Assembly: GCA_902799835.1 (NCBI GenBank)
Contig: CADCCF010000002.1
Location: 7,338 to 71,337 of the forward strand
Reading direction: 5' to 3'
Origin: an uncultured Pseudomonadota bacterium
Lineage (GTDB): Bacteria; Pseudomonadota; Alphaproteobacteria; RF32; CAG-239
Length of the DNA stretch: 64,000 bases
The translations under genes and the position numbers were made by a program. Positions within the stretch are counted from its first letter, which is position 1. Every line of letters starts with the position of its first letter. A model generated the notes under the pieces. The model made no database searches. It was not told the DNA's origin and saw only the letters and a list, made by a program, of their open reading frames with translations. Below are positions 1-64,000 of the stretch, piece by piece.

Positions 1-194
1 CGCTTAGTGTTGTTTTCGCCGTTTGGAGCCACTTCTGCCTGAGGAAAGCGTTCCAAAATCATATCGCGCATTCGTTCAGCCGTACGGCGCGATACATTAA
101 ATCTTTGTTGAATATCTTTTAATGACACGCCATCGCGTCCCGATTGCATCCAAATTGCTAAATCCAGTAAATCATGCGCTTTTTCATAAGCCAT
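1..194 (-). CDS. N-terminal 64 aa of a winged-HTH (HTH_11/DeoR-like, the class that fronts WYL-domain regulators) transcriptional regulator. The gene runs off the window start.
   Basis: Minus-strand ATG at 194-192 with SD-like AAGGGGG about 6 nt upstream. Translation is MAYEKAHDLLDLAIWMQSGRDGVSLKDIQQRFNVSRRTAERMRDMILERFPQAEVAPNGENNTK. The pattern LLxLxxxLxxxxxGxSxxDLxxRFxVSxRTxxRDxxxL is typical of this HTH class. It is absent from the ORF track because it has no stop inside the window. Confidence 0.5.
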   Translation of the reverse strand, partial: MAYEKAHDLLDLAIWMQSGRDGVSLKDIQQRFNVSRRTAERMRDMILERFPQAEVAPNGENNTK

Positions 195-312
195 AACAGC
201 CCCCTTTTTTATTTATCATAGCTTTTTATTTTATAAAAAACAAACACTATGTCATTTTTTGACGCATTTGTGTTCTAATTTAATCTCATTATCAATAAAA
301 AAGGAGACTAAA

Positions 313-1284
313 ATGACAATCGTAACGCAAAATTTTAACCCGCCGCTTAAAGTTTGTTTGGGCAACGAAAAGTATTATACTGAAATAGAATCGCGCCAAT
401 GGGAAACAGAAGATAAAGGAGATTTTGTCGCAACAATTCAAAACTTGGGCTATATCGGGAACCGCCAAATTGAAGAGGTTTGGAAACATTACCATAACGA
501 ATATTATATCAGCAACTATGGTTATATTGTAAAAATTGCTAAAGAGGATGCCGAAATTGCCGATATTATAATACCTGACATATTAAAAAATGCTGATGAA
601 AATTCATCCGGTGTGCGTTGGCTCGATTTCTTAGAAGAAGTTAAGTTGTTGTTTCGCCGGAATGCTTATGTGCCTAAAAATCGAGAAAATTCAGGCTGTC
701 AAATTTGTCTTAACATTACCGGAAAAACTGCAGAATATGATATTCATAAGTTGGTAGCACGGTTTTTCTTAAAGAAACCGGAAGATTATGCTAAGCATAG
801 CTATGTTGTCCACCATATTGATAATAATTCGTATAACAACAGTGTGACTAATTTAATTTATCTGAAAGCGGAGACGCATAAGGGTAATCAACATAAAATT
901 TATCATCCGATGTCTCATTCAGGTAAAAAAATTAAAATGAAAAAAATAGTTTTAGACACCGAAACAACGGGATTTTATCCCTTAAAAGGAGATAGAATTG
1001 TTGAAATCGGGGCACTGGAGTTGGATGAAAATGATTGCCCGACCGGACAAACATTTCATACTTACATCAATCCGGAGTGTGAAGTATCGGAAGAAGCCGT
1101 AAAAATACACGGATTAACCAACAATTTTTTAAAAGATTATCCGACTTTCGTTGATATAAAAGACGAATTTTTGCGCTTTATTGAGGGCAAAGCCTTAATT
1201 GCACATAATCTTTCCTTTGATTTAGGATTTTTAGAGCATGAATTAGGTTTCAATTTGCCAAACAAAATGATTGATACCTTGTAA
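313..1284 (+). CDS. Fusion protein: NUMOD4 motif plus HNH_3 (phage/homing-endonuclease-type HNH) N-terminal half, DnaQ-like DEDD 3'-5' exonuclease C-terminal half. The reading frame is cut by an in-frame TAA at 1282-1284.
   Basis: SD AAGGAG 7 nt upstream of ATG 313. NUMOD4-like EEVWKHYHNEYYISNYGYIVKIA. HNH_3-like YDIHKLVARFFLKKPEDYAKHSYVVHHIDNNSYNNSVTNLIYLKAETHKGNQH. Exo I is IVLDTETTGF and Exo II is LIAHNLSFDLGFL. Confidence 0.6.
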   Translation: MTIVTQNFNPPLKVCLGNEKYYTEIESRQWETEDKGDFVATIQNLGYIGNRQIEEVWKHYHNEYYISNYGYIVKIAKEDAEIADIIIPDILKNADENSSGVRWLDFLEEVKLLFRRNAYVPKNRENSGCQICLNITGKTAEYDIHKLVARFFLKKPEDYAKHSYVVHHIDNNSYNNSVTNLIYLKAETHKGNQHKIYHPMSHSGKKIKMKKIVLDTETTGFYPLKGDRIVEIGALELDENDCPTGQTFHTYINPECEVSEEAVKIHGLTNNFLKDYPTFVDIKDEFLRFIEGKALIAHNLSFDLGFLEHELGFNLPNKMIDTL

Positions 1285-1431
1285 ATAGCAAAAAAATCTT
1301 TTCCCGATACTATATGTTCCTTGGATGCACTTTGCAAAATATTCAAAATAAATCCAAAAGCTAAAAATGCTCAAGGCGCATTGCTTGATGTTATGTGCTT
1401 GGCAGAAGTTTATCAAAAATTGGCAAAATAA
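1285..1431 (+). pseudogene. In-frame continuation (48 codons) of the DnaQ-like exonuclease domain after the TAA stop. It contains Exo III-like QGALLDVMCLAEVY with the catalytic His replaced by Gln. The 313..1431 gene is therefore a likely pseudogene or recoded gene.
   Basis: Same frame as 313..1284. The sequence ...MIDTL*IAKKSFPDTICSLDALCKIFKINPKAKNAQGALLDVMCLAEVYQKLAK* matches the canonical C-terminal part of DnaQ-type domains (DTLxLAKKxFP...LDALC...HGALxDAxxxAxVY). Confidence 0.5.
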
Positions 1432-1490
1432 AGTTGCTTTAAGCGGATTTTAGACTATCATAATGGTATTAGCTAAATTAAGGAGCAAAA

Positions 1491-2444
1491 ATGACTGGGA
1501 AATTTGATGTAACCAAATGCTTTGCAGATGATAGCGTAAACAAGCAAAAAGGAAAGTTTTGGGAAAACTTTCATAATCTAGATATAGAAAAATGGAAAGA
1601 AGATAAAAGAAAAATCTACTACGATAATAAATATTGTGATAAAGATGCTCTACCAGATCCCGATGCAACTAGCAAAAGTTTATATGATATACATCAAACA
1701 TTATGGAACCTTCAAAGTGAAAAATTTAACATTTCCGAAGTAATTCCTAACCCTAAAAAAGATTGTGAACTAATAATTAAAGAAAAGGATATTCATTTGG
1801 GTAGTGATTCCATAATGAGTATTTATTGGCATTGGGCTGGAAACAAAGTGCCGTTTAGCACAATGCAAAAACTTATTGAAAAAATAGGTAGTAGTATTCA
1901 AGAAAGAAAGGAATACAACGAACTTAAAAAAGAAATGAAAGAAAAAGGCTGTGATACAGAAAAATATTTACCAAACCAATTAAAAAATTTTATTTATCTA
2001 TATCTAAAAAAAGCCAATACAATTGGTGGATTTGTTGTTTTTCCAAAACATGATAAAAATATTAATGGTCGCAGAGGTATCTCTGCTAAAATACGAGATC
2101 GTTTTGACTTAACTCTTGAGTGTATAAAAAGAGGATATGAAAAAATTTTTGATGAAAACGACCTAAATAACCCTCTAGCTGATGTTCTAAAAGCTGATCA
2201 AGAATTTTTCAAAATGTTTGAATCTTTTGATAATTACATAAATTTCTTTTGCTTAAATTCTTGGATAGAAGATGGTCATGTTTTAAGCTTAATTGATAAC
2301 CAACACTTAGATAATTGGGATTTTAATAACGGTGAGCCTCTTCCGACAAAAGATAATTGGTGGACGTTTTATAAAAATATAATGAGCCGCCTTGATGCTC
2401 GTAATAAAGCTATTCAAGATCTATTTCCGGAGGAAAATAAATGA
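1491..2444 (+). CDS. Hypothetical 317-aa protein with no recognisable family. Second gene of the cassette.
   Basis: Long ORF with SD AAGGAG 7 nt upstream, 60 bp after the preceding gene. Its end overlaps the next start by 4 nt (ATGA). Confidence 0.6.
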   Translation: MTGKFDVTKCFADDSVNKQKGKFWENFHNLDIEKWKEDKRKIYYDNKYCDKDALPDPDATSKSLYDIHQTLWNLQSEKFNISEVIPNPKKDCELIIKEKDIHLGSDSIMSIYWHWAGNKVPFSTMQKLIEKIGSSIQERKEYNELKKEMKEKGCDTEKYLPNQLKNFIYLYLKKANTIGGFVVFPKHDKNINGRRGISAKIRDRFDLTLECIKRGYEKIFDENDLNNPLADVLKADQEFFKMFESFDNYINFFCLNSWIEDGHVLSLIDNQHLDNWDFNNGEPLPTKDNWWTFYKNIMSRLDARNKAIQDLFPEENK

Positions 2445-2935
2445 AATTTATAAAAATACTCGGCAAAAGCCTCTGGTTTGTAATAAAGCTCGCCTTTAAG
2501 ATTATCAAATTGCCTTTTGTTATTTTGATTTTCTTAGGTGGCGCCTCAAGCGGTGCAACTAGTGATGAAGCAACAATCAGCGATTATAATACCGGCAGAA
2601 CTTTATATAAAATAAAAGACGATCGTGTTGACGAATATGATACCGGGCGGACATTGTATAAAATTAATGGTAATTACTTTGAAGATGACTATAACGGTCG
2701 AACCATATATAAGCTCAATAATGATTATATTGAAGAGTATTCCAACGGTCGTAGTTTGTATAAAATAAAGGACAACTATATAGAAGAATATAGCACAGGA
2801 AACACATTGTACAGGATAAGAGATAATTACATTGAAGATTATAGCACCGGCAGAACCTTGTATAAAGTCGATGGCAAAATAACCGCATGGGTTATCATAA
2901 CCATTCTCATTTACGAAGGTATTTTGGAAAGATAA
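2441..2935 (+). CDS. Small membrane-anchored protein made of six tandem ~17-aa repeats with consensus Y-S/D-T-G-R-T-L-Y-K-I-x-D-N-Y-I-E-E.
   Basis: SD GGAGGA upstream and a 4-nt overlap with the upstream stop. N-terminal hydrophobic helix LPFVILIFLGG. A second hydrophobic stretch AWVIITILIY lies at the C-terminus. Confidence 0.6.
   Translation: MKFIKILGKSLWFVIKLAFKIIKLPFVILIFLGGASSGATSDEATISDYNTGRTLYKIKDDRVDEYDTGRTLYKINGNYFEDDYNGRTIYKLNNDYIEEYSNGRSLYKIKDNYIEEYSTGNTLYRIRDNYIEDYSTGRTLYKVDGKITAWVIITILIYEGILER
2581..2880 (+). repeat. Imperfect tandem ~51-bp coding repeats (x6) inside CDS 2441..2935.
   Basis: Repeated TGRTLYKI / NGRTIYKL / NGRSLYKI / TGNTLYRI / TGRTLYKV peptide units are visible in translation and as DNA periodicity. 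Confidence 0.55.
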
Positions 2936-3015
2936 TTTTAAAATTATTGCTTTTATTAATCAAGCAGATCAAGTCTAAATCAAGAATATGATACCGCCAA
3001 GCATCTAAAAATAGT

Positions 3016-3044
3016 TTGACTTGCAATCGAGATTATGTTATAAA
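3016..3044 (+). promoter_or_regulatory. Sigma70-like promoter TTGACT-17-TATAAA for the thrS-like gene, followed by a ~190-nt leader.
   Basis: TTGACT at 3016-3021, a 17-nt spacer and TATAAA at 3039-3044. Confidence 0.45.
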
Positions 3045-3092
3045 GACAATATGTTAAACGAAAGAGACATTTTTTTTCAATCATTTCAATTA

Positions 3093-3122
3093 CAGAACTT
3101 GCATGAAAGTTCTGCTTTTTGT
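3093..3122 (+). terminator. Terminator-like hairpin plus U-run inside the thrS-like leader. It is a possible attenuator. A second GC hairpin lies at 3149-3164.
   Basis: cagaactt-gcatga-aagttctg followed by cttttt. The second hairpin is caccgc-ttag-gcggtg. Confidence 0.35.
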
Positions 3123-3237
3123 GTTTCTTTAACCTTTACCGTAACCACCACCGCTTAGGCGGTGATATTTCTTTATTTCTGGATTTATATCCATACAAGT
3201 AATTTAAAGTTTAACAATTTTCGTAAAGGTTAGAAAA

Positions 3238-4512
3238 ATGAATAATAATATAGATGAAAAACAAAATATTTCCGAAAACGACCATCGTCGTATCGGTAAG
3301 GAACTGGACTTATTTTCTTTTAGTGATTATGTAGGATCCGGATTGGCTTTGTGGCATCCCAATGGCGCAATCATTAGAGGCGAAATAGAATCTTTTTGGA
3401 AAAAAGAACATCAAAAAGCCGGCTATAAATATGTCTATTCTCCGGTTGTCGGATTAAAACAGCTATGGGAAAAATCCGGTCATTTGGATCATTTTGCCGA
3501 CTGTATGTATCCGCCGATGGATATGTCCTTAAAGGATAAAGAAGAACAGGGGGCTTATTATGTTAAGCCGATGAGCTGTCCTTTTCATGTGGCAATTTAT
3601 AATGCTTCCGTACATTCATATAAAGAACTTCCGATTAAATATTGTGAACTTGGAAATGTTTATCGTTATGAAGCATCTGGCGGTCTGCAAGGACTATTGC
3701 GCGTTCGTTGCATTACGCAAGATGATGCGCATATTATCTGTCGTCAAGATCAGTTTATGGAAGAGCTTTCAAAGGTTTTGGACTTTGGTTTTGCTTTCAA
3801 TAAAGTCTTTGGCTATGATAAGTTTAAAGTATACTTTTCCATTCGTGATTTAAAAAACAAAAAGGATAAATATATTGAAAACGAGCCCGTTTGGCAAATG
3901 GCCGAGCAAGCGATAGAACAAGTCTTAAAAGACAAAAAACTTCCATATGATATAGATGTCGGAGGAGCAAAATTTTACGGACCGGCCATTGATGTCAAAG
4001 CCGTAGATGAAAATGGCAAGGAATGGCAATGTATGACGATTCAACTGGATATGAATTTGCCGGAAAAATGGGGAATGTCTTATATCGGTGAAGATGGTCA
4101 AAAGCACGTGCCGATTATGTTGCACCGCGCCATTTTAGGATCATTGGAGCGTTTTATCGGCGTATATTTGGAAAGATGCGAAGGTAAATTGCCGGTTTGG
4201 TTGTCACCGATTCAGGTCAAAATTTTACCGGTATCGGACAGGCACCAAGAACAAGCTCTGCAAATTCAAGAACAGCTACTGGCACAAGATATACGTGCTG
4301 AAGCTGATTTATCCAGCAATACGATTTCGTATCAAATCAGAAATGCGGTTAAAAAGAAAATTCCTTATGTTATTGTGATAGGAGACAAAGAAATTGAAAA
4401 TAATCATGTTTCTGTCAGATTGCGTAATGGTGAACAATTAGACGACATTCCGCTTGCTGATTTTATGAAACGTGTATCCGCAAAAATAAAAAACAAAAGT
4501 ATAGATTTGTAA
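3238..4512 (+). CDS. thrS: Threonyl-tRNA synthetase catalytic core plus anticodon-binding domain only (424 aa). The N-terminal TGS and editing domains are absent.
   Basis: Aligns with E. coli ThrRS from about residue 236 (DHRRIGKELDLF vs DHRKIGKQLDLY) through the C-terminus. Class II motifs are present: PMSCPFH, YRYEASGGLQGLLRVRCITQDDAHI and HRAILGSLERFIGVYLE. An in-frame upstream stop prevents N-terminal extension. Confidence 0.85.
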   Translation: MNNNIDEKQNISENDHRRIGKELDLFSFSDYVGSGLALWHPNGAIIRGEIESFWKKEHQKAGYKYVYSPVVGLKQLWEKSGHLDHFADCMYPPMDMSLKDKEEQGAYYVKPMSCPFHVAIYNASVHSYKELPIKYCELGNVYRYEASGGLQGLLRVRCITQDDAHIICRQDQFMEELSKVLDFGFAFNKVFGYDKFKVYFSIRDLKNKKDKYIENEPVWQMAEQAIEQVLKDKKLPYDIDVGGAKFYGPAIDVKAVDENGKEWQCMTIQLDMNLPEKWGMSYIGEDGQKHVPIMLHRAILGSLERFIGVYLERCEGKLPVWLSPIQVKILPVSDRHQEQALQIQEQLLAQDIRAEADLSSNTISYQIRNAVKKKIPYVIVIGDKEIENNHVSVRLRNGEQLDDIPLADFMKRVSAKIKNKSIDL

Positions 4513-4520
4513 AAGCAAAA

Positions 4521-4545
4521 ATCCTCCACAGAAGTGGGGGATTTT
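4521..4545 (+). terminator. Hairpin after thrS-like with a weak T-run.
   Basis: atcctccac-agaa-gtgggggat, then ttt. Confidence 0.35.
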
Positions 4546-4659
4546 ATGTATCATCATGCTGCTGGAATGTTCTTTCTTGACAAGGTTGTGTTTTTATATA
4601 GACTAAGCTTGTTAAATTATAATTATATCCAACAATTATTAATAAAAAATATTATTTCT

Positions 4660-5097
4660 ATGAAAAAATCTAGTAATCATTCCAAATTTGGTGATGAATT
4701 TGATGTTCTATGTATTGTTGATGGCAAAAAAGTTCGCTTGCCGTTTTCTAAAAGAAACCAGGGCGAGCCGATTGGTATCTTTCCATTTAACGGACCGGAA
4801 TATATTGAGCTTGAAGAGGTAGAAAATAAAAAGCACACTGACAAAGATGTTGATGAATCACGCCTTTTAGATGAACGCTTTTGTTGTGGCAAGGTTTCCA
4901 TAGTTGCTGACCGGCTAAACTCCTGCTTAAAAGAGATGGGAAAACCTGTACTGGAAAGCACATATCTTGCAGACAGCTCTTATATGAGGGGTGCGGGATG
5001 GATAATCCGCTTTGATGGTTCAAGTGATTATTACGGCGGCAACATTCCGGCAAAACTGCGCTATATGGGGTATTTCCATGAAGCTTGCCGAAAGTGA
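4660..5097 (+). CDS. Hypothetical protein. The start is uncertain; the ORF is open from 4534.
   Basis: ORF 4534..5097. Upstream ATGs sit inside the terminator hairpin, so the internal ATG at 4660 (MKKSSNHSKF...) is favoured. A clean terminator follows. Confidence 0.4.
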   Translation: MKKSSNHSKFGDEFDVLCIVDGKKVRLPFSKRNQGEPIGIFPFNGPEYIELEEVENKKHTDKDVDESRLLDERFCCGKVSIVADRLNSCLKEMGKPVLESTYLADSSYMRGAGWIIRFDGSSDYYGGNIPAKLRYMGYFHEACRK

Positions 5098-5124
5098 AGC
5101 AGTCAAGACAAGAACATTGCAAAA

Positions 5125-5160
5125 ATTCTCCATAGCGAAACACTATGGAGAATTTTTTGT
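5125..5160 (+). terminator. Rho-independent terminator.
   Basis: attctccatag-cgaaacac-tatggagaat followed by TTTTTTG. Confidence 0.6.
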
Positions 5161-5441
5161 TATAAAAAATCGACGAAAGTATCCGTTTCCTAGTTGTATC
5201 TATATTGGTCGTGCACACTAGGGATAAATCCGAAAATTGATACCATTTTTTGATTGTTTCATTTTCATCTCTAAAATAGTGTGGACGCGTTTTTAGGTTC
5301 GATTACAAAAAAATAGTCTGTTATAAGGCTTTGAAGACAGTTTTATAATTTTACAGCTTAGCATACGGATAAATTAGGAATGAACACTTTATCGAATGCT
5401 TTCTCTTGCGAGTCCATATATTGCGAACCGGTACAAATTAT

Positions 5442-5470
5442 TTGACATATATACAGAATCAGACTATAAT
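5442..5470 (+). promoter_or_regulatory. Perfect-consensus sigma70 promoter TTGACA-17-TATAAT.
   Basis: TTGACA at 5442-5447, a 17-nt spacer and TATAAT at 5465-5470. It lies 35 nt upstream of SD GGAGGAG and ATG 5506. Confidence 0.6.
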
Positions 5471-5505
5471 AAACTCATATTTGTACAATCTATGGAGGAG
5501 AAAAT

Positions 5506-6411
5506 ATGGTTAATATTATTGCCGCCGCCGTTGCCGCCGCTGTTAAGGAACGTCGTATAAGAGAGGAAGAACAAAGGCGATATAGAGAGGCTTTAAGAAT
5601 AGAAGAAGAAAGACGTCGTGAAGAAGAAAGACGTCGTGAAGAAGAAAGACGTCGTGAAGAAGAAAGACGTCGTGAAGAAGAGATTATTGATAAACAAAAG
5701 CGAAGGGCAGAAAATATAGCACGCAACCATCACAGGATATCAGATACGAATAACATCGGTGTAACAGATACGTCAATAACTTTTTTGGAAAAATATTACC
5801 ATCAGAAAGACGAATTATTAAGTGCCATAGTTTCTTCGGACGGCTATGAAAGTAAATGCGCCGACGGTTCGTCCATATTTTTTGGCAAAAATTACTACGT
5901 ACATAAGCTTACAAATGGAGTGCAGAGAATTTATGAAGACCGTGGAAGTTTGGTAAGACTTTGTCGAGAAGATATGCCGGATGGCCGGTCAAGAGTTTAC
6001 GGTGCTAAAGATGAGCATGGTACGCAGTTCACGGATGAAGATTGTTTCTTGCTGTATGAGTGTGATGCGAGCGGAAATTATAAACGCTATGGTGAAAAAG
6101 GCAAATACGGAAAATGGACGAGAACGGACGAAGTTGTGGAAGATGGTAAAATTAATACTTCTGAAATTCTGAATGATAATCAAATTTTTGCATATGAAGA
6201 ACTGAAAAAAGCCATTGAACGCGACGAAGTCGGATTGGATATGTTGAAAATTAAAAAAGAAATTTTACGTAAGAAACTTGGAGGTAAGACAGGTCAAACT
6301 GCAGATTCAAGAACAGGCGAAAAAACAGAAGAACATAAACAAACGGCAAAGACACATATTGATATTACCAAAGTTGTAATGAAAGTAGGGCGAGGACAGA
6401 ACATAAAGTAA
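5506..6411 (+). CDS. Hypothetical 301-aa protein with an N-terminal Ala-rich segment, an (EERRRE)x4 charged repeat and an uncharacterised C-terminal domain.
   Basis: Strong promoter and SD. The ORF ends before a long palindromic terminator. Confidence 0.6.
   Translation: MVNIIAAAVAAAVKERRIREEEQRRYREALRIEEERRREEERRREEERRREEERRREEEIIDKQKRRAENIARNHHRISDTNNIGVTDTSITFLEKYYHQKDELLSAIVSSDGYESKCADGSSIFFGKNYYVHKLTNGVQRIYEDRGSLVRLCREDMPDGRSRVYGAKDEHGTQFTDEDCFLLYECDASGNYKRYGEKGKYGKWTRTDEVVEDGKINTSEILNDNQIFAYEELKKAIERDEVGLDMLKIKKEILRKKLGGKTGQTADSRTGEKTEEHKQTAKTHIDITKVVMKVGRGQNIK
5605..5676 (+). repeat. Four perfect tandem copies of an 18-bp unit gaagaaagacgtcgtgaa (EERRRE) inside CDS 5506..6411.
   Basis: Exact repeats read directly at 5605-5622, 5623-5640, 5641-5658 and 5659-5676. 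Confidence 0.9.
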
Positions 6412-6704
6412 ATCGTCTGACAAATAGTCTTGGTAATTGAATGTTTCCGTAATATGTCCGTATTCAAATACAGAGCAATCAATCTGTTCAAATTTGTCTG
6501 GGGCTAATTCAACAATAAGCCATATAACGGCTCACAATAAAATATTACAGAGCAGAAAGCACCTGAGATATTTTAATGTTGTATATTTTTTCTTTTGTGT
6601 TTCACAACCAGAGGTCAACCCCACCTTATTGGATTTGAACTGGCGACAGCAATCTTGTCAAACACGCTTTCCTCCCGTGTTCTAATCCATTCACTTCGTT
6701 ATTT

Positions 6705-6745
6705 AAAACAGAAAAGGCGGTGATAAACACCGCTTTTTCTGTTTT
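6705..6745. terminator. Long near-perfect palindrome that acts as a bidirectional intrinsic terminator.
   Basis: aaaacagaaaaggcggtg-ataaa-caccgctttttctgtttt. Confidence 0.6.
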
Positions 6746-6747
6746 AA

Positions 6748-6790
6748 TGGTCGGGTTGAAGAGGACTACTTCGTTCACTGCGCTCATCAG
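6748..6790 (-). other. Degenerate partial copy of the 3' half of tRNA-Pro. It is a possible att-site remnant or tRNA pseudogene fragment.
   Basis: tggtcgggttgaagaggact...acttcgttcac...gcgctcatcag aligns with the tRNA-Pro segments tggtcgggacgagaggatt...acttcttgcac...gcgctctaccag. It has an internal deletion and lies 120 bp downstream of the intact tRNA in the same orientation. Confidence 0.4.
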
Positions 6791-6876
6791 CTAAAGCTGA
6801 CCGCCGCGCTTTCGCTCGGCTTTCGCTTGTAGTCGAACCTCCTTTTTCGGAGCTTCAAATCCTGATTCCAAAACCA

Positions 6877-6911
6877 ACAAAAAAACCACCCATAAAGGGT
6901 GGCTTTTTATT
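6877..6911. terminator. Bidirectional terminator hairpin directly 3' of tRNA-Pro.
   Basis: aaaaaaa ccaccc-ataa-agggtgg ctttttatt. Confidence 0.55.
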
Positions 6912-6987
6912 GGTCGGGACGAGAGGATTCGAACCTCCGACTTCTTGCACCCCATGCAAGCGCTCTACCAGACTGAACTACGTCCCG
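6911..6987 (-). tRNA. tRNA-Pro, anticodon GGG.
   Basis: Minus-strand sequence CGGGACG TA GTTC AGTCTGGTA GAGC G CTTGC ATGGGGT GCAAG AAGTC GGAGG TTCGAAT CCTCT CGTCCCG A CCA. It has a C1:G72 pair, A73, G37 and an encoded CCA. Confidence 0.85.
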
Positions 6988-7063
6988 AAAACTCTGTTAT
7001 ATCTAACACAATATTTTTATTATGCAACAAATTTTTGCCGAAACATTTATAATAATAAAAAAA

Positions 7064-7090
7064 GCGGTCTTATGCTGACCGCTTAAAACG
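7064..7090 (-). terminator. Terminator for the BOF-family gene.
   Basis: agcggtc-ttatgct-gaccgct, with a T-run on the minus strand. Confidence 0.5.
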
Positions 7091-7110
7091 AATCCATATT
7101 CGATTCTGTT

Positions 7111-7479
7111 TTATTTTTTCATAACCGACTTAGCATCAATTTCGGTTCCGTTTTTATCCTTGTCAACTTCACCCAAAATTATAACTTCATCAGTCTCGGT
7201 GATAGTGTTTCCACCCCATGCTTCCGATTCGATTTCGACAATTACAGTGCCGGTCGAATCCGCCAATTGATATTTATCACCTTTAACTTGATTGGTAATT
7301 TTTCCTGATACTTTAACCGGAGTGTCATCTTCCATCACCAAAACTTCAGCAATAGTGTTAACCGGCATGGCAGTATTTTGATAGCCGCCCCCCTTGTGGT
7401 GCTTTCCGGCATTGGCAACTGACAAACAGGCGAATCCGGCAATCAGTGTTAAGCTCATGATATACAATATTTTTCTCAT
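7111..7479 (-). CDS. Periplasmic YgiW/YdeI (BOF, bacterial OB-fold) family protein.
   Basis: Signal peptide followed by the characteristic KVSGKITNQV...KYQLADSTGTVIVEIE OB-fold pattern. Confidence 0.65.
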   Translation of the reverse strand: MRKILYIMSLTLIAGFACLSVANAGKHHKGGGYQNTAMPVNTIAEVLVMEDDTPVKVSGKITNQVKGDKYQLADSTGTVIVEIESEAWGGNTITETDEVIILGEVDKDKNGTEIDAKSVMKK

Positions 7480-7824
7480 AAATTTTCTCCTGCTGAAAAA
7501 TTTTTACGCAGTACATATATAAAGTCACAAGAATTTTTAAATAGAAATAAAGAATTATTTTTAACGAGTCGTTTTAACCTTTGCCGAATTAGTGATAAAA
7601 GGTTTAATTTTTTGCATAAATTGCCTAAAAAAATGGCGGATTTCTGCGCTGTACAGGTTATTAATATTTTTATCCTCATGGCAAAAAAAATTTTTTATGA
7701 CACGATTTTAAATAGATAGGTGCGGAATCCAAATTATCAACAAAATTTTATTCTTAACAGCTATTGAGAGCTTTATTTTTATCTGTAAAAATCATCCTCA
7801 ACAGTTTCGCAAAAAAAATTGTGC

Positions 7825-7873
7825 ATACTATATCTAGTATATTTACTTTTTGTTAAGACTATATATTGTATGT
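7825..7873 (+). promoter_or_regulatory. Two NrdR-box-like 16-bp palindromes with centres 32 bp apart, upstream of nrdD.
   Basis: ATACTATATCTAGTAT at 7825-7840 and ACTATATATTGTATGT around 7858-7873. They are compared with the NrdR-box consensus (acaCwAtATaTwGtgt) from established knowledge. Confidence 0.4.
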
Positions 7874-7933
7874 TATCAGCAACAGAGCAAAAAATGGTTT
7901 AATCTTTTAAGCAGTGAAAGAAAGACAATAGAA

Positions 7934-9994
7934 ATGACTAAAGCAACCGCAAAAAATTCATCTGCCGCCGAAGAAAATATCGGCATCGCTCAAATTTCAA
8001 AACGCGATGGTACATTGGCTCCTTTCGATTCAGAGAGAATCTTTAATGCTATTAACAAAGCAGGTTCTGCCACCAAAGAATTTGATGAGGATGAAAGCCG
8101 TCTGTTAACCGCTCAGGTTTTGAAGGTTTTGAAACATAAGTTCTCTGCAAAAAATTTGCCTTCAATCGAACAAATTCAAGATATTGTTGAGCAGGTTTTG
8201 ATTTCGGCTAACTATTTTAACACCGCCAAGGCCTACATTTTGTATCGTGACCAACGCACCCGCGTTCGCCAAGACAACAAAGTTATGGTTGATGTTGAGA
8301 GTTCGGTTAATGAATATTTGGAAAAGTTGGATTGGCGTATTAATGAAAATGCCAACCAAGGTTATTCCAATGGTGGATTGATTTTGAATGTTGCCGGTAA
8401 GGTAACTGCCAATTATTGGTTGAGCCATGTTTATCCGGCAGCTATCGGTGAGGCTCACCGCAATGGTGATTTTCATATCCATGATTTGAGCATGTTGGCA
8501 GCTTATTGTGCCGGTTGGTCATTAAAGAATCTTCTTCATGAAGGTTTTAACGGAGTTCCCGGCAAAGCTGAGGCTGGACCGGCCAAACACTTAAGTGCCG
8601 CAGTTGGTCAGATGGTTAACTTTATGGGTACTTTGCAAAATGAGTGGGCGGGAGCTCAGGCTTTTTCATCAGTTGATACCTATCTTGCTCCTTATGTTCG
8701 CAAAGATAAATTGTCATATAAACAAGTATATCAGAGCATGCAGGAATTGATTTATAACTTAAACGTTCCTTCTCGTTGGGGTTCACAAACACCTTTCACT
8801 AACTTCACTTTCGATTGGGTTTGTCCGGAAGATTTGCGTGATAAACATCCTTTGATTGCTGGTGTTGAACAAGACTTCACCTATGGCGATTTAAAAGACG
8901 AGATGCACATGATTAACAAAGCCTACATCGAAGTTATGATGAAAGGCGATACCAAAGGTCGTCCGTTTACCTTCCCGATTCCCACCTATAATATGACACC
9001 TGATTTTCCGTGGGAAGACGAAAACACTGAATTGTTGTTCGAAATGACCGCCAAATACGGCTTGCCTTATTTCCAGAACTTTATCAATTCTGTATTAAAA
9101 CCCGGTCAAATTCGTTCAATGTGTTGCCGTCTGCAATTAGACTTGCGCGAATTGTTGGCTCGCGGCAACGGCTTGTTTGGCTCGGCTGAACAAACCGGTT
9201 CAATTGGTGTTGTTACCATCAACTGCGCTCGTTTGGGCTATGTTTACAAAGGCAACGAAGCCGGTCTTTATGCTCGTTTGGATGAATTGATGGATATGGC
9301 CAAGGTATCCTTGGAAATCAAACGTAAACTCATTCAGCGCCTGATTGACCAAGGATTATTCCCTTATACCAAACGTTATTTGGGAACTTTACGCAACCAC
9401 TTCTCAACCATTGGTGTTAATGGCATCAACGAGATGATTAGAAACTTCACCAATGATGAACACGAAATTGCCGATGAATGGGGACAAGCTTTTGCTGTTA
9501 AATTCTTGGATTATATTCGCGATCGTTTGGTCAAAATTCAAGAAGAAACCGGTCATATGTATAACCTCGAAGCCACTCCGGCTGAGGGTGCAACAACTCG
9601 TTTTGCCCGTGAAGATAAAAAACGTTTTGCTGACATTATCCAAGCCGGTCCGAAAGAGAATCCTTTTTATACCAATTCATCACAGTTGCCGGTTGGCTAC
9701 ACCGATGATCCGTTTGAAGCTTTGGAATTACAATCAACTCTTCAAACCAAGTACACCGGAGGAACCGTGTTGCACCTTTACATGGGACAGCGTATTTCCT
9801 CAGCCAAAGTTTGTCGCGACATTGTAAAACGTGTTTTGACAAACTACCGGTTGCCTTATGTTACCATCACCCCGACTTTTTCCATTTGCCCAAAACATGG
9901 ATATATCTCGGGAGAACATAAATACTGCCCGATTTGTGATGAAGAAAAGAAGGCAGCAAAAAGAGCCGCAGCATCAAGAAAAGATGTTGCTTAA
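7934..9994 (+). CDS. nrdD: Anaerobic ribonucleoside-triphosphate reductase large (catalytic) polypeptide with an N-terminal ATP-cone. The glycyl-radical motif is not in this ORF.
   Basis: ATP-cone ISKRDGTLAPFDSERIFNAINKAG and a class III RNR body. It ends in a Cys/His cluster CPKHGYISGEHKYCPIC. The start was set at the internal ATG 7934 of track ORF 7850. Confidence 0.85.
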   Translation: MTKATAKNSSAAEENIGIAQISKRDGTLAPFDSERIFNAINKAGSATKEFDEDESRLLTAQVLKVLKHKFSAKNLPSIEQIQDIVEQVLISANYFNTAKAYILYRDQRTRVRQDNKVMVDVESSVNEYLEKLDWRINENANQGYSNGGLILNVAGKVTANYWLSHVYPAAIGEAHRNGDFHIHDLSMLAAYCAGWSLKNLLHEGFNGVPGKAEAGPAKHLSAAVGQMVNFMGTLQNEWAGAQAFSSVDTYLAPYVRKDKLSYKQVYQSMQELIYNLNVPSRWGSQTPFTNFTFDWVCPEDLRDKHPLIAGVEQDFTYGDLKDEMHMINKAYIEVMMKGDTKGRPFTFPIPTYNMTPDFPWEDENTELLFEMTAKYGLPYFQNFINSVLKPGQIRSMCCRLQLDLRELLARGNGLFGSAEQTGSIGVVTINCARLGYVYKGNEAGLYARLDELMDMAKVSLEIKRKLIQRLIDQGLFPYTKRYLGTLRNHFSTIGVNGINEMIRNFTNDEHEIADEWGQAFAVKFLDYIRDRLVKIQEETGHMYNLEATPAEGATTRFAREDKKRFADIIQAGPKENPFYTNSSQLPVGYTDDPFEALELQSTLQTKYTGGTVLHLYMGQRISSAKVCRDIVKRVLTNYRLPYVTITPTFSICPKHGYISGEHKYCPICDEEKKAAKRAAASRKDVA

Positions 9995-10037
9995 GAACCG
10001 AATTTATATTATAATAACAACCACTGGAGAAAAAAGA

Positions 10038-10256
10038 ATGACAACTATTAATTTTGAAGACATTAAATTGAGCGATGAAGAGAGACAACCTTGTGAAGTA
10101 TGGACAAGAGTTATGGGTTATCTTCGTCCTTATTCTGAGTTCAATGTAGGCAAAAAGTCTGAATTTGATTCGCGTGTTTGCTTCTCAGAACTCAAAGCAG
10201 TTAATGGCTGCGCTTGTCATTGTGAATGTGATGTTGAAGCTATTGCGGCAGAATAA
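10038..10256 (+). CDS. Small 72-aa protein carrying the NrdD-type glycyl-radical loop (TRVMGYLRP) and a Cys-rich tail. It is the separately encoded C-terminal piece of NrdD.
   Basis: Own SD GGAG 9 nt upstream of ATG 10038 and 43 nt after the nrdD stop. Sequence MTTINFEDIKLSDEERQPCEVWTRVMGYLRPYSEF...CACHCECD. Confidence 0.65.
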   Translation: MTTINFEDIKLSDEERQPCEVWTRVMGYLRPYSEFNVGKKSEFDSRVCFSELKAVNGCACHCECDVEAIAAE

Positions 10257-10263
10257 TTAACTA

Positions 10264-10968
10264 ATGAATAATTCAAAAATTGTAGTCGGCGGCGTTGAGA
10301 AATTCAGCGCCGTTGATTTTCCCGGGGTATTAAGTGCTGTAGTGTTTATGCAAGGATGCCCGTGGAAATGCCCTTATTGCCACAATGCCTCTATCCGAGA
10401 AATATTGAAAGAAAACAGCTTTTCATGGGAGAAGTTTGTTGATTTTTTACGCAAAAGGGTGGGGCGATTAGATGCCGTAACTTTTTCCGGCGGTGAGCCT
10501 TTGGTGCAGGATTGTTTGGGCGATGCTATTAAGGAAGTTAAAGAGTTAGGATTTAAAATTGGATTGCATACCGGAGGTTATCGTCCGGAGCATTTGGCTA
10601 AAATATTACCTCTGGTCGATTGGGTCGGCTTAGATATAAAGGCACCTTTTGATGAGGCAAAATATCAGGCAATTATCAGGGTTAATCATCTGAAAAAAGT
10701 TGAAGATAGTTTAGATTTGTTGCTTCAATGGGGCGGTGATTTTGAATGTCGCACCACTTGTGATCCGCGGTTCTTAAGTATTGAAGATTTATGGGTAATC
10801 GCTAAAACCTTAAAAGAAAAGGGTGTAAAAAAGTATTTTCTGCAAAAATATCGTCCGGTTGAAAGTGATAAAACCAGCACTGATGATATGTGTGAAAGGT
10901 TAGTTAGCGATTCGGGATTGTTGAAGTATTTGCAAGAAAATTTTGAGAATTTTGAAGTTAGGAAATAA
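10264..10968 (+). CDS. nrdG: Anaerobic ribonucleotide reductase activating enzyme (radical SAM).
   Basis: CPWKCPYCHN radical-SAM cluster motif with a glycine-rich SAM site FSGGEPL. Position is right after nrdD. Confidence 0.85.
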   Translation: MNNSKIVVGGVEKFSAVDFPGVLSAVVFMQGCPWKCPYCHNASIREILKENSFSWEKFVDFLRKRVGRLDAVTFSGGEPLVQDCLGDAIKEVKELGFKIGLHTGGYRPEHLAKILPLVDWVGLDIKAPFDEAKYQAIIRVNHLKKVEDSLDLLLQWGGDFECRTTCDPRFLSIEDLWVIAKTLKEKGVKKYFLQKYRPVESDKTSTDDMCERLVSDSGLLKYLQENFENFEVRK

Positions 10969-11133
10969 ATCAGCTTTTTTACAATATATTAACTACAATA
11001 ACACTAATATATTAAACGATTTTGAGAATACAGAGTCGCTTTTTTGTTGCAATTTAGACAAAAATATGCTACAAATAAAGAAGACATGGATTTTTGATGT
11101 CAAATCTAACGCAATATTTTAAGGAGAAAAGTC

Positions 11134-11808
11134 ATGATTACAAATGAAGATGCTGCTAGATTATTTGAACAACCGACCATCGAAGCCATCCCTAGTGATA
11201 TGAAACGTATTATAATTCCGGCTTACGGATTTGCTGGAGCTAAAGATGCAAAGAGGCAAGAATGGGGTGCTGATGGTCCGTTTATGGAAGATGTTAAAGG
11301 TCTTGTTTTCAAGAATCCTAAGGATGATGCTGATCAAGTATTAAAACAAGGCGATGGAGTTTTGATTTGTTATGATGCCCCTGGTCGCAAAGAGAAAATT
11401 GAACAATATTTGAAAGATAATCCGTCCACCTTTATGACCGCAGGACAAGTGCAAAGGTTTATTGATTATTTGACTACAAATGTTGTTAATGAAGGTGGAA
11501 AAGCTGATTTATGGGATTCAGACTTAGCTTTTGCTTCTGGATTAAAAGATGCACCAGCGAAAGAAGAAATGAAACCGGGAATGGTTTTCACCGGAGTTAA
11601 GAAAAAGGAAGCTGTTCAAGCTGTGTTTGTTAAAGAGGGAGTACAGTTTGAAGGAGCTGAGGGTAAACCCCAAACTGCTGGTAAGGATGGAGCATATATA
11701 ATTAAAGATAGTGCCGGATTAAGAATGATTCAAAAAGCCGAGTTTGCCAAGGCTTATCAAATTACCAAGATACCTCCGGTTCAATCAAATGACAAAGTCA
11801 GAGGTTAA
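11134..11808 (+). CDS. Hypothetical soluble protein (224 aa).
   Basis: SD AAGGAG upstream. A terminator follows. Confidence 0.55.
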   Translation: MITNEDAARLFEQPTIEAIPSDMKRIIIPAYGFAGAKDAKRQEWGADGPFMEDVKGLVFKNPKDDADQVLKQGDGVLICYDAPGRKEKIEQYLKDNPSTFMTAGQVQRFIDYLTTNVVNEGGKADLWDSDLAFASGLKDAPAKEEMKPGMVFTGVKKKEAVQAVFVKEGVQFEGAEGKPQTAGKDGAYIIKDSAGLRMIQKAEFAKAYQITKIPPVQSNDKVRG

Positions 11809-11825
11809 TTAGTAAAAAACAGAAA

Positions 11826-11850
11826 GGAGCCTTGCGGCTCCTTTTTTTAT
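11826..11850. terminator. Bidirectional terminator between convergent genes.
   Basis: ggagcc-ttgc-ggctcc plus TTTTTTT. Confidence 0.7.
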
Positions 11851-13014
11851 TTAAGCACACAGTTCTTCGGCTAACTTTTCCAATTGGGCTAAATCAGCTT
11901 TTTTCATAGCCGATTTGATAGTTATTTTATTTTCGCAAAATGTCAGATTTTTGCAACCTTCCAAAGCCTCACACATTTTTTTTGCTGCCATTGGTGCCCA
12001 AGATCCGTTTTCAATCAAACCGACTTGGCGATTCTGATAATTTTTATCACGTAATTGAGCAATAAAGTTTTCCATCTGCGGCATCATGCCGGCATCATGG
12101 GTGGAACTGGCTAAAACCAAGCGATCATACCGAAAAGCATCTTCCACTGCTTCAGCCATATCTTCACGTGCCAAATCGGTAATAGCCGCTTTTTCTCCTT
12201 TTGCTTCCAACATTTCTTTCAGTTTTAATGCCGCGGCTTTAGTGTGTCCATAAATTGAAGTATAAGCAATAAATATACCTTTGTCTTCCGGCTCATAACT
12301 ACTCCAAATATTATATTTGTTTAGATAATAATCCAAATTTTCGGTCAGCATCGGACCATGCAGAGGGAATATTTTTTGAATATCAAGATTAGCCGCTTTT
12401 TTCAAAACATTCTGTACTTGAACTCCGTATTTGCCGACAATATTGAAATAATAGCGGCGTGCTTCACAAGCCCAATCTTCATCCGTGTCCAAAGTGCCAA
12501 ATTTACCGAATGCATCAGCTGAGAACAAAACTTTGTCCTTTTTATCATAGGCAAACATGACTTCCGGCCAATGCACCATCGGTGCGGCAATAAAAGATAA
12601 TTTATGTTCACCCAAATCCAATTCAACGCCTTCTTTGACTTCAATTTTGCGATTCGTCACATCCAAATTTTCAAAAAATTGCTCTAATAGGGCAAAACTT
12701 TTGGCGCTGGAAACCATTTTCGCCTCAGGATAGGCTTCCATAAATTTAGCAATATTGGCGGCATGATCCGGTTCCATATGCAAAACAACCAGATAATCCG
12801 GTTTTTTATCGCCCAAAACCGCTTGCAAATTGGCAAACCATTCTTGCGTAACTCGTTTATCAGCAGTATCAACAATTGCAATCTTCGTATCTTTAATTAC
12901 ATAGGAATTATAAGTTATCCCGTTGGGAACAATATATTGCCCCTCAAATAAATCGAGAGTTTTATCGTCCACGCCGATATAAAAAATATCGTTGGTTAAT
13001 TGGATATTTTGCAT
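11851..13014 (-). CDS. Flavodiiron protein (metallo-beta-lactamase-like plus flavodoxin domains; rubredoxin:oxygen / NO reductase type).
   Basis: HMEPDH di-iron motif and a C-terminal flavodoxin-like domain. The start is at ATG 13014 with SD AAGGA, which avoids overlap with cysS. The track ORF extends to 13062. Confidence 0.8.
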   Translation of the reverse strand: MQNIQLTNDIFYIGVDDKTLDLFEGQYIVPNGITYNSYVIKDTKIAIVDTADKRVTQEWFANLQAVLGDKKPDYLVVLHMEPDHAANIAKFMEAYPEAKMVSSAKSFALLEQFFENLDVTNRKIEVKEGVELDLGEHKLSFIAAPMVHWPEVMFAYDKKDKVLFSADAFGKFGTLDTDEDWACEARRYYFNIVGKYGVQVQNVLKKAANLDIQKIFPLHGPMLTENLDYYLNKYNIWSSYEPEDKGIFIAYTSIYGHTKAAALKLKEMLEAKGEKAAITDLAREDMAEAVEDAFRYDRLVLASSTHDAGMMPQMENFIAQLRDKNYQNRQVGLIENGSWAPMAAKKMCEALEGCKNLTFCENKITIKSAMKKADLAQLEKLAEELCA

Positions 13015-13046
13015 GAGTTTTTCCTTTTTTGATTCAAATATTATTT

Positions 13047-14414
13047 TTATATTTTTTTCCAAGTAGTTCCGGTCGAGGAATCTTCCAAAACAATACCTTG
13101 AGCCTTCAGGTCATCACGAATTTTGTCGGCCAAAGCAAAATTTTTGTTCTTTTTAGCTTCTTTGCGCTCAGCTATCAATTTTTCAATTTCTTGAGCTTCG
13201 TCAGTCGATTCGCCTTTAAACCAAATTGAAGGATCTTGATATAGCAAACCCAGCAATTCGGCCGATGCCAACAGCAAAGATTTTTTATCCATCATACTTT
13301 TTTCATCAGAAGCTTTATTCAAATCACCGACCAATTCATGAATATAGCTCAAAGCCAGTGGTGTGTTAAGGTCATCTTCCAAAGCTTTTACTACTCTTTC
13401 ATCAGGTGCAACATCTTGCTTAGCAATGTCCTTAACCCGCAACAAAGCATTATAAAATTTATCCAAAGTTTGTTTTGCTGCTTCCAAGCCGTCAAAAGTA
13501 AAGTTGAACGGTTGGTGATAATGTGTCGTTAAAAAAGTCAAACGCAAAGCTTCGGCAGGTACCTTGTCCAAAATCTGGTCAATAGTATAAAAATTACCCA
13601 AAGATTTTGACATTTTAACCCCGTTAACCATCAGCATACCGCCATGAACCCAATAATGAGCAAAGTCATCATTAGGGTGGGCACACATTGATTGAGCACA
13701 CTCATTTTCGTGGTGCGGAAATATCAAATCAGAGCCGCCACCATGAATATCAAACGAATTGCCCAACAATTTTGCGCTCATTGCCGAACATTCCAAATGC
13801 CAACCCGGACGACCAAACCCCCAAGGGCTGTTCCACCCCGGTTGAGTTTCATCAGATGGCTTCCATAACACAAAATCTTCCGGATTCTTTTTGTAATCAG
13901 CGACTTCGATTCGTGCCCCTGCCAACATCTCTTTGCGTGAACGTTTGGATAAAAATCCGTAGTTTGACATCGATTCTACATCAAACAAAACATGACCTTT
14001 TGCTTCATAGGCATGACCGTTTTTGATTAATAATTCTACTAATTCAATCATCTCATTGATATACTCGGTTGCCTTGGGGCGGTGGTTGGGTGGCAAAACA
14101 TTCAGCCGTGCCATATCATCTATATACCACTGATAAGTCTGCTCGGTAATTTCCTTAATCGATTTTCCGGTAGCAATAGATTTGTTGATAATCTTATCAT
14201 CAATATCTGTAATATTGGAAACATAAGTCACATGCTCTTTGCCGTATATATGACGTAACAAGCGGTATAAAATATCAAATACCACCGGTGTTTTAATGTT
14301 TCCCAAATGAGCATGGTCATAAACTGTCGGACCGCATACATACATTCTGACATTATTTGCGTCAATCGGCTTAAACTCTTCTTTTAACCCGCTTAATGTA
14401 TTAAAAATTTGCAT
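13047..14414 (-). CDS. cysS: Cysteinyl-tRNA synthetase.
   Basis: HLGN (HIGH-type) and KMSKS motifs. Confidence 0.92.
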   Translation of the reverse strand: MQIFNTLSGLKEEFKPIDANNVRMYVCGPTVYDHAHLGNIKTPVVFDILYRLLRHIYGKEHVTYVSNITDIDDKIINKSIATGKSIKEITEQTYQWYIDDMARLNVLPPNHRPKATEYINEMIELVELLIKNGHAYEAKGHVLFDVESMSNYGFLSKRSRKEMLAGARIEVADYKKNPEDFVLWKPSDETQPGWNSPWGFGRPGWHLECSAMSAKLLGNSFDIHGGGSDLIFPHHENECAQSMCAHPNDDFAHYWVHGGMLMVNGVKMSKSLGNFYTIDQILDKVPAEALRLTFLTTHYHQPFNFTFDGLEAAKQTLDKFYNALLRVKDIAKQDVAPDERVVKALEDDLNTPLALSYIHELVGDLNKASDEKSMMDKKSLLLASAELLGLLYQDPSIWFKGESTDEAQEIEKLIAERKEAKKNKNFALADKIRDDLKAQGIVLEDSSTGTTWKKI

Positions 14415-14427
14415 AAAATCTCTCCTG

Positions 14428-15750
14428 TTAAGCCTTTTGTCCGTTCAGACGAGCTTTTGCTTTGGTGTGACCGATAAATTTCAACAAAACTTTTAATTCC
14501 GGTCCGTTTTCTAATCCGCTTAATGCCATACGTAAAGGATGGAACAAATCTTTACCTTTTTTGCCGGTTTCTTGCTTTATAGCACTAATCCAATTATTGT
14601 AGGCATCGTCTGTTGTCAAATCAGTCGGTAACACTTCGGCCGCTTTTGCGCATAAATCTTTATCTTCAATAACCGGTGAAACTTCAGCAAAACAAACATT
14701 TTGCCAAGTTGCAGCCTCTGCAACCGTATTAAGATTGCCTTTAATAGCTTCCCAAAATTCTTCTGAAATATTTAAGCGATTTTTTATGTGACTGTACTTC
14801 AGCTGATGCACAACTTTATGGTTAAACAACTTCAGTTCTTCTTCATCAAATTTGGGCTGAGAACGACCGAGTTTGCTAAAGTCTAATGATTGTGCTAAAT
14901 CGTCCAAATTATCCCATGGCTCGATTACCTCTGAAGTACCTAATTTAGCCAAAAAGGCACAAATTGCCATATTCTCGATTCCCATCGCGCGCAATTCTCT
15001 AACCCCAAGTGAACCAAGGCGTTTAGATAATTTGCCTTCTTTACCGGTCAACAATGGCAAATGTGCAAACTGAGGAGCTTTACCCCCCAAGGCTTCAAAC
15101 ATTTGGATTTGTGCTGCAGTATTGGTAACGTGATCTTCGCCGCGTACAATATGGGTGATGCCAAAATCAAAGTCATCTATAACCGACGGAAGATGGTACA
15201 AATAACTGCCATCTTCACGAATAATTACCGGATCAGCTAAATTGGCGGCATTATATTGGATATGTCCTCTTACCAAATCGTCCCACGCAATAACACCTTC
15301 GTTCAGTTTAAAGCGATAGTGTGGTTTGCGTCCTTCGGCTTCATAGCGGGCAATATCTTCTTTTGATAATTTCAAAGCTCCGCGATCATAAATTGGCGGT
15401 TTGCCTTGTGTCATAAGCTTTTTACGCATGACTTCCAATTCTTCGGCAGTTTCATAGCACGCATAGATTCTACCCTGCTCTTTTAATTGAGCGACAACTT
15501 CATCATAGCGTTTGGTGCGTGCCGATTGTCTGGCTTCCTCGTCCCAAGTAAGTCCTAACCATACTAAAATATCTCTAATAGCATCTTCATATTCTTTTTT
15601 GGATCGAACAACATCGGTATCGTCGATTCTCAACATAAACTTTCCGCCTAACTTTTTTGCCAAAAGCCAGTTAAAAACGGCTGTTCTGGTGTTACCGATA
15701 TGCATCCACCCCGTAGGACTTGGCGCAAATCTGACTTTAATATCACTCAT
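14428..15750 (-). CDS. gltX: Glutamyl-tRNA synthetase (short, 440-aa form).
   Basis: RFAPSPTGWMHIGN HIGH region and KLSKR motif. Confidence 0.9.
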   Translation of the reverse strand: MSDIKVRFAPSPTGWMHIGNTRTAVFNWLLAKKLGGKFMLRIDDTDVVRSKKEYEDAIRDILVWLGLTWDEEARQSARTKRYDEVVAQLKEQGRIYACYETAEELEVMRKKLMTQGKPPIYDRGALKLSKEDIARYEAEGRKPHYRFKLNEGVIAWDDLVRGHIQYNAANLADPVIIREDGSYLYHLPSVIDDFDFGITHIVRGEDHVTNTAAQIQMFEALGGKAPQFAHLPLLTGKEGKLSKRLGSLGVRELRAMGIENMAICAFLAKLGTSEVIEPWDNLDDLAQSLDFSKLGRSQPKFDEEELKLFNHKVVHQLKYSHIKNRLNISEEFWEAIKGNLNTVAEAATWQNVCFAEVSPVIEDKDLCAKAAEVLPTDLTTDDAYNNWISAIKQETGKKGKDLFHPLRMALSGLENGPELKVLLKFIGHTKAKARLNGQKA

Positions 15751-15803
15751 TTGTAAAAACCTTATAAAATATCACAGAAACTCCATGAACATTATAAGGT
15801 TTC

Positions 15804-16472
15804 TCAGTTAATTTCAAGGGATTTTTGCGTTGAAGCCAAACTTTCATTCAAACTGTTTTCCCAAGACCTGGTCGCATCTTCCAAATCTTCTAAAAACCAG
15901 TCAATTTCTTCATCATCTTGTGCAATCATTTGATAAAATTTGCCACGATAAGCCAACAACATACTGCTTTCGGCAACTTTTACATCAACAACTTTAATAA
16001 TTCCGTCTTTTTCATGAACTCTAAAAACCAAAGCTATTGTTTGTTTTTGAGAATTAAGGTTGAAATTAACGACGGTAAAGATATTGGTAAATTTGCCATC
16101 CACCTCAGTACTCACCACTTCATAGGTTAGGGTTGAAGCAAAATCCAACGGCAGAGTTTTATAATAAGATAAACCGTAACGTCTAAAGATATCCATATAT
16201 TTTTGCTGTTGTTCCGGCGTCATAATGCGCCAATATTTTCCAATAACAAATTTGCCGATATAATCAATATCAACATATTTTAGTATAATCTCATCCAGTT
16301 CTTTGTAGCGTTTGCTTAAATCTTTTTCTTGAAAGCTCATCAACAAAGCTTTTCCGGTGCTATTGGCAAAGTTAAGTGCATCTTGAGTTGCTACCGGCAT
16401 GGCGAAACCTATTATTGAATATAGCAAAATACTCAATCCTATAATAACTCGCAAAAATATATTACTTTTCAT
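15804..16472 (-). CDS. mlaC: MlaC/Ttg2D-family periplasmic phospholipid-binding protein.
   Basis: Signal peptide and the family-typical YWRIMTPEQQQKY...FRRYGLSYY region. Confidence 0.65.
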   Translation of the reverse strand: MKSNIFLRVIIGLSILLYSIIGFAMPVATQDALNFANSTGKALLMSFQEKDLSKRYKELDEIILKYVDIDYIGKFVIGKYWRIMTPEQQQKYMDIFRRYGLSYYKTLPLDFASTLTYEVVSTEVDGKFTNIFTVVNFNLNSQKQTIALVFRVHEKDGIIKVVDVKVAESSMLLAYRGKFYQMIAQDDEEIDWFLEDLEDATRSWENSLNESLASTQKSLEIN

Positions 16473-16521
16473 TTTTTTCTAACCTATAATACACAACAAA
16501 CGTAACCTATTATAACAATAA

Positions 16522-17550
16522 ATGGTTAATAAAATGATTCTTCAAAAAAAACTTTTGTTGTTTTTAGCATTATTGTTCTCATGGCATAATGCTTATGGCG
16601 CAGAGCTTGGAATTCCGCTGATTTCACAGCGTCACTATGTCGCTTGCGGCATTGATGCTGATTATAACTATTTGGCCCGCAAACAAGAGGGACATTGGAC
16701 CGGTTTTGATGCCGATATGTGCCGAGCCGTGGCTCAAGCGGTTTTGCAAAATTCTGAAAGTTTTAAATTGATATCGGTTAAACCTGCTAATATTGGAAAA
16801 ATGCTCAACACCGGCGCAATCGATATAATGTTTGGTCATAATGTTTTGCCTCCGCAAATTGAAGCTCAACAAAATATTTCTGTCGTTGATGTTATGTATT
16901 ATGATAGGATTGTATTTGCAGTGCGCAATCCCAAAGATAATGCTTCATCAATGAAGGAATATGCTTCAGAGAATGTTTGTGTACGAGATAAGTCGGCAGA
17001 TTTTGATTTCTTAAAACAGTACAACTCAAAATATGCCCTTGGTTTTAATTTTGTAAAATTTCCCAACAATACTGCCTTAAAAGAAGCATTTTATCTTAAA
17101 CGTTGTAACTTGGTCGTAGGCGACGAAGTTTTTCTCAAGAGCATTGTTAAAGATTTGAAATCAGGTAATGCCGAAGTATTGCCGGAAGAAATTTCTCTTA
17201 CCGGCGTTAAGAGTTATACGGCCGGAGGCAACAATCATTTTAACGCAGCTATGCGTGCTATATTTAATGCTATAAAGAGTGCTTCAGCCCTGAATATCAG
17301 CGCGGCAAATGTTGAAGCTTTCAAGTCCGATCCTACACCATCAGTCCAAAATATGTTGGGAATTAATCCGCAAATATGGCAAAAATTCGGTATTGCACCG
17401 GATTGGATGATTCCTTATATATCGCAGTTCGGTGGTTATTCGGAAATTATTGATCGCAATTTGGGTTATGCTTCACCTTTGAGTATTGACACATCGCGCA
17501 ACGAGCCATATAGCAAAGGCGGAATGATTGTTGCAACACCATTGTTATAG
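16522..17550 (+). CDS. Periplasmic amino-acid ABC transporter substrate-binding protein (family 3 SBP). No permease or ATPase genes are adjacent.
   Basis: Signal peptide and SBP_bac_3-like sequence. Confidence 0.6.
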   Translation: MVNKMILQKKLLLFLALLFSWHNAYGAELGIPLISQRHYVACGIDADYNYLARKQEGHWTGFDADMCRAVAQAVLQNSESFKLISVKPANIGKMLNTGAIDIMFGHNVLPPQIEAQQNISVVDVMYYDRIVFAVRNPKDNASSMKEYASENVCVRDKSADFDFLKQYNSKYALGFNFVKFPNNTALKEAFYLKRCNLVVGDEVFLKSIVKDLKSGNAEVLPEEISLTGVKSYTAGGNNHFNAAMRAIFNAIKSASALNISAANVEAFKSDPTPSVQNMLGINPQIWQKFGIAPDWMIPYISQFGGYSEIIDRNLGYASPLSIDTSRNEPYSKGGMIVATPLL

Positions 17551-18231
17551 GCTGCGTTCAATTATAAAGTTCTTGGCGATATCAATCTCTTCATCGGTAA
17601 TACGATGTGCAGTGTCGGCGAAAGAATAGCTTTGAGTTTTACAACCCAGTTTTTTCAGATTTTCAGCGGTAAATTCCAGAGCGCCGATTCGAATTTTTTC
17701 ATCATCTTGTCCGTGTAACAAGAGAACATCCGGTTTGTTCATATAATGATTTTCGATATAACCTTGGGCCGCCAAGATGCCGCCAAAACTTATAACGCCA
17801 CCTATCTTATACGGACACATCAGACCGGAATACATTGCGCACATAGCTCCTTGCGAAAATCCGCACAAGAATAAATCACTATAAGACAGCTGATATTCTG
17901 ATAACAGATTATCAATATATTCCATAATATTTTGATATGCTGACTCTAATCCGACTGTCATTTTGTTATACAATTCTACAAACTCTTCCCAAGAAGGAGT
18001 ATCACGCCTGGCATCATTAGGGTCAAACTGACGGATTGAAAACCATTGCCTTGTAGTATGGTCAATCTCACTTATGAGAGGGGAATCCGGTATGTGTAAG
18101 GCAGTATCAGGCAAGTCCTGTAATTTTAAGCATTTGTGATCAATATGTCCGGCACAATCCTGATAGCCGTGCAAAAAAACCACTAATCTTTTTGGAATTC
18201 CATTGATATGCACAATTTCTTCGTTAATCAT
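17545..18231 (-). CDS. Alpha/beta hydrolase of the phospholipase/carboxylesterase family.
   Basis: GFSQG nucleophile elbow with a downstream HG...D/H pattern. Confidence 0.65.
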   Translation of the reverse strand: MINEEIVHINGIPKRLVVFLHGYQDCAGHIDHKCLKLQDLPDTALHIPDSPLISEIDHTTRQWFSIRQFDPNDARRDTPSWEEFVELYNKMTVGLESAYQNIMEYIDNLLSEYQLSYSDLFLCGFSQGAMCAMYSGLMCPYKIGGVISFGGILAAQGYIENHYMNKPDVLLLHGQDDEKIRIGALEFTAENLKKLGCKTQSYSFADTAHRITDEEIDIAKNFIIERSL

Positions 18232-18290
18232 TTCTTCAACCTCAAATCATCCTGAAGAATAATGCAAAGATTTAAATAAATCGTAAAAAA

Positions 18291-19064
18291 CTAGTCCTCA
18301 TTTTTCAATATCATAAAAGTTATGCTGTTATCATCAGCTTTAATGACTCGCAAACCCTTACCATTAACTGTAATCAAACCAGGCTGATTAGGAAAATTAA
18401 TGCGATCAAATTTTCCGGAAACATCACTTCCATCATAAGCCAGGTAATCAAACCAAATTCTATCCAGCTGAACCCCGGCATATTTTATCTCATAACCATT
18501 TCGTACATTGCTAACTTCATCACGGGATTTTATAATTTTTTCCATCTTCATGCCCGAGGGATAGACCATAACTTCTTCGGGAAGAATTTGTAAAACACCA
18601 TCTTTGTCAAGACCTCCGTGTTCGTAAAAATTGCCTTCCTCATCAAACAAATAGAAATATCCGTCTAAACTGCTTTCCAGCAGGTAATATTTGCTTCCAT
18701 CAATTTTTACCCAATAGCTGACATCATAAGTTTTGCGTGCATCAATATTTAAAGGAAAAACCATATTCTGTAAGCTTCCGCTCATATTCGGCTTAAAAGA
18801 AGTATGTTCATAAGAAGCTCTGTCATAAAGTTTATCACTCAAAACAGCTTCACCTTTTCTTACGGTAAGTGCTTTATTCATCACAACTTCGTTTTCTCTG
18901 ATATTAGATGTTCCTTTATATTCTTCACTGTTAAACTCATGAATGGAATAGCCGCGAGCCGCATTTATAATACTTTTGCGGAAAGGCAACAAATCAAAAT
19001 TTCCTGCCCGTACACATCCGGATAAGACAAGAATCAAAGCTAAAAAAGTGATATATTTTTTCAT
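18291..19064 (-). CDS. Hypothetical lipoprotein.
   Basis: MKKYITFLALILVLSGC lipobox. The start is at the internal ATG 19064 of track ORF 18291..19097. Confidence 0.6.
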   Translation of the reverse strand: MKKYITFLALILVLSGCVRAGNFDLLPFRKSIINAARGYSIHEFNSEEYKGTSNIRENEVVMNKALTVRKGEAVLSDKLYDRASYEHTSFKPNMSGSLQNMVFPLNIDARKTYDVSYWVKIDGSKYYLLESSLDGYFYLFDEEGNFYEHGGLDKDGVLQILPEEVMVYPSGMKMEKIIKSRDEVSNVRNGYEIKYAGVQLDRIWFDYLAYDGSDVSGKFDRINFPNQPGLITVNGKGLRVIKADDNSITFMILKNED

Positions 19065-19166
19065 GTTTTTTCTTTCGAGATAAAACCGATATGTCAATCT
19101 ATTTTTAATTATTATATCATAAACTTAAGCTTAGCAAATGAAATTATGCAATAATAGGATAAATAT

Positions 19167-20030
19167 ATGGAAAGCAAATGCTGGCAGGTCATTTTTAAGC
19201 AAGATTCTCCATCAGAGAGATTCGATGAGTTTTTAGATGAATTTTTTGATGTTACGGCAATTAATTACCTTGATGATGGCAGATTGGAATATGTCGGATA
19301 CGCAAATATTAGCAGTTTTTCCGAAGACAAAATGCTAAAAACGGCCAAAGATTGGAATTTGTCTCTGCCGCCTTATAAAATTATAGAATTGAAAAGTGAA
19401 AATTGGCTCAAAGATTATGTCATAAAATTTGATGCTTTTGAGGTAGCCGATTTTTGCATATACGGAGCACACCAACTTACTCCACCGATTAGTAATAAAA
19501 TAAAATTGCAGATTTATGCGGCCACTGCTTTTGGTTCCAATCATCAAACAACCCGGGCCTGTATTAATGCTATTTCTGATTTGCATCATAAGGGGTTTGT
19601 CGCAGATAAAGTGTTGGATATGGGCTGTGGTTCGGGAATTTTATCACTTTGCGCAGCCAAACTTTGGCCATCTGCTCAGATTGTTTCCGCGGATATTGAT
19701 GAGGAAGCGGTAATTGTCACTAATAGTAATGCCCAAAATAACAATCTGGATTCTCAGATTGTCGCCTTTGCCGGTGATGGTTATCAAAACAGCCAGGTAA
19801 ATAAATCGGCACCATATAATCTTATCTTAAGCAACATTTTAGCTAATCCCTTAAAAGAATTTGCTCCTCAATTATCTCGGCATTTATCAGTACCAGGCTA
19901 TGCCATATTATCCGGATTTGTTGATAATCAGGTTGATGAGGTTATATCTGCTCACGAGCAAAACGGGCTGAAATTGGTTAAACTTTACGAAATAGACAAC
20001 TGGCGCGCCGCGCTTATGCAAAAGGAATAA
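19167..20030 (+). CDS. prmA: Ribosomal protein L11 methyltransferase.
   Basis: DMGCGSGILS SAM-binding motif and PrmA architecture. Confidence 0.8.
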   Translation: MESKCWQVIFKQDSPSERFDEFLDEFFDVTAINYLDDGRLEYVGYANISSFSEDKMLKTAKDWNLSLPPYKIIELKSENWLKDYVIKFDAFEVADFCIYGAHQLTPPISNKIKLQIYAATAFGSNHQTTRACINAISDLHHKGFVADKVLDMGCGSGILSLCAAKLWPSAQIVSADIDEEAVIVTNSNAQNNNLDSQIVAFAGDGYQNSQVNKSAPYNLILSNILANPLKEFAPQLSRHLSVPGYAILSGFVDNQVDEVISAHEQNGLKLVKLYEIDNWRAALMQKE

Positions 20031-20034
20031 TATA

Positions 20035-21696
20035 ATGACCATAAATGATATTCAAAATTATCTCAAAACCAAAGAGTTTGACGCTTATATAATTACTCGT
20101 AATAATATGTTTATAGGTCAAGATGTTCTTGACGAAGAAAACAAAATCAAAGAGTTGACCGGATTTACCGGTTCGGCCGGTACCTTGATAGTTTTTCAGA
20201 ATCGAGCCGTACTTATGGTTGACGGCCGATATGATCTGCAAGCCAAAACTCAAACCGATTCGAGCCTTGTTGAAGTGGTTTGTACTAGAGATTCTATTGG
20301 CACATGGATAAATCATAATATTCATGAACCGCACAAATTTGTTTATGATGCGTGGTGCCACTCAATTTCTGAAGTTGATTATTGGCGTCGCTCACTTGAT
20401 AGACATGTTTTTGTGGAGGATAAGGATAATTTATTAGGCAATCGCATTTCTGCCAAAGAAACTAATATATTTGAGCTTCAAAACGAATTTTGCGGCATCA
20501 CGACAGATGAAAAAATATCTTATTTAACCGAATTTATGGCGCAAAATCATTTGGATGCCTACCTGTTATGTGAAGCAGACAGCGTTTCCTGGTTGATGAA
20601 TTTGCGCTCGGATTTGATAGAATATTCTCCTATATTCAGAGCATTTGCATTAGTCTATGCTTCCGGTGAGGTAAGCCTGTTTGCCAGTGATTTTTCCAAA
20701 TTGGTAGATGAGCTGGCATCGCTCAAAGGAAAAAATATCGGCATCAACTTTTCGCGCACTCCTAAAAAAATGCAAAGTGTCATAAAAGCAAATGAAGCCT
20801 TTTATCGCAATGTCTCTAATCCGATTGTTGAATGGAAAGCAACCAAAAATCCGGTTGAAATTGCCGGCTTTAAGGCTTGTCATATAAGAGATGGTGTTGC
20901 AGTGGTAAAATTTTTGAGTTGGCTAAGAGATAATTTTTCCGGCAGCACGGAGTTGGATTGTGTCAACAAATTACATGAGTTCAGAGCCCAAGAACAAAAT
21001 TTTTATTCGGAGAGTTTTGCCACTATTGCCGGATTTGGTTCTAACGGAGCCATAATTCATTATCAGCCAACTTTGGATACCAATAAAAAAATCACCGGAG
21101 ATTCCATATTGTTGCTTGATTCCGGCGGACATTATTATGACGGAACGACTGATATAACTCGCACTGTAGCTTTTGAAAACCCGTCTCAGGAAATAATTGA
21201 TAGTTACACCCAAGTGCTCAAAGCTCATATTGCGTTGAGTTCACAGGTTTTTCCCGTCGGCACTTTAGGGGCACAGCTCGACGCAATTACACGCTCATCT
21301 TTATGGAATAACCGAAAAGATTACGCTCACGGAACCGGTCATGGCGTTGGATGTTGCCTTAATGTCCATGAAGGACCGCAATCTATTTCATTGAAAAATC
21401 AGGTTCCACTTCAGTCCGGAATGGTGTGTTCCATTGAGCCGGGATATTACAAAGAGGAAGCCTATGGTATTCGTATCGAAAATTTGGCATTGGTGGTTGA
21501 AGACAGTGATGGTTGGTTAAAGTTTGAACCATTGACTGTTGTTCCTTATGAGCCGAAATTAATCAACTCTTCTTTACTGAATGTCCAAGAAAAAGATTGG
21601 TTAAATTCCTATCATCAAAAAGTTGGCGCAACACTTTTACCACTGTTAGACGAAGCAACTTCTGCTTGGCTGAAAGAGCAAATAAAGCCCTTGTAA
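20035..21696 (+). CDS. pepP: Xaa-Pro aminopeptidase (M24B, aminopeptidase P family).
   Basis: Creatinase N-domains plus an M24 C-terminal domain with HGTGHGVG. Confidence 0.8.
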   Translation: MTINDIQNYLKTKEFDAYIITRNNMFIGQDVLDEENKIKELTGFTGSAGTLIVFQNRAVLMVDGRYDLQAKTQTDSSLVEVVCTRDSIGTWINHNIHEPHKFVYDAWCHSISEVDYWRRSLDRHVFVEDKDNLLGNRISAKETNIFELQNEFCGITTDEKISYLTEFMAQNHLDAYLLCEADSVSWLMNLRSDLIEYSPIFRAFALVYASGEVSLFASDFSKLVDELASLKGKNIGINFSRTPKKMQSVIKANEAFYRNVSNPIVEWKATKNPVEIAGFKACHIRDGVAVVKFLSWLRDNFSGSTELDCVNKLHEFRAQEQNFYSESFATIAGFGSNGAIIHYQPTLDTNKKITGDSILLLDSGGHYYDGTTDITRTVAFENPSQEIIDSYTQVLKAHIALSSQVFPVGTLGAQLDAITRSSLWNNRKDYAHGTGHGVGCCLNVHEGPQSISLKNQVPLQSGMVCSIEPGYYKEEAYGIRIENLALVVEDSDGWLKFEPLTVVPYEPKLINSSLLNVQEKDWLNSYHQKVGATLLPLLDEATSAWLKEQIKPL

Positions 21697-21751
21697 AACT
21701 ATTTTTACCACCCATATTAATTTTTGGTTTTATTAATAAGGGAAGGTAAAT

Positions 21752-22192
21752 ATGAAAAAAATTTTATTAGGGCTGCTTATGCTCATGAGTATTAGCGTTG
21801 CATCGGCACAAGACAATATGTTGCAGATGGAAAATCAAGAACAATACTTTCAGGAAAACAATCAAAATCCTGATAAGTCAATTATCTATATTTTCTTCAA
21901 TAATCAGCCTTGCTCAACTTGTCCTATGGCGATAGATATGATAGAGGAAGTTTACAACCAAAATTTCCTTAATGATTATAATTTGATCATGATAAATTAC
22001 AGCGAAGACAACAATGCCGGATTCGTTCAAAGCTATAACTTGAGTGAACCACTGGAAGTAGTCATGGTTTATGTTAATGACGGACAATTTCAAGGGTACC
22101 AAAAAATTGAAGGTCTGCAAGATATGACCACAGCACCGCAAGCTTTTAATGAATACTTTGTCAGTCAAGTAAACGGCTATCTTGGTGAGTAG
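21752..22192 (+). CDS. Hypothetical secreted protein (146 aa).
   Basis: Signal peptide MKKILLGLLMLMSISVASA. A terminator follows. Confidence 0.6.
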   Translation: MKKILLGLLMLMSISVASAQDNMLQMENQEQYFQENNQNPDKSIIYIFFNNQPCSTCPMAIDMIEEVYNQNFLNDYNLIMINYSEDNNAGFVQSYNLSEPLEVVMVYVNDGQFQGYQKIEGLQDMTTAPQAFNEYFVSQVNGYLGE

Positions 22193-22204
22193 AACTTTTA
22201 CATA

Positions 22205-22237
22205 AAAAAACCGCTTTGTTCAAAGCGGTTTTTTTGA
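22205..22237. terminator. Bidirectional terminator.
   Basis: aaaaaaa ccgctttg-ttc-aaagcgg ttttttt. Confidence 0.7.
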
Positions 22238-22239
22238 GA

Positions 22240-23034
22240 TTATAATTTTTCTTTTTTCTCAACAAATTTAAAGAATTGATAAATATGCGCGTAATACGAG
22301 CCCTTTATACAAGTATTGATAGTCTGTATTACAATTCCCAGCAGCCAAAAACTCAAACTGTTTCTGACCACATCAGTTCCATAGATGCCAAATAATATTA
22401 CAGCGCTGATTACCAAAAATAGAAAACACGGCAAACTGGCGGCAATCATCCCCCAAAACACTCTGTTGTGATTGCCATGAACCAGTCGAAACAGTCTTTT
22501 TATGCTCAAAAGGCTCCAGTCTTTTACGGCTATTGATGGAAACACCAAAAACAGCGGAGATATCAAGATACATTCAACAAACAGTATCAAATATATTAAT
22601 GAAACCAATATACTAACATTTGCTAATACTCCTGTAGAAACAGCTAAAGCTGATATCAAAAGGATAACCGGTACAGCCAAAAATATTCCCAACGCAATAG
22701 AGACTAAACAATAAAATACAACACTTTTCCAAAATGAAAGCGAAACAAAATCTAACTCATCTTTTAAAACTATATGCCGACAATAATTTATGATGATTCC
22801 GATGTTAAAAACAATAAAAGCCAAAGAGATGGCGATATTTTGCCAACTGGTTGAGCAATCTTCCACATCGGGAGAACAAGATGAAGTCATTGTTAAAACA
22901 ACCTCTACCACAACTAAGGCCAGTAAGATTGGCAAAATTGTCAGCATCATATTTTTGTTTTTCCAAACATAAACAAAAGTTCTTTTTAGTGTTTCGCCCA
23001 ATGGTAATTTCATTAAAGTTTTTTCATTATTCAT
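22240..23034 (-). CDS. Hypothetical polytopic membrane protein, a paralog of the adjacent gene.
   Basis: Multiple TM segments. Shared pattern with the neighbour: CSTSWQNIAISLAFIVFNIGIIINYCRHIVLKDE vs CSTNFIVFVISHLLNIFVNCMFARNWVEIALNKE. Confidence 0.6.
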   Translation of the reverse strand: MNNEKTLMKLPLGETLKRTFVYVWKNKNMMLTILPILLALVVVEVVLTMTSSCSPDVEDCSTSWQNIAISLAFIVFNIGIIINYCRHIVLKDELDFVSLSFWKSVVFYCLVSIALGIFLAVPVILLISALAVSTGVLANVSILVSLIYLILFVECILISPLFLVFPSIAVKDWSLLSIKRLFRLVHGNHNRVFWGMIAASLPCFLFLVISAVILFGIYGTDVVRNSLSFWLLGIVIQTINTCIKGSYYAHIYQFFKFVEKKEKL

Positions 23035-23836
23035 TGTTGTTGCCTCCGAAAAGTATTTTGTGTTGTATATAGCAGAAATTCATAATCAATGCAATAATAA
23101 TCATTTTAAAGAAATTAATTATATATTCGATGACCACTGTCTGTACAAAAGATATAACACCACCGGCCTCCATAGAAAACTGAAGTGTTTGCGACATTAT
23201 CAATAAATAAATCAACATAATCATTGTTGTTCCGCCAAGAATTGCCATAAGATTTCCTGCAGTTTTCTGCCATAGCAATATCGGCGAAACCATTTTTTCA
23301 CCTAAGGCAATAGTTGCAGCATAACTACTGAATTTCAAAGCAAGTATCGGAACAATAAATCCGATAGAAACAAACGCAAAGAAGGCAATTTCTATTTTCC
23401 AGTTTGGGTTGGGGACTCTCACATATAAAACATACATGCATATCAATGCTAAAACTAATGTCAGAATATATAATCCCAACAGGCCTAACAATTTAAAATC
23501 TTTTTTAGATGGAATAAGAGCCGATTTCCATTTTAATTTTTCTTTATTCAAGGCTATTTCCACCCAATTACGAGCAAACATACAATTGACAAAGATATTT
23601 AGTAAATGAGAAATTACAAAAACAATAAAATTGGTGCTGCAATAATGTGCTTCGCGATAGGCTTGATTAGAGCAAATAAACATGTTTCCGCTTAACGCCA
23701 AAACAATTGTTTCAATTCCTGCAAATACTGCACATAAGAGCCATGCTTGTCGATTTGCCTTTAGCAATAAATCTAAATATCCTACCAGCATCTTAAATGC
23801 AGGAAACTTTATCGCAGTATTATCTTGATTTGTCAT
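23027..23836 (-). CDS. Hypothetical polytopic membrane protein, a paralog of 22240..23034.
   Basis: Same architecture and size as its neighbour. The genes overlap by 8 nt. Confidence 0.6.
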   Translation of the reverse strand: MTNQDNTAIKFPAFKMLVGYLDLLLKANRQAWLLCAVFAGIETIVLALSGNMFICSNQAYREAHYCSTNFIVFVISHLLNIFVNCMFARNWVEIALNKEKLKWKSALIPSKKDFKLLGLLGLYILTLVLALICMYVLYVRVPNPNWKIEIAFFAFVSIGFIVPILALKFSSYAATIALGEKMVSPILLWQKTAGNLMAILGGTTMIMLIYLLIMSQTLQFSMEAGGVISFVQTVVIEYIINFFKMIIIALIMNFCYIQHKILFGGNNNE

Positions 23837-23837
23837 A

Positions 23838-26800
23838 TTACAATTCCTTTATCTTGGTTATTCCCGGCAAAGACCTTATTTGAGCAACAGTGTCACCCCA
23901 TAAAGCAAAACTTTCCTTTAACATAATCCTTATATCCCAATCATTGTTGATTGGTTTGATATATATTTTATTTTTGCCGTTTCTATCTTTTTGCAAAATT
24001 TGTTTTAATCCGGCAATCGCACTTATATCATCTACATATATTTCAAGTCCGTTTGCCACGCCGGCTATCGCTGTATCAAGCAGTTCCACCGTGTTAATCA
24101 ACATGCGTGAATTTTCGCCTTCTTCTTTTTTGTTCAATGTAGCGTTAACCAATAGCGGTTTTCCGGAATTTATAATTTCTTCATACTTGCTCAAACCTTC
24201 AGCAAATAAAACACCTTCAAAATTAGAAATTCCATCGGATAATCCTAAGAAAGCAAATTTATTGCCGTTTTTAGAAATTCGTTTTTGAAAATTGTTAACG
24301 CAACCGGCAAATTTGCAGTGCAAGTTATCACCGACTTTTAGCCCCTGTATAACCTCAGAGTATTTTTTAACTCCAAGTCTTTCCATCCCATCACGATAAC
24401 TATCCAAAGGATGAGCTGACAGATAAAAACCTATTGCATCAGCTTCCTGTTGCAACTTTTCCAATTCCGGCCAATCCGGTTTTTCGGCTAAGGTTATTTT
24501 AGCTGACAGTTCTTCTACACCGAAAAGAGAGCTTTGAGCGCTATTTTTCATTTCTGTTGCCGATGCTATATTAGAAATTATAACATCTAAATTAGCCATC
24601 AATTTGCCGCGTGATTTTTCCAAACAATCAAAAGCCCCGGCTTTGATTAATTGTTCTATTTGTCGGCGATTTATCTGTCTTGCATCGACGCGATTAATAA
24701 AATCGGAAATATCCTTAAATTTGCCACCTTTGTTGCGTTCGGCTATTATAGCTTCCATATTGGCAGCACCGACTGATTTTATGGCGGCTAAGGCATAACG
24801 AATATTGCCATCTTCTACAGCAAATTCGGGTAACGATTTGTTGATATCCGGTGGTAAAACTTTAAATCCCATCTTAGCGCATTCTTCTTTGTAAGACAGT
24901 AATTTATCGACATTGGTCATATCCAATGACATAATAGCGCACATGAATTCCACCGGGTAATGTGCCTTTAAGTATGCTGTTTGATACGAAATCAAAGAAT
25001 AAGCTGCCGCATGCGACTTGTTAAATCCGTAGGAGGCAAATTTTTCCATTTGATCAAAAATTTTGGTGGCAGTATCTTTGTCAATGCCTTTTTTGAGAGC
25101 ACCCTCGGTAAACATTGCGCGTTGCTTGGGTATTTCATCGCGCATTTTTTTACCCATAACTTTACGCAGTTTATCGGCACCGCCTAAGGTATAGCCTCCC
25201 AAAACTTGAGCAATTTTCATAACCTGCTCTTGATACACCATAATGCCATAGGTTTCATCCAAAATCGGCGCTAAATCAGGGTGTAAATAAGTTATTTCTT
25301 CTTCACCGTGTTTGCGTTTAATATAAGTCGGAATATTATCCATAGGGCCAGGACGATATAAGGACACAATAGCAATTAAATCCTCAAATCTGTCCGGTTT
25401 AATTTGTCTGTGCACATCACGCATTCCCGGCGATTCAAATTGAAAAACCGCTGAAGTGTCACCGCGTTGTAACATTTCATAAGTTTCTTTGTCATCTAAG
25501 GGCAGTTCATCAATATTAAAGTCAATTCCATGGCTTGTTTTTATCCAGTCAACGGCTTTTTTTATTACTGTAAGAGTTTTCAATCCTAAAAAGTCAAACT
25601 TAATTAAACCGGTTTCTTCTACAAATTTCATGTCATATTGGGTAACCGGCATATCAGCGCGCGGGTCTTTGTATAACGGAACCAATTTTTCCAATGGTCT
25701 GTCCCCGATAACCACACCGGCAGCATGCATACCGGAATTGCGATATAAACCCTCAAGTTTCATCGCAATATCAAACAATTTGTTGATTTGCGGATCTTCA
25801 GTGCGCATCTGCTCCAACTCGGGTACTTGATCCAATGCTTCTTGCAAAGTGGGGTTTTTGCCTTGCGCTCCGGGGGGAATCATTTTTGATATACGGTCTG
25901 CCTGAGAATAAGGTAATCCCATAACTCGAGCCACATCGCGCACCACAGCTTTTGATTGTAATTTACCATAGGTGATAATTTGCGCAACTTTGTCTTTACC
26001 ATACTTTTCTTGAACATATTCAATGGTTTTATAACGATTCTCTTGGCAAAAATCGACATCAAAATCCGGCATGTTAACGCGTTCAGGATTCAAAAAACGC
26101 TCAAACAACAAATCAAGTTTTATCGGATCCAGCTCAGTTATATGTAAAGACCAAGCCACAATTGAACCCGCACCGGAACCACGTCCCGGTCCGACCGGTA
26201 CTCCATGCCCTTTTGACCAAGTTATAAAATCCGACACTATCAGAAAATATCCCGGAAATCCCATTTTTTTTATGACACTTAGCTCATATTCCAAACGGGC
26301 ATAATATTTTTCATCAATCGATTTTTTTTCTTCTTCGCTCATGCCCTCATGATAAACATGTTTCTCCATACGGCCTTTTAGTCCTTCATAAGCGCGCTTG
26401 GTAATATATTCATCTTGTGTCATATTGTCAGGACAGATAAAGATTGGCAGTAAAGGCTGTACTTTTTTGGAAAGATAATTGCAACGCTTGGCAATGATAA
26501 CTGTGTTTTGCAGTGCTTCTGGCAAATCATCAAAAAGCTGTAACATCTCAGCTTCAGTTTTGAGACGGTTGTTGATTGAAAAATGTTTGCGGTTTTCATT
26601 GCTCAACACTTCGGCTGCAGCAATGCAAACCAAAGCATCATGAGCTTCGTACATATCCTCATCAAAGAAAAAAGCTTCATTGGTTGCAACTAACGGAATA
26701 TCAAATTCATAGGCCAAATTTATAAAAGCTTCTTCAGTTTGTTTTTCACTATCCAATCCCAAACGAGATATTTCCATATAAAAGCGATTACCGAAAATAG

Positions 26801-27305
26801 CTTTAAGTTTTGCGACAGTTGCTTTGGCTTCATCAAGACGATTCTCCAATAACAAACGTCCGATTTGTCCATCAACTCCGCCGGATAAAGCGATAAGTCC
26901 TTCACTGGCATTTTCCAAATCACTCATTCGCAAAAATGGTTTTTCAACTGAGCTGGGATTGTCCAAGTATGATAATTTCATCAGGTGCATGATGTTCATA
27001 TATCCGGTTTCACTCATGACTAATAAAATTATCTTATCAGGGTCTATTGTCATGCCTTTTGATTTTAACACATCATCAGCATCGGGGTTGCGTAGATAAA
27101 ATTGGCAGCCGAGGATTGGTTTTATGCCAGCTTCAGCAGCAAACTTTGATACCGCTTTACCGCCAAACATATTGGCGGTATCGGTCATTGCAAAAGCTGG
27201 AATACCCATTTCACCCAAGCGCTTAACCAAAGCCGGAACCTTCATAGCTCCCTCAGATAGAGAGTATGCCGTGTGCACTCGCAAAGGTATGTATTTTGGT
27301 TCCAC
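23838..27305 (-). CDS. dnaE: DNA polymerase III alpha subunit.
   Basis: 1155-aa protein with PHP and polymerase core (GxPDFDVDF) domains. Confidence 0.95.
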   Translation of the reverse strand: MEPKYIPLRVHTAYSLSEGAMKVPALVKRLGEMGIPAFAMTDTANMFGGKAVSKFAAEAGIKPILGCQFYLRNPDADDVLKSKGMTIDPDKIILLVMSETGYMNIMHLMKLSYLDNPSSVEKPFLRMSDLENASEGLIALSGGVDGQIGRLLLENRLDEAKATVAKLKAIFGNRFYMEISRLGLDSEKQTEEAFINLAYEFDIPLVATNEAFFFDEDMYEAHDALVCIAAAEVLSNENRKHFSINNRLKTEAEMLQLFDDLPEALQNTVIIAKRCNYLSKKVQPLLPIFICPDNMTQDEYITKRAYEGLKGRMEKHVYHEGMSEEEKKSIDEKYYARLEYELSVIKKMGFPGYFLIVSDFITWSKGHGVPVGPGRGSGAGSIVAWSLHITELDPIKLDLLFERFLNPERVNMPDFDVDFCQENRYKTIEYVQEKYGKDKVAQIITYGKLQSKAVVRDVARVMGLPYSQADRISKMIPPGAQGKNPTLQEALDQVPELEQMRTEDPQINKLFDIAMKLEGLYRNSGMHAAGVVIGDRPLEKLVPLYKDPRADMPVTQYDMKFVEETGLIKFDFLGLKTLTVIKKAVDWIKTSHGIDFNIDELPLDDKETYEMLQRGDTSAVFQFESPGMRDVHRQIKPDRFEDLIAIVSLYRPGPMDNIPTYIKRKHGEEEITYLHPDLAPILDETYGIMVYQEQVMKIAQVLGGYTLGGADKLRKVMGKKMRDEIPKQRAMFTEGALKKGIDKDTATKIFDQMEKFASYGFNKSHAAAYSLISYQTAYLKAHYPVEFMCAIMSLDMTNVDKLLSYKEECAKMGFKVLPPDINKSLPEFAVEDGNIRYALAAIKSVGAANMEAIIAERNKGGKFKDISDFINRVDARQINRRQIEQLIKAGAFDCLEKSRGKLMANLDVIISNIASATEMKNSAQSSLFGVEELSAKITLAEKPDWPELEKLQQEADAIGFYLSAHPLDSYRDGMERLGVKKYSEVIQGLKVGDNLHCKFAGCVNNFQKRISKNGNKFAFLGLSDGISNFEGVLFAEGLSKYEEIINSGKPLLVNATLNKKEEGENSRMLINTVELLDTAIAGVANGLEIYVDDISAIAGLKQILQKDRNGKNKIYIKPINNDWDIRIMLKESFALWGDTVAQIRSLPGITKIKEL

Positions 27306-27391
27306 TATTCGTCCCTCAATTGTCCCAAAACTAATCTATCATAAACATTTTACCGCTCTATCACAACGAAAAAGTTAAACATTATAAAAAA

Positions 27392-28465
27392 TTATTCCAA
27401 AGCAGCCAATTTTTGTGCCTGATCATCAGCAACCAAAGCATCAATAATTTCGCCCAAAGCGCCTCCGTGCATAACCTCATCCAATTTATAAAGCGTCAGG
27501 TTGATGCGGTGGTCAGTTACACGACCTTGCGGAAAATTATAAGTTCTGATTCTTTCGGAACGATCACCGCTGCCGACTTGTTGTTTACGAGCCTCAGCAT
27601 AGGCGGAATCAGCGGCTTCTTTTTGTGAGTTATACAGTTTTGCGCGCAATTTTCGCATGGCATTGTCGCGGTTTTTAAACTGTGAACGCTCTTCCTGCGA
27701 TTCGACAACTATGCCTGAAGGAATATGAGTCAGGCGAACGGCAGAGCTGGTTTTGTTAACCTTTTGACCTCCGGCACCTGACGAGCGGAATGCTTCCATT
27801 TTTACATCAGCCGGATTAATATAAATATCCACTTCTTCAATTTCAGGCAATACAGCAACTGTGGCTGCTGAAGTATGAACGCGTCCTTGGCTTTCAGTCA
27901 CCGGCACACGTTGCACGCGATGAGCGCCGGATTCAAATTTTAATTTAGCAAAAACTCCTTTGCCTGAAATGGAGGCTGTCGCTTCCTTATATCCGCCCAA
28001 TTCATTTTCGGAAGCATCCATAAATTCAAATTTCCACCCTTGAGTTTCGGCATAACGTTGATACATTTCAAACAAGTCAGCAGCAAACAAAGCCGCTTCA
28101 TCACCACCAGTGCCGGCTCTTACTTCCAAAATAGCATTTTTTTCATCATCAGCATCTTTAGGTAAAAGCAAAATTTTTATTTCTTTTTCCTTTAACGGTA
28201 ATGCATCTTTAATTTGGTAATACTCAGCTTCGGCTAATTCTTTCATTTCTTTATCCATGGTAGGATCATCCATAATTTCTTTAGCTTCGGCAAAACTTTG
28301 ATTCATTTGATTATAGTCGTTAATGACTTCAACTACCGGAGCCAAATTAGATAACTCCTTATTCATCTTGACCAAATTATCTGGAGTTACAGCGGGATCA
28401 GCTATCAGAGCTTCCAGTTCTTTATAGCGGTTAACAACATTTGCTAATTTCTCATTTATATCCAT
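27392..28465 (-). CDS. prfA: Peptide chain release factor 1.
   Basis: GGQ motif and an RF1-type tripeptide region ([12 protein letters not shown]). Confidence 0.9.
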
Positions 28466-28540
28466 TTTTAATTCCTTTTTTTATATACCAAAAATTGCAG
28501 GAGTACGATTCCACTCCTGCAATTAAAAGCATTCATCTTG

Positions 28541-29599
28541 CTAATGGTTAGAATTCAAATAGCTGTCAATATCGATGTTCATCTTTCTGCCAATGCGAGC
28601 AATGTCGGTTTTTTTGCCGTTAACATAAACATTAACGCCACCAAGTTTGCCAACTGACAGTATTAATCCTGTGTCATTAGGCAGAGTATAACTGGCACCA
28701 GGTTGTAAGACTTTGCTTATATAAAGCTTGGATTCGTTTCGAACTTCTATCCATGTTTCTTCCAAAACTTCAATGAAAACACCATGGTCGGGAATAACAG
28801 TATTCTGCACTATAATTTCAGTATCTGGTGATTCGTTTTTTACTTCGGCGGCTGTAGTCTCGGTCTTTTCTTCATTTTTAATTTCGGTTATCGGAGTCTC
28901 TTTAGCGGGTTCCTTAACGTCCCCTTCCGATGCTGTCACTTCTTCTTCCAAAACGGCGTCACTGACTTTAATGTCGTTTTCGCTTGATTGAGGGATGGTT
29001 AGTTCTTCAAAAACAACCAATTCATCACTTTCATTGGGCTGCTCGCTTGAAATTTGGTCAACCTCTTCGTCTTCTTCTTTGCTGTTCCACATTGTCCAAG
29101 CACCATACAAAATACCCAAAGCGACTAAGCTGGCCAAAACATAGATTCCGTTTGGCATTGCCGACGTAGTTTGTGTCTCTGTCAAATTAACGGGCGCCGG
29201 ATTTTTTTCGGTTGTTTCTTCCTTATACAATTCAACAATATTACCGCTATTTAATCCTAAAAAGTCAGCATAAGAACGTATGAAACCAGTACCATAAGGA
29301 AAAGGCGGAACTTCGGCATAATTACTTTCTTCAATAGCTTCCAAATATTGTTTTCTAATACACAACTTTTTGGCAACTTCAACAATTTTTAACCCTTTTT
29401 CTTGTCGCATATTCTTCAGCAAAGTTCCAACTTTTGTTACTTTGGGCTGAGTAGCAACAGGTTTGGCCTCTTCTTTAACCTCTTCTTTAACCTCTTTAAC
29501 CTCGGTCTCTGTTCCGGGTTTGGCATCTGCTGCAACTTCTATTTTTTTCTCTTTCTTTACCATATTATTCCTCTCGTTCTTTTTTTGCGCTTTTACCAT
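28541..29599 (-). CDS. rodZ: RodZ-like cytoskeleton protein (XRE HTH, a TM segment, an acidic linker and a C-terminal DUF4115-like domain).
   Basis: N-terminal HTH LLKNMRQEKGLKIVEVAKKLCIRKQYLEAIE, a single TM and a long E/K-rich linker. Confidence 0.6.
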   Translation of the reverse strand: MVKAQKKNERNNMVKKEKKIEVAADAKPGTETEVKEVKEEVKEEAKPVATQPKVTKVGTLLKNMRQEKGLKIVEVAKKLCIRKQYLEAIEESNYAEVPPFPYGTGFIRSYADFLGLNSGNIVELYKEETTEKNPAPVNLTETQTTSAMPNGIYVLASLVALGILYGAWTMWNSKEEDEEVDQISSEQPNESDELVVFEELTIPQSSENDIKVSDAVLEEEVTASEGDVKEPAKETPITEIKNEEKTETTAAEVKNESPDTEIIVQNTVIPDHGVFIEVLEETWIEVRNESKLYISKVLQPGASYTLPNDTGLILSVGKLGGVNVYVNGKKTDIARIGRKMNIDIDSYLNSNH

Positions 29600-29614
29600 T
29601 ATATTACCTGCTTT

Positions 29615-31891
29615 TTAAAAAATTTCAATATTATGATCGGTTGCATAGGCAGTCATCTGCGAACGTAAACTGCGTTGATCCTTTTTTAACAAGGTGTTTA
29701 AGTAATCAGACAGCTGTGCAGTATTAACTGATCGCGCCATCTTTTTTACCTTATAGAAGGATGCACCAGACACTGATAAATTACGATAACCCAAGCCTAG
29801 CAAGGCCATTGCTTCAATAGGATTAGACGCCATTTCTCCGCATACTGAACAAGCAACCTTATAATTATTGCATTTATCAATAATTTCTTTCAATATTCTT
29901 AAGAATGGTGATGAAAGTACGTCATAACGGTACATTAAACGATTATTGGTACGATCACAAGCAAAAACAAATTGCGCCAAATCGTTGGTACCGATAGAAA
30001 CAAAATCAGTATAAGGCAATATTTCATCTAACTGAAAAAGTAATGACGGAACTTCAATCATCATTCCTGTATTAACAGAGCTGGGCACTTCATTGGATCG
30101 CTGTTTTTCTCTTTCCATCTCAATCATCAGAGTTTCTTTTGCTTCATTAAACTCAGTTAAATTAGCTACCATCGGGAACATAACATTCAATTCTTTTCCC
30201 TTGGCTGCTCTTATAAAAGCACGCAACTGTTGTCTCAGGATTGCTCTGCGATCAAGGGTAATGCGAATAGAGCGCCAACCGATGGCGGGATTTTCTTCGC
30301 CGGAAAAAGCCCAATAAGGCAACAACTTATCCGAGCCGACATCCAAACTGCGGAACACCACTTTTCTGTTTCCGGCCTTATCCATTAGCTTGGAATAAAA
30401 TGATAATTGCTCATTTACATCAGGCATTTTGCTGGCGGACATGAAGGGTATTTCTGTGCGATATAAACCTACACCGTTGCAATTTGTGCTCTCAATATAT
30501 TCAAGATCAAAATCAAGTCCTACATTGATAAATAAATTTACTTTTTGATTGTCCAAGGTTTTAGATGCGCGTTTCTTTAGCGCACTCATCTGTTTAATTT
30601 CTTGCTGTTTTTGGGTTATTTTTTGTTTTATTGTTTCTAAAACTTTTCCTTTAGGGTCTATATAAACAACACCGTTTTCACCATCCACAGCCAAAATTTC
30701 GCCATTGCGAATTTCGTTGTAAATTCCCTTTATCTTGGCAACTACCGGTATTCCCAAAGCTTTGGCAACAATTGCCACATGCATGGTCGGAGTTCCGTCT
30801 TCCAAAATTAATGCCCTTATTTTATGGTAGTCATAATCCATTAAATCAGCAGGTCCCATCATTTGAGCGATAACAATAATATCTTTCTCATCTTGTGATT
30901 TTGGCTCATTTTTATCATCATACAAATAAGATAGCAACCTGTCGGTGATATCGCGTAAATCGTTCAACCTTTCGCGTAAATATGTATCTTGTGTCCCGGA
31001 AAGGCGATTCCACATATCCTCATAAGCGCGCTCAACCGCAGCTTCAACCGTCAGTCCGCCACCAATATGGTCAGTCATTCTCTTCAGCCAGCCTTTATCT
31101 TTGGCCAACATTCGATAGGCATCAAGAATTTCAGCGTGCTCACCCAATCCCAGTTTGGCCGAATTAAATTTCTCGTCCAAATCCTCATTCATCTTGCTAT
31201 GGGCTTCAGTTAAACGCTTTAGTTCGGCTTCTTTATCTTTAGCAAAAATCTTAGTAACAGCTTGACGACGACGATGTACAACGGCTGCGCCGATTCCATA
31301 GCCTCTGTTTAAGGAAACCCCCTTAAATCTGTCGCGTGCACTTATACCGCGTTTGCGCATAAAATCACTTTTATAGTTGCGTATTTCATCTGAGGCTGCC
31401 CATTCGGTAAAAGGCATGGCCAAAGTTTCCATAGCGTTAATTTCTTCATTATTGAATTCATAAACTTCTTTTTTATACAAACACAAAACGCCGATGGCAA
31501 TTCCCCAGCGAATTAGCGGCACGCCGAGAAATCCCTTATATTGCTCTTCTTCAACACCATCGCGATGTAAAAAATCAGGATCTTCCCACATGTTATCGGT
31601 GGTAAAAGTGCATTTGGCTTTAGCGATTCGGCCAATAATACCTTCACCGACTTTCAGGGCTATTTTATTGTTTAGTTTGCTGCTGAAACCGTACGATGCA
31701 AACATTTCAATGTAGTTATCATCGACAGCTAAATAACAGGATGAACCATCTGCCCCTATACCTTCGGCAATAGTTTTCATTGCTTCATTTAATTTTTCAG
31801 CCACATCAAAAGAACTGTTGATTATATCTTTCAACAGTTCAGCTACTTGAGCAGCTTTATTAGTCATAGGCGGGTTCATGCTTTTTACCAT
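29615..31891 (-). CDS. ptsP: Phosphoenolpyruvate-protein phosphotransferase PtsP (GAF domain plus enzyme I; EI-Ntr).
   Basis: N-terminal GAF domain and PEP-utilizing enzyme domains with the conserved phospho-His region. Confidence 0.88.
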   Translation of the reverse strand: MVKSMNPPMTNKAAQVAELLKDIINSSFDVAEKLNEAMKTIAEGIGADGSSCYLAVDDNYIEMFASYGFSSKLNNKIALKVGEGIIGRIAKAKCTFTTDNMWEDPDFLHRDGVEEEQYKGFLGVPLIRWGIAIGVLCLYKKEVYEFNNEEINAMETLAMPFTEWAASDEIRNYKSDFMRKRGISARDRFKGVSLNRGYGIGAAVVHRRRQAVTKIFAKDKEAELKRLTEAHSKMNEDLDEKFNSAKLGLGEHAEILDAYRMLAKDKGWLKRMTDHIGGGLTVEAAVERAYEDMWNRLSGTQDTYLRERLNDLRDITDRLLSYLYDDKNEPKSQDEKDIIVIAQMMGPADLMDYDYHKIRALILEDGTPTMHVAIVAKALGIPVVAKIKGIYNEIRNGEILAVDGENGVVYIDPKGKVLETIKQKITQKQQEIKQMSALKKRASKTLDNQKVNLFINVGLDFDLEYIESTNCNGVGLYRTEIPFMSASKMPDVNEQLSFYSKLMDKAGNRKVVFRSLDVGSDKLLPYWAFSGEENPAIGWRSIRITLDRRAILRQQLRAFIRAAKGKELNVMFPMVANLTEFNEAKETLMIEMEREKQRSNEVPSSVNTGMMIEVPSLLFQLDEILPYTDFVSIGTNDLAQFVFACDRTNNRLMYRYDVLSSPFLRILKEIIDKCNNYKVACSVCGEMASNPIEAMALLGLGYRNLSVSGASFYKVKKMARSVNTAQLSDYLNTLLKKDQRSLRSQMTAYATDHNIEIF

Positions 31892-31976
31892 TTTATTTTT
31901 TTTGCCTTGCGTTTTTACTTATATTATCTATATTCATATACATCAAGTGAAAAACAAAATTTATCAAGGAATAAAA

Positions 31977-32339
31977 ATGACTACAACTTATCAAAAAGGC
32001 GCTTCGGACAATCGTCCATGGGGAACATGGGAAGTACTGGAGTCTTCTACCGGTTATTGTGTCAAAAAAATTTGTGTGAAACCCCATGCGCAATTGTCGT
32101 TGCAACTTCATCATCACCGCGCCGAACATTGGATTATCGCCGATGGTCGGGCTATTGTTACCATTGGTGATAAAAAGATTAATGTCAAAAAAGATGATGC
32201 AGTATATATTCCGGTTGAAACAAAGCACAGAATTGAGAACGATTCGGACAAGGAAATGACCTTTATTGAAGTGCAGACCGGCGATCTTTTGGATGAAGAT
32301 GATATAGTTCGCCTCGAAGATATATATGGTCGTGTATAA
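31977..32339 (+). CDS. Cupin-domain protein (mannose-6-phosphate isomerase type II C-terminal-like).
   Basis: Cupin motifs HHHRAEHWII...AVYIPVETKHRIEN. SD AAGGA before ATG 31977. Confidence 0.6.
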   Translation: MTTTYQKGASDNRPWGTWEVLESSTGYCVKKICVKPHAQLSLQLHHHRAEHWIIADGRAIVTIGDKKINVKKDDAVYIPVETKHRIENDSDKEMTFIEVQTGDLLDEDDIVRLEDIYGRV

Positions 32340-32352
32340 TTTAGAAAGGTAA

Positions 32353-33138
32353 ATGATTATGAATTTTAGAGAATTAGGTTTAAGCGAACAGACAGTTCAA
32401 GCAATAGACGAATATGGTATTACTGAACCGACCACGGTTCAGGCGGATGTCATACCGGCAATTTTAGCCGGTCGCGATATTTTCACCATTGCTCCGGCGC
32501 GGTGCGGCAAGACCATGTCTTATGTGTTGCCGTTGTTGGATATTATCAATGCTAAAAAAGTCAAAAATATTTTGATTATCACTGCCAATTCCCAAATGGC
32601 GGTCAAAACCTCTGATTGTTTGGCTATTTTTAACAAATATCATGAAATCAACGGAACTGCCATCAAAGAGGGCGAAGATATGGCAGCAGATGAGGCTAAT
32701 GTTGTTATTGGTGCTCCGGATTTATTGTTGGAGGTTGCAGACGGAACCAAGGTTGATTTGAGCCAAATTGATATTTTGGTGGTTGATGATATCAACTTAA
32801 TCAAGAAAAATAAGCAGTTGGATAATTTGGAAAAGGTTTTGGCAATGTTGCCGGCTGACAAGCAAAATGTTGTATACACCAATCGCCGCTCCAAAGAGAC
32901 GCAAGATATTTTGGATAAGATAATGCAGACTCCGGCAGAGATTAAAATAGACAAGAATAAAGAACAAGAAGCTGAAACCTCAAAAAAAGCAGCCATGGAC
33001 AAGAAGAATAAATCAACATTTGTTGAAAAGATTGATGATGAAGCCGTCAGTTTGGCCAGGAAACTTAATTCGTTTAACGGTAAGACACCTAAATTTTTGT
33101 TGATAAAGGGTATTATTGCCGAGGGCGAAGAAAAATAA
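32353..33138 (+). CDS. Degenerate DEAD-box helicase N-terminal RecA-like domain protein. Domain 2 is absent and the catalytic motifs are altered.
   Basis: F...Q motif (FRELGL...PTTVQ), Walker A-like APARCGKT and motif II VVDD in place of DEAD. No SAT motif and no C-terminal helicase domain. Confidence 0.55.
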   Translation: MIMNFRELGLSEQTVQAIDEYGITEPTTVQADVIPAILAGRDIFTIAPARCGKTMSYVLPLLDIINAKKVKNILIITANSQMAVKTSDCLAIFNKYHEINGTAIKEGEDMAADEANVVIGAPDLLLEVADGTKVDLSQIDILVVDDINLIKKNKQLDNLEKVLAMLPADKQNVVYTNRRSKETQDILDKIMQTPAEIKIDKNKEQEAETSKKAAMDKKNKSTFVEKIDDEAVSLARKLNSFNGKTPKFLLIKGIIAEGEEK

Positions 33139-33357
33139 TTTTTTTATAAAAATCATTGACAACTAAGTAAAAAAGTGTTCTATAAGGGACACTTTTTTAT
33201 AATTATGTATTTAAATGCTTAGTATGTCGTTGATTCCCTTTATTCTGCAAAATAAGGATTTATCCATAATCTACGGCATACTTTTTGAACGAAGTTTTGT
33301 TCCATAAATATCTATATTCTCAACTGTCGTGAGACAGCTGAAGTGCTTGCTTATTTC

Positions 33358-33423
33358 GGGAGGATTGCTCCGCCAAGGCCGCATTTTGCCAATCGTGCCG
33401 CTTTAGGCAATCCTCTTTTTTTA
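33358..33423 (+). terminator. Strong stem (gggaggattgc/gcaatcctc) with a structured GC-rich loop, then TTTTTTT. An orphan terminator that is a possible 3' end of a small RNA.
   Basis: Inverted repeat 33358-33368 / 33407-33415, then a T7 run. No upstream CDS ends nearby. Confidence 0.35.
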
Positions 33424-33640
33424 GGAACTTTCTTCCTTCTTCCCATATATATCACGCCGGTTTTGAAAGATTCGTTTGTGTCAATTCCTAACGCTCTTTC
33501 AAGCCGGCTTAATTTTTTTAAACAGCATTTCCACTTTTATCAAAAATTTAGACAAAAAGACTTGAATGTTGTATTGTTATGTGATAACTTAAAGTCACCG
33601 TCAAGTTATTAGTATTTATTAACGCAAAAAAACTAGAATT

Positions 33641-33940
33641 ATGGAGAGACAACAGCTTTCCGATGCAGCCCTTGCGCATGAAGAGAATCGAGTTATTACT
33701 TACGCCCACAAGCATGGTATGAAAATTCTCACAAAAGGGCGCGGTGTCATCTGCCTGGGACGCAACAACTCTTATCCGAGTTATTATGTTACAGCAATTA
33801 AAGACACCAAAGGCGACAAAAATGCACGTCGCCACGGGTTTCCGTTGGGGGTGGAAGTAATCATCTCTATCCTGACCAACGGAAAGGTTTCATGCCTGCC
33901 AATATACGCGCGGCATGTGACAATCCGTAACGCAAATTAA
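33641..33940 (+). CDS. Possible small protein (99 aa) in a locally GC-richer patch. It could instead be non-coding.
   Basis: ORF without a convincing SD. It ends about 20 bp before a terminator. Its GC content is visibly higher than the surrounding sequence. Confidence 0.25.
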   Translation: MERQQLSDAALAHEENRVITYAHKHGMKILTKGRGVICLGRNNSYPSYYVTAIKDTKGDKNARRHGFPLGVEVIISILTNGKVSCLPIYARHVTIRNAN

Positions 33941-33960
33941 ATTATTTTTTCTAATAAAGA

Positions 33961-34003
33961 AAAGCGTTGGCCTTGCGAGGACTCAACGCTTTTCGCTTTT
34001 TTA
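33961..34003. terminator. Bidirectional terminator for thyA (minus strand) and any plus-strand upstream transcript.
   Basis: aaagcgttg-gccttgcgaggactc-caacgcttt plus a T-run. Confidence 0.6.
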
Positions 34004-34012
34004 AATACTAAG

Positions 34013-34828
34013 TTAAACCGCAACTTCACCTTTGATGGCCGGATGGTATTGATAACCTACCAGCTCAAAGTCCTCGTACCGGAAATCATCAATGTTTTTG
34101 ATTTCAGGGTTGATTTTCATTTGCGGCAAAGGATAGGGTTCACGCGACAGTTGCAATTTGACCTGCTCAAAGTGGTTGGAGTAAATGTGTGCATTACCCA
34201 AGGTATGCACAAACTCACCCGCTTTGAGCCCGCAAACCTGCGCCACCATCATGGTAAGGAGCGAATAGGACGCTATGTTGAAGGGAACTCCCAAAAACAT
34301 ATCGCAACTGCGCTGATACAACAGGCAGTTGAGATAACCGTCCGGTGTAACATCGAACTGGAAAAAGCAGTGACAAGGTGGCAAAGCCATCTCGTCAATC
34401 TGCGCCGGATTCCATGCGCAGACGATTTCGCGGCGATCTTGCGGATTGTTTTTGATGCGATCGATGACGTCTTTAATTTGGTCAACTCCGCCTTCGGTTT
34501 TGACGCCTTTGGCCCACGGGGCATTGAAATGCCGCCACTGGTGTCCGTAAACCGGCCCCAAATCACCCTCGGCATCGGCCCACTCATCCCAAATGGTAAC
34601 ATTGTTATCCTTGAGATACTTGATGTTGGTATCGCCCGAAAGCAACCAAATCAACTCGTGGATAATACCTTTGTGAAAGACCTTTTTGGTGGTTACCAAA
34701 GGGAAGCCTTGGCGCAAATCAAAGCGCATTTGGCGACCGAAAACTTTGCGAGCATAAACGCCCGTGCGGTTGTTGGCATCCTGACCGTGGTCTAAGATGT
34801 CCTGAAGCAAATCTAAATACTGTTTCAT
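34013..34828 (-). CDS. thyA: Thymidylate synthase.
   Basis: PPCHCFFQF active-site region. Confidence 0.95.
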
Positions 34829-34844
34829 AACTTAATCCTTTTTT

Positions 34845-35405
34845 TTAATGGTTAATAATTGCGTTAGTAATATGTTTTAAAACTTCCTGCGGCACAAATT
34901 CGCCTTTTTTCACCCAAATAGTGGTGGTAACATTATCTTCTTCATAATCCGGCGAAATTTTGCTGTAATTCTTTTCCATCGCCTCGATACATTCTTTGAT
35001 GTCAACCGGATTGCCGCTCAAAGACTTATCAATTTCATTATGATTGCATGAATCAACAATAATCTCCGGCGCCATCTTTTTCATAAATAACTTGTAGATA
35101 CTGGCTCCGCCGGCAATGTACAGCGGCTCGTCAAAGTCCTTTAAGGTCATCATATCATTAACTACATGGTGATTCTGCTTGTCTGACACCTCATAATCTT
35201 TTTCAAAAGTTAAAACATAAATTTGCCGATTCGGTAGAGTGCGGTTGGGAAAGCTTTCATAAGTGGTTTGTCCACAAGTGATGTTTGCGCCGGATGTAAT
35301 GCGGCGAAAACGTTGCAAATCAGACGGAATGCTCCATGGAATTTTCGGCCCTATTCCGATAATACAGTCATTCTCATGACGACACCAAACGGCAATTTTA
35401 GTCAT
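34845..35405 (-). CDS. folA: Dihydrofolate reductase.
   Basis: IIGIGPKIPWSIPSDLQRFRRITSG matches the DHFR signature. The start is at the internal ATG; the track ORF begins at GTG 35471. Confidence 0.8.
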   Translation of the reverse strand: MTKIAVWCRHENDCIIGIGPKIPWSIPSDLQRFRRITSGANITCGQTTYESFPNRTLPNRQIYVLTFEKDYEVSDKQNHHVVNDMMTLKDFDEPLYIAGGASIYKLFMKKMAPEIIVDSCNHNEIDKSLSGNPVDIKECIEAMEKNYSKISPDYEEDNVTTTIWVKKGEFVPQEVLKHITNAIINH

Positions 35406-35555
35406 GGTATTTTCTCCCCTTTTTGAGCAAAAGCATAAATAATTTCCAAAATAAATGCAAACAAAAAACACTGATTATTTTATTTATATCCCTAATTTTT
35501 TGCTTAACAAACCCAATCTCATCTTGTAGATTGGGTGATAAATTGAGAGTAAAAC

Positions 35556-36911
35556 ATGAAAGATATGTTCGAGATTGAAACACCTAAAGATCAGCCGGAA
35601 TTGAGTGTTAGTGAGATTTCAGCGGTTATTAAAAAATGCGTGGAAACAACTTTTTCGCGCGTTAAGGTGCGTGGCGAGATATTTGGTGCTAAACGAGCCG
35701 ATTCCGGACACTGGTACTTGAGCTTAAAAGACGAAAATGCCACATTGTCGGCAGTAATTTGGCGCGGCACGGCCTTGGGGTTGAATATCAAACCGGAAGA
35801 CGGATTGGAAGTTGTTGCCACCGGTAAAATTACTACTTTTGCCGGAAAATCGTCGTATCAATTGGTTATCGAACATATGGAGGCTGCCGGTGTGGGCGCT
35901 CTGTTGAAACTTTTAGAGGAGCGTAAACAAGCCTTTGCCAAAGAGGGATTGTTTGATATTGCCCACAAAAAAGCCATACCCTTTTTGCCTCAGACCATCG
36001 GCGTTGTAACCTCAGCTTCCGGCGCAGTTATTCGTGATATAATCCATCGGGTGCGTGATCGTTTTCCTTCTCATATTTTGCTTATTCCCACTCCGGTGCA
36101 AGGCGAGGGAGCAGCCCTAAAAATTGCTCAAGCCATCAAAGATTTTAATCGCTTGGATAAAATATCGTCCTTTGCCAAACCCGATGTTTTGATAGTGGCG
36201 CGCGGTGGCGGAAGCTTGGAGGATTTGTGGCCTTTTAATGAAGAATGTGTGGTCAGGGCAGTCTATGACTCCGAAATACCGATTATTTCTGCAGTAGGAC
36301 ACGAAACCGATACCATGCTGATAGATTATGTTGCCGATAAAAGAGCGCCAACTCCGACTGGAGCTGCCGAGTTTGCAGTGCCGGTGCGTTCTGAATTGCA
36401 GATGAAGGTTAATAATTTGGAGCAAAGGCTAAAAAACGGCATCTTGCGTTATGTTAGTGAAAAAAGCAGTTTTTTAGCTGCGTTGGGGCGGGGAATTCCC
36501 AATTTGGAACAAATATTACAAGAAGCAATGCAAAAGTATGACGGCAAAATTGAGCGGTTGAATTTGGCTTTTAAAAATCTCCTGAAGGATAAATTTCACC
36601 AACTTGAAATTTGTCGGTTGCAACCCTTAGCAGTAACTAAAATAATTGAACGTAATCAGGAAAAATTGAACCATTTGTGGGAGGTGTTGTCATCAGTTTC
36701 GGTCGGCTCAGTTCTAAGAAGAGGCTTCGCTTGGCTCAAAAATGAAAAAGGTCAAACCTTATATAATGCCTCTCAAGCCCTACAAGCCAAAGAATTTATC
36801 ATTAATTTTGTTGACGGGCAGGTTAGAGCAATAAACGCCTCATCAGCAACTAATAAAAACAAAAAGGATAAAACAAATGAAACTAAACAAATATCTCTGT
36901 TTGATTTATAG
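35556..36911 (+). CDS. xseA: Exodeoxyribonuclease VII large subunit.
   Basis: OB-fold N-terminus and a catalytic domain. Confidence 0.9.
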   Translation: MKDMFEIETPKDQPELSVSEISAVIKKCVETTFSRVKVRGEIFGAKRADSGHWYLSLKDENATLSAVIWRGTALGLNIKPEDGLEVVATGKITTFAGKSSYQLVIEHMEAAGVGALLKLLEERKQAFAKEGLFDIAHKKAIPFLPQTIGVVTSASGAVIRDIIHRVRDRFPSHILLIPTPVQGEGAALKIAQAIKDFNRLDKISSFAKPDVLIVARGGGSLEDLWPFNEECVVRAVYDSEIPIISAVGHETDTMLIDYVADKRAPTPTGAAEFAVPVRSELQMKVNNLEQRLKNGILRYVSEKSSFLAALGRGIPNLEQILQEAMQKYDGKIERLNLAFKNLLKDKFHQLEICRLQPLAVTKIIERNQEKLNHLWEVLSSVSVGSVLRRGFAWLKNEKGQTLYNASQALQAKEFIINFVDGQVRAINASSATNKNKKDKTNETKQISLFDL

Positions 36912-37713
36912 CGTGGCGATTCTATGTAATAATGCCGAAGCGGTTGAAATCTGTGGTAATCTGAACCAGGGCGAATTTGTCATTGGTAAAACTCAACCCG
37001 GTCAAGAGGTTTATCTTAACGGCGACAAGATAGCAGTTGATAGTGATGGTCGTTTTTTAATGGCTTTCGGCCGTGACGAAAAAGAAGATCAGCTTTTGAC
37101 AATTGCCAACACTAAGGGGCAAAAAAAAGACTTTATTTTGCCGATATCTGCCACCGAATGGAATATCCAAAACATCACCGGTGTTCCGCCCCGTAAAGTC
37201 AATCCTTCTGATGGCGATTTGGTTGCAATTAACAAAGAAAACACTTTATTAAAACAGGCTTTAAAAACCAATAATAATGAGACATCGTGGCAGCAAGGTT
37301 TTATTACTCCGGTTGAGGGTAGAATATCAGGCGAATTCGGCGGACAACGCATTATGAATAAAGTTCCCAAGAGCCCGCACCGCGGTATGGATATTGCCGC
37401 TAAGGAAGGCACTCCTGTCAAATCTGCAGCTAAAGGTAAGGTGGTGTTGGCTTATCCTAATTTATTTTACTCCGGTAATGTGGTAGTAATTGATCATGGT
37501 TTTGGTTTGCAAACTATCTACGCCCATCTCAAAGAAATAAAAGTAAAACTCGGTGATGAGGTTGCACAAGGCGACGTCATAGGACTGGTCGGCAAAACCG
37601 GACGAGCCACCGGACCTCACTTGCATTTCGGTGCATCTTTACGCAATTTGCGTTTCAATCCTAAATCATTGTTAGATATGAACAATAATTTACAAAAATG
37701 TTTTACTTTATAA
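36877..37713 (+). CDS. M23 family (LytM-type) metallopeptidase, secreted.
   Basis: Signal peptide. HRGMDIAA...HLHFG M23 motifs. Confidence 0.8.
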   Translation: MKLNKYLCLIYSVAILCNNAEAVEICGNLNQGEFVIGKTQPGQEVYLNGDKIAVDSDGRFLMAFGRDEKEDQLLTIANTKGQKKDFILPISATEWNIQNITGVPPRKVNPSDGDLVAINKENTLLKQALKTNNNETSWQQGFITPVEGRISGEFGGQRIMNKVPKSPHRGMDIAAKEGTPVKSAAKGKVVLAYPNLFYSGNVVVIDHGFGLQTIYAHLKEIKVKLGDEVAQGDVIGLVGKTGRATGPHLHFGASLRNLRFNPKSLLDMNNNLQKCFTL

Positions 37714-37756
37714 ACAAAATGGATAAACTAGACAGCAAGTTACAAGTTTATGAGGG

Positions 37757-38185
37757 TTGATTATGAACGATATCAATAACAAACAGATTAGTTTGGATAC
37801 AGTTACTTGTCTAATCGTTGACGATGATAAATTTTCGCGTACTTTTACCAAAACCGCTCTTTATCAAATAGGGGTGAAAAACACCAAAGAGGCGGCGACA
37901 GCGTTGGAAGCAACCGAAATTATCAATAGCTACAAAATAGATTTTGTGCTATTGGATCACCAAATGCCAGAACAGAATGGGCTGGAATTGGCTCGTCAAA
38001 TTAAAGAAGGTAAAATCGGCAACCACAAAGATATGCCGATTATTATAGTCACTATTGATACAAAAGAAAATACTGTAATGGATGCTAAGAAAATAGGTAT
38101 TCATGAGTATTTAGTTAAACCGATTTCGCCACTGGCATTGCGCAAGAGAATTTGCACAGCCTTGGGTATCAAAGAAAGAGTATAA
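37757..38185 (+). CDS. Single-domain CheY-like response regulator.
   Basis: Receiver domain LIVDDD...LLDHQMP...K with no output domain. Confidence 0.8.
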   Translation: MIMNDINNKQISLDTVTCLIVDDDKFSRTFTKTALYQIGVKNTKEAATALEATEIINSYKIDFVLLDHQMPEQNGLELARQIKEGKIGNHKDMPIIIVTIDTKENTVMDAKKIGIHEYLVKPISPLALRKRICTALGIKERV

Positions 38186-38188
38186 ATC

Positions 38189-39016
38189 GTGCTTGAGAAT
38201 ATACATATTTTATACTTGTCAATTTTGCAAGGAATTACCGAGTTTTTACCGGTAAGTTCTTCCGGTCATCTCATATTGTTATCTAAATTTACCAACTTTC
38301 CTGATCAAGGATTGGTATTAGATGTAGCTGTTCATTTTGGCTCAATCTTGGCAGTTTTGATGTATTTTTCTTCCACTATCGCCGACATGGTTAAAGGTGT
38401 ATGGAAGAGCAGATTTATTCCCAATACCACAAATGAAAGCGCTAAGCTTTTTTGGTTGTTGGTGGTTGGAACTTTGCCGATAATTGTTGCCGGTTTATTG
38501 CTTCGTAACTATGGAACTGAATGGATGCGTAGCACAAAACTTGTCGGATGGACAATTTTGGGTTATGGTTTGTTGCTGTTGTTTGCCGACAGTTGCTCAA
38601 TGACAGTAAGACAAATAAAGCATATGGGCTTTTTTGATGCTATACTCATCGGCTTGGCTCAATGCTTAGCGCTTATTCCGGGAACATCGCGCTCCGGTAT
38701 AACTATTACAATGGCACGTTTTTTGGGTTTAGAGCGTACCGAGGCTGCAAAATTTTCAATGTTGCTGTCTATACCGGCTATAATCGGAGCAACGTCTTTG
38801 GTGTGTTGGAAAATTGTGGCTGATGGCAATTTTGCTGAGATAGCACAAGTTTTTGATGGTGTGGTTTATTCTTATGCCGCTTCGGTTATTGCTATATATA
38901 TTGTTATGTGGTGGCTTAAAAAATCAACATTTTTCCCGTTTGTTGTTTATCGCATAGCACTAGGAAGTTTCTTGCTTCTGGATTCTTACGGATATTTGCA
39001 TAAGTGGCTTGACTAA
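38189..39016 (+). CDS. uppP: Undecaprenyl-diphosphatase (BacA).
   Basis: GTG start. BacA family polytopic membrane protein with the SRSG motif. Confidence 0.88.
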   Translation: MLENIHILYLSILQGITEFLPVSSSGHLILLSKFTNFPDQGLVLDVAVHFGSILAVLMYFSSTIADMVKGVWKSRFIPNTTNESAKLFWLLVVGTLPIIVAGLLLRNYGTEWMRSTKLVGWTILGYGLLLLFADSCSMTVRQIKHMGFFDAILIGLAQCLALIPGTSRSGITITMARFLGLERTEAAKFSMLLSIPAIIGATSLVCWKIVADGNFAEIAQVFDGVVYSYAASVIAIYIVMWWLKKSTFFPFVVYRIALGSFLLLDSYGYLHKWLD

Positions 39017-39054
39017 ATTTAAATTTAAGTTTATAGATGAGCTCAATCTGAAAT

Positions 39055-39141
39055 GCTCTGGTGGCGGAATTGGTAGACGCGCAAGTTTCAGGTACTTGTG
39101 AGGGTTTCCTCGTGAAAGTTCGAGTCTTTTCCAGAGCACCA
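39055..39141 (+). tRNA. tRNA-Leu, anticodon CAG.
   Basis: GCTCTGG acceptor, anticodon loop TTCAGGT, a long variable arm, a TTCGAGT T-loop and an encoded CCA. Confidence 0.88.
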
Positions 39142-39143
39142 AA

Positions 39144-39170
39144 ACACACCCTTTGAGGGTGTTTTTTTGT
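39144..39170 (+). terminator. Terminator after tRNA-Leu.
   Basis: acacaccc-tttga-gggtgt plus TTTTTT. Confidence 0.65.
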
Positions 39171-39322
39171 ACTCTTGGGTAAAACAGGTGCCCGAGAAAA
39201 GTTGCAAAGCAAACAAAATTTTGCTGTTCTTTATTTTGTGAAGTGTCGGCAAAAAGTTAATGACAAAAAGATTATTTGCGTTAATATAAAGCAAAACAAA
39301 TTTATGCATAAGAGTTTTGTTT

Positions 39323-40039
39323 ATGAAGACATTATATAAGAGAGTTTTACTCAAGCTTTCCGGTGAGGGTTTATCCGGGGATAAGGGATTCGGTGTTGAT
39401 TCGCAAGCAGTCTTAGCTCTTGCCGAACAGATAAAAAAAATCGTCAAAGCAAAAATTGAAGTTTGTATAGTGGTAGGCGGCGGTAATATTTTCCGTGGCG
39501 CTAAAGATTGCACAATCGGACTAGACCGCTCGCAAGCTGATCAACTGGGAATGATGGCTACCATTATGAATGCCGTAGTTTTGCGCGGTGCCTTGTCTCA
39601 TGTCGGAGTTGAGGCTAGAGTCTTATCGGGTTTGAGTGCTCCTAAAGTTTGTGAAGATTACAATTATGATCGTGCCATAAGCCATCTGCAAAAAGGGCGT
39701 GTGCTTATTTTTGCGGCAGGTACCGGTAATCCTTATTTTACCACCGATACAGGCGCGGCGTTGCGAGCTATTGAAATGCATTGTGATGTCATGCTGAAAT
39801 CCAGCCAGGTAGATGGTGTTTATTCTGCTGATCCGCTTAAAGATAAAAATGCTGTTCGTTATGACGAAGTATCTTATGATGAAGTTATTACCAAAAAACT
39901 CAAGATTATGGATTTGACGGCAGTAGCATTGGCTCGTGAAAACAATTTGCCTTTGATCGTATTTTCACAACACGAAAAAGATTCTCTTGTTAATATAGTG
40001 CAAGGCAAAGGACATTTTTCTACTATCAAAAATAAGTGA
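39323..40039 (+). CDS. pyrH: UMP kinase.
   Basis: KRVLLKLSGE...GGGNIFRG motifs. Confidence 0.92.
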   Translation: MKTLYKRVLLKLSGEGLSGDKGFGVDSQAVLALAEQIKKIVKAKIEVCIVVGGGNIFRGAKDCTIGLDRSQADQLGMMATIMNAVVLRGALSHVGVEARVLSGLSAPKVCEDYNYDRAISHLQKGRVLIFAAGTGNPYFTTDTGAALRAIEMHCDVMLKSSQVDGVYSADPLKDKNAVRYDEVSYDEVITKKLKIMDLTAVALARENNLPLIVFSQHEKDSLVNIVQGKGHFSTIKNK

Positions 40040-40046
40040 GGTTACA

Positions 40047-40610
40047 ATGGAAGATTTTAGCGAAGTTAAAGATAGTGCAATCAGCCGTATGGATAAAACA
40101 ATCGAGACATTGAAGTCTGATTTTGGTTCTTTGCGTGCAGGGCGTGCTCATATCAGTTTACTTGATGGTATTATGGTCGAAGCTTATGGGTCATTGACAC
40201 CGATTGCTCAGGTCGGCTCAATCTCAACTCCGGATGCCCGCACACTATCGGTTAGTGTTTGGGATAAAAGTCTAACTAAAGCGGTGGAAAAAGCCATTAT
40301 GGAGTCTGAATTAGGGTTAAACCCCTCAAGTGATGGTCAACTTATTCGTATTCCGGTGCCGCCTTTGTCCGAAGAAAGACGTAAAGAGTTAATCAAAGTA
40401 GCCGGTAAATATGCTGAAGGAGCTAAAGTAGCTGTTCGCAACATTCGTCGCGATTCGATGGACGGCATCAAAAAGCTGAAAAAGGACAATTCAATTTCAG
40501 AGGATGAAGAAAAGAAATTCGAAAATGAAATTCAGAAATTAACTGACGAGGCTACCAAAAAAATTGACGATATTTTGAGCCAAAAAGAAAAAGATATTTT
40601 GCAAGTATAG
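40047..40610 (+). CDS. frr: Ribosome recycling factor.
   Basis: RRF family, 187 aa, SD GAGG. Confidence 0.92.
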   Translation: MEDFSEVKDSAISRMDKTIETLKSDFGSLRAGRAHISLLDGIMVEAYGSLTPIAQVGSISTPDARTLSVSVWDKSLTKAVEKAIMESELGLNPSSDGQLIRIPVPPLSEERRKELIKVAGKYAEGAKVAVRNIRRDSMDGIKKLKKDNSISEDEEKKFENEIQKLTDEATKKIDDILSQKEKDILQV

Positions 40611-40621
40611 AGGGACATTAG

Positions 40622-41323
40622 TTGAGTAACGAGTTACAACATATTGCCATTATAATGGACGGTAACGGACGCTGGGCCAAAAGTCGCGGTCTGCCGCGTT
40701 CGGCCGGACACAAACAAGGTGCGGAAACCTTGCGCAAAATTGCTGAATCTGCAGCTGATATGGGGCTAAAATATTTAACTGTCTATGCTTTTTCGACTGA
40801 GAATTGGCAACGTCCGCAAGAAGAGGTTGATTATTTGATGGGGCTGTTACGCCAATATCTCAAATCTGAATTGAAAGAGTTGCAAGAACATGGCGCTCGC
40901 ATTTGTTTTGTTGGCGAAAGAAACATGTTGGATGCAGATATCGTTGCTCAAATGGCAAAAATTGAAGCTGACACAGTCGATAACGATAAATTTACGCTGT
41001 GTATTGCTCTAAGCTATGGTTCGCGGCAAGAAATAGTAGCGGCTGTTAAAAATATAGCTCAAGCAGTAAAAAGCGGAAAAAATGATATTGCTGACATCAA
41101 CGAAAAATTAATCAGTGATTCCTTATATACAAAAAATATTCCTGATCCTGATTTGGTGATTCGCACCAGCGGAGAACAACGAATTAGCAATTATTTGTTG
41201 TGGCAAATCGCATATAGCGAATTATTTTTTACCAAAACATTATGGCCGGATTTTACGGTAGATGAGTTAAAGTCAATTATTAACGAATATCAATCAAGGG
41301 AGCGGCGTTATGGCAAAGTCTAA
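40622..41323 (+). CDS. uppS: Undecaprenyl diphosphate synthase.
   Basis: TTG start. HIAIIMDGNGRWA and ERR motifs. Confidence 0.9.
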   Translation: MSNELQHIAIIMDGNGRWAKSRGLPRSAGHKQGAETLRKIAESAADMGLKYLTVYAFSTENWQRPQEEVDYLMGLLRQYLKSELKELQEHGARICFVGERNMLDADIVAQMAKIEADTVDNDKFTLCIALSYGSRQEIVAAVKNIAQAVKSGKNDIADINEKLISDSLYTKNIPDPDLVIRTSGEQRISNYLLWQIAYSELFFTKTLWPDFTVDELKSIINEYQSRERRYGKV

Positions 41324-42104
41324 ATTAAATTCTTTCATCAAAAGGTTGATCACGACACTTATTTTGGTTCCGGTAGTTGTTGGTTGCGTGCTGGGCGGAA
41401 GAGAGGCTGTATCGCTTTTGGCATTGGGTGTGGCCGCTTTATTATCTTGGGAGTGGGCGCATATGTTGCGTGGTCGTAGTGAAGGTTTTGCAGCTCTTTC
41501 TTATCTGGTAGCGACGGTGGTGGCGATTATGATGTCGCCTTATTACATTGCTGTCGGAACAATTATAGTTTTGAGCATGTTGGGCGGTTTTTGTTGGCGT
41601 CACGACAAGCATCTGTTTTTGCGTGTGTTAGGTATTTCCTATATAGCAATCGGTATTGGTTTTATAATGGCATTGTATACTAGTTATGGTGCCGGAGTGG
41701 TTTTGTGGTATATGTGCGCGGTTTGGGCTGTTGATATAGGCGGATATTTGTTCGGTTCTACCTTGCATGGACCAAAATTGGCACCGCGTATTTCTCCCAA
41801 TAAAACTTGGGCCGGTTTATTTGGTGGCATGTTGCTGTCTGTAACGATAAGTTGGTGTGCTTGTCACTGGTTCGGCGGCGACAAATATATGGCCAATGCA
41901 GTTATTTTAGCGGGTATTATCACGATTATTGCCCAAATTGGCGACTTGGTTGAATCGGCGATAAAACGTCATTTAGGCCTAAAAGATTCCAGCAATCTCA
42001 TACCCGGACATGGTGGGGTTTTTGACCGTATTGACGGACTGATTTTTGCTGCGCCGTTTACATATGGTTTGTTGCAAATCATGAAAATAGCTTTTGAATA
42101 TTAG
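41310..42104 (+). CDS. cdsA: Phosphatidate cytidylyltransferase.
   Basis: CTP_transf_1 membrane protein. Confidence 0.85.
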   Translation: MAKSKLNSFIKRLITTLILVPVVVGCVLGGREAVSLLALGVAALLSWEWAHMLRGRSEGFAALSYLVATVVAIMMSPYYIAVGTIIVLSMLGGFCWRHDKHLFLRVLGISYIAIGIGFIMALYTSYGAGVVLWYMCAVWAVDIGGYLFGSTLHGPKLAPRISPNKTWAGLFGGMLLSVTISWCACHWFGGDKYMANAVILAGIITIIAQIGDLVESAIKRHLGLKDSSNLIPGHGGVFDRIDGLIFAAPFTYGLLQIMKIAFEY

Positions 42105-42113
42105 GATAATTAA

Positions 42114-43238
42114 ATGAATTGGTTAATTAACACAATATATTATGTCGTCCCGTTTTTAGTCGTACTCGGAGTATTGGTTTTTGTTCACGAGTTCGGACAT
42201 TATTTAGTAGCAAAACTTTGTGGGGTTAAGGTCGCTGAATTTTCTATCGGTTTTGGCAAACAATTATGGGGTAAATATGACAAATCAGGTACATTGTGGA
42301 AGCTGTCAGCAATTCCCTTAGGCGGTTATTGTAAATTTTTGGGAGATGATGATGCTTCATCTTCAACCAGCAAGGAAGAAGATTTGTCAGATGAAGACAA
42401 AAAATATGCTTTTGCTTATCAAAATCCGTTTAAAAAATTGGCAATCGTGATTGGCGGTCCGGGGTTCAACTACCTGTTTGCTATTTTGGTATTTTTTGGT
42501 ATTTTTGCTATTCTTGGCAAAATGGATTTTCCTCCGGTCATTGGAACAGTGCTGGAAAACAGTGCCGCTCAAGAGGCAGGAATTTTGCCCGGTGATCGGG
42601 TTTTGAGTGTGGATGGTATAGAGATCAAAACCTTTCAGGAGTTCAGACAGGAAATTGAGATGAATACCAGCGGCACCTCGGCAATCAAGTTACGCCGTGG
42701 TGAAGATGTTTTGGATGTGAATGTCCATCTGAAACTTATTGATGATGAAGCATCCGGTGTCAAAACAACCAAGCCGGTTGTCGGGGTTACTTCGGTAAAC
42801 AATATTGAATTCAGCCCGATAAAATTGTCATTGGGTGAAGCATTAAAGGAATCATTCAGTGAGACTTGGCGTATAACTACCATGACTTTGCGAGGGGTTT
42901 ATCAGATGATAACCGGTGCACGGGGAACCGAAGACTTAGGCGGTATAGTGCGCATTGCCGAAATGAGCGGCGACATATCAAAATCAAATTCATGGATAGA
43001 TTTGTTGGTATTTACGGCTTTATTGTCAATTAATTTGGGCTTGATTAATCTTTTTCCGATACCGGTTTTAGATGGTGGTCATGTTGTAATCTTTTTAATT
43101 GAAATAGTAATAAGACGTGAAATTAATGAAAAAGCCAAAGAATGGGTTTTCAAATTTGGCTTTGCTTTGTTGATAGCATTAATGTTTTTTGCTACATACA
43201 ATGACATTATTCACCTTATTAAAAGATGGTTTTCTTAA
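42114..43238 (+). CDS. rseP: RIP zinc metalloprotease RseP (site-2 protease).
   Basis: HEFGH zinc motif, a PDZ domain and LDGG. Confidence 0.88.
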   Translation: MNWLINTIYYVVPFLVVLGVLVFVHEFGHYLVAKLCGVKVAEFSIGFGKQLWGKYDKSGTLWKLSAIPLGGYCKFLGDDDASSSTSKEEDLSDEDKKYAFAYQNPFKKLAIVIGGPGFNYLFAILVFFGIFAILGKMDFPPVIGTVLENSAAQEAGILPGDRVLSVDGIEIKTFQEFRQEIEMNTSGTSAIKLRRGEDVLDVNVHLKLIDDEASGVKTTKPVVGVTSVNNIEFSPIKLSLGEALKESFSETWRITTMTLRGVYQMITGARGTEDLGGIVRIAEMSGDISKSNSWIDLLVFTALLSINLGLINLFPIPVLDGGHVVIFLIEIVIRREINEKAKEWVFKFGFALLIALMFFATYNDIIHLIKRWFS

Positions 43239-43268
43239 AAGTAATTTTTATAGCAAGTGGAGTGTAAA

Positions 43269-45530
43269 ATGAAAAAAATAAATATAGGAAGTTTTTTAGG
43301 ATGCTTGTTGGCTTCAACCAGTGCCTTAGCATCATCTGTCTATGTCAAAGATATTAAGATTGATGGATTGCAGCGCGTTGAGCCTGAAACCGTGTTGTCA
43401 TATATCAACATCAAATCAGGAACTAGCACTACTGATGAGGCGATGAACTCAGCCTTAAAGAATTTGTATTCTACCGGATTGTTTGAGGATGTATCAATTA
43501 ATGTTGATGCCGCCAATGTGATGCGAGTTCATGTTTCGGAAAATCCGATAATTTCACAAGTTTTGTTTGATGGTAATGACAAAATTGATGATGAAATGCT
43601 GACTTCCGAAGTTCGCTTAGCGCCACGCTCCACATTTTCACGCGCTAAGGTTCAGGAAGATGTTCGCCGCATTATGGAAGTTTATCGTCGTTCAGGTCGT
43701 TATGCCACGGTTGTAAATCCTGAGATTATTCGCCGTGACCAAAATCGAGTTGATTTGATATTTAATATTGATGAAGGACCAACAGCCGTTATTGATAAGA
43801 TTAACTTTATCGGCAATCAGCACTATTCAGCCAAAGAGTTGCAAGAAGTTATTATGAGCAAAGAGAGCCGTTGGTATCGCATATTCTCTTCTTCAGAAAA
43901 TTACGATGCTGAAAAAGCCGAATATGACAAAGAATTACTGCGCCGTTTTTACCACAAAAAAGGTTATGCTGATTTCAGAGTTGTTTCCAATGTTGCCGAG
44001 CTCAGCTCCAACAAAAAGTCATTTACTCTGACTTTCGTTGTTGATGAAGGACAAAAGTATAAACTGAACAACATTAAAATTGTTTCAGATATTAACGATA
44101 TTAACGCTGATGATTTTTACAAATTTTTGGAAGTTGAATCCGGTGATATTTACAGCACCGATGATATTGACAAGAGTATAACTGCATTGACCGATGAATT
44201 GGGTAAAAAAGGCTTCGCCTTTGTCGAGGTTGTTCCTGAAGACTATCGTAATGCCACAGATGGTACAGCCGATTTGACTTTCCGTATTCGTGAAGGTGAA
44301 CGCTTCTTTATTGATCGTATTAATATCAAAGGTAATACTCGTACACATGACAAAGTTATTCGTCGCGAGCTGCGCTTGGGCGAAGGTGATGCTTTCAATG
44401 CTTCCAAGATAAAAGATTCTCGTCGTAATTTGGAGAATCTGGACTACTTTGAAAAAGTTGATATTGATACATCGGCTAAAGATGGCAACCGTGCTGATTT
44501 GAATATTGATGTCAAAGAAAAGTCAACCGGATACTTTAACGTCGGTGTTGGTTTTTCAACAGTTAACGGTGCTCTTGTTCGTACCGGCGTTACCGAGAAC
44601 AACTTCCGTGGTGTTGGACAACAAGCTTCATTTGATGTTGCGGTTTCGCAAAAATCTCAAGATTTTGATTTCAGCTTTACTGAGCCTTATTTCTTGGATC
44701 GTCGCTTGCGTGCCGGTTTTGATTTGTTCCATTCGCGTCAGGACTATCAAGACGAAAGTTCTTATGACAGCCGCACTACCGGTGGTCGTTTGCGCACCGG
44801 TTGGAACTACACCGATGACTTGTCTCAACAACTGAGATACACCTTGAAAAAAGATGAAATCACTTCTGTCGGACAATATGCTTCTAAATATATTAAAGCT
44901 GAAAAAGGCGAATATACCGGTTCTTCGGTTGGTACCAGCTTTGTTTATGACAAACGTGATTCTGCCAACTTTACTCGTAACGGTTATTTCTTGATGGCTG
45001 GTGGTGATTTTGCCGGACTTGGCGGTGATGAAAAATACTACAAGTTCGATGGTAAAGCCTATTGGTACTACACCATGATGGACTACTATACCTTTAAGTT
45101 CTTCGCTAATGCCGGCTATATTGACGGCTATTCCGGCGAGCCGGTACGTTTGGCTAACCGTTATTATTTGGGCGGTTATACAATGCGTGGCTTTGAGGTC
45201 GGCGGTATCGGTGCTCGTGACAAACACACTGATGACGCTTTGGGCGGCAACTGGATGGTATATACCGGTGCGGAGTTAGGATTCCCGATTGGTTTGGATG
45301 AACTGGGTATTACAGGCCATGTATTTACTGATGTTGGTATGCTGGGCAAACCTGACGGAATTGACACCAATGATGTATATTACTCAGACAAAGCTAGAGT
45401 TTCAGTCGGTTTTGGTTTCCAGTGGATTTCCCCGATGGGGCAGATCGATATTGATTTCGGTTTCCCGGTTGTCAAAGAGAAGTATGATGAAACAGAGGTA
45501 TTCCGTCTGAATTTCGGTACTCGTTTATAA
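43269..45530 (+). CDS. bamA: Outer membrane protein assembly factor BamA.
   Basis: POTRA repeats plus a C-terminal beta-barrel ending ...FNFGTRL. ATG 43269 has SD GGAG; the track ORF starts at GTG 43257. Confidence 0.9.
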
Positions 45531-45543
45531 GGGAGGAATTACA

Positions 45544-46557
45544 ATGATAGACAGCCGTTTTTATAAAAACAACGGACCATTCTCGCTTAGCAAAATTGCT
45601 GAAATTTGCGGTGCCGAATTGCAAGACTCTGCCAAAGTTGGGGTTATGATTAATGACATTGCCGGTATAACCTCGGACAAAGAGGGCGAAATTTGTTTCT
45701 TTTTTGATCGCAAGAAAAAAGAAATGGCATCGCAAATCAAGACGACTGCTTGCGTTACCACTTCGGCATTTGTTGAGTTGATACCACAGGGAGTTATTGT
45801 CTTGACCTGTGATGATCCGCATAGTGCTTTTATCAAACTTAATCGTGCTATGTATACCGAGATTATGCACGCACCGGAAATTCATGAACGCGCAGTTGTT
45901 TCACCTACTGCGAAAATTGGCAAAGATTGTTATATCGGACCTAATGCCGTGGTTGGTGATGGCGCGGTGGTTGGCGATAATTGTTATCTGGAACCCAACT
46001 GCACTATCGGCGATAATTGTGTTTTGGGCAACAATTGCCGAATTGGCGCTAATGCCAATGTTATGCATGCTATCCTTGGCAATAATGTTTATATCTATGG
46101 CGGAGCGCGTATCGGTTGGGATGGTTTCGGTTTTCAAACTGTTGCCGGTCAGCATCAAAGAATTGCTCAGCTGGGCAGGGTGATTATCGGCAATGATGTC
46201 GAGATTGGAGCCAACTCTTGCGTTGATCGCGGTGCTTTGGACGATACGGTAATCGGCGATGGTTGCCGCATTGATAATTTGGTACAAGTTGCGCATAATG
46301 ACAAGTTAGGGCGCGGATGTATCTTGGTGGCTCAAGTCGGAGTGGCCGGATCTTGCACTTTTGGCAATTATGTTGTTGCCGGCGGTCAAGTCGGATTCGC
46401 CGATCATTTGAATATCGGCGATATGGCGCAAATTGGCGCTCAATCCGGTGTTATGCGTGATGTTGAAGCCGGTTCAACCATTATGGGAACTCCGGCTATC
46501 GGTGCTCGTGATTTTATGAAGCAAACGGCCTGCGTACAAAAATTATGGAAGAAATAG
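45544..46557 (+). CDS. lpxD: UDP-3-O-acylglucosamine N-acyltransferase.
   Basis: Left-handed beta-helix hexapeptide repeats. Position is between bamA and fabZ. Confidence 0.9.
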
Positions 46558-46563
46558 GTTAAA

Positions 46564-47001
46564 ATGACTACTTATACTCGCGAAGATATCTTAAAACTGT
46601 TGCCTCATCGTGATCCGTTTTTGTGGGTTGATAAGATTGATATTATCACCAGCGGTGAAGAGGGCATGGGATATAAAAATATCAAAAAAGACATGGATTT
46701 TTTCCGCGGACATTTTCCCGGTAATCCGGTAATGCCCGGAGTTTTGCAGATTGAGGCTATGGCGCAAACTGCCGGTTGTGTGGTGATGGAAGCATTACGC
46801 AATGATCCCGAACCACCGACACAAGTCTTTTTTATGTCGATTGACAAAGTTAAGTTTCGTCACATGGTGGTGCCGGATTGCCAGCTTAAGATGCATGCCA
46901 AAAAGGTTAAATCGCATGGTAAGGTATATGTTTTTGAAGCCAAGGCTTATGTTGACGACAAATTGGTTTCAGAAGCGACTTTCAGCGCCTTGGTTGGTTA
47001 A
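46564..47001 (+). CDS. fabZ: 3-hydroxyacyl-ACP dehydratase.
   Basis: Hot-dog fold. HFPGNPVMPGVL motif. Confidence 0.92.
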   Translation: MTTYTREDILKLLPHRDPFLWVDKIDIITSGEEGMGYKNIKKDMDFFRGHFPGNPVMPGVLQIEAMAQTAGCVVMEALRNDPEPPTQVFFMSIDKVKFRHMVVPDCQLKMHAKKVKSHGKVYVFEAKAYVDDKLVSEATFSALVG

Positions 47002-47079
47002 AAATTATTTGCCAAAACGGTTTTAGTGTTTTATAACTTGGCACAAGTTTAAAACCTTAAGATTCGGAGTTTTTTGATT

Positions 47080-48189
47080 ATGGGATTTAATTGTGGTATT
47101 GTAGGTCTGCCTAATGTCGGCAAATCAACTTTGTTTAATGCGTTAACCCAAACTATTGCGGCACAAGCGGCTAATTTTCCTTTTTGCACGATTGAGCCTA
47201 ATGTCGGCAGAGTAGCCGTGCCGGACAAGCGCCTAAAAATCTTAGAGGAAATGGTAAAACCGAAGATGGTAACCCCAACGCAATTGGAGTTTGTTGATAT
47301 TGCCGGTTTGGTCAAAGGAGCATCCAAAGGCGAAGGTTTGGGCAACCAGTTTTTGGCCAACATCAGAGAGGTTGATGCCATAATCCATGTTTTGCGTTGT
47401 TTTGAAGACGACAATATCACTCATGTTGAAGGCTCGGTTGATCCTATTCGCGATGCCGAAATTGTTGAAACCGAATTAATGATTGCCGATTTGGAATCTT
47501 TGGAAAAACGTCTTGATCAGGCCACCAAAAAAGCTCGTGGCGGCGACAAAGAAGCGATTGTTAATGTTGCAGTGATGACACCTGTTATTGAGGCCTTAAA
47601 GGCAGGCAAACCCGCCCGCACCGCCAAGCCGGACGAGAGCAACAAAGATGCCTGCAAAGCCTATAAAAATTTGCAGCTTTTGACCTCTAAACCGGTTTTG
47701 TATGTCTGCAATGTTGATGAAGCTTCGGCGGCTAACGGTAACGAATTTTCTAAAAAAGTTTTTGCCAAAGCCAAACAAGAAAATGCTCGCGCCGTAGTGA
47801 TTTCGGCAGCGATTGAGGCGGAAGTTGCCCAGCTTGAGAGCGAGGAAGAGCGGGCTGAATTTTTGGCTGATTTAGGCTTGAGTGAAACCGGTTTGGCCAA
47901 AATTATCCGCGAGGGCTATGAGCTTTTAGGCTTACAAACTTATTTTACCGCCGGACCGAAAGAAGTGCGCGCTTGGACATTTATCAAAGGTTCTAAAGCT
48001 CCGGTTTGCGCCGGAATTATTCACTCTGATTTTGAGCGCGGATTTATCAGAGCTGAAACCATCTCGTTTGATGACTTTGTCAAGTTTGGTGGTGAGCAAG
48101 GCGCCAAAGAAGCCGGTAAAATGCGCTCCGAGGGCAAGGATTATGTCGTCCAAGATGGCGATTTGCTCAATTTTTTGTTTAATGTGTAG
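47080..48189 (+). CDS. ychF: Ribosome-binding ATPase YchF (Obg-family GTPase).
   Basis: [10 protein letters not shown]-loop and a C-terminal TGS domain. Confidence 0.9.
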
Positions 48190-48203
48190 GTAGAATCTAA
48201 AAA

Positions 48204-48668
48204 ATGCGGCTTGCTTTATTTCAACCCGATATTCCGCAAAACACCGGAACCCTGTTGCGTCTGGGCGCTTGCCTTGATTTGCCGATAGATATTATTGAAC
48301 CATGCGGATTTTTGTTTAATGAAAAAGCGATGAAGCGTGCCGGTATGGATTATTTGGATTTTGCTTCATATCGCCGTCACGATTCGTGGGAAGATTTTCT
48401 AAAGTTTCGTGCTGATAATCCTCAAGAATACGGACGTATCGTTTTGATGACAACACACGCCACTCAACCTTATACCGATTTTTGTTTCCAAGAAAACGAC
48501 ATTATTTTGATGGGGCGCGAGTCGGCGGGTGTTCCCGAAGCCGTGCATCAAATGGCCGATGCCAGGCTCACCATACCGATGAACCCGAATGCACGTTCAA
48601 TCAATATGGCAATTTCTGCTGCCTTGGCAGTCGGCGAAGCACTTCGCCAAACCAGATGGTGCAAATAA
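48204..48668 (+). CDS. trmL: tRNA (cytidine/uridine-2'-O)-methyltransferase TrmL (SpoU family).
   Basis: Short SpoU/TrmH fold, 154 aa. Confidence 0.8.
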   Translation: MRLALFQPDIPQNTGTLLRLGACLDLPIDIIEPCGFLFNEKAMKRAGMDYLDFASYRRHDSWEDFLKFRADNPQEYGRIVLMTTHATQPYTDFCFQENDIILMGRESAGVPEAVHQMADARLTIPMNPNARSINMAISAALAVGEALRQTRWCK

Positions 48669-48858
48669 ATCTTAAGTTTATAGTGAAAAAGTATTTTTGG
48701 GCGATTATCTAGGCAATAAAGGCTTAACGCTCGATAAAAAACTCAGCAATGATAAAAAAAGTTGCAAAACATGATGTTTTTTAGTTGAAAATTAAGTTTT
48801 TATTGTTAAGTTAATCCTGTATTAGTTGTTATGCAACTGAGATAAATTTAAAACCCAT

Positions 48859-49332
48859 ATGGAGAAAATTAAAATGAAAAAACTTTTAAGTTTGGTTTGT
48901 GCTGTTATGGCTTTGTCTGCTTGCTCAACCTTGAGTGAGAGCGCTTTGTTCGGTGGCAGCGAATGTGAATCTAAATTAGCTCGTGATTTTATGGCTAACG
49001 CCGAAGACAGAGTATTCTTTGCTTTTGATAGCTCAGCTATTTCTGCTGATGCTGCTGAAGTTTTGAACTCTCAAGCAAAATGGTTGAAGAGCCATGACAA
49101 TGTAAATGTTGTTGTTCAAGGCTACTGCGATGAAAGAGGTACCAGAGAATACAACTTGGCTTTGGGTGAAAGACGTGCCAATGCCGTAAAACAATACTTG
49201 GTATCTAAAGGTGTTGCAGCCAACAGAATCTCTACCATTTCTTATGGTAAAGAAAGACCGGCTGTTTTGGGCAACAACGAAACCGCTTGGGCTCAAAACC
49301 GTCGTGCTGTTACAGTTGTAGCTGCTAACTAA
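48859..49332 (+). CDS. pal: Peptidoglycan-associated lipoprotein (OmpA-like domain).
   Basis: Lipobox LSAC. OmpA C-terminal motif NRRAV. The likely start is ATG 48874. Confidence 0.85.
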   Translation: MEKIKMKKLLSLVCAVMALSACSTLSESALFGGSECESKLARDFMANAEDRVFFAFDSSAISADAAEVLNSQAKWLKSHDNVNVVVQGYCDERGTREYNLALGERRANAVKQYLVSKGVAANRISTISYGKERPAVLGNNETAWAQNRRAVTVVAAN

Positions 49333-49454
49333 TACCTTTTTGAGGTTTTATGATATGCTCTGGGCTAATAGTTCAGAGCATATTTTTTATTCTTGAGATT
49401 TGTGATAATTTGTTTTAGATTTGAAAAAACAAATTTTATTAAAGCGAGGCAAAA

Positions 49455-50312
49455 ATGAAAAAAGCATTATTATCCGGAGTAGTTTTGGCAGGCATTATGG
49501 GATTTATTTCCAATGATGTTTGGGCGGTATCGGATGTCCAGCGCCAAATTGAAAATTTGCGTGAAGAGGTGCAAATTTTGCAACGCCAAGCTGCTCGCAT
49601 GGGCAATTCTTCCGGCGAGGATGTGGTTATGCAAATGACCCAAATGGATGAAACTGTGCGCTCGCTTAATGGTCGGCTTGATATGTTGGAGCACAACTTA
49701 AAAGCTTTGGAAGACAAAATCTCTAATATCAACAAAGATATTGATTTGCGCCTTAATATGCTTGAAGGCAAAGGTATGACCACAGCGTCTTCCGATTTGA
49801 GTGTCGCATCTGCCAATAAAGAACCAGCTAAAAAATTTGAAGCCCAGGTTGCAACTGCAGCTCCGGCAGCTATATTGGGTGGTGAAATTGCTAAAGGTGA
49901 GGCTTTGCCCGAGGTTAACACCAAATCACCCGACCAGATTTATCAAGAAGGTTTGGATGCCATCAAAGCCAATGATTTTGATTTATCCACGGCTCGTTTT
50001 ACAACCCTTTTAACCAAATATCCCAATCATGCTTTGGCCGATAATGCTCAGTATTGGCTTGGTGAATCATATTATGGCAAAAAGGACTACACTAAAGCGG
50101 CTGTGGCTTTTGCAACCGGTTATGAAAAGTATAAAAATGGTCATAAGGGAGCCGACAATATCTTAAAATTGGGAATGTCAATGCAGATGTTGGGCAAAAA
50201 AGATGAGGCGTGTACTGCGTTTACCAATCTGCCCAAAGAATTTCCCAAGGCTTCGGATGTCCTAAAAGACAAAGCTGCCAAGTTGGCCGCAGAATTGGAA
50301 TGTAAAAAATAG
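49455..50312 (+). CDS. cpoB: Tol-Pal system protein CpoB/YbgF (coiled coil plus TPR).
   Basis: Signal peptide, a coiled coil and TPR-like repeats. Position is after pal. Confidence 0.75.
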   Translation: MKKALLSGVVLAGIMGFISNDVWAVSDVQRQIENLREEVQILQRQAARMGNSSGEDVVMQMTQMDETVRSLNGRLDMLEHNLKALEDKISNINKDIDLRLNMLEGKGMTTASSDLSVASANKEPAKKFEAQVATAAPAAILGGEIAKGEALPEVNTKSPDQIYQEGLDAIKANDFDLSTARFTTLLTKYPNHALADNAQYWLGESYYGKKDYTKAAVAFATGYEKYKNGHKGADNILKLGMSMQMLGKKDEACTAFTNLPKEFPKASDVLKDKAAKLAAELECKK

Positions 50313-50315
50313 GTT

Positions 50316-51365
50316 ATGCAGGATTTTTTTGTTCAACACGGAATTGAAGAAGCAATAATAGCGGTTGGGGTTTCCGGTGGTGCGGATTCGCTGGCGCTTG
50401 CTTTGTCTCTCCATGAACAGGGCAAAAATATAATAGCATTAACAGTTGACCATGGACTGCGTCCTGAATCAAAAAACGAGGCTGAATATGTGGCCTCGAT
50501 TATGCAAAAATTCGGTATAGAACATCATATTTTGACATGGGAAGGTCAAAAACCGCAAACCGGAGTGGAGGAGGCGGCACGACAGGCGCGCTATAATCTG
50601 TTGTTTGACTATTGCCACCGGCATAATATTAAATATTTGGCGACCGGACATCACCGCCGTGATCAAGCCGAAACATTTTTGTTGCGTTTGTCACGGGGGA
50701 GCGGAGTATTCGGGTTGAGCGGAATTTTACCTCTATCCGAGCGCAATGGAATTACAATTATCCGTCCGCAGCTTGATGCCTCGCCCGATGATTTAAAACA
50801 ATATCTCAAAGACAAAGATGTATCTTGGGTTGAAGATCCGATGAATGATATTACCGACTTTGTCAGAGTTAAGATTCGCAAATTTTTACCTCAGTTGCAA
50901 GATATCGGCATTGATGAAGCCAAATTGGCGCAAACCGCCGCAATCCTGCAACATACCAGAGAATTTTTGCAAAACCTTTGTGACAGATTTGTGAGTGATT
51001 ATGTGCGGTGGTTTGGCAATAAAGCCGCTTCAATTTCGTTGCAGAATTTGGCTGATAGTGATGAGGAAATTACTCGTTTGGTTTTGGGTGAGCTGATTCG
51101 TTCAATCGGAGGTGGCAATTATTCTCCCGAAGCCGAAAGTGTGCACCGTATTATTGCTGAAGGCGAAAATTTTAAGGGTTGCACTTTGGGTGGTTGTGAG
51201 TTAGAGGTAGCTTTAGGAAGGCTTTGGATTATTCCGCAAGATGAGGGCAATATTCTGTTAAGTACCGAACAATGGAACGATTTTGTAGCACACCATTTGG
51301 AATTTGCCAATTCCGGATTACCTTATAAGGTTCGTCGGGCCATTTGGCAAAATTGGAAAGAATAA
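50316..51365 (+). CDS. tilS: tRNA(Ile)-lysidine synthetase.
   Basis: VGVSGGADS PP-loop. Confidence 0.85.
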   Translation: MQDFFVQHGIEEAIIAVGVSGGADSLALALSLHEQGKNIIALTVDHGLRPESKNEAEYVASIMQKFGIEHHILTWEGQKPQTGVEEAARQARYNLLFDYCHRHNIKYLATGHHRRDQAETFLLRLSRGSGVFGLSGILPLSERNGITIIRPQLDASPDDLKQYLKDKDVSWVEDPMNDITDFVRVKIRKFLPQLQDIGIDEAKLAQTAAILQHTREFLQNLCDRFVSDYVRWFGNKAASISLQNLADSDEEITRLVLGELIRSIGGGNYSPEAESVHRIIAEGENFKGCTLGGCELEVALGRLWIIPQDEGNILLSTEQWNDFVAHHLEFANSGLPYKVRRAIWQNWKE

Positions 51366-51368
51366 AAA

Positions 51369-51854
51369 ATGGCAAAAGATAAGAAAAAATCAAATTTAAT
51401 TTCAACCGGAGTTGTCGCCAACAATCGCCGCGCCAATTTTGATTATCAAATTGAAGAAAAGTTTACGGCCGGACTAATTCTCACCGGCACGGAAGTTAAA
51501 TCTTTGCGGCTTGGACATGCCAATATCAACGATGCTTATGGCATGGAAAAAGACGGCGAAATATTTATTCTCAATATGTTTATTGCCGAATATACCAACA
51601 AAGGTTATGCCAGTCACGAAGAAAAGCGGACACGCAAACTATTGCTTAACAAACGTGAGATTATTAACATCACCAATGCGCTTGCACGCAAAGGTGCCAC
51701 GCTTGTTGCCATAAAGTTGTTTTTTGATAACCACGGACGAGCAAAATTAGAAATCGGTTTGGGTTTTGGTAAAAAGAATTATGACAAACGCGAGACTATC
51801 AAAAATCGTGATATTGATCGCAAAATTCGCACCCAAGATTTTCGCAGAATTTAA
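51369..51854 (+). CDS. smpB: SsrA-binding protein.
   Basis: SmpB family, 161 aa. Confidence 0.9.
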   Translation: MAKDKKKSNLISTGVVANNRRANFDYQIEEKFTAGLILTGTEVKSLRLGHANINDAYGMEKDGEIFILNMFIAEYTNKGYASHEEKRTRKLLLNKREIINITNALARKGATLVAIKLFFDNHGRAKLEIGLGFGKKNYDKRETIKNRDIDRKIRTQDFRRI

Positions 51855-51994
51855 GCTAGATAATAGTTTGATAAATAATAATAAAATCGCGAATATTAAT
51901 GATTGTAATATTTGTTAAATTTTTGTGTTTTGCCTTATGTTAAAAAAGCTTTTAAGGTGAAATTTAGATTAAACATTTTAGGACTATTAAGTAA

Positions 51995-52789
51995 ATGTCA
52001 AAGATTCATCCTTCAGCCGTCATTGAGGACGGCGCAAAGATTGCCGATACCGCCGAGATCGGTCCTTTCTGTTGGATTAGCTCACAAGCCAAAATTGGTG
52101 AAAATGTAAGACTTTTGGCTCGTGTTACTGTTTATGGTGATACCACCATTGGTGATGGCACTGTTGTTTTTCCGGGTGCTTGCTTAGGTACCGGTCCGCA
52201 GGATCATGGTAACGAGTTTGTCCCCGGCGCCAAAGTTATTATTGGCAAAAATAACGTCATCAGAGAAAATGTTACAATACATGCCGGAACACCCAAAGAG
52301 CACCAAACAACGGTTGTCGGTGATAATTGCATGTTTATGGTCAATTCCCATGTTGCTCACGATTGTGTCGTCGGTAACGATGTGATTATGACCAACAATG
52401 CGGTTATTGGCGGACACGTTCGTCTCGGCGATGGTGCTGTTTTGGGCGGCAATTGTGCAGTACATCAATTCTGCCGTATTGGTCGCAAAGCTATGATTGG
52501 CGGCCTTTCCGGAGTTGCCAGAGATGTTATTCCTTTTGGTATTGTTACCGGAGATCGCGGCAAATTGCGCGGACTTAATCGCATCGGCATGATGCGCAGC
52601 GGTATGTCGGAAGCTGATGTTAAATCGGTTAGTCATGCTTTTATGTACATTTTCAAGAGCGAAGAAGACAACTTTGACATTCGTTTGGAAAAAGCTAAAG
52701 AAAAGTACAAAGATAATCCGTTAGTAATGGAGCAAGTTGAGTTTATAATTGAAGGTTTGGCCGGTCGTCGCAAAGTTATGACGGCTTGA
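51995..52789 (+). CDS. lpxA: Acyl-ACP--UDP-N-acetylglucosamine O-acyltransferase.
   Basis: Hexapeptide repeats and an LpxA C-terminal domain. Confidence 0.9.
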   Translation: MSKIHPSAVIEDGAKIADTAEIGPFCWISSQAKIGENVRLLARVTVYGDTTIGDGTVVFPGACLGTGPQDHGNEFVPGAKVIIGKNNVIRENVTIHAGTPKEHQTTVVGDNCMFMVNSHVAHDCVVGNDVIMTNNAVIGGHVRLGDGAVLGGNCAVHQFCRIGRKAMIGGLSGVARDVIPFGIVTGDRGKLRGLNRIGMMRSGMSEADVKSVSHAFMYIFKSEEDNFDIRLEKAKEKYKDNPLVMEQVEFIIEGLAGRRKVMTA

Positions 52790-52825
52790 GGCTAGGGAAG
52801 AATACCTCTTAGAAGAGGTTGTAAA

Positions 52826-52857
52826 TTGGCTTGGCACTTTTGTTAAGCCAATTTTTA
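52826..52857 (+). terminator. Terminator after lpxA.
   Basis: ttggctt-(12-nt loop)-aagccaa plus TTTTT. Confidence 0.4.
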
Positions 52858-52996
52858 CAAAGCTTGATATATGATGGCTTAAGATTTCTTTTGATAAATG
52901 GTCGTCAGTTTGTTTTTTGTAAGCAATGGCCGCTGTTTTTTGAGAAATAATGTGTCGTTATAATATCAAGTTTTTTTTATATTAAAGGGCTGATGA

Positions 52997-53845
52997 ATGA
53001 CCAATAAAACACGCAAACTCGGAATTATTGCAGGCGGGGGAAATATACCGGCAATGCTTATTGAACATTGTCGGCAAAATGGCATAGATTTTGTCGCTTT
53101 GGCCATAGAGGGTAACGCCGATAAATCATTTTTTAAGGGTGAGGAATTTGCGTATCGCTGGATTCGCATCGGTCAAGCCGGTAGCGGATTTAAGTATTTT
53201 GCTCAAGAAAAAGTTACCGATGTAGTGATGATTGGCACTATTCGCCGCCCCAGTTTTTTTGATTTGGTACCTGATTTGCGTACTACGGCCTTTTTTGCCA
53301 AAGTCGGAGCTAAGGCATTGGGTGATGACGGTATTTTGCGAGCAGTCATATCCGAAATTGAAAAAGAGGGTATGCATGTTAAAGGTATTCATGAACTGAT
53401 GCCGGATTTACTGATTTCGCAAGGCTTATTGACCAAACATAAACCTTCTAAATCTGATATGATTGATATTCAAAGGGGAGTGGAGGTTGCTTTTGCACTC
53501 GGCAAATTGGATGTCGGACAATCGGTTGTTGTACAACATGGCTTGGTACTGGGTGTCGAAGGGATTGAAGGTACCGACGAGTTGATACGCCGTTGTAAAG
53601 ACTACCGTCGTAAGGGTGACGGCGGAGTTTTGGTCAAACTGCGCAAACCGCAACAAGATATGCGGATTGATTTGCCGACCATTGGGATAAAAACCATTGA
53701 GGGGGCTCATGAGAGCGGTTTGCGAGGTGTTGTTGTCCATGCCGGCAACGGCTTGATTGTCGACCAAGCACAAGCGGTTGCTTTGGCTGATAAATATGGA
53801 ATGTTTATAATGGGGGTACTCCCGGATGAGCTCTGCAAAAATTAA
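52997..53845 (+). CDS. lpxI: UDP-2,3-diacylglucosamine hydrolase LpxI (DUF1009).
   Basis: LGIIAGGGNIP N-terminus. Position is between lpxA and lpxB. Confidence 0.8.
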   Translation: MTNKTRKLGIIAGGGNIPAMLIEHCRQNGIDFVALAIEGNADKSFFKGEEFAYRWIRIGQAGSGFKYFAQEKVTDVVMIGTIRRPSFFDLVPDLRTTAFFAKVGAKALGDDGILRAVISEIEKEGMHVKGIHELMPDLLISQGLLTKHKPSKSDMIDIQRGVEVAFALGKLDVGQSVVVQHGLVLGVEGIEGTDELIRRCKDYRRKGDGGVLVKLRKPQQDMRIDLPTIGIKTIEGAHESGLRGVVVHAGNGLIVDQAQAVALADKYGMFIMGVLPDELCKN

Positions 53846-54983
53846 GGTCTATTTGATTGCCGGTGAACCGAGCGGTGATTTGCTGGGCTCGCGTTTGATG
53901 CGTGCCTTGCGTCAAAAAAATGCTGTTGAATTTTGCGGCATTGGCGGTGATACCATGCAGCAGGAAGGATTGCAATCACTGTTTGATATCTCTGAATTGG
54001 CGGTCATGGGATTGGCCGAAGTTATTCCCAGTATTCCTAATGTTTTGCGCCGGATTAAACAGACAGTTGCCGATATAGTCAAGCAAAAACCTGATGTGGT
54101 AGTGACGATTGATAGTTGGAGTTTTTGTAGCCGGATTCATAAAAAATTACGCAAACTTAATACCGGAATAAAACAAATTCACTACGTTGCACCGCAAGTT
54201 TGGGCATGGAAAAAGCGTCGCGCTAAAACTATGTATCAATATGTTGATGAGTTATTGACACTGCTTCCTAACGAACCGCAATATTTTACCCCTTATCACT
54301 TAAAAACAACTTTTGTCGGACATCCGGTAATTGAAAGCGCCGCCTTAAAGGCTGACGGTGCAGAATTTCGTCGTCGCCACAATATTGCCGATAACAAACA
54401 AATTATTTCAATTCTTCCCGGTTCGCGCCACAATGAAGTAAGTCGGCTTTTGCCTGATTTTTTGGCTGCGGCACAAAAGCTGTATGCCAAACACCCTGAT
54501 ATGTTTTTTGTTCTGCCGACGGTAACCACGGTTGCCCAAAGAGTTCAAAATATGGTTAAAGGTTGTGATTTACCCTTGTTAGTGGTAACAAGCGAAAACG
54601 AAAGGTATGGTGCTTTTCAGGCTTCATCAGCGGCAATAGCGGCTTCCGGCACTGTGGCTTTGGAGTTGGCAATGTGTCGCATTCCTCACATTATTGCCTA
54701 TAAAATTTCGCCTTTGACTTATTACTTGGCTAAGAGCTTGGTAAAAATAAAATATGTAAATTTAACCAATATCATGTTGGATCGTCCGGTTATTCCTGAG
54801 CTTTTGCAACATGATTGTACTCCGCAAAATATTGCTGATCATATTGATGAGCTCTTAGCCCATGCACAAGTTTATCAAAAACAAATGCAGGGTTTTGATG
54901 ATATAAAGCAATATTTGAGCAATGGTAATGATACGCCGAGCAATCAGGCTGCGGCAGTAATATTAAAGGCTATACAATGTTAG
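53826..54983 (+). CDS. lpxB: Lipid-A-disaccharide synthase.
   Basis: GT19 family (YLIAGEPSGD). Confidence 0.9.
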   Translation: MSSAKIKVYLIAGEPSGDLLGSRLMRALRQKNAVEFCGIGGDTMQQEGLQSLFDISELAVMGLAEVIPSIPNVLRRIKQTVADIVKQKPDVVVTIDSWSFCSRIHKKLRKLNTGIKQIHYVAPQVWAWKKRRAKTMYQYVDELLTLLPNEPQYFTPYHLKTTFVGHPVIESAALKADGAEFRRRHNIADNKQIISILPGSRHNEVSRLLPDFLAAAQKLYAKHPDMFFVLPTVTTVAQRVQNMVKGCDLPLLVVTSENERYGAFQASSAAIAASGTVALELAMCRIPHIIAYKISPLTYYLAKSLVKIKYVNLTNIMLDRPVIPELLQHDCTPQNIADHIDELLAHAQVYQKQMQGFDDIKQYLSNGNDTPSNQAAAVILKAIQC

Positions 54984-56908
54984 AATTATTGATATCTTGT
55001 TGGAAATCAGATTATTCCCGCCGCATTTTGTGGCTTCCGGTGTTGTTTGGCTGCGGTATCGGCAGTTATTTTCTTCTGTCTGAGGAACCTAATAAATGGA
55101 TAACTTTATGGACAGTAGAAGCGCTGATAGTGATTGCGATTATTTTTCGCCGGCGTATGCGGGTGCTTTATTATTTAGCGGCAATTTTTGTTTTTGTATT
55201 GGGTTTTGCCATCATACAATTAAAAAGCATTTATATCAGCAATTTTCCGCATGATTTATATGGCAAAACCTCTTATCTCAAAGGCGTGATTACTAAAATA
55301 GACACCAATTACAAAGGCAAACAACGCTTCACTTTTGATGAATTGGAAGATTTTGATGGCAATAAATATTCCGGCAAATATCGCATTGTGCAACGCTCTA
55401 ATGACAAAGTTGCGTCAATTGGTGATTGTGTTGAGCAAGTTGGAACCATTATGCCTCCGGCAGTAGAAACGGCAGTGGGCGGATATCAGCTTGACCGCAA
55501 AAATTATTTTGAGGGACTTAAAGGTAGCGGTTATGCCGAAAGCAATTTTTTCCCCGCAGAATGTGATGTTTCATCTCCGGGCTGGTTTGGTTCACAAATA
55601 GCACGGTTACGCCAAAGATTGGTGCGCCACATTATGCGCTTGTTGCCGCCTGCGGAATCTTCGGTTGCGGCAGCGATTATTGCCGGTGATAAAAGTTTGA
55701 TTTCTCCTGAGCAATATGATCAATATCGCAATTCGGGTTTGGCGCATTTCTTGGCCATCTCCGGTTTGCATATGAGTTTATTATGCGGATTGATGTTTTT
55801 TATCGTGCGCTTAGGCTTAGCACTTGTTCCGCCGATGGCTTTACGCTTCGATTCGCGTAAAATTGCAGCTTGGTGTGCGCTGATTACCAGCTTTATCTAT
55901 TTGTTAATTTCCGGCATGGCAGTTCCGGCACAAAGAGCATTTATTATGATTGCGGTCGTTTTAATCGGAGTCATAACCAACCGTCGGGCAATTTCGATGT
56001 ATTCGGTTGGGTTGGCGGCATTTATCATACTGTTATTATCGCCGGAAGTTCTTATTTCGCCCAGTTTTCAGATGTCATTTGCCGCAACCATCGGGTTGGT
56101 GGCTTTTTATGAAAAATATTCGAGCGCAATTCACTCATATTTTGCCAAAGGCAACAAGTTTTGGCAGGGTTTTAAGATATATATATTCGGTATATTGATT
56201 ACAGACTTTATTGCCTCACTTTCTACTTTGCCTTTTGCCATTTATCATTTTAACATGGTGGCAATTTATACCACTTTGGGCAACTTGGCTTCCGGACCGA
56301 TTATCGGTTTTGTCATCATGCCTTGTGTGCTGTTCAGCCTGTTGCTGTTACCTTTGGGTTGGGACAAGCCGTTTTTAATCGCAGCAGGCTTTGGTATCGA
56401 TTGGGTTAATCATATTACGGAATATGTTTCTTCATTGCCTTATGCCGGATTTTATGTTCAGGCGATGCCGACCATCGGACTTTTGGCTATAGTCTTTGGC
56501 GGATTGTGGTTGAGTATTTGGTTTTGTCGTTGGCGAATTTGGGGCGCTTATGCCATAGGCTTAGGCTTGTTGAGTATATTATTTGTGCGCACCCCTGATG
56601 TGCTGGTTGGCGACCATCTCAAAGCGATAGCTTTTAAGAATGATGATGGTAAATTAGAACTGGTTTCAACTCGTGGCGGTGGTTTTATCAAACAATCATG
56701 GCGACAACGTTATCCGACCTCCGATAATATAACCATGCTCAAAGCTCATCCTGAACTTTGGATTGAGGGAGATATTGTTACCATCGGTCGTCAGCAATAC
56801 AATATTAAGGATATTATCGGTTTCAGTGCCTATAAAAAAGGTGATGATTATATCGTCAAAACCATCCGTGATGACATTGGCAACCGCAAGTGGAATGAAA
56901 ATAATTAA
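54977..56908 (+). CDS. comEC: ComEC/Rec2 family membrane protein with no MBL domain.
   Basis: DUF4131 plus competence-domain polytopic protein. Confidence 0.75.
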   Translation: MLELLISCWKSDYSRRILWLPVLFGCGIGSYFLLSEEPNKWITLWTVEALIVIAIIFRRRMRVLYYLAAIFVFVLGFAIIQLKSIYISNFPHDLYGKTSYLKGVITKIDTNYKGKQRFTFDELEDFDGNKYSGKYRIVQRSNDKVASIGDCVEQVGTIMPPAVETAVGGYQLDRKNYFEGLKGSGYAESNFFPAECDVSSPGWFGSQIARLRQRLVRHIMRLLPPAESSVAAAIIAGDKSLISPEQYDQYRNSGLAHFLAISGLHMSLLCGLMFFIVRLGLALVPPMALRFDSRKIAAWCALITSFIYLLISGMAVPAQRAFIMIAVVLIGVITNRRAISMYSVGLAAFIILLLSPEVLISPSFQMSFAATIGLVAFYEKYSSAIHSYFAKGNKFWQGFKIYIFGILITDFIASLSTLPFAIYHFNMVAIYTTLGNLASGPIIGFVIMPCVLFSLLLLPLGWDKPFLIAAGFGIDWVNHITEYVSSLPYAGFYVQAMPTIGLLAIVFGGLWLSIWFCRWRIWGAYAIGLGLLSILFVRTPDVLVGDHLKAIAFKNDDGKLELVSTRGGGFIKQSWRQRYPTSDNITMLKAHPELWIEGDIVTIGRQQYNIKDIIGFSAYKKGDDYIVKTIRDDIGNRKWNENN

Positions 56909-56920
56909 GATTGCAAAGTA

Positions 56921-56954
56921 AAAAAAACAGCTTGGCTTTGAGAAAGCCAAGCTG
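56921..56954 (-). terminator. Hairpin with a minus-strand T-run. It terminates the minus-strand 57120 gene and is possibly bidirectional.
   Basis: aaaaaaa cagcttggcttt-gaga-aagccaagctg. Confidence 0.55.
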
Positions 56955-57119
56955 TCTTGCTATTTAATCGTTAAATAGTAACTTTTCATCTATAGTTTGA
57001 GAAAACTAACAAATATAACACCCAGAATCACGATGCCGTATTTTTTTTGATTTAAATCTCAGCTTCCGAGTCGGAATCAAGAATGACGATAAAAAATATA
57101 TTATAAAATTTTTTTATGA

Positions 57120-57791
57120 TTATTTCAAATTACAAAAATCTAAAATTGCCGGTTTTAGCTCAGCATAAATTTTTGCCATATCTTCTTCATTTTCGGCATG
57201 CCATGTTTCAACCGTAATCAGCGGAATTTTTCTTTCAATTCCCGCCCAAGTGCCAAACGAACCGTTGGTCGGATAGCCGATTTCATCAACCAAACGATAA
57301 CCGCAAATTTGGCTGAATTTTAAGGCCAGTTCTTTCGCCGGTCCATCATAATCAATCAGGTGCAAATCCGAGTGGATGGAGAGTATGCGCTTAAAGTTGT
57401 AACCATTAATCAGATCCATCATGATTTGCGTTTCAATCTCGGATGCCGGTTGACCGGAGGAAATTTCTTTGACATGCGGATTGACGCAGGTTGAGCTGAA
57501 ATTTTCGGTTGGATAATTGCGATTGAGATCAACCCCATGTCCGTTCGCCCGAGTGAAAAGCTTTTTCCCGCTGGGGTTTAGGCAAGGCAAAATATAGATA
57601 TTATAAGGGGATTGCCACTTATTTTGCTCTAATTCCGACAGCAATTGTCGCAAGCAAAATTCCCCCTCCGGCTCATCACCATGAAAACGTGCCACCAACA
57701 AAATATTGTCATCAGATGGATACGATGGATAGCACAATAATTCTATCGGATTACCGAAACTATCAACCCAATCCTTAACTTTAGTCAGCAT
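57120..57791 (-). CDS. M14-family zinc carboxypeptidase-like protein (MpaA / succinylglutamate desuccinylase-aspartoacylase type).
   Basis: HGDEPEG zinc-binding motif and a downstream H. Confidence 0.65.
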   Translation of the reverse strand: MLTKVKDWVDSFGNPIELLCYPSYPSDDNILLVARFHGDEPEGEFCLRQLLSELEQNKWQSPYNIYILPCLNPSGKKLFTRANGHGVDLNRNYPTENFSSTCVNPHVKEISSGQPASEIETQIMMDLINGYNFKRILSIHSDLHLIDYDGPAKELALKFSQICGYRLVDEIGYPTNGSFGTWAGIERKIPLITVETWHAENEEDMAKIYAELKPAILDFCNLK

Positions 57792-57793
57792 AA

Positions 57794-58510
57794 TCAGCGT
57801 CCTACTACTTTGGTGAAAAATCTTTCTTTGATTGCAATATTACGTAATACATCAGAAAATCGGCTTATTCCGATTGATACCGGAGACAAACAAAATTCCG
57901 TTTTATTGTTTTGCGATGTGATGTGGTCAAAATCCGAAGTATGAGCTACCTTTTTAGCACACAAAACATTCTCATGAAATTTTTTGCCATTAGTATTATT
58001 ATCATTATATTCCACGATAAATTGATTAAAACCTTTTTGCTGTAATTCTTGAAATACCGTTTTAATAAAATAAGTTCCTAAACCTTGCTTTTGAGCTTCC
58101 GGCGCAATATAAATCTGATTTAAGATTAGTGTATTTTTCTCATAGTTGGGATTCCGAGTATATTGAATTTTACGTTGACGCGCCATTTTCCATCCGTCTA
58201 ACTCGCCGGTCTCATGCTCAACGGCTTGCAAATCTTGATTAATATAGCGATAATCTTCAGGTATGGGATTAAGTCTCATGATTCCACAAGGCTTGCCATT
58301 CTGATGCAAGACATAGATAAAAGGTTCATTGCCCTTTTCTTGATTAATTGCCCACTTTTCCAGTTTTTTTATAAATGAAAATTTGGTGTACAAAGCCATC
58401 TCTTCTTTGGTTTTATAGCCTTTTGACAGCTCATTATATGAGCGCATATAGACATCAGCCAAGGGTAAAATTTCTTTATAGTTGCCGGCGAACTTTTTAA
58501 CTTTCAACAT
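57794..58510 (-). CDS. GNAT family N-acetyltransferase.
   Basis: Acetyl-CoA motif QKQGLGTYFIKTVFQEL. ATG 58510 has SD GAGG; the track ORF extends to 58573. Confidence 0.65.
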   Translation of the reverse strand: MLKVKKFAGNYKEILPLADVYMRSYNELSKGYKTKEEMALYTKFSFIKKLEKWAINQEKGNEPFIYVLHQNGKPCGIMRLNPIPEDYRYINQDLQAVEHETGELDGWKMARQRKIQYTRNPNYEKNTLILNQIYIAPEAQKQGLGTYFIKTVFQELQQKGFNQFIVEYNDNNTNGKKFHENVLCAKKVAHTSDFDHITSQNNKTEFCLSPVSIGISRFSDVLRNIAIKERFFTKVVGR

Positions 58511-58675
58511 ATTATCAACCTCGCAAAATCTCAAGTGTGCGGGTATAATAAGATTTTGTTTATTTTTTGTCAAGTAAATATTCTTTCAAATGTCGGTTGT
58601 GTATCAGAAAGTTTTTTTGTTGCGTATAACAAATTAAAATGCTACAAAAACAAGCAAGGGAGAGTGGTTTTGAAT

Positions 58676-59080
58676 ATGGAAATCGCAGAAATAATTGACA
58701 ACATGTCTTTCTTTGACTCATGGGAGGATAAATATCGCTATATTATTGAAATTGGCGAAAGTTTGCCCGATTTGCCGCCCGAGTTTTTGACCGAAGAATG
58801 GAAGGTGAAGGGTTGTCAATCTCAGGTTTGGCTTGTTCCGCAAAAGAAGGCTGATAATACTCTGTCTTTTTTGGGAACCAGTGATGCGATGATTGTTAAA
58901 GGCTTGATAGGCATTGTCTTGAGTATATATAACAACAAAACCCCGTCCGAGATTAAAAGTATGGATATTGATGGAATTTTTGCTTCTTTGGGCTTGCGTG
59001 AACATTTATCACCTTCACGGCGCAACGGGTTAGAGGCGATGATTGAAAAAATTAAGCATTATGCGGTTGTTATGGAGTAA
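58676..59080 (+). CDS. sufE: SufE-like cysteine desulfuration protein.
   Basis: SufE family with the conserved Cys in KVKGCQSQVWL. The start is the internal ATG 58676 with SD. Confidence 0.8.
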   Translation: MEIAEIIDNMSFFDSWEDKYRYIIEIGESLPDLPPEFLTEEWKVKGCQSQVWLVPQKKADNTLSFLGTSDAMIVKGLIGIVLSIYNNKTPSEIKSMDIDGIFASLGLREHLSPSRRNGLEAMIEKIKHYAVVME

Positions 59081-59092
59081 GGTAAAAGCGGT

Positions 59093-60295
59093 ATGAATAT
59101 TCATGAGTATCAAGCCAAAAATGTACTGAAGCACTTCGGAATAAGTGTTCCGAATGGCAAGATAGCTTATACTCCTAAAGAAGCTTCAGCCGTAGCCGTC
59201 GAAGTCAGCAGTCATGGACCATGGGTGCTCAAGGCGCAAATTCAATCCGGTGCCAGACAATCAGGCTTTTTCTTAGAAAAATCGGCCGGTGTTGCCGGAG
59301 GAATTCGTCTGGTCAAAAATCGTCGTGCTGTTGCCAGCGAAACCGAAAAAATGCTTGGCAATACCTTGGTTACCATCCAAACCGGACCAAAGGGCAAAGT
59401 GGTTAATAAAATTTATGTTGAGGCTTTTCAAAAAGTCAAAAAAAGTTTCTACCTCGGGTTGACCATAGATCGCATAACTTCTGAATTGGTTTTGTTGGCA
59501 GCAAATGTTCCTGATGGCAATATTATTGAAAAAGCGATTAATAATCCTGACGAAATTTTACACCTTTCGCTCAATACCTTGGGCACAACTTCACAACAGC
59601 AGATTCAGCACATAATGAAGTTTTTAAAATTACCCAAACGCACTCTTCCTCACTTGGAGCAGTTGGTTAATGGTTTGCACAAAGCCTTTTTGGGTTTGGA
59701 TGCTACTATGATAGAGATTAATCCGGTTGGCGTTACATCTTCCGGCGAATTATTAGCGTTGGATGCTAAAATTTCGCTTGATGACAATGCTCTGTTTCGC
59801 CATCCTGATATTGCAACTCTGCGTGATGACAGTGATTTGGACGAGCGAAAATTACAGGCTAGACGCTATAAGTTTACTTATCATGATTTTTCAGGATCGG
59901 TTGGATGTATTGTCAACGGCGATGGATTGGCGCTGTCAACGATGGATTTGCTCAAAGAAAAAGGCAGTGGTGCCGCGTGTTTTATCAATGTAAAAGGCGG
60001 TGTTGATAAGGACAAAATCGCTAACGGCATCAAGATAATCATGACCAATCCGCGCGTTGAAGGAATATTGCTCAATATTTTGGGCGGTTTTGTGCGATGC
60101 AATTTGATAGCAGATGGAATTATTGCCGCCGCCGCCGAGGCCGGACTTAATGTTCCGATGGTGATTCGCTTTGAAGGAACCAATAAAGATATGGCTCATG
60201 AAATTTTGAACAATTCACATTTGCCGGTTATATGGGCAGATACTCAAGAAGAAGCAGTCGACAAACTGCTTAAAGAAATGGAGGCTGCGGTCTAA
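59093..60295 (+). CDS. sucC: Succinyl-CoA synthetase beta subunit.
   Basis: ATP-grasp plus ligase-CoA domains. Confidence 0.92.
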   Translation: MNIHEYQAKNVLKHFGISVPNGKIAYTPKEASAVAVEVSSHGPWVLKAQIQSGARQSGFFLEKSAGVAGGIRLVKNRRAVASETEKMLGNTLVTIQTGPKGKVVNKIYVEAFQKVKKSFYLGLTIDRITSELVLLAANVPDGNIIEKAINNPDEILHLSLNTLGTTSQQQIQHIMKFLKLPKRTLPHLEQLVNGLHKAFLGLDATMIEINPVGVTSSGELLALDAKISLDDNALFRHPDIATLRDDSDLDERKLQARRYKFTYHDFSGSVGCIVNGDGLALSTMDLLKEKGSGAACFINVKGGVDKDKIANGIKIIMTNPRVEGILLNILGGFVRCNLIADGIIAAAAEAGLNVPMVIRFEGTNKDMAHEILNNSHLPVIWADTQEEAVDKLLKEMEAAV

Positions 60296-61164
60296 TGGCG
60301 ATTTTTGTTAACAAAGATACTCTTGTTGTATGCCAAGGTATAACCGGTACCCAAGCCTCATTCCATGTCAAAAATTCATTGGATTATGGCACCAAAGTTG
60401 TCGCCGGCGTAACCCCTGATAAAGGCGGAACTTTGCATTTAGGTCTTCCGGTTTTTAACACTTTACAAGAAGCCGTCAAAGAAACCAAAGCTACTGCCAG
60501 TGTTATGTATGTTCCGGCATCACAGTTGAAAGCGGCTGTGCGTGAGGCGGTTGAAGCCGAGTTGGATTTGGCAGTCAGTATTGCTGCCGATGTTCCTTTG
60601 CGAGATATGCTTGAAATAAAAGCAATGCTTCGTGGTTGCAAAACCAAACTTATCGGCCCGAATACGCCGGGAATTATCACTCCCGATGAAGCCAGATTAG
60701 GTATTTTCCCCGTTGATATTCATAAAAAAGGCAATATCGGCGTTGTTTCGCGTTCATCAACTTTGACCTATGAGGCAGTTCTTTCCATCAATCGTGCTGG
60801 ATTGGGACAATCAACAGTAGTTGGTTTGGGTGATGACATTTTGATTGGTGTTGATTTTATTGATGTGATATCAGCGTTTAATCATGATGATGAAACCAAG
60901 GCAATCGTGATGATAGGTCAGCTGAGCGGGCCGTTTGAAGAAGCTGCTGCCGAATGGTATAAACGCCAACACAACAAAAAACCGGTTATAGCCTTTGTTG
61001 CCGGTGATGCCATGCCGTTTGATCACAATATGGGTTATGCCGGAGATATCCTGACCAATGGCTATGTTTCGGTTCAGGATAAAAAAGATGCGTTAGCTGA
61101 TGCCGGTATGATAGTGGTAAACACTGTCAGCGACATAACTAAAGCGTTGGTTAACCTAAAATGA
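60295..61164 (+). CDS. sucD: Succinyl-CoA synthetase alpha subunit.
   Basis: CoA-binding and ligase domains with a phospho-His region. Confidence 0.92.
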   Translation: MAIFVNKDTLVVCQGITGTQASFHVKNSLDYGTKVVAGVTPDKGGTLHLGLPVFNTLQEAVKETKATASVMYVPASQLKAAVREAVEAELDLAVSIAADVPLRDMLEIKAMLRGCKTKLIGPNTPGIITPDEARLGIFPVDIHKKGNIGVVSRSSTLTYEAVLSINRAGLGQSTVVGLGDDILIGVDFIDVISAFNHDDETKAIVMIGQLSGPFEEAAAEWYKRQHNKKPVIAFVAGDAMPFDHNMGYAGDILTNGYVSVQDKKDALADAGMIVVNTVSDITKALVNLK

Positions 61165-61886
61165 CGATTTGGCATAAAATTCTCAATTTTATATTACCGC
61201 CTCGTTGCGTCATCTGCGGAAAAATTTTGCCTGAAGATAAAGGCCTTTGTGATACTTGCATTCGGGAAATTGAATTTCTCAAATCTCCGGTTTGCCATCG
61301 TTGCGGTCAACCTTTGGGCGAAGTTGCGGCTGAAGATAATGTCCATTTGTTGTGCGGACAATGTTTGCAAAACAAACGTAAACCTTTTCGCCTTTCACGT
61401 TCAGCTTTTGCCTATGATGATTTTTCCAAAAAATTAATTTTGGATTTTAAATTTTACGATCACACGGAATTAGCTTCGCTACTGGCCAAGATGATGTTTG
61501 TTGCCGGCAACGAAATTTTTAAATCCGGTGTGGATGTGATAATACCGGTTCCCTTGCATTACACTCGTTTGATTTGGCGCAAGTATAATCAGTCATCACT
61601 TTTGGGTAAAGAATTGTCTGAGTTGACCGGTATTGAGGTTAATAATTCCGTTTTGCGTAAGATTCGTCGAACCAAGTCACAAGTAGAATGCAAAGGGTTT
61701 GCCCGATTGAAAAATTTGCAAGGTGCATTTGGTGTAAAGAATGGTCAACTAATCAAGGGTAAAAGAGTTTTGTTGATAGATGATGTTCTCACAACCGGCT
61801 CAACGCTTAAAGAATGTACTCAGGTTTTGAAACACGCCGGAGCCAAATCGGTTGATTGGCTGACCGTAGCGCGCACATCAATTTGA
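61161..61886 (+). CDS. comF: ComF-family protein (zinc finger plus phosphoribosyltransferase domain).
   Basis: CxxC...CxxC N-terminus. PRTase motif VLLIDDVLTTGST. Confidence 0.8.
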   Translation: MTIWHKILNFILPPRCVICGKILPEDKGLCDTCIREIEFLKSPVCHRCGQPLGEVAAEDNVHLLCGQCLQNKRKPFRLSRSAFAYDDFSKKLILDFKFYDHTELASLLAKMMFVAGNEIFKSGVDVIIPVPLHYTRLIWRKYNQSSLLGKELSELTGIEVNNSVLRKIRRTKSQVECKGFARLKNLQGAFGVKNGQLIKGKRVLLIDDVLTTGSTLKECTQVLKHAGAKSVDWLTVARTSI

Positions 61887-61991
61887 TTGTTAACATATTG
61901 TTAGCATTTTTTTGCTATACTGTTATCGGTTGGACAAAAAAGCTTGATTTTTTTATTATTTTATGATAGCACCCAATAATAGAACTATGGA

Positions 61992-62363
61992 TTGTTGAAT
62001 AAAATGATAATTGATAGCAATAATAAGATACAAAAAAGTATCCTGACTAATAAGTGCTTTTACCAAACAACAGCACGGATTATGCGTGACTTTGAAGAAA
62101 AGGGATATGCAAATTCGGCTGATGAGACGGTAAAGGCCATTTCGGCGTATCATGCTATCGTTCAAAAAAGAGTCAAAAATAACTACAATGCCGACTATAA
62201 TGCCGCCTTCAAACGTATTGATGATGCGATAAGCACATTGGCCAATCAAGTGTTTTATGACTGCGACAAAAAAAGTTTGGATTATGCTTATCAATCTTTT
62301 GAACATTTTGATCATATTAAGGCGATTGTAACTCGCCAACGCGCCAAAAAAGGCGAATTGTAA
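61992..62363 (+). CDS. Hypothetical protein (123 aa).
   Basis: ORF only. No strong SD. Confidence 0.4.
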   Translation: MLNKMIIDSNNKIQKSILTNKCFYQTTARIMRDFEEKGYANSADETVKAISAYHAIVQKRVKNNYNADYNAAFKRIDDAISTLANQVFYDCDKKSLDYAYQSFEHFDHIKAIVTRQRAKKGEL

Positions 62364-62475
62364 TTTTTTAATCCACCACGTATCTTGTTTTTGTAATATT
62401 GCCGTTGCGAAAATGTTTTTAATGGTCTAACATAGCTTCATTAACTACAATAGCATTGAAAGGCTTGAAGTAACT

Positions 62476-64000
62476 ATGACTAAAATATCACTAATCGGAT
62501 GTGGTCGTTGGGGCACATTTTTAGGATGGTATGTTGCCAATTATGGCAAGGCTGACGAAGTTTATATGTATGATATTCCGACTTCACCTAATTTTATTGA
62601 ACTGGAAAAAACTCGCAAAAACTCTTATTTGGCACTGAGTGACAATATGTTTTTGTTTGATAATTTGGCTAAGGTTTTGGAAAATGATTTTATTATCATA
62701 TCTATCGGATGCCAATATTTTCGAGGCCTTTGTAAAGAATTAAGTGCATATGATTTGAAAGGCAAAACATTTTTGTTGGCGATGAAAGGACTGGAAGAGC
62801 CATCTGGCGAAAGAATGCTTGATATTATGCGGGAAGAAATTAGCCAAAATATTTATATTGCTACTCTCGGTGGTCCTGGACATGTGCAAGATTATATGGC
62901 AGGCATACCTTCGGCTGCGGTTGTTGATAGTGATGATGATATGACCAAACAATACGTCATAAACATTATGCAGAGCCCCCTTATCAGATTATATTATGGA
63001 AATGATTTGATAGGTAACCAGATAGGAGCAGCCTTAAAAAATGTAATGGGGTTAGCTGCAGGTATTCTTGACGGATTGGGATGGAGTGGCCTTAAAGGTG
63101 CGTTAATAGCCCGTGCTCCGGTTGAGGTTGGACGTTTGATAAAATTTTACGGTGGCAATCCGATGACCGCTTATGGACTGTCGCACTTAGGAGATTATGA
63201 AGCTACGTTATTTTCCAAACATAGTCATAACCGCATGTTTGGTGAAAAATTTGCTCGTGGAGAAACATTTGAGAAGTTGGCCGAGGGTGTGCCAACCTTA
63301 AAAGCAGTAAAAATTATCGCTGATAATAACAATATTGATATGCCGATTTCACAAGCTTTATACCAAGCCATTTATGAAAAAGCAGACATTAAAGTTGTTA
63401 TCAAGAAATTATTTGAGCGATCATTAAAACAGGAATTTAAAGATATAAGCGCAACAAATTCCCAAACTACTAAAAAAATTGCTGAAATAGACGTCGAAAT
63501 TAAAACGGGCGATATAGTTAATGAAGAGGCAAATTGCATAGTTGTACCTGAATTTATCAACAAGGCTTCTTATGGCGGAGTAGGAGCATCAATTTGCCGA
63601 GCAGGTATGTATGCGGGAATTAAAGAATTTGATGATATGGCTCAAAGTAAAGATTTAAAATATGGTGATGCTATTTTTACTAAGAGTGGTAAAAATAATG
63701 TGTATTTATCTAACGTTGTAACCATCGGTGCTGATAGATCTCATCAGTTTATGACGGTGTTCAGTGCTGTTATGCATACTTTAGCACAGGCTGAAAAACT
63801 TGGTTTGAAAAGTGTTGCTATTCCTGAGTTGGGAACTGGCAAAGATGGAACTTTGACATCTCATCAATCAGCCAAAGCTATATTGGGAGCTGTTTATCAA
63901 TTTTCCAGAATGCGCCAAACCAAATCAGTTGAAAAAGTGGTAGTATTAAATTATCACGGTTCAATAGAAAAAGCCCAAAAGGTATTGGAAGAAGAAAGCT
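62476..64000 (+). CDS. gpsA: NAD(P)H-dependent glycerol-3-phosphate dehydrogenase with an in-frame C-terminal extension of at least 180 aa that resembles a macro (ADP-ribose-binding) domain. It runs off the window end.
   Basis: ATG 62476 (LIGCGRWGT Rossmann motif). The GpsA body ends near ...QALYQAIYEK... and the frame then stays open to 64000. Macro-like motifs are IKTGDIVNEEANCIVVP, YGGVGASICRAG and LKSVAIPELGTGKDG. It is absent from the ORF track because it has no stop in the window. Confidence 0.8.
   Translation, partial: MTKISLIGCGRWGTFLGWYVANYGKADEVYMYDIPTSPNFIELEKTRKNSYLALSDNMFLFDNLAKVLENDFIIISIGCQYFRGLCKELSAYDLKGKTFLLAMKGLEEPSGERMLDIMREEISQNIYIATLGGPGHVQDYMAGIPSAAVVDSDDDMTKQYVINIMQSPLIRLYYGNDLIGNQIGAALKNVMGLAAGILDGLGWSGLKGALIARAPVEVGRLIKFYGGNPMTAYGLSHLGDYEATLFSKHSHNRMFGEKFARGETFEKLAEGVPTLKAVKIIADNNNIDMPISQALYQAIYEKADIKVVIKKLFERSLKQEFKDISATNSQTTKKIAEIDVEIKTGDIVNEEANCIVVPEFINKASYGGVGASICRAGMYAGIKEFDDMAQSKDLKYGDAIFTKSGKNNVYLSNVVTIGADRSHQFMTVFSAVMHTLAQAEKLGLKSVAIPELGTGKDGTLTSHQSAKAILGAVYQFSRMRQTKSVEKVVVLNYHGSIEKAQKVLEEES

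Follow-up and report, generated by a model that had tools for sequence, protein, structure and literature searches.

In MacroD-type macro domains, ligand-binding loop 1 carries the signature Nx(6)GG[V/L/I]D, which includes the catalytic Asn and Asp (PMC8120803), and loop 2 carries G[V/I/A][Y/F]G, a hydrophobic residue followed by an aromatic one (PMC8120803, PMC10221186). PARG-like enzymes are marked by the catalytic signature GGGX6-8QEE (PMC8120803). The loop-1 Asn/Ser and the loop-2 aromatic residue were needed in the macro hydrolases that have been tested (PMC10221186), MacroD-like enzymes may stay active without the Asp (PMC8120803), and macro-domain phosphatases acting on phosphorylated ADP-ribose (ADPR) have been reported. 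A search of the literature for fusions of glycerol-3-phosphate dehydrogenase (GpsA) to a macro domain, or for ADP-ribosylation of GpsA, returned nothing relevant. Here we describe such a fusion, a single 533-residue GpsA-macro protein of an uncultured gut alphaproteobacterium.

The gene lies at the right-hand edge of the window, the 64,000-nt stretch of DNA that was analysed. Its frame, which starts at ATG 62476, is free of stop codons through position 64000 (508 codons inside the window), and it is missing from the program-made list of open reading frames because it runs off the window. A sequence-only reading had counted at least 180 open codons after a complete GpsA; we found 187 after the end of GpsA homology at residue 321, with both GpsA domains complete by Pfam. 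By simple arithmetic (∼37% GC, ∼7% stop codons in a random frame), the chance of 187 open codons is ∼1e-6. The end of the gene was correctly placed outside the window: a contig (L014) that is 100% identical to window positions 52476-64000 over 11,525 nt extends past the edge and encodes the full-length protein (P0273, 533 aa, whose first 508 residues are those of the window), with the stop codon at window-equivalent 64075-64077, 77 nt beyond the window edge. The stop is followed by a terminator hairpin (−18.3 kcal/mol, z −4.5) and a U-run. The protein consists of GpsA (residues 1-321), a linker (322-332) and a macro-domain protein (333-533), and Pfam assigned NAD_Gly3P_dh_N to residues 3-155 of the window protein, NAD_Gly3P_dh_C to 177-309 and Macro to 367-458. 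The features, with the evidence that places them, are:

62476..63438, + strand: GpsA half, residues 1-321 (Pfam domains, alignment to solved enzymes, ends of unfused relatives)
62667..62673, unstranded: gpsA recombination breakpoint, codon ∼65 (maximum chi-square, sliding identities)
63439..63471, + strand: linker KDISATNSQTT, residues 322-332 (between the GpsA end and the macro start)
63472..64000, + strand: macro domain, residues 333-508 in the window, on to 533 (Pfam, AlphaFold2, Foldseek, homologues)
63544..63594, + strand: macro loop 1 region PEFINKASYGGVGASI, residues 357-373 (profile alignments)
63820..63849, + strand: macro loop 2 IPELGTGKDG, residues 449-458 (comparison with family members)

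The linker is bounded on one side by the last GpsA residue of unfused relatives and on the other by the position matching Met1-Lys2-Lys3 of standalone macro proteins.

An artefact could have joined two genes: the sequence-only reading had allowed for an overlooked stop or a frameshift in the reads near 63430-63470, and a chimeric assembly would have the same effect. The great rarity of the architecture speaks for this explanation, as does the A/T-rich sequence around the junction, in which seven A follow one another. Against it, the identical 533-aa protein is encoded on five or more contigs, which come from several samples and different assemblers (ENA, NCBI, Logan). In addition, a fused copy in a related genome (P0001 in L001; 79% nucleotide identity) keeps the same frame, and its linker, KDITVSNLKTN, aligns with that of the window without gaps and contains no stop, all differences being substitutions. 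The two fused copies are separated by a dS of 0.8–1.15, with dN/dS of 0.028 for the GpsA half and 0.082 (at dS 1.15) for the macro half, and these estimates show strong purifying selection on both halves, acting in the fusion frame. Finally, there is no in-frame ATG, GTG or TTG between residues 290 and 377, so the macro part lacks a start codon of its own and is translated only together with the GpsA half. The independent contigs, the diverged copy, the selection and the missing start rule out a frameshift or other artefact as far as sequence data allow, and we give that explanation virtually no credence.

The GpsA half passes both Pfam domain cut-offs (NAD_Gly3P_dh_N, 65.5 bits against 23.1; NAD_Gly3P_dh_C, 119 bits against 25) and aligns end to end with the solved enzymes 1z82 (T. 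maritima; E 1.1e-40) and 3k96 (Coxiella). Motifs matching these enzymes include GCGRWG (residues 8-13, GxGxxG-type), AMKGLE (102-107), ALKNV (186-190), LGDYEAT (238-244) and SHNR (250-253), whose aligned Lys, Lys-Asn, Asp...Thr and Arg we take to be the substrate and catalytic residues. All NCBIfam GpsA cut-offs were missed (best NF000942, 221.2 bits against 257). Such scores, which are common to thousands of unfused relatives occupying the gpsA position, would fit a divergent GpsA subfamily and mark this half as a probable member of it. The unfused relatives end exactly at fusion residue 321, at ...K[KRQ]EF, and in related gut Alphaproteobacteria gpsA has a conserved place on the chromosome, which the fusion occupies. 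At seven GpsA positions that are otherwise conserved, the fused copies have private substitutions. Residues 1-321 are thus predicted to be a complete NAD(P)H-dependent glycerol-3-phosphate dehydrogenase.

The extension had been read as macro-like from motifs, which we located at residues 345-358 (GDIVNEEANCIVVP), 367-377 (GGVGASICRAG) and 444-458 (LKSVAIPELGTGKDG), and its identity as a macro domain was borne out by both profile and structure. With Pfam Macro (PF01661; gathering cut-off 22), the window protein scored 27.7 bits and the tail of the L001 protein 28.5 bits. An AlphaFold2 model of the macro part (pLDDT 93.7, pTM 0.91) has the three-layer alpha/beta/alpha macro fold, and Foldseek matched it with probability 1.0 and TM 0.77-0.82 to PARP14 macro 3, macroH2A1.1, Af1521 and PARP15 macro 2; profile matches include macroH2A, PARP14 macro 3, Af1521 and TTHA0132. 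A single-sequence AlphaFold model of the whole fusion had a pLDDT of 39. A whole macro gene was appended to gpsA, since the macro part aligns full length with standalone macro proteins of 202-207 aa, whose start MKKINNVKV aligns to KKIAEIDVE of the fusion. Fused and standalone proteins share the C-terminal tail SY..E.G.K.F..W, and every family-invariant residue (P..F, PE.GTG, LT..QSA) is kept in the fused copy. Members of the wider family were seen in standalone, tandem, apparently signal-peptide-bearing and Tad4-fused forms. A phage origin of the macro part was considered and dropped, as PHROG gave no match and the collection of viral contigs contained no relative.

A macro fold can bind or hydrolyse ADP-ribose-type ligands, and the sequence-only reading had left both options standing. 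A regular-expression search for Nx6GG[VLI]D found it in neither the two fused proteins, which have PEFINKASYGGVGA, nor 23 other family members, and G[VIA][YF]G and the PARG signature GGGX6-8QEE were likewise absent from all 25 sequences. Loop 2 is GTGIIG or GSGIIG in 21 of the 25 and GTGKDG only in the two fused proteins. In profile alignments, a loop-1 Pro takes the place of the first Asn of the NAxN stretch of TTHA0132 and PARP14 macro 1; a Pro also occupies this position in macroH2A, where VVPEF aligns to VHPTN. On our reading of these alignments, which is ours and not a tool result, the first Asn of NAxN would be the MacroD catalytic Asn, and GGVGA would be the counterpart of GGGVD. Because the MacroD and PARG signatures are absent, binding is more likely than canonical hydrolysis, and the closest structural and profile relatives of the macro half are mostly non-catalytic readers in which the loop-1 Asn is replaced. 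The macro half is therefore, judged by the absence of known motifs, more likely a binder than a canonical hydrolase, and the hydrolysing option is disfavoured. Some macro domains use other chemistry.

A non-canonical hydrolase would strip ADP-ribose, or a phosphate or acyl group on it, from GpsA or other targets, with family-specific residues standing in for the MacroD pair. The family does have invariant polar residues close to each ligand loop (P-E/Q-F, P-E-x-G-T-G, Q-S-A), a phosphate could be held by the loop-2 Lys, and both the MacroD-like activity without the Asp (PMC8120803) and the phosphatases noted above provide precedents. However, the loop-1 Asn/Ser and the loop-2 aromatic residue required in tested hydrolases (PMC10221186) are both missing, the closest structures (macroH2A, PARP14 macro 3, PARP15 macro 2) are mostly non-catalytic readers, and no DarT or other ADP-ribosyltransferase domain accompanies the gene in the Pfam-annotated called genes of L014 and L001. 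We regard such an activity as improbable.

The position at which macro domains normally contact adenine is an Asp in most of the macro family and in L001, and an Asn in the window copy. Together with the Lys-Asp in loop 2, this could mean that ADP-ribose binding is altered in the window copy. Taken further, these window- or fusion-specific changes at ligand-contacting positions (Asp to Asn; Ile-Ile to Lys-Asp) would fit a macro domain that has lost ligand binding and persists as a structural appendage, for solubility or oligomerisation. That degeneration is very doubtful: dN/dS is 0.08 over a dS of 1.15 with all family-invariant residues kept, L001 retains the Asp, and the two fused copies, although diverged, have the same Lys-Asp, which is therefore fixed rather than drifting.

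As the sequence-only reading had supposed, the fusion is unusual: among 5.8 billion proteins, a single cluster at 90% identity represents it, and all but one of the 120 best GpsA relatives fall within 309-337 aa, i.e., are unfused. The profile search used all 533 columns, such that GpsA and macro matches were mixed, with one representative per 50% cluster; the member of the fused cluster was itself not among the 150 matches listed, and because only one representative stands for each cluster, further fused copies could hide behind unfused representatives. At the 17 other genomic loci with this macro family (4 GTDB, 13 metagenome), gpsA was found at none, the database members of the family likewise have no GpsA part, gpsA was absent from the contexts of the two closest standalone macro genes, and no conserved neighbour of standalone macro genes was found across the loci compared. 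The fusion is rare and confined to two lineages. Other one-off fusions of this GpsA subfamily join it to a MutT-like Nudix domain, a SpoU methylase or an HTH domain. The GpsA-Nudix protein (P0124) was considered as an ADP-ribose parallel and gives no support, because its Nudix domain is generically MutT-like. We also set aside a two-gene module of the macro part with the downstream 515-aa gene of L001, for which neither Pfam nor PADLOC gave a match; in the genome of the window its place is taken by a different 325-aa gene, and homology to L001 stops 51 nt past the fusion stop.

The frame is kept in L001, and L002 and the other close relatives listed are unfused. In L002, the upstream gene order is the same, only 74 bp separate gpsA from dnaK, and the homology of the window stops at codon 322, so an unfused gpsA is probably the ancestral state. 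Across 474 informative sites, 82% of those left of the breakpoint match unfused L002 and 74% of those to its right match fused L001 (maximum chi-square 142, reached by 0 of 1000 permutations), and sliding identities show the same switch from L002 to L001. Since the ancestry of the fused allele differs from that of its flanks, it moved between related lineages by homologous recombination, and the comparison shows that the transferred allele comprised gpsA from codon ∼65, the macro part and the terminator.

For the birth of the fusion itself, we propose that a macro gene inserted into the variable interval separating gpsA from dnaK, that the gpsA stop codon was then lost (TAA/TAG to AAA/AAG), and that translation would have read through a spacer of ∼30 nt into the macro gene. 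The first linker codon, AAA in the window and AAG in L001, is one base from TAA/TAG, and it is from this single codon that we infer a stop-loss origin. Neither a pre-fusion intermediate with adjacent, separate genes nor an unfused GpsA closer than 88.5% to the fused C-part was found. A recent evolutionary origin is the best explanation.

We consider it somewhat probable (roughly 55%) that this is a genuine, recent fusion whose halves perform their ancestral jobs side by side, an opportunistic joining that was tolerated and then maintained. The GpsA half would serve phospholipid synthesis as its unfused relatives do, using NAD(P)H to reduce DHAP to glycerol-3-phosphate, and the macro half, macroH2A/PARP14-macro-3-like, would bind an ADP-ribose-type nucleotide and carry out no MacroD- or PARG-type hydrolysis. 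That the two act independently is our default assumption, and the sporadic fusions of GpsA to Nudix, SpoU and HTH domains favour an opportunistic event. The replacement of Ile-Ile by Lys-Asp in the ligand loop may reflect some adjustment since the two genes joined, and the seven private GpsA substitutions, with the spread of the allele by recombination, could indicate co-adaptation instead.

The sequence-only reading had raised a coupling of lipid-precursor synthesis to NAD-derived signalling or to de-ADP-ribosylation, an idea for which the analysis turned up no support. In a regulatory version of it, the macro domain would sense ADP-ribose or another NAD-derived nucleotide and tune GpsA in cis, or shield its Rossmann site. 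Shielding here means protection from inhibition by ADP-ribose, and the coupling would link the supply of phospholipid precursors to NAD+ turnover. An ADP-ribose moiety is handled by both halves, in GpsA as part of NAD(P)H and in the macro half as the ligand of its fold class. In addition, the GTGKDG ligand loop is found in the fused copies alone, the private substitutions fall at conserved GpsA positions, and the allele was transferred between lineages and retained across a dS of ∼1. Nevertheless, only two lineages carry the fusion, the macro family otherwise never adjoins gpsA and has no conserved partner genes, and parallel GpsA fusions involve unrelated domains, the Nudix among them being MutT-like and not ADP-ribose-specific. 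Retention is also expected even of a neutral fusion, because re-splitting would need several specific mutations. We hold regulatory coupling to be unlikely. A more specific proposal, which we treat as a long shot, is that the macro half senses nucleotides from NAD+ breakdown or immunity and throttles or protects glycerol-3-phosphate and phospholipid synthesis during NAD+ destruction; the ligands would be ADP-ribose, phosphorylated ADPR or the cyclic ADPR isomers made by TIR, SIR2 or RES NADases. If this were true, the Ile-Ile to Lys-Asp change in loop 2 would represent re-tuned ligand specificity, and the wider macro family would be undescribed ADPR-nucleotide binders of host-associated Alphaproteobacteria.

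If the halves act independently, as we favour, the locus would be a clean natural example of the birth of a domain fusion by stop-codon loss at a variable intergenic spot and of its spread between related genomes by homologous recombination. It would then be of use for annotation and would warn against reading too much into 'Rosetta stone' fusions. If the halves are instead coupled, this would be the first central lipid-precursor enzyme controlled by an ADP-ribose-type ligand, and it would offer an experimental handle on a macro-domain family without a characterised member.

Among known systems, the DarG antitoxin macro domain gave a weak PADLOC match (21.8 bits) that was confined to the macro part and covered profile positions 2-122 of 329; the macro half lacks the DarG C-terminal domain and is attached to a metabolic enzyme. 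With no DarT (DUF4433) domain in the Pfam annotation of called genes on L014 and L001, we ruled out a DarTG system. MacroD-type hydrolases (human MACROD1/2, E. coli YmdB, Oceanobacillus OiMacroD, Af1521) are alike in fold, with profile matches of E 1e-10 to 1e-12, but the macro half has neither their two signatures nor their catalytic Asn/Asp pair. The best structural and profile matches are the readers macroH2A, PARP14 macro 3 and PARP15 macro 2, which likewise have no MacroD Asp and no loop-2 aromatic residue, the loop-1 Pro being as in macroH2A. In contrast to these readers, the fusion macro is bacterial, is only 17-24% identical to them, has a family tail of ∼25 residues (SY..E.G.K.F..W) and an LT..QSA motif, and belongs to a family whose loop 2 is GTGIIG, or GTGKDG in the fusion. 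Standalone macro proteins of gut Alphaproteobacteria MAGs (P0121, P0122, P0128; loci L010-L013) are homologous to residues 333-533 over their full length at 38-50% identity and have the same motifs and tail; they differ in being separate genes in variable contexts, never adjoining gpsA, with GTGIIG as loop 2. The bacterial GpsA enzymes of Thermotoga maritima (1z82) and Coxiella burnetii (3k96) share the two-domain fold signature and active-site motifs with the fusion, which departs from bacterial GpsA in falling below the NCBIfam cut-offs, in its seven private substitutions and in the 212-residue C-terminal macro part that it adds.

The reading frame stays open after GpsA, as the sequence-only reading had proposed: from the ATG at 62476 to the window end there are 508 stop-free codons, and the frame was missing from the mechanical ORF list for the sole reason that it continues beyond the window. 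The three motifs singled out in that reading are present in the translated frame at residues 345-358, 367-377 and 444-458. The end of the gene, placed outside the window by the same reading, was found on L014, a longer contig that matches window 52476-64000 at every position (11,525 nt, 100% identity) and extends past it, which puts the stop codon at window-equivalent 64075-64077, 77 nt beyond the edge. Residues 1-508 of the full-length protein, P0273, are exactly the 508 residues of the window. The stop codon is followed by a hairpin (-18.3 kcal/mol, z = -4.5) and then a U-run. Directly 5′ of gpsA lies an ORF of 119-123 aa (window 61992-62363, plus strand) without a Pfam match, which is called as a gene in all related contigs (L001-L005 and L014).

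Pfam searches of the window's protein identified three domains, and the Macro match suspected from the sequence scored above its gathering cut-off.

Residues 3-155: GpsA N-terminal domain, 65.5 bits
Residues 177-309: GpsA C-terminal domain, 119 bits
Residues 367-458: Macro, 27.7 bits (cut-off 22)

The assignment was also backed by NCBIfam and by PDB sequence searches, in which the GpsA half matched T. maritima 1z82 (E 1.1e-40) and the tail matched PARP14 macro domains, TTHA0132 and macroH2A. Unfused GpsA relatives terminate at ...K[KRQ]EF, residue 321 of the fusion, and standalone macro proteins (202-207 aa) align to the fusion from Met1-Lys2-Lys3 (MKKINNVKV versus KKIAEIDVE in the fusion) through the C-terminus, including a family-specific tail, SY..E.G.K.F..W. 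The protein thus consists of GpsA (1-321), an 11-residue linker (322-332) and a whole macro protein (333-533).

A stop or frameshift hidden between two genes had been named as what would undo the fusion. The independent contig L001 carries a second, diverged fused gene (P0001), only 79% identical in DNA to that of the window, and the two linkers, KDISATNSQTT and KDITVSNLKTN, differ by substitutions only, with no indels and no stops. For this gene pair, dN/dS was 0.028 at a dS of 0.82 in the GpsA part and 0.082 at a dS of 1.15 in the macro part; these low values indicate that the extension is translated in this frame and under constraint. Neither fused copy has an in-frame ATG, GTG or TTG across residues 290-377, which rules out separate production of the macro domain. 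Five contigs from ENA samples carry P0273, which is also recorded from NCBI and Logan. We conclude that the GpsA-macro feature is real and correctly described.

The fusion is as unusual as had been supposed, a rare and new combination of two domain families that are themselves known. In the protein database, the architecture forms one 90%-identity cluster, comprising P0001 and P0273 at 533 aa each, and P0001 was the only one of the best 120 GpsA relatives with a macro domain, the others being 309-337 aa long. Because the exhaustive profile search returned a single representative of each 50% cluster, with no separate match for the fused proteins, more fused copies could hide behind unfused representatives. 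Unfused GpsA relatives include proteins 89% identical to that of the window, and the unfused contig L002 shares the upstream gene order (lpxB, comEC, M14 peptidase, GNAT, sufE, sucC, sucD, comF-like, 119-aa ORF, gpsA), with homology ending at codon 322. The macro family has few members and a restricted distribution: a word-indexed search found two standalone proteins, GTDB species representatives gave four standalone genes, each from a gut Alphaproteobacteria MAG (two record titles name deer rectum and colon), and JGI metagenomes gave 13 further loci. None of these 17 GTDB and JGI loci contained a gpsA homologue, nor was gpsA found around the two closest standalone genes; searches for a conserved neighbour, viral relatives or a PHROG match of the macro domain found none.

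The family, which appears to have no characterised member, takes other forms as well. In L010, from a deer-rectum Alphaproteobacteria MAG, a diverged paralogue (9556-10185, minus strand; 209 aa, 30-39% identity) lies 3 kb from the first, and in L007 (419-4801) a standalone gene has nucleotide-pyrophosphatase genes around it (MazG, a NUDIX gene transcribed divergently, inorganic pyrophosphatase), an arrangement not conserved in other macro loci. Tandem macro-macro forms, and N-terminal macro domains on proteins of 446-774 aa whose C-terminal parts are long, Lys/Glu-rich and without a Pfam match, occur among P0133, P0136, P0139, P0141, P0144, P0156, P0200 and P0211; by eye, P0144 and P0200 have N-terminal stretches resembling signal peptides. 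P0134 (560 aa) joins an N-terminal macro domain to a Tad4 domain (PF25186, residues 361-443, 40 bits, cut-off 25). Tad4 has been described as a protein of phages that blocks the TIR active site of Thoeris ThsB (PMC13402655); this hints at a possible role of the family in conflicts over NAD-derived signals.

The origin of the fusion is well resolved, and recombination has marked its history. The window is ∼90% identical to L002 and ∼78% to L001 5′ of gpsA, and inside gpsA the nearer of these two switches from L002 to L001. By the informative sites, the breakpoint falls at window 62667-62673 (codon ∼65), with 82% of sites L002-like to the left and 74% L001-like to the right (maximum chi-square 142, reached in 0 of 1000 permutations). 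The C-parts of GpsA share 97% identity between the two fused proteins, whereas no unfused protein exceeds 88.5% identity to them. Similarity to L001 stops 51 nt past the stop codon, and at dnaK the higher identity is once more with L002 (91.8%, against 87.7% with L001). These switches at both ends indicate that homologous recombination has moved the 3′ four-fifths of gpsA, the macro part and the terminator, as one unit, between related lineages. The stretch separating gpsA from dnaK is a variable spot.

L014, gap 11603-12931, just past the window end: next gene on the minus strand, 325 aa, no Pfam match, hydrophobic signal-peptide-like N-terminal stretch
L001, gap 9603-11379: next gene of 515 aa, Lys-rich, no Pfam or PADLOC match
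L002, gap 8979-9051: only 74 bp

Flagellin genes lie between dnaK and recA in L002 and are absent from the window's genome. GC3 is 24% in the macro part, 31% in the gpsA part and 38-40% in sucC/sucD. The fusion may have arisen by loss of the gpsA stop codon and read-through of a ∼30-nt spacer into the macro gene; this fits the one codon that bears on it, the first of the linker (AAA in the window, AAG in L001), which is one substitution from TAA/TAG.

Evidence on whether the halves work together, for and against, is thin. The same GpsA subfamily is fused to unrelated domains in three one-off proteins.

P0124: GpsA and MutT-like Nudix, 456 aa
P0127: GpsA and SpoU rRNA methylase, 584 aa
P0131: HTH and GpsA, 406 aa

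These suggest that gpsA of this subfamily fuses sporadically with whatever gene adjoins, and a fusion persists by default because reversal requires a new stop and a new start. Both points, together with the limitation to two lineages and a macro family otherwise unlinked to gpsA, speak against a regulatory or sensor role of the macro half on GpsA, which we rank second and consider rather doubtful, although that role would suit the ADP-ribose moiety handled by both halves, the spread of the allele by recombination and two sets of changes common to the fused copies. One is in macro loop 2, where GTGIIG or GSGIIG stands in 21 of the 25 members examined and GTGKDG in both fused proteins and only there; the other is a set of seven substitutions private to the fused copies at GpsA positions that are otherwise conserved.

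Window 62854-63399: residues 127, 142, 144, 191, 204, 284 and 308 (H127Y, K142A, V144I, I191M, Y204S, K284N, T308V), the fused-copy residue being present in ≤2% of 119 unfused relatives

Several of these sites (H127Y, K142A, V144I, I191M, Y204S) are 87-100% conserved in unfused proteins. Among the papers searched, none linked GpsA to macro domains or ADP-ribosylation, and there is no evidence yet for a new mechanism. Our best estimate, at slightly better than even odds (∼55%), is that the protein is bifunctional, with halves that act independently of each other, and that the fusion is opportunistic but maintained.

The AlphaFold2 model of the macro part (pLDDT 93.7, pTM 0.91; 15-sequence family alignment) matched PARP14 macro 3, macroH2A1.1, Af1521 and PARP15 macro 2 best in Foldseek (probability 1.0, TM 0.77-0.82, 17-24% identity), and a profile search against the PDB returned the same set. 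All family-invariant residues are kept in the fused copy. The window copy has Asn where most of the family, L001 included, has Asp, at the adenine-contacting position of known macro domains. The published signature of PARG is GGGX6-8QEE, and MacroD-like hydrolases have two, Nx(6)GG[V/L/I]D and G[V/I/A][Y/F]G, together with paired catalytic Asn and Asp residues (PMC8120803); for activity, loop 1 must also be flanked by Asn/Ser and Gly, and loop 2 must contain a hydrophobic residue followed by an aromatic one (PMC10221186). None of these patterns was found in the 25 sequences searched (the two fused proteins and 23 other family members), and profile alignments place Pro at the loop-1 Asn position (VVPEF versus VHPTN in macroH2A). 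On the absence of these known motifs the family looks like an ADP-ribose ‘reader’ rather than a canonical hydrolase, so that of the binding or hydrolysing module first envisaged, predicted binding is favoured over canonical hydrolysis; a non-canonical hydrolase, our third-ranked reading, seems improbable. Among known systems, the family resembles the reader macro domains of macroH2A, PARP14 macro 3 and PARP15 macro 2, which are among its top fold matches, sharing the loop-1 Pro with macroH2A, and differs from MacroD-like enzymes and PARG, whose catalytic signatures it lacks.
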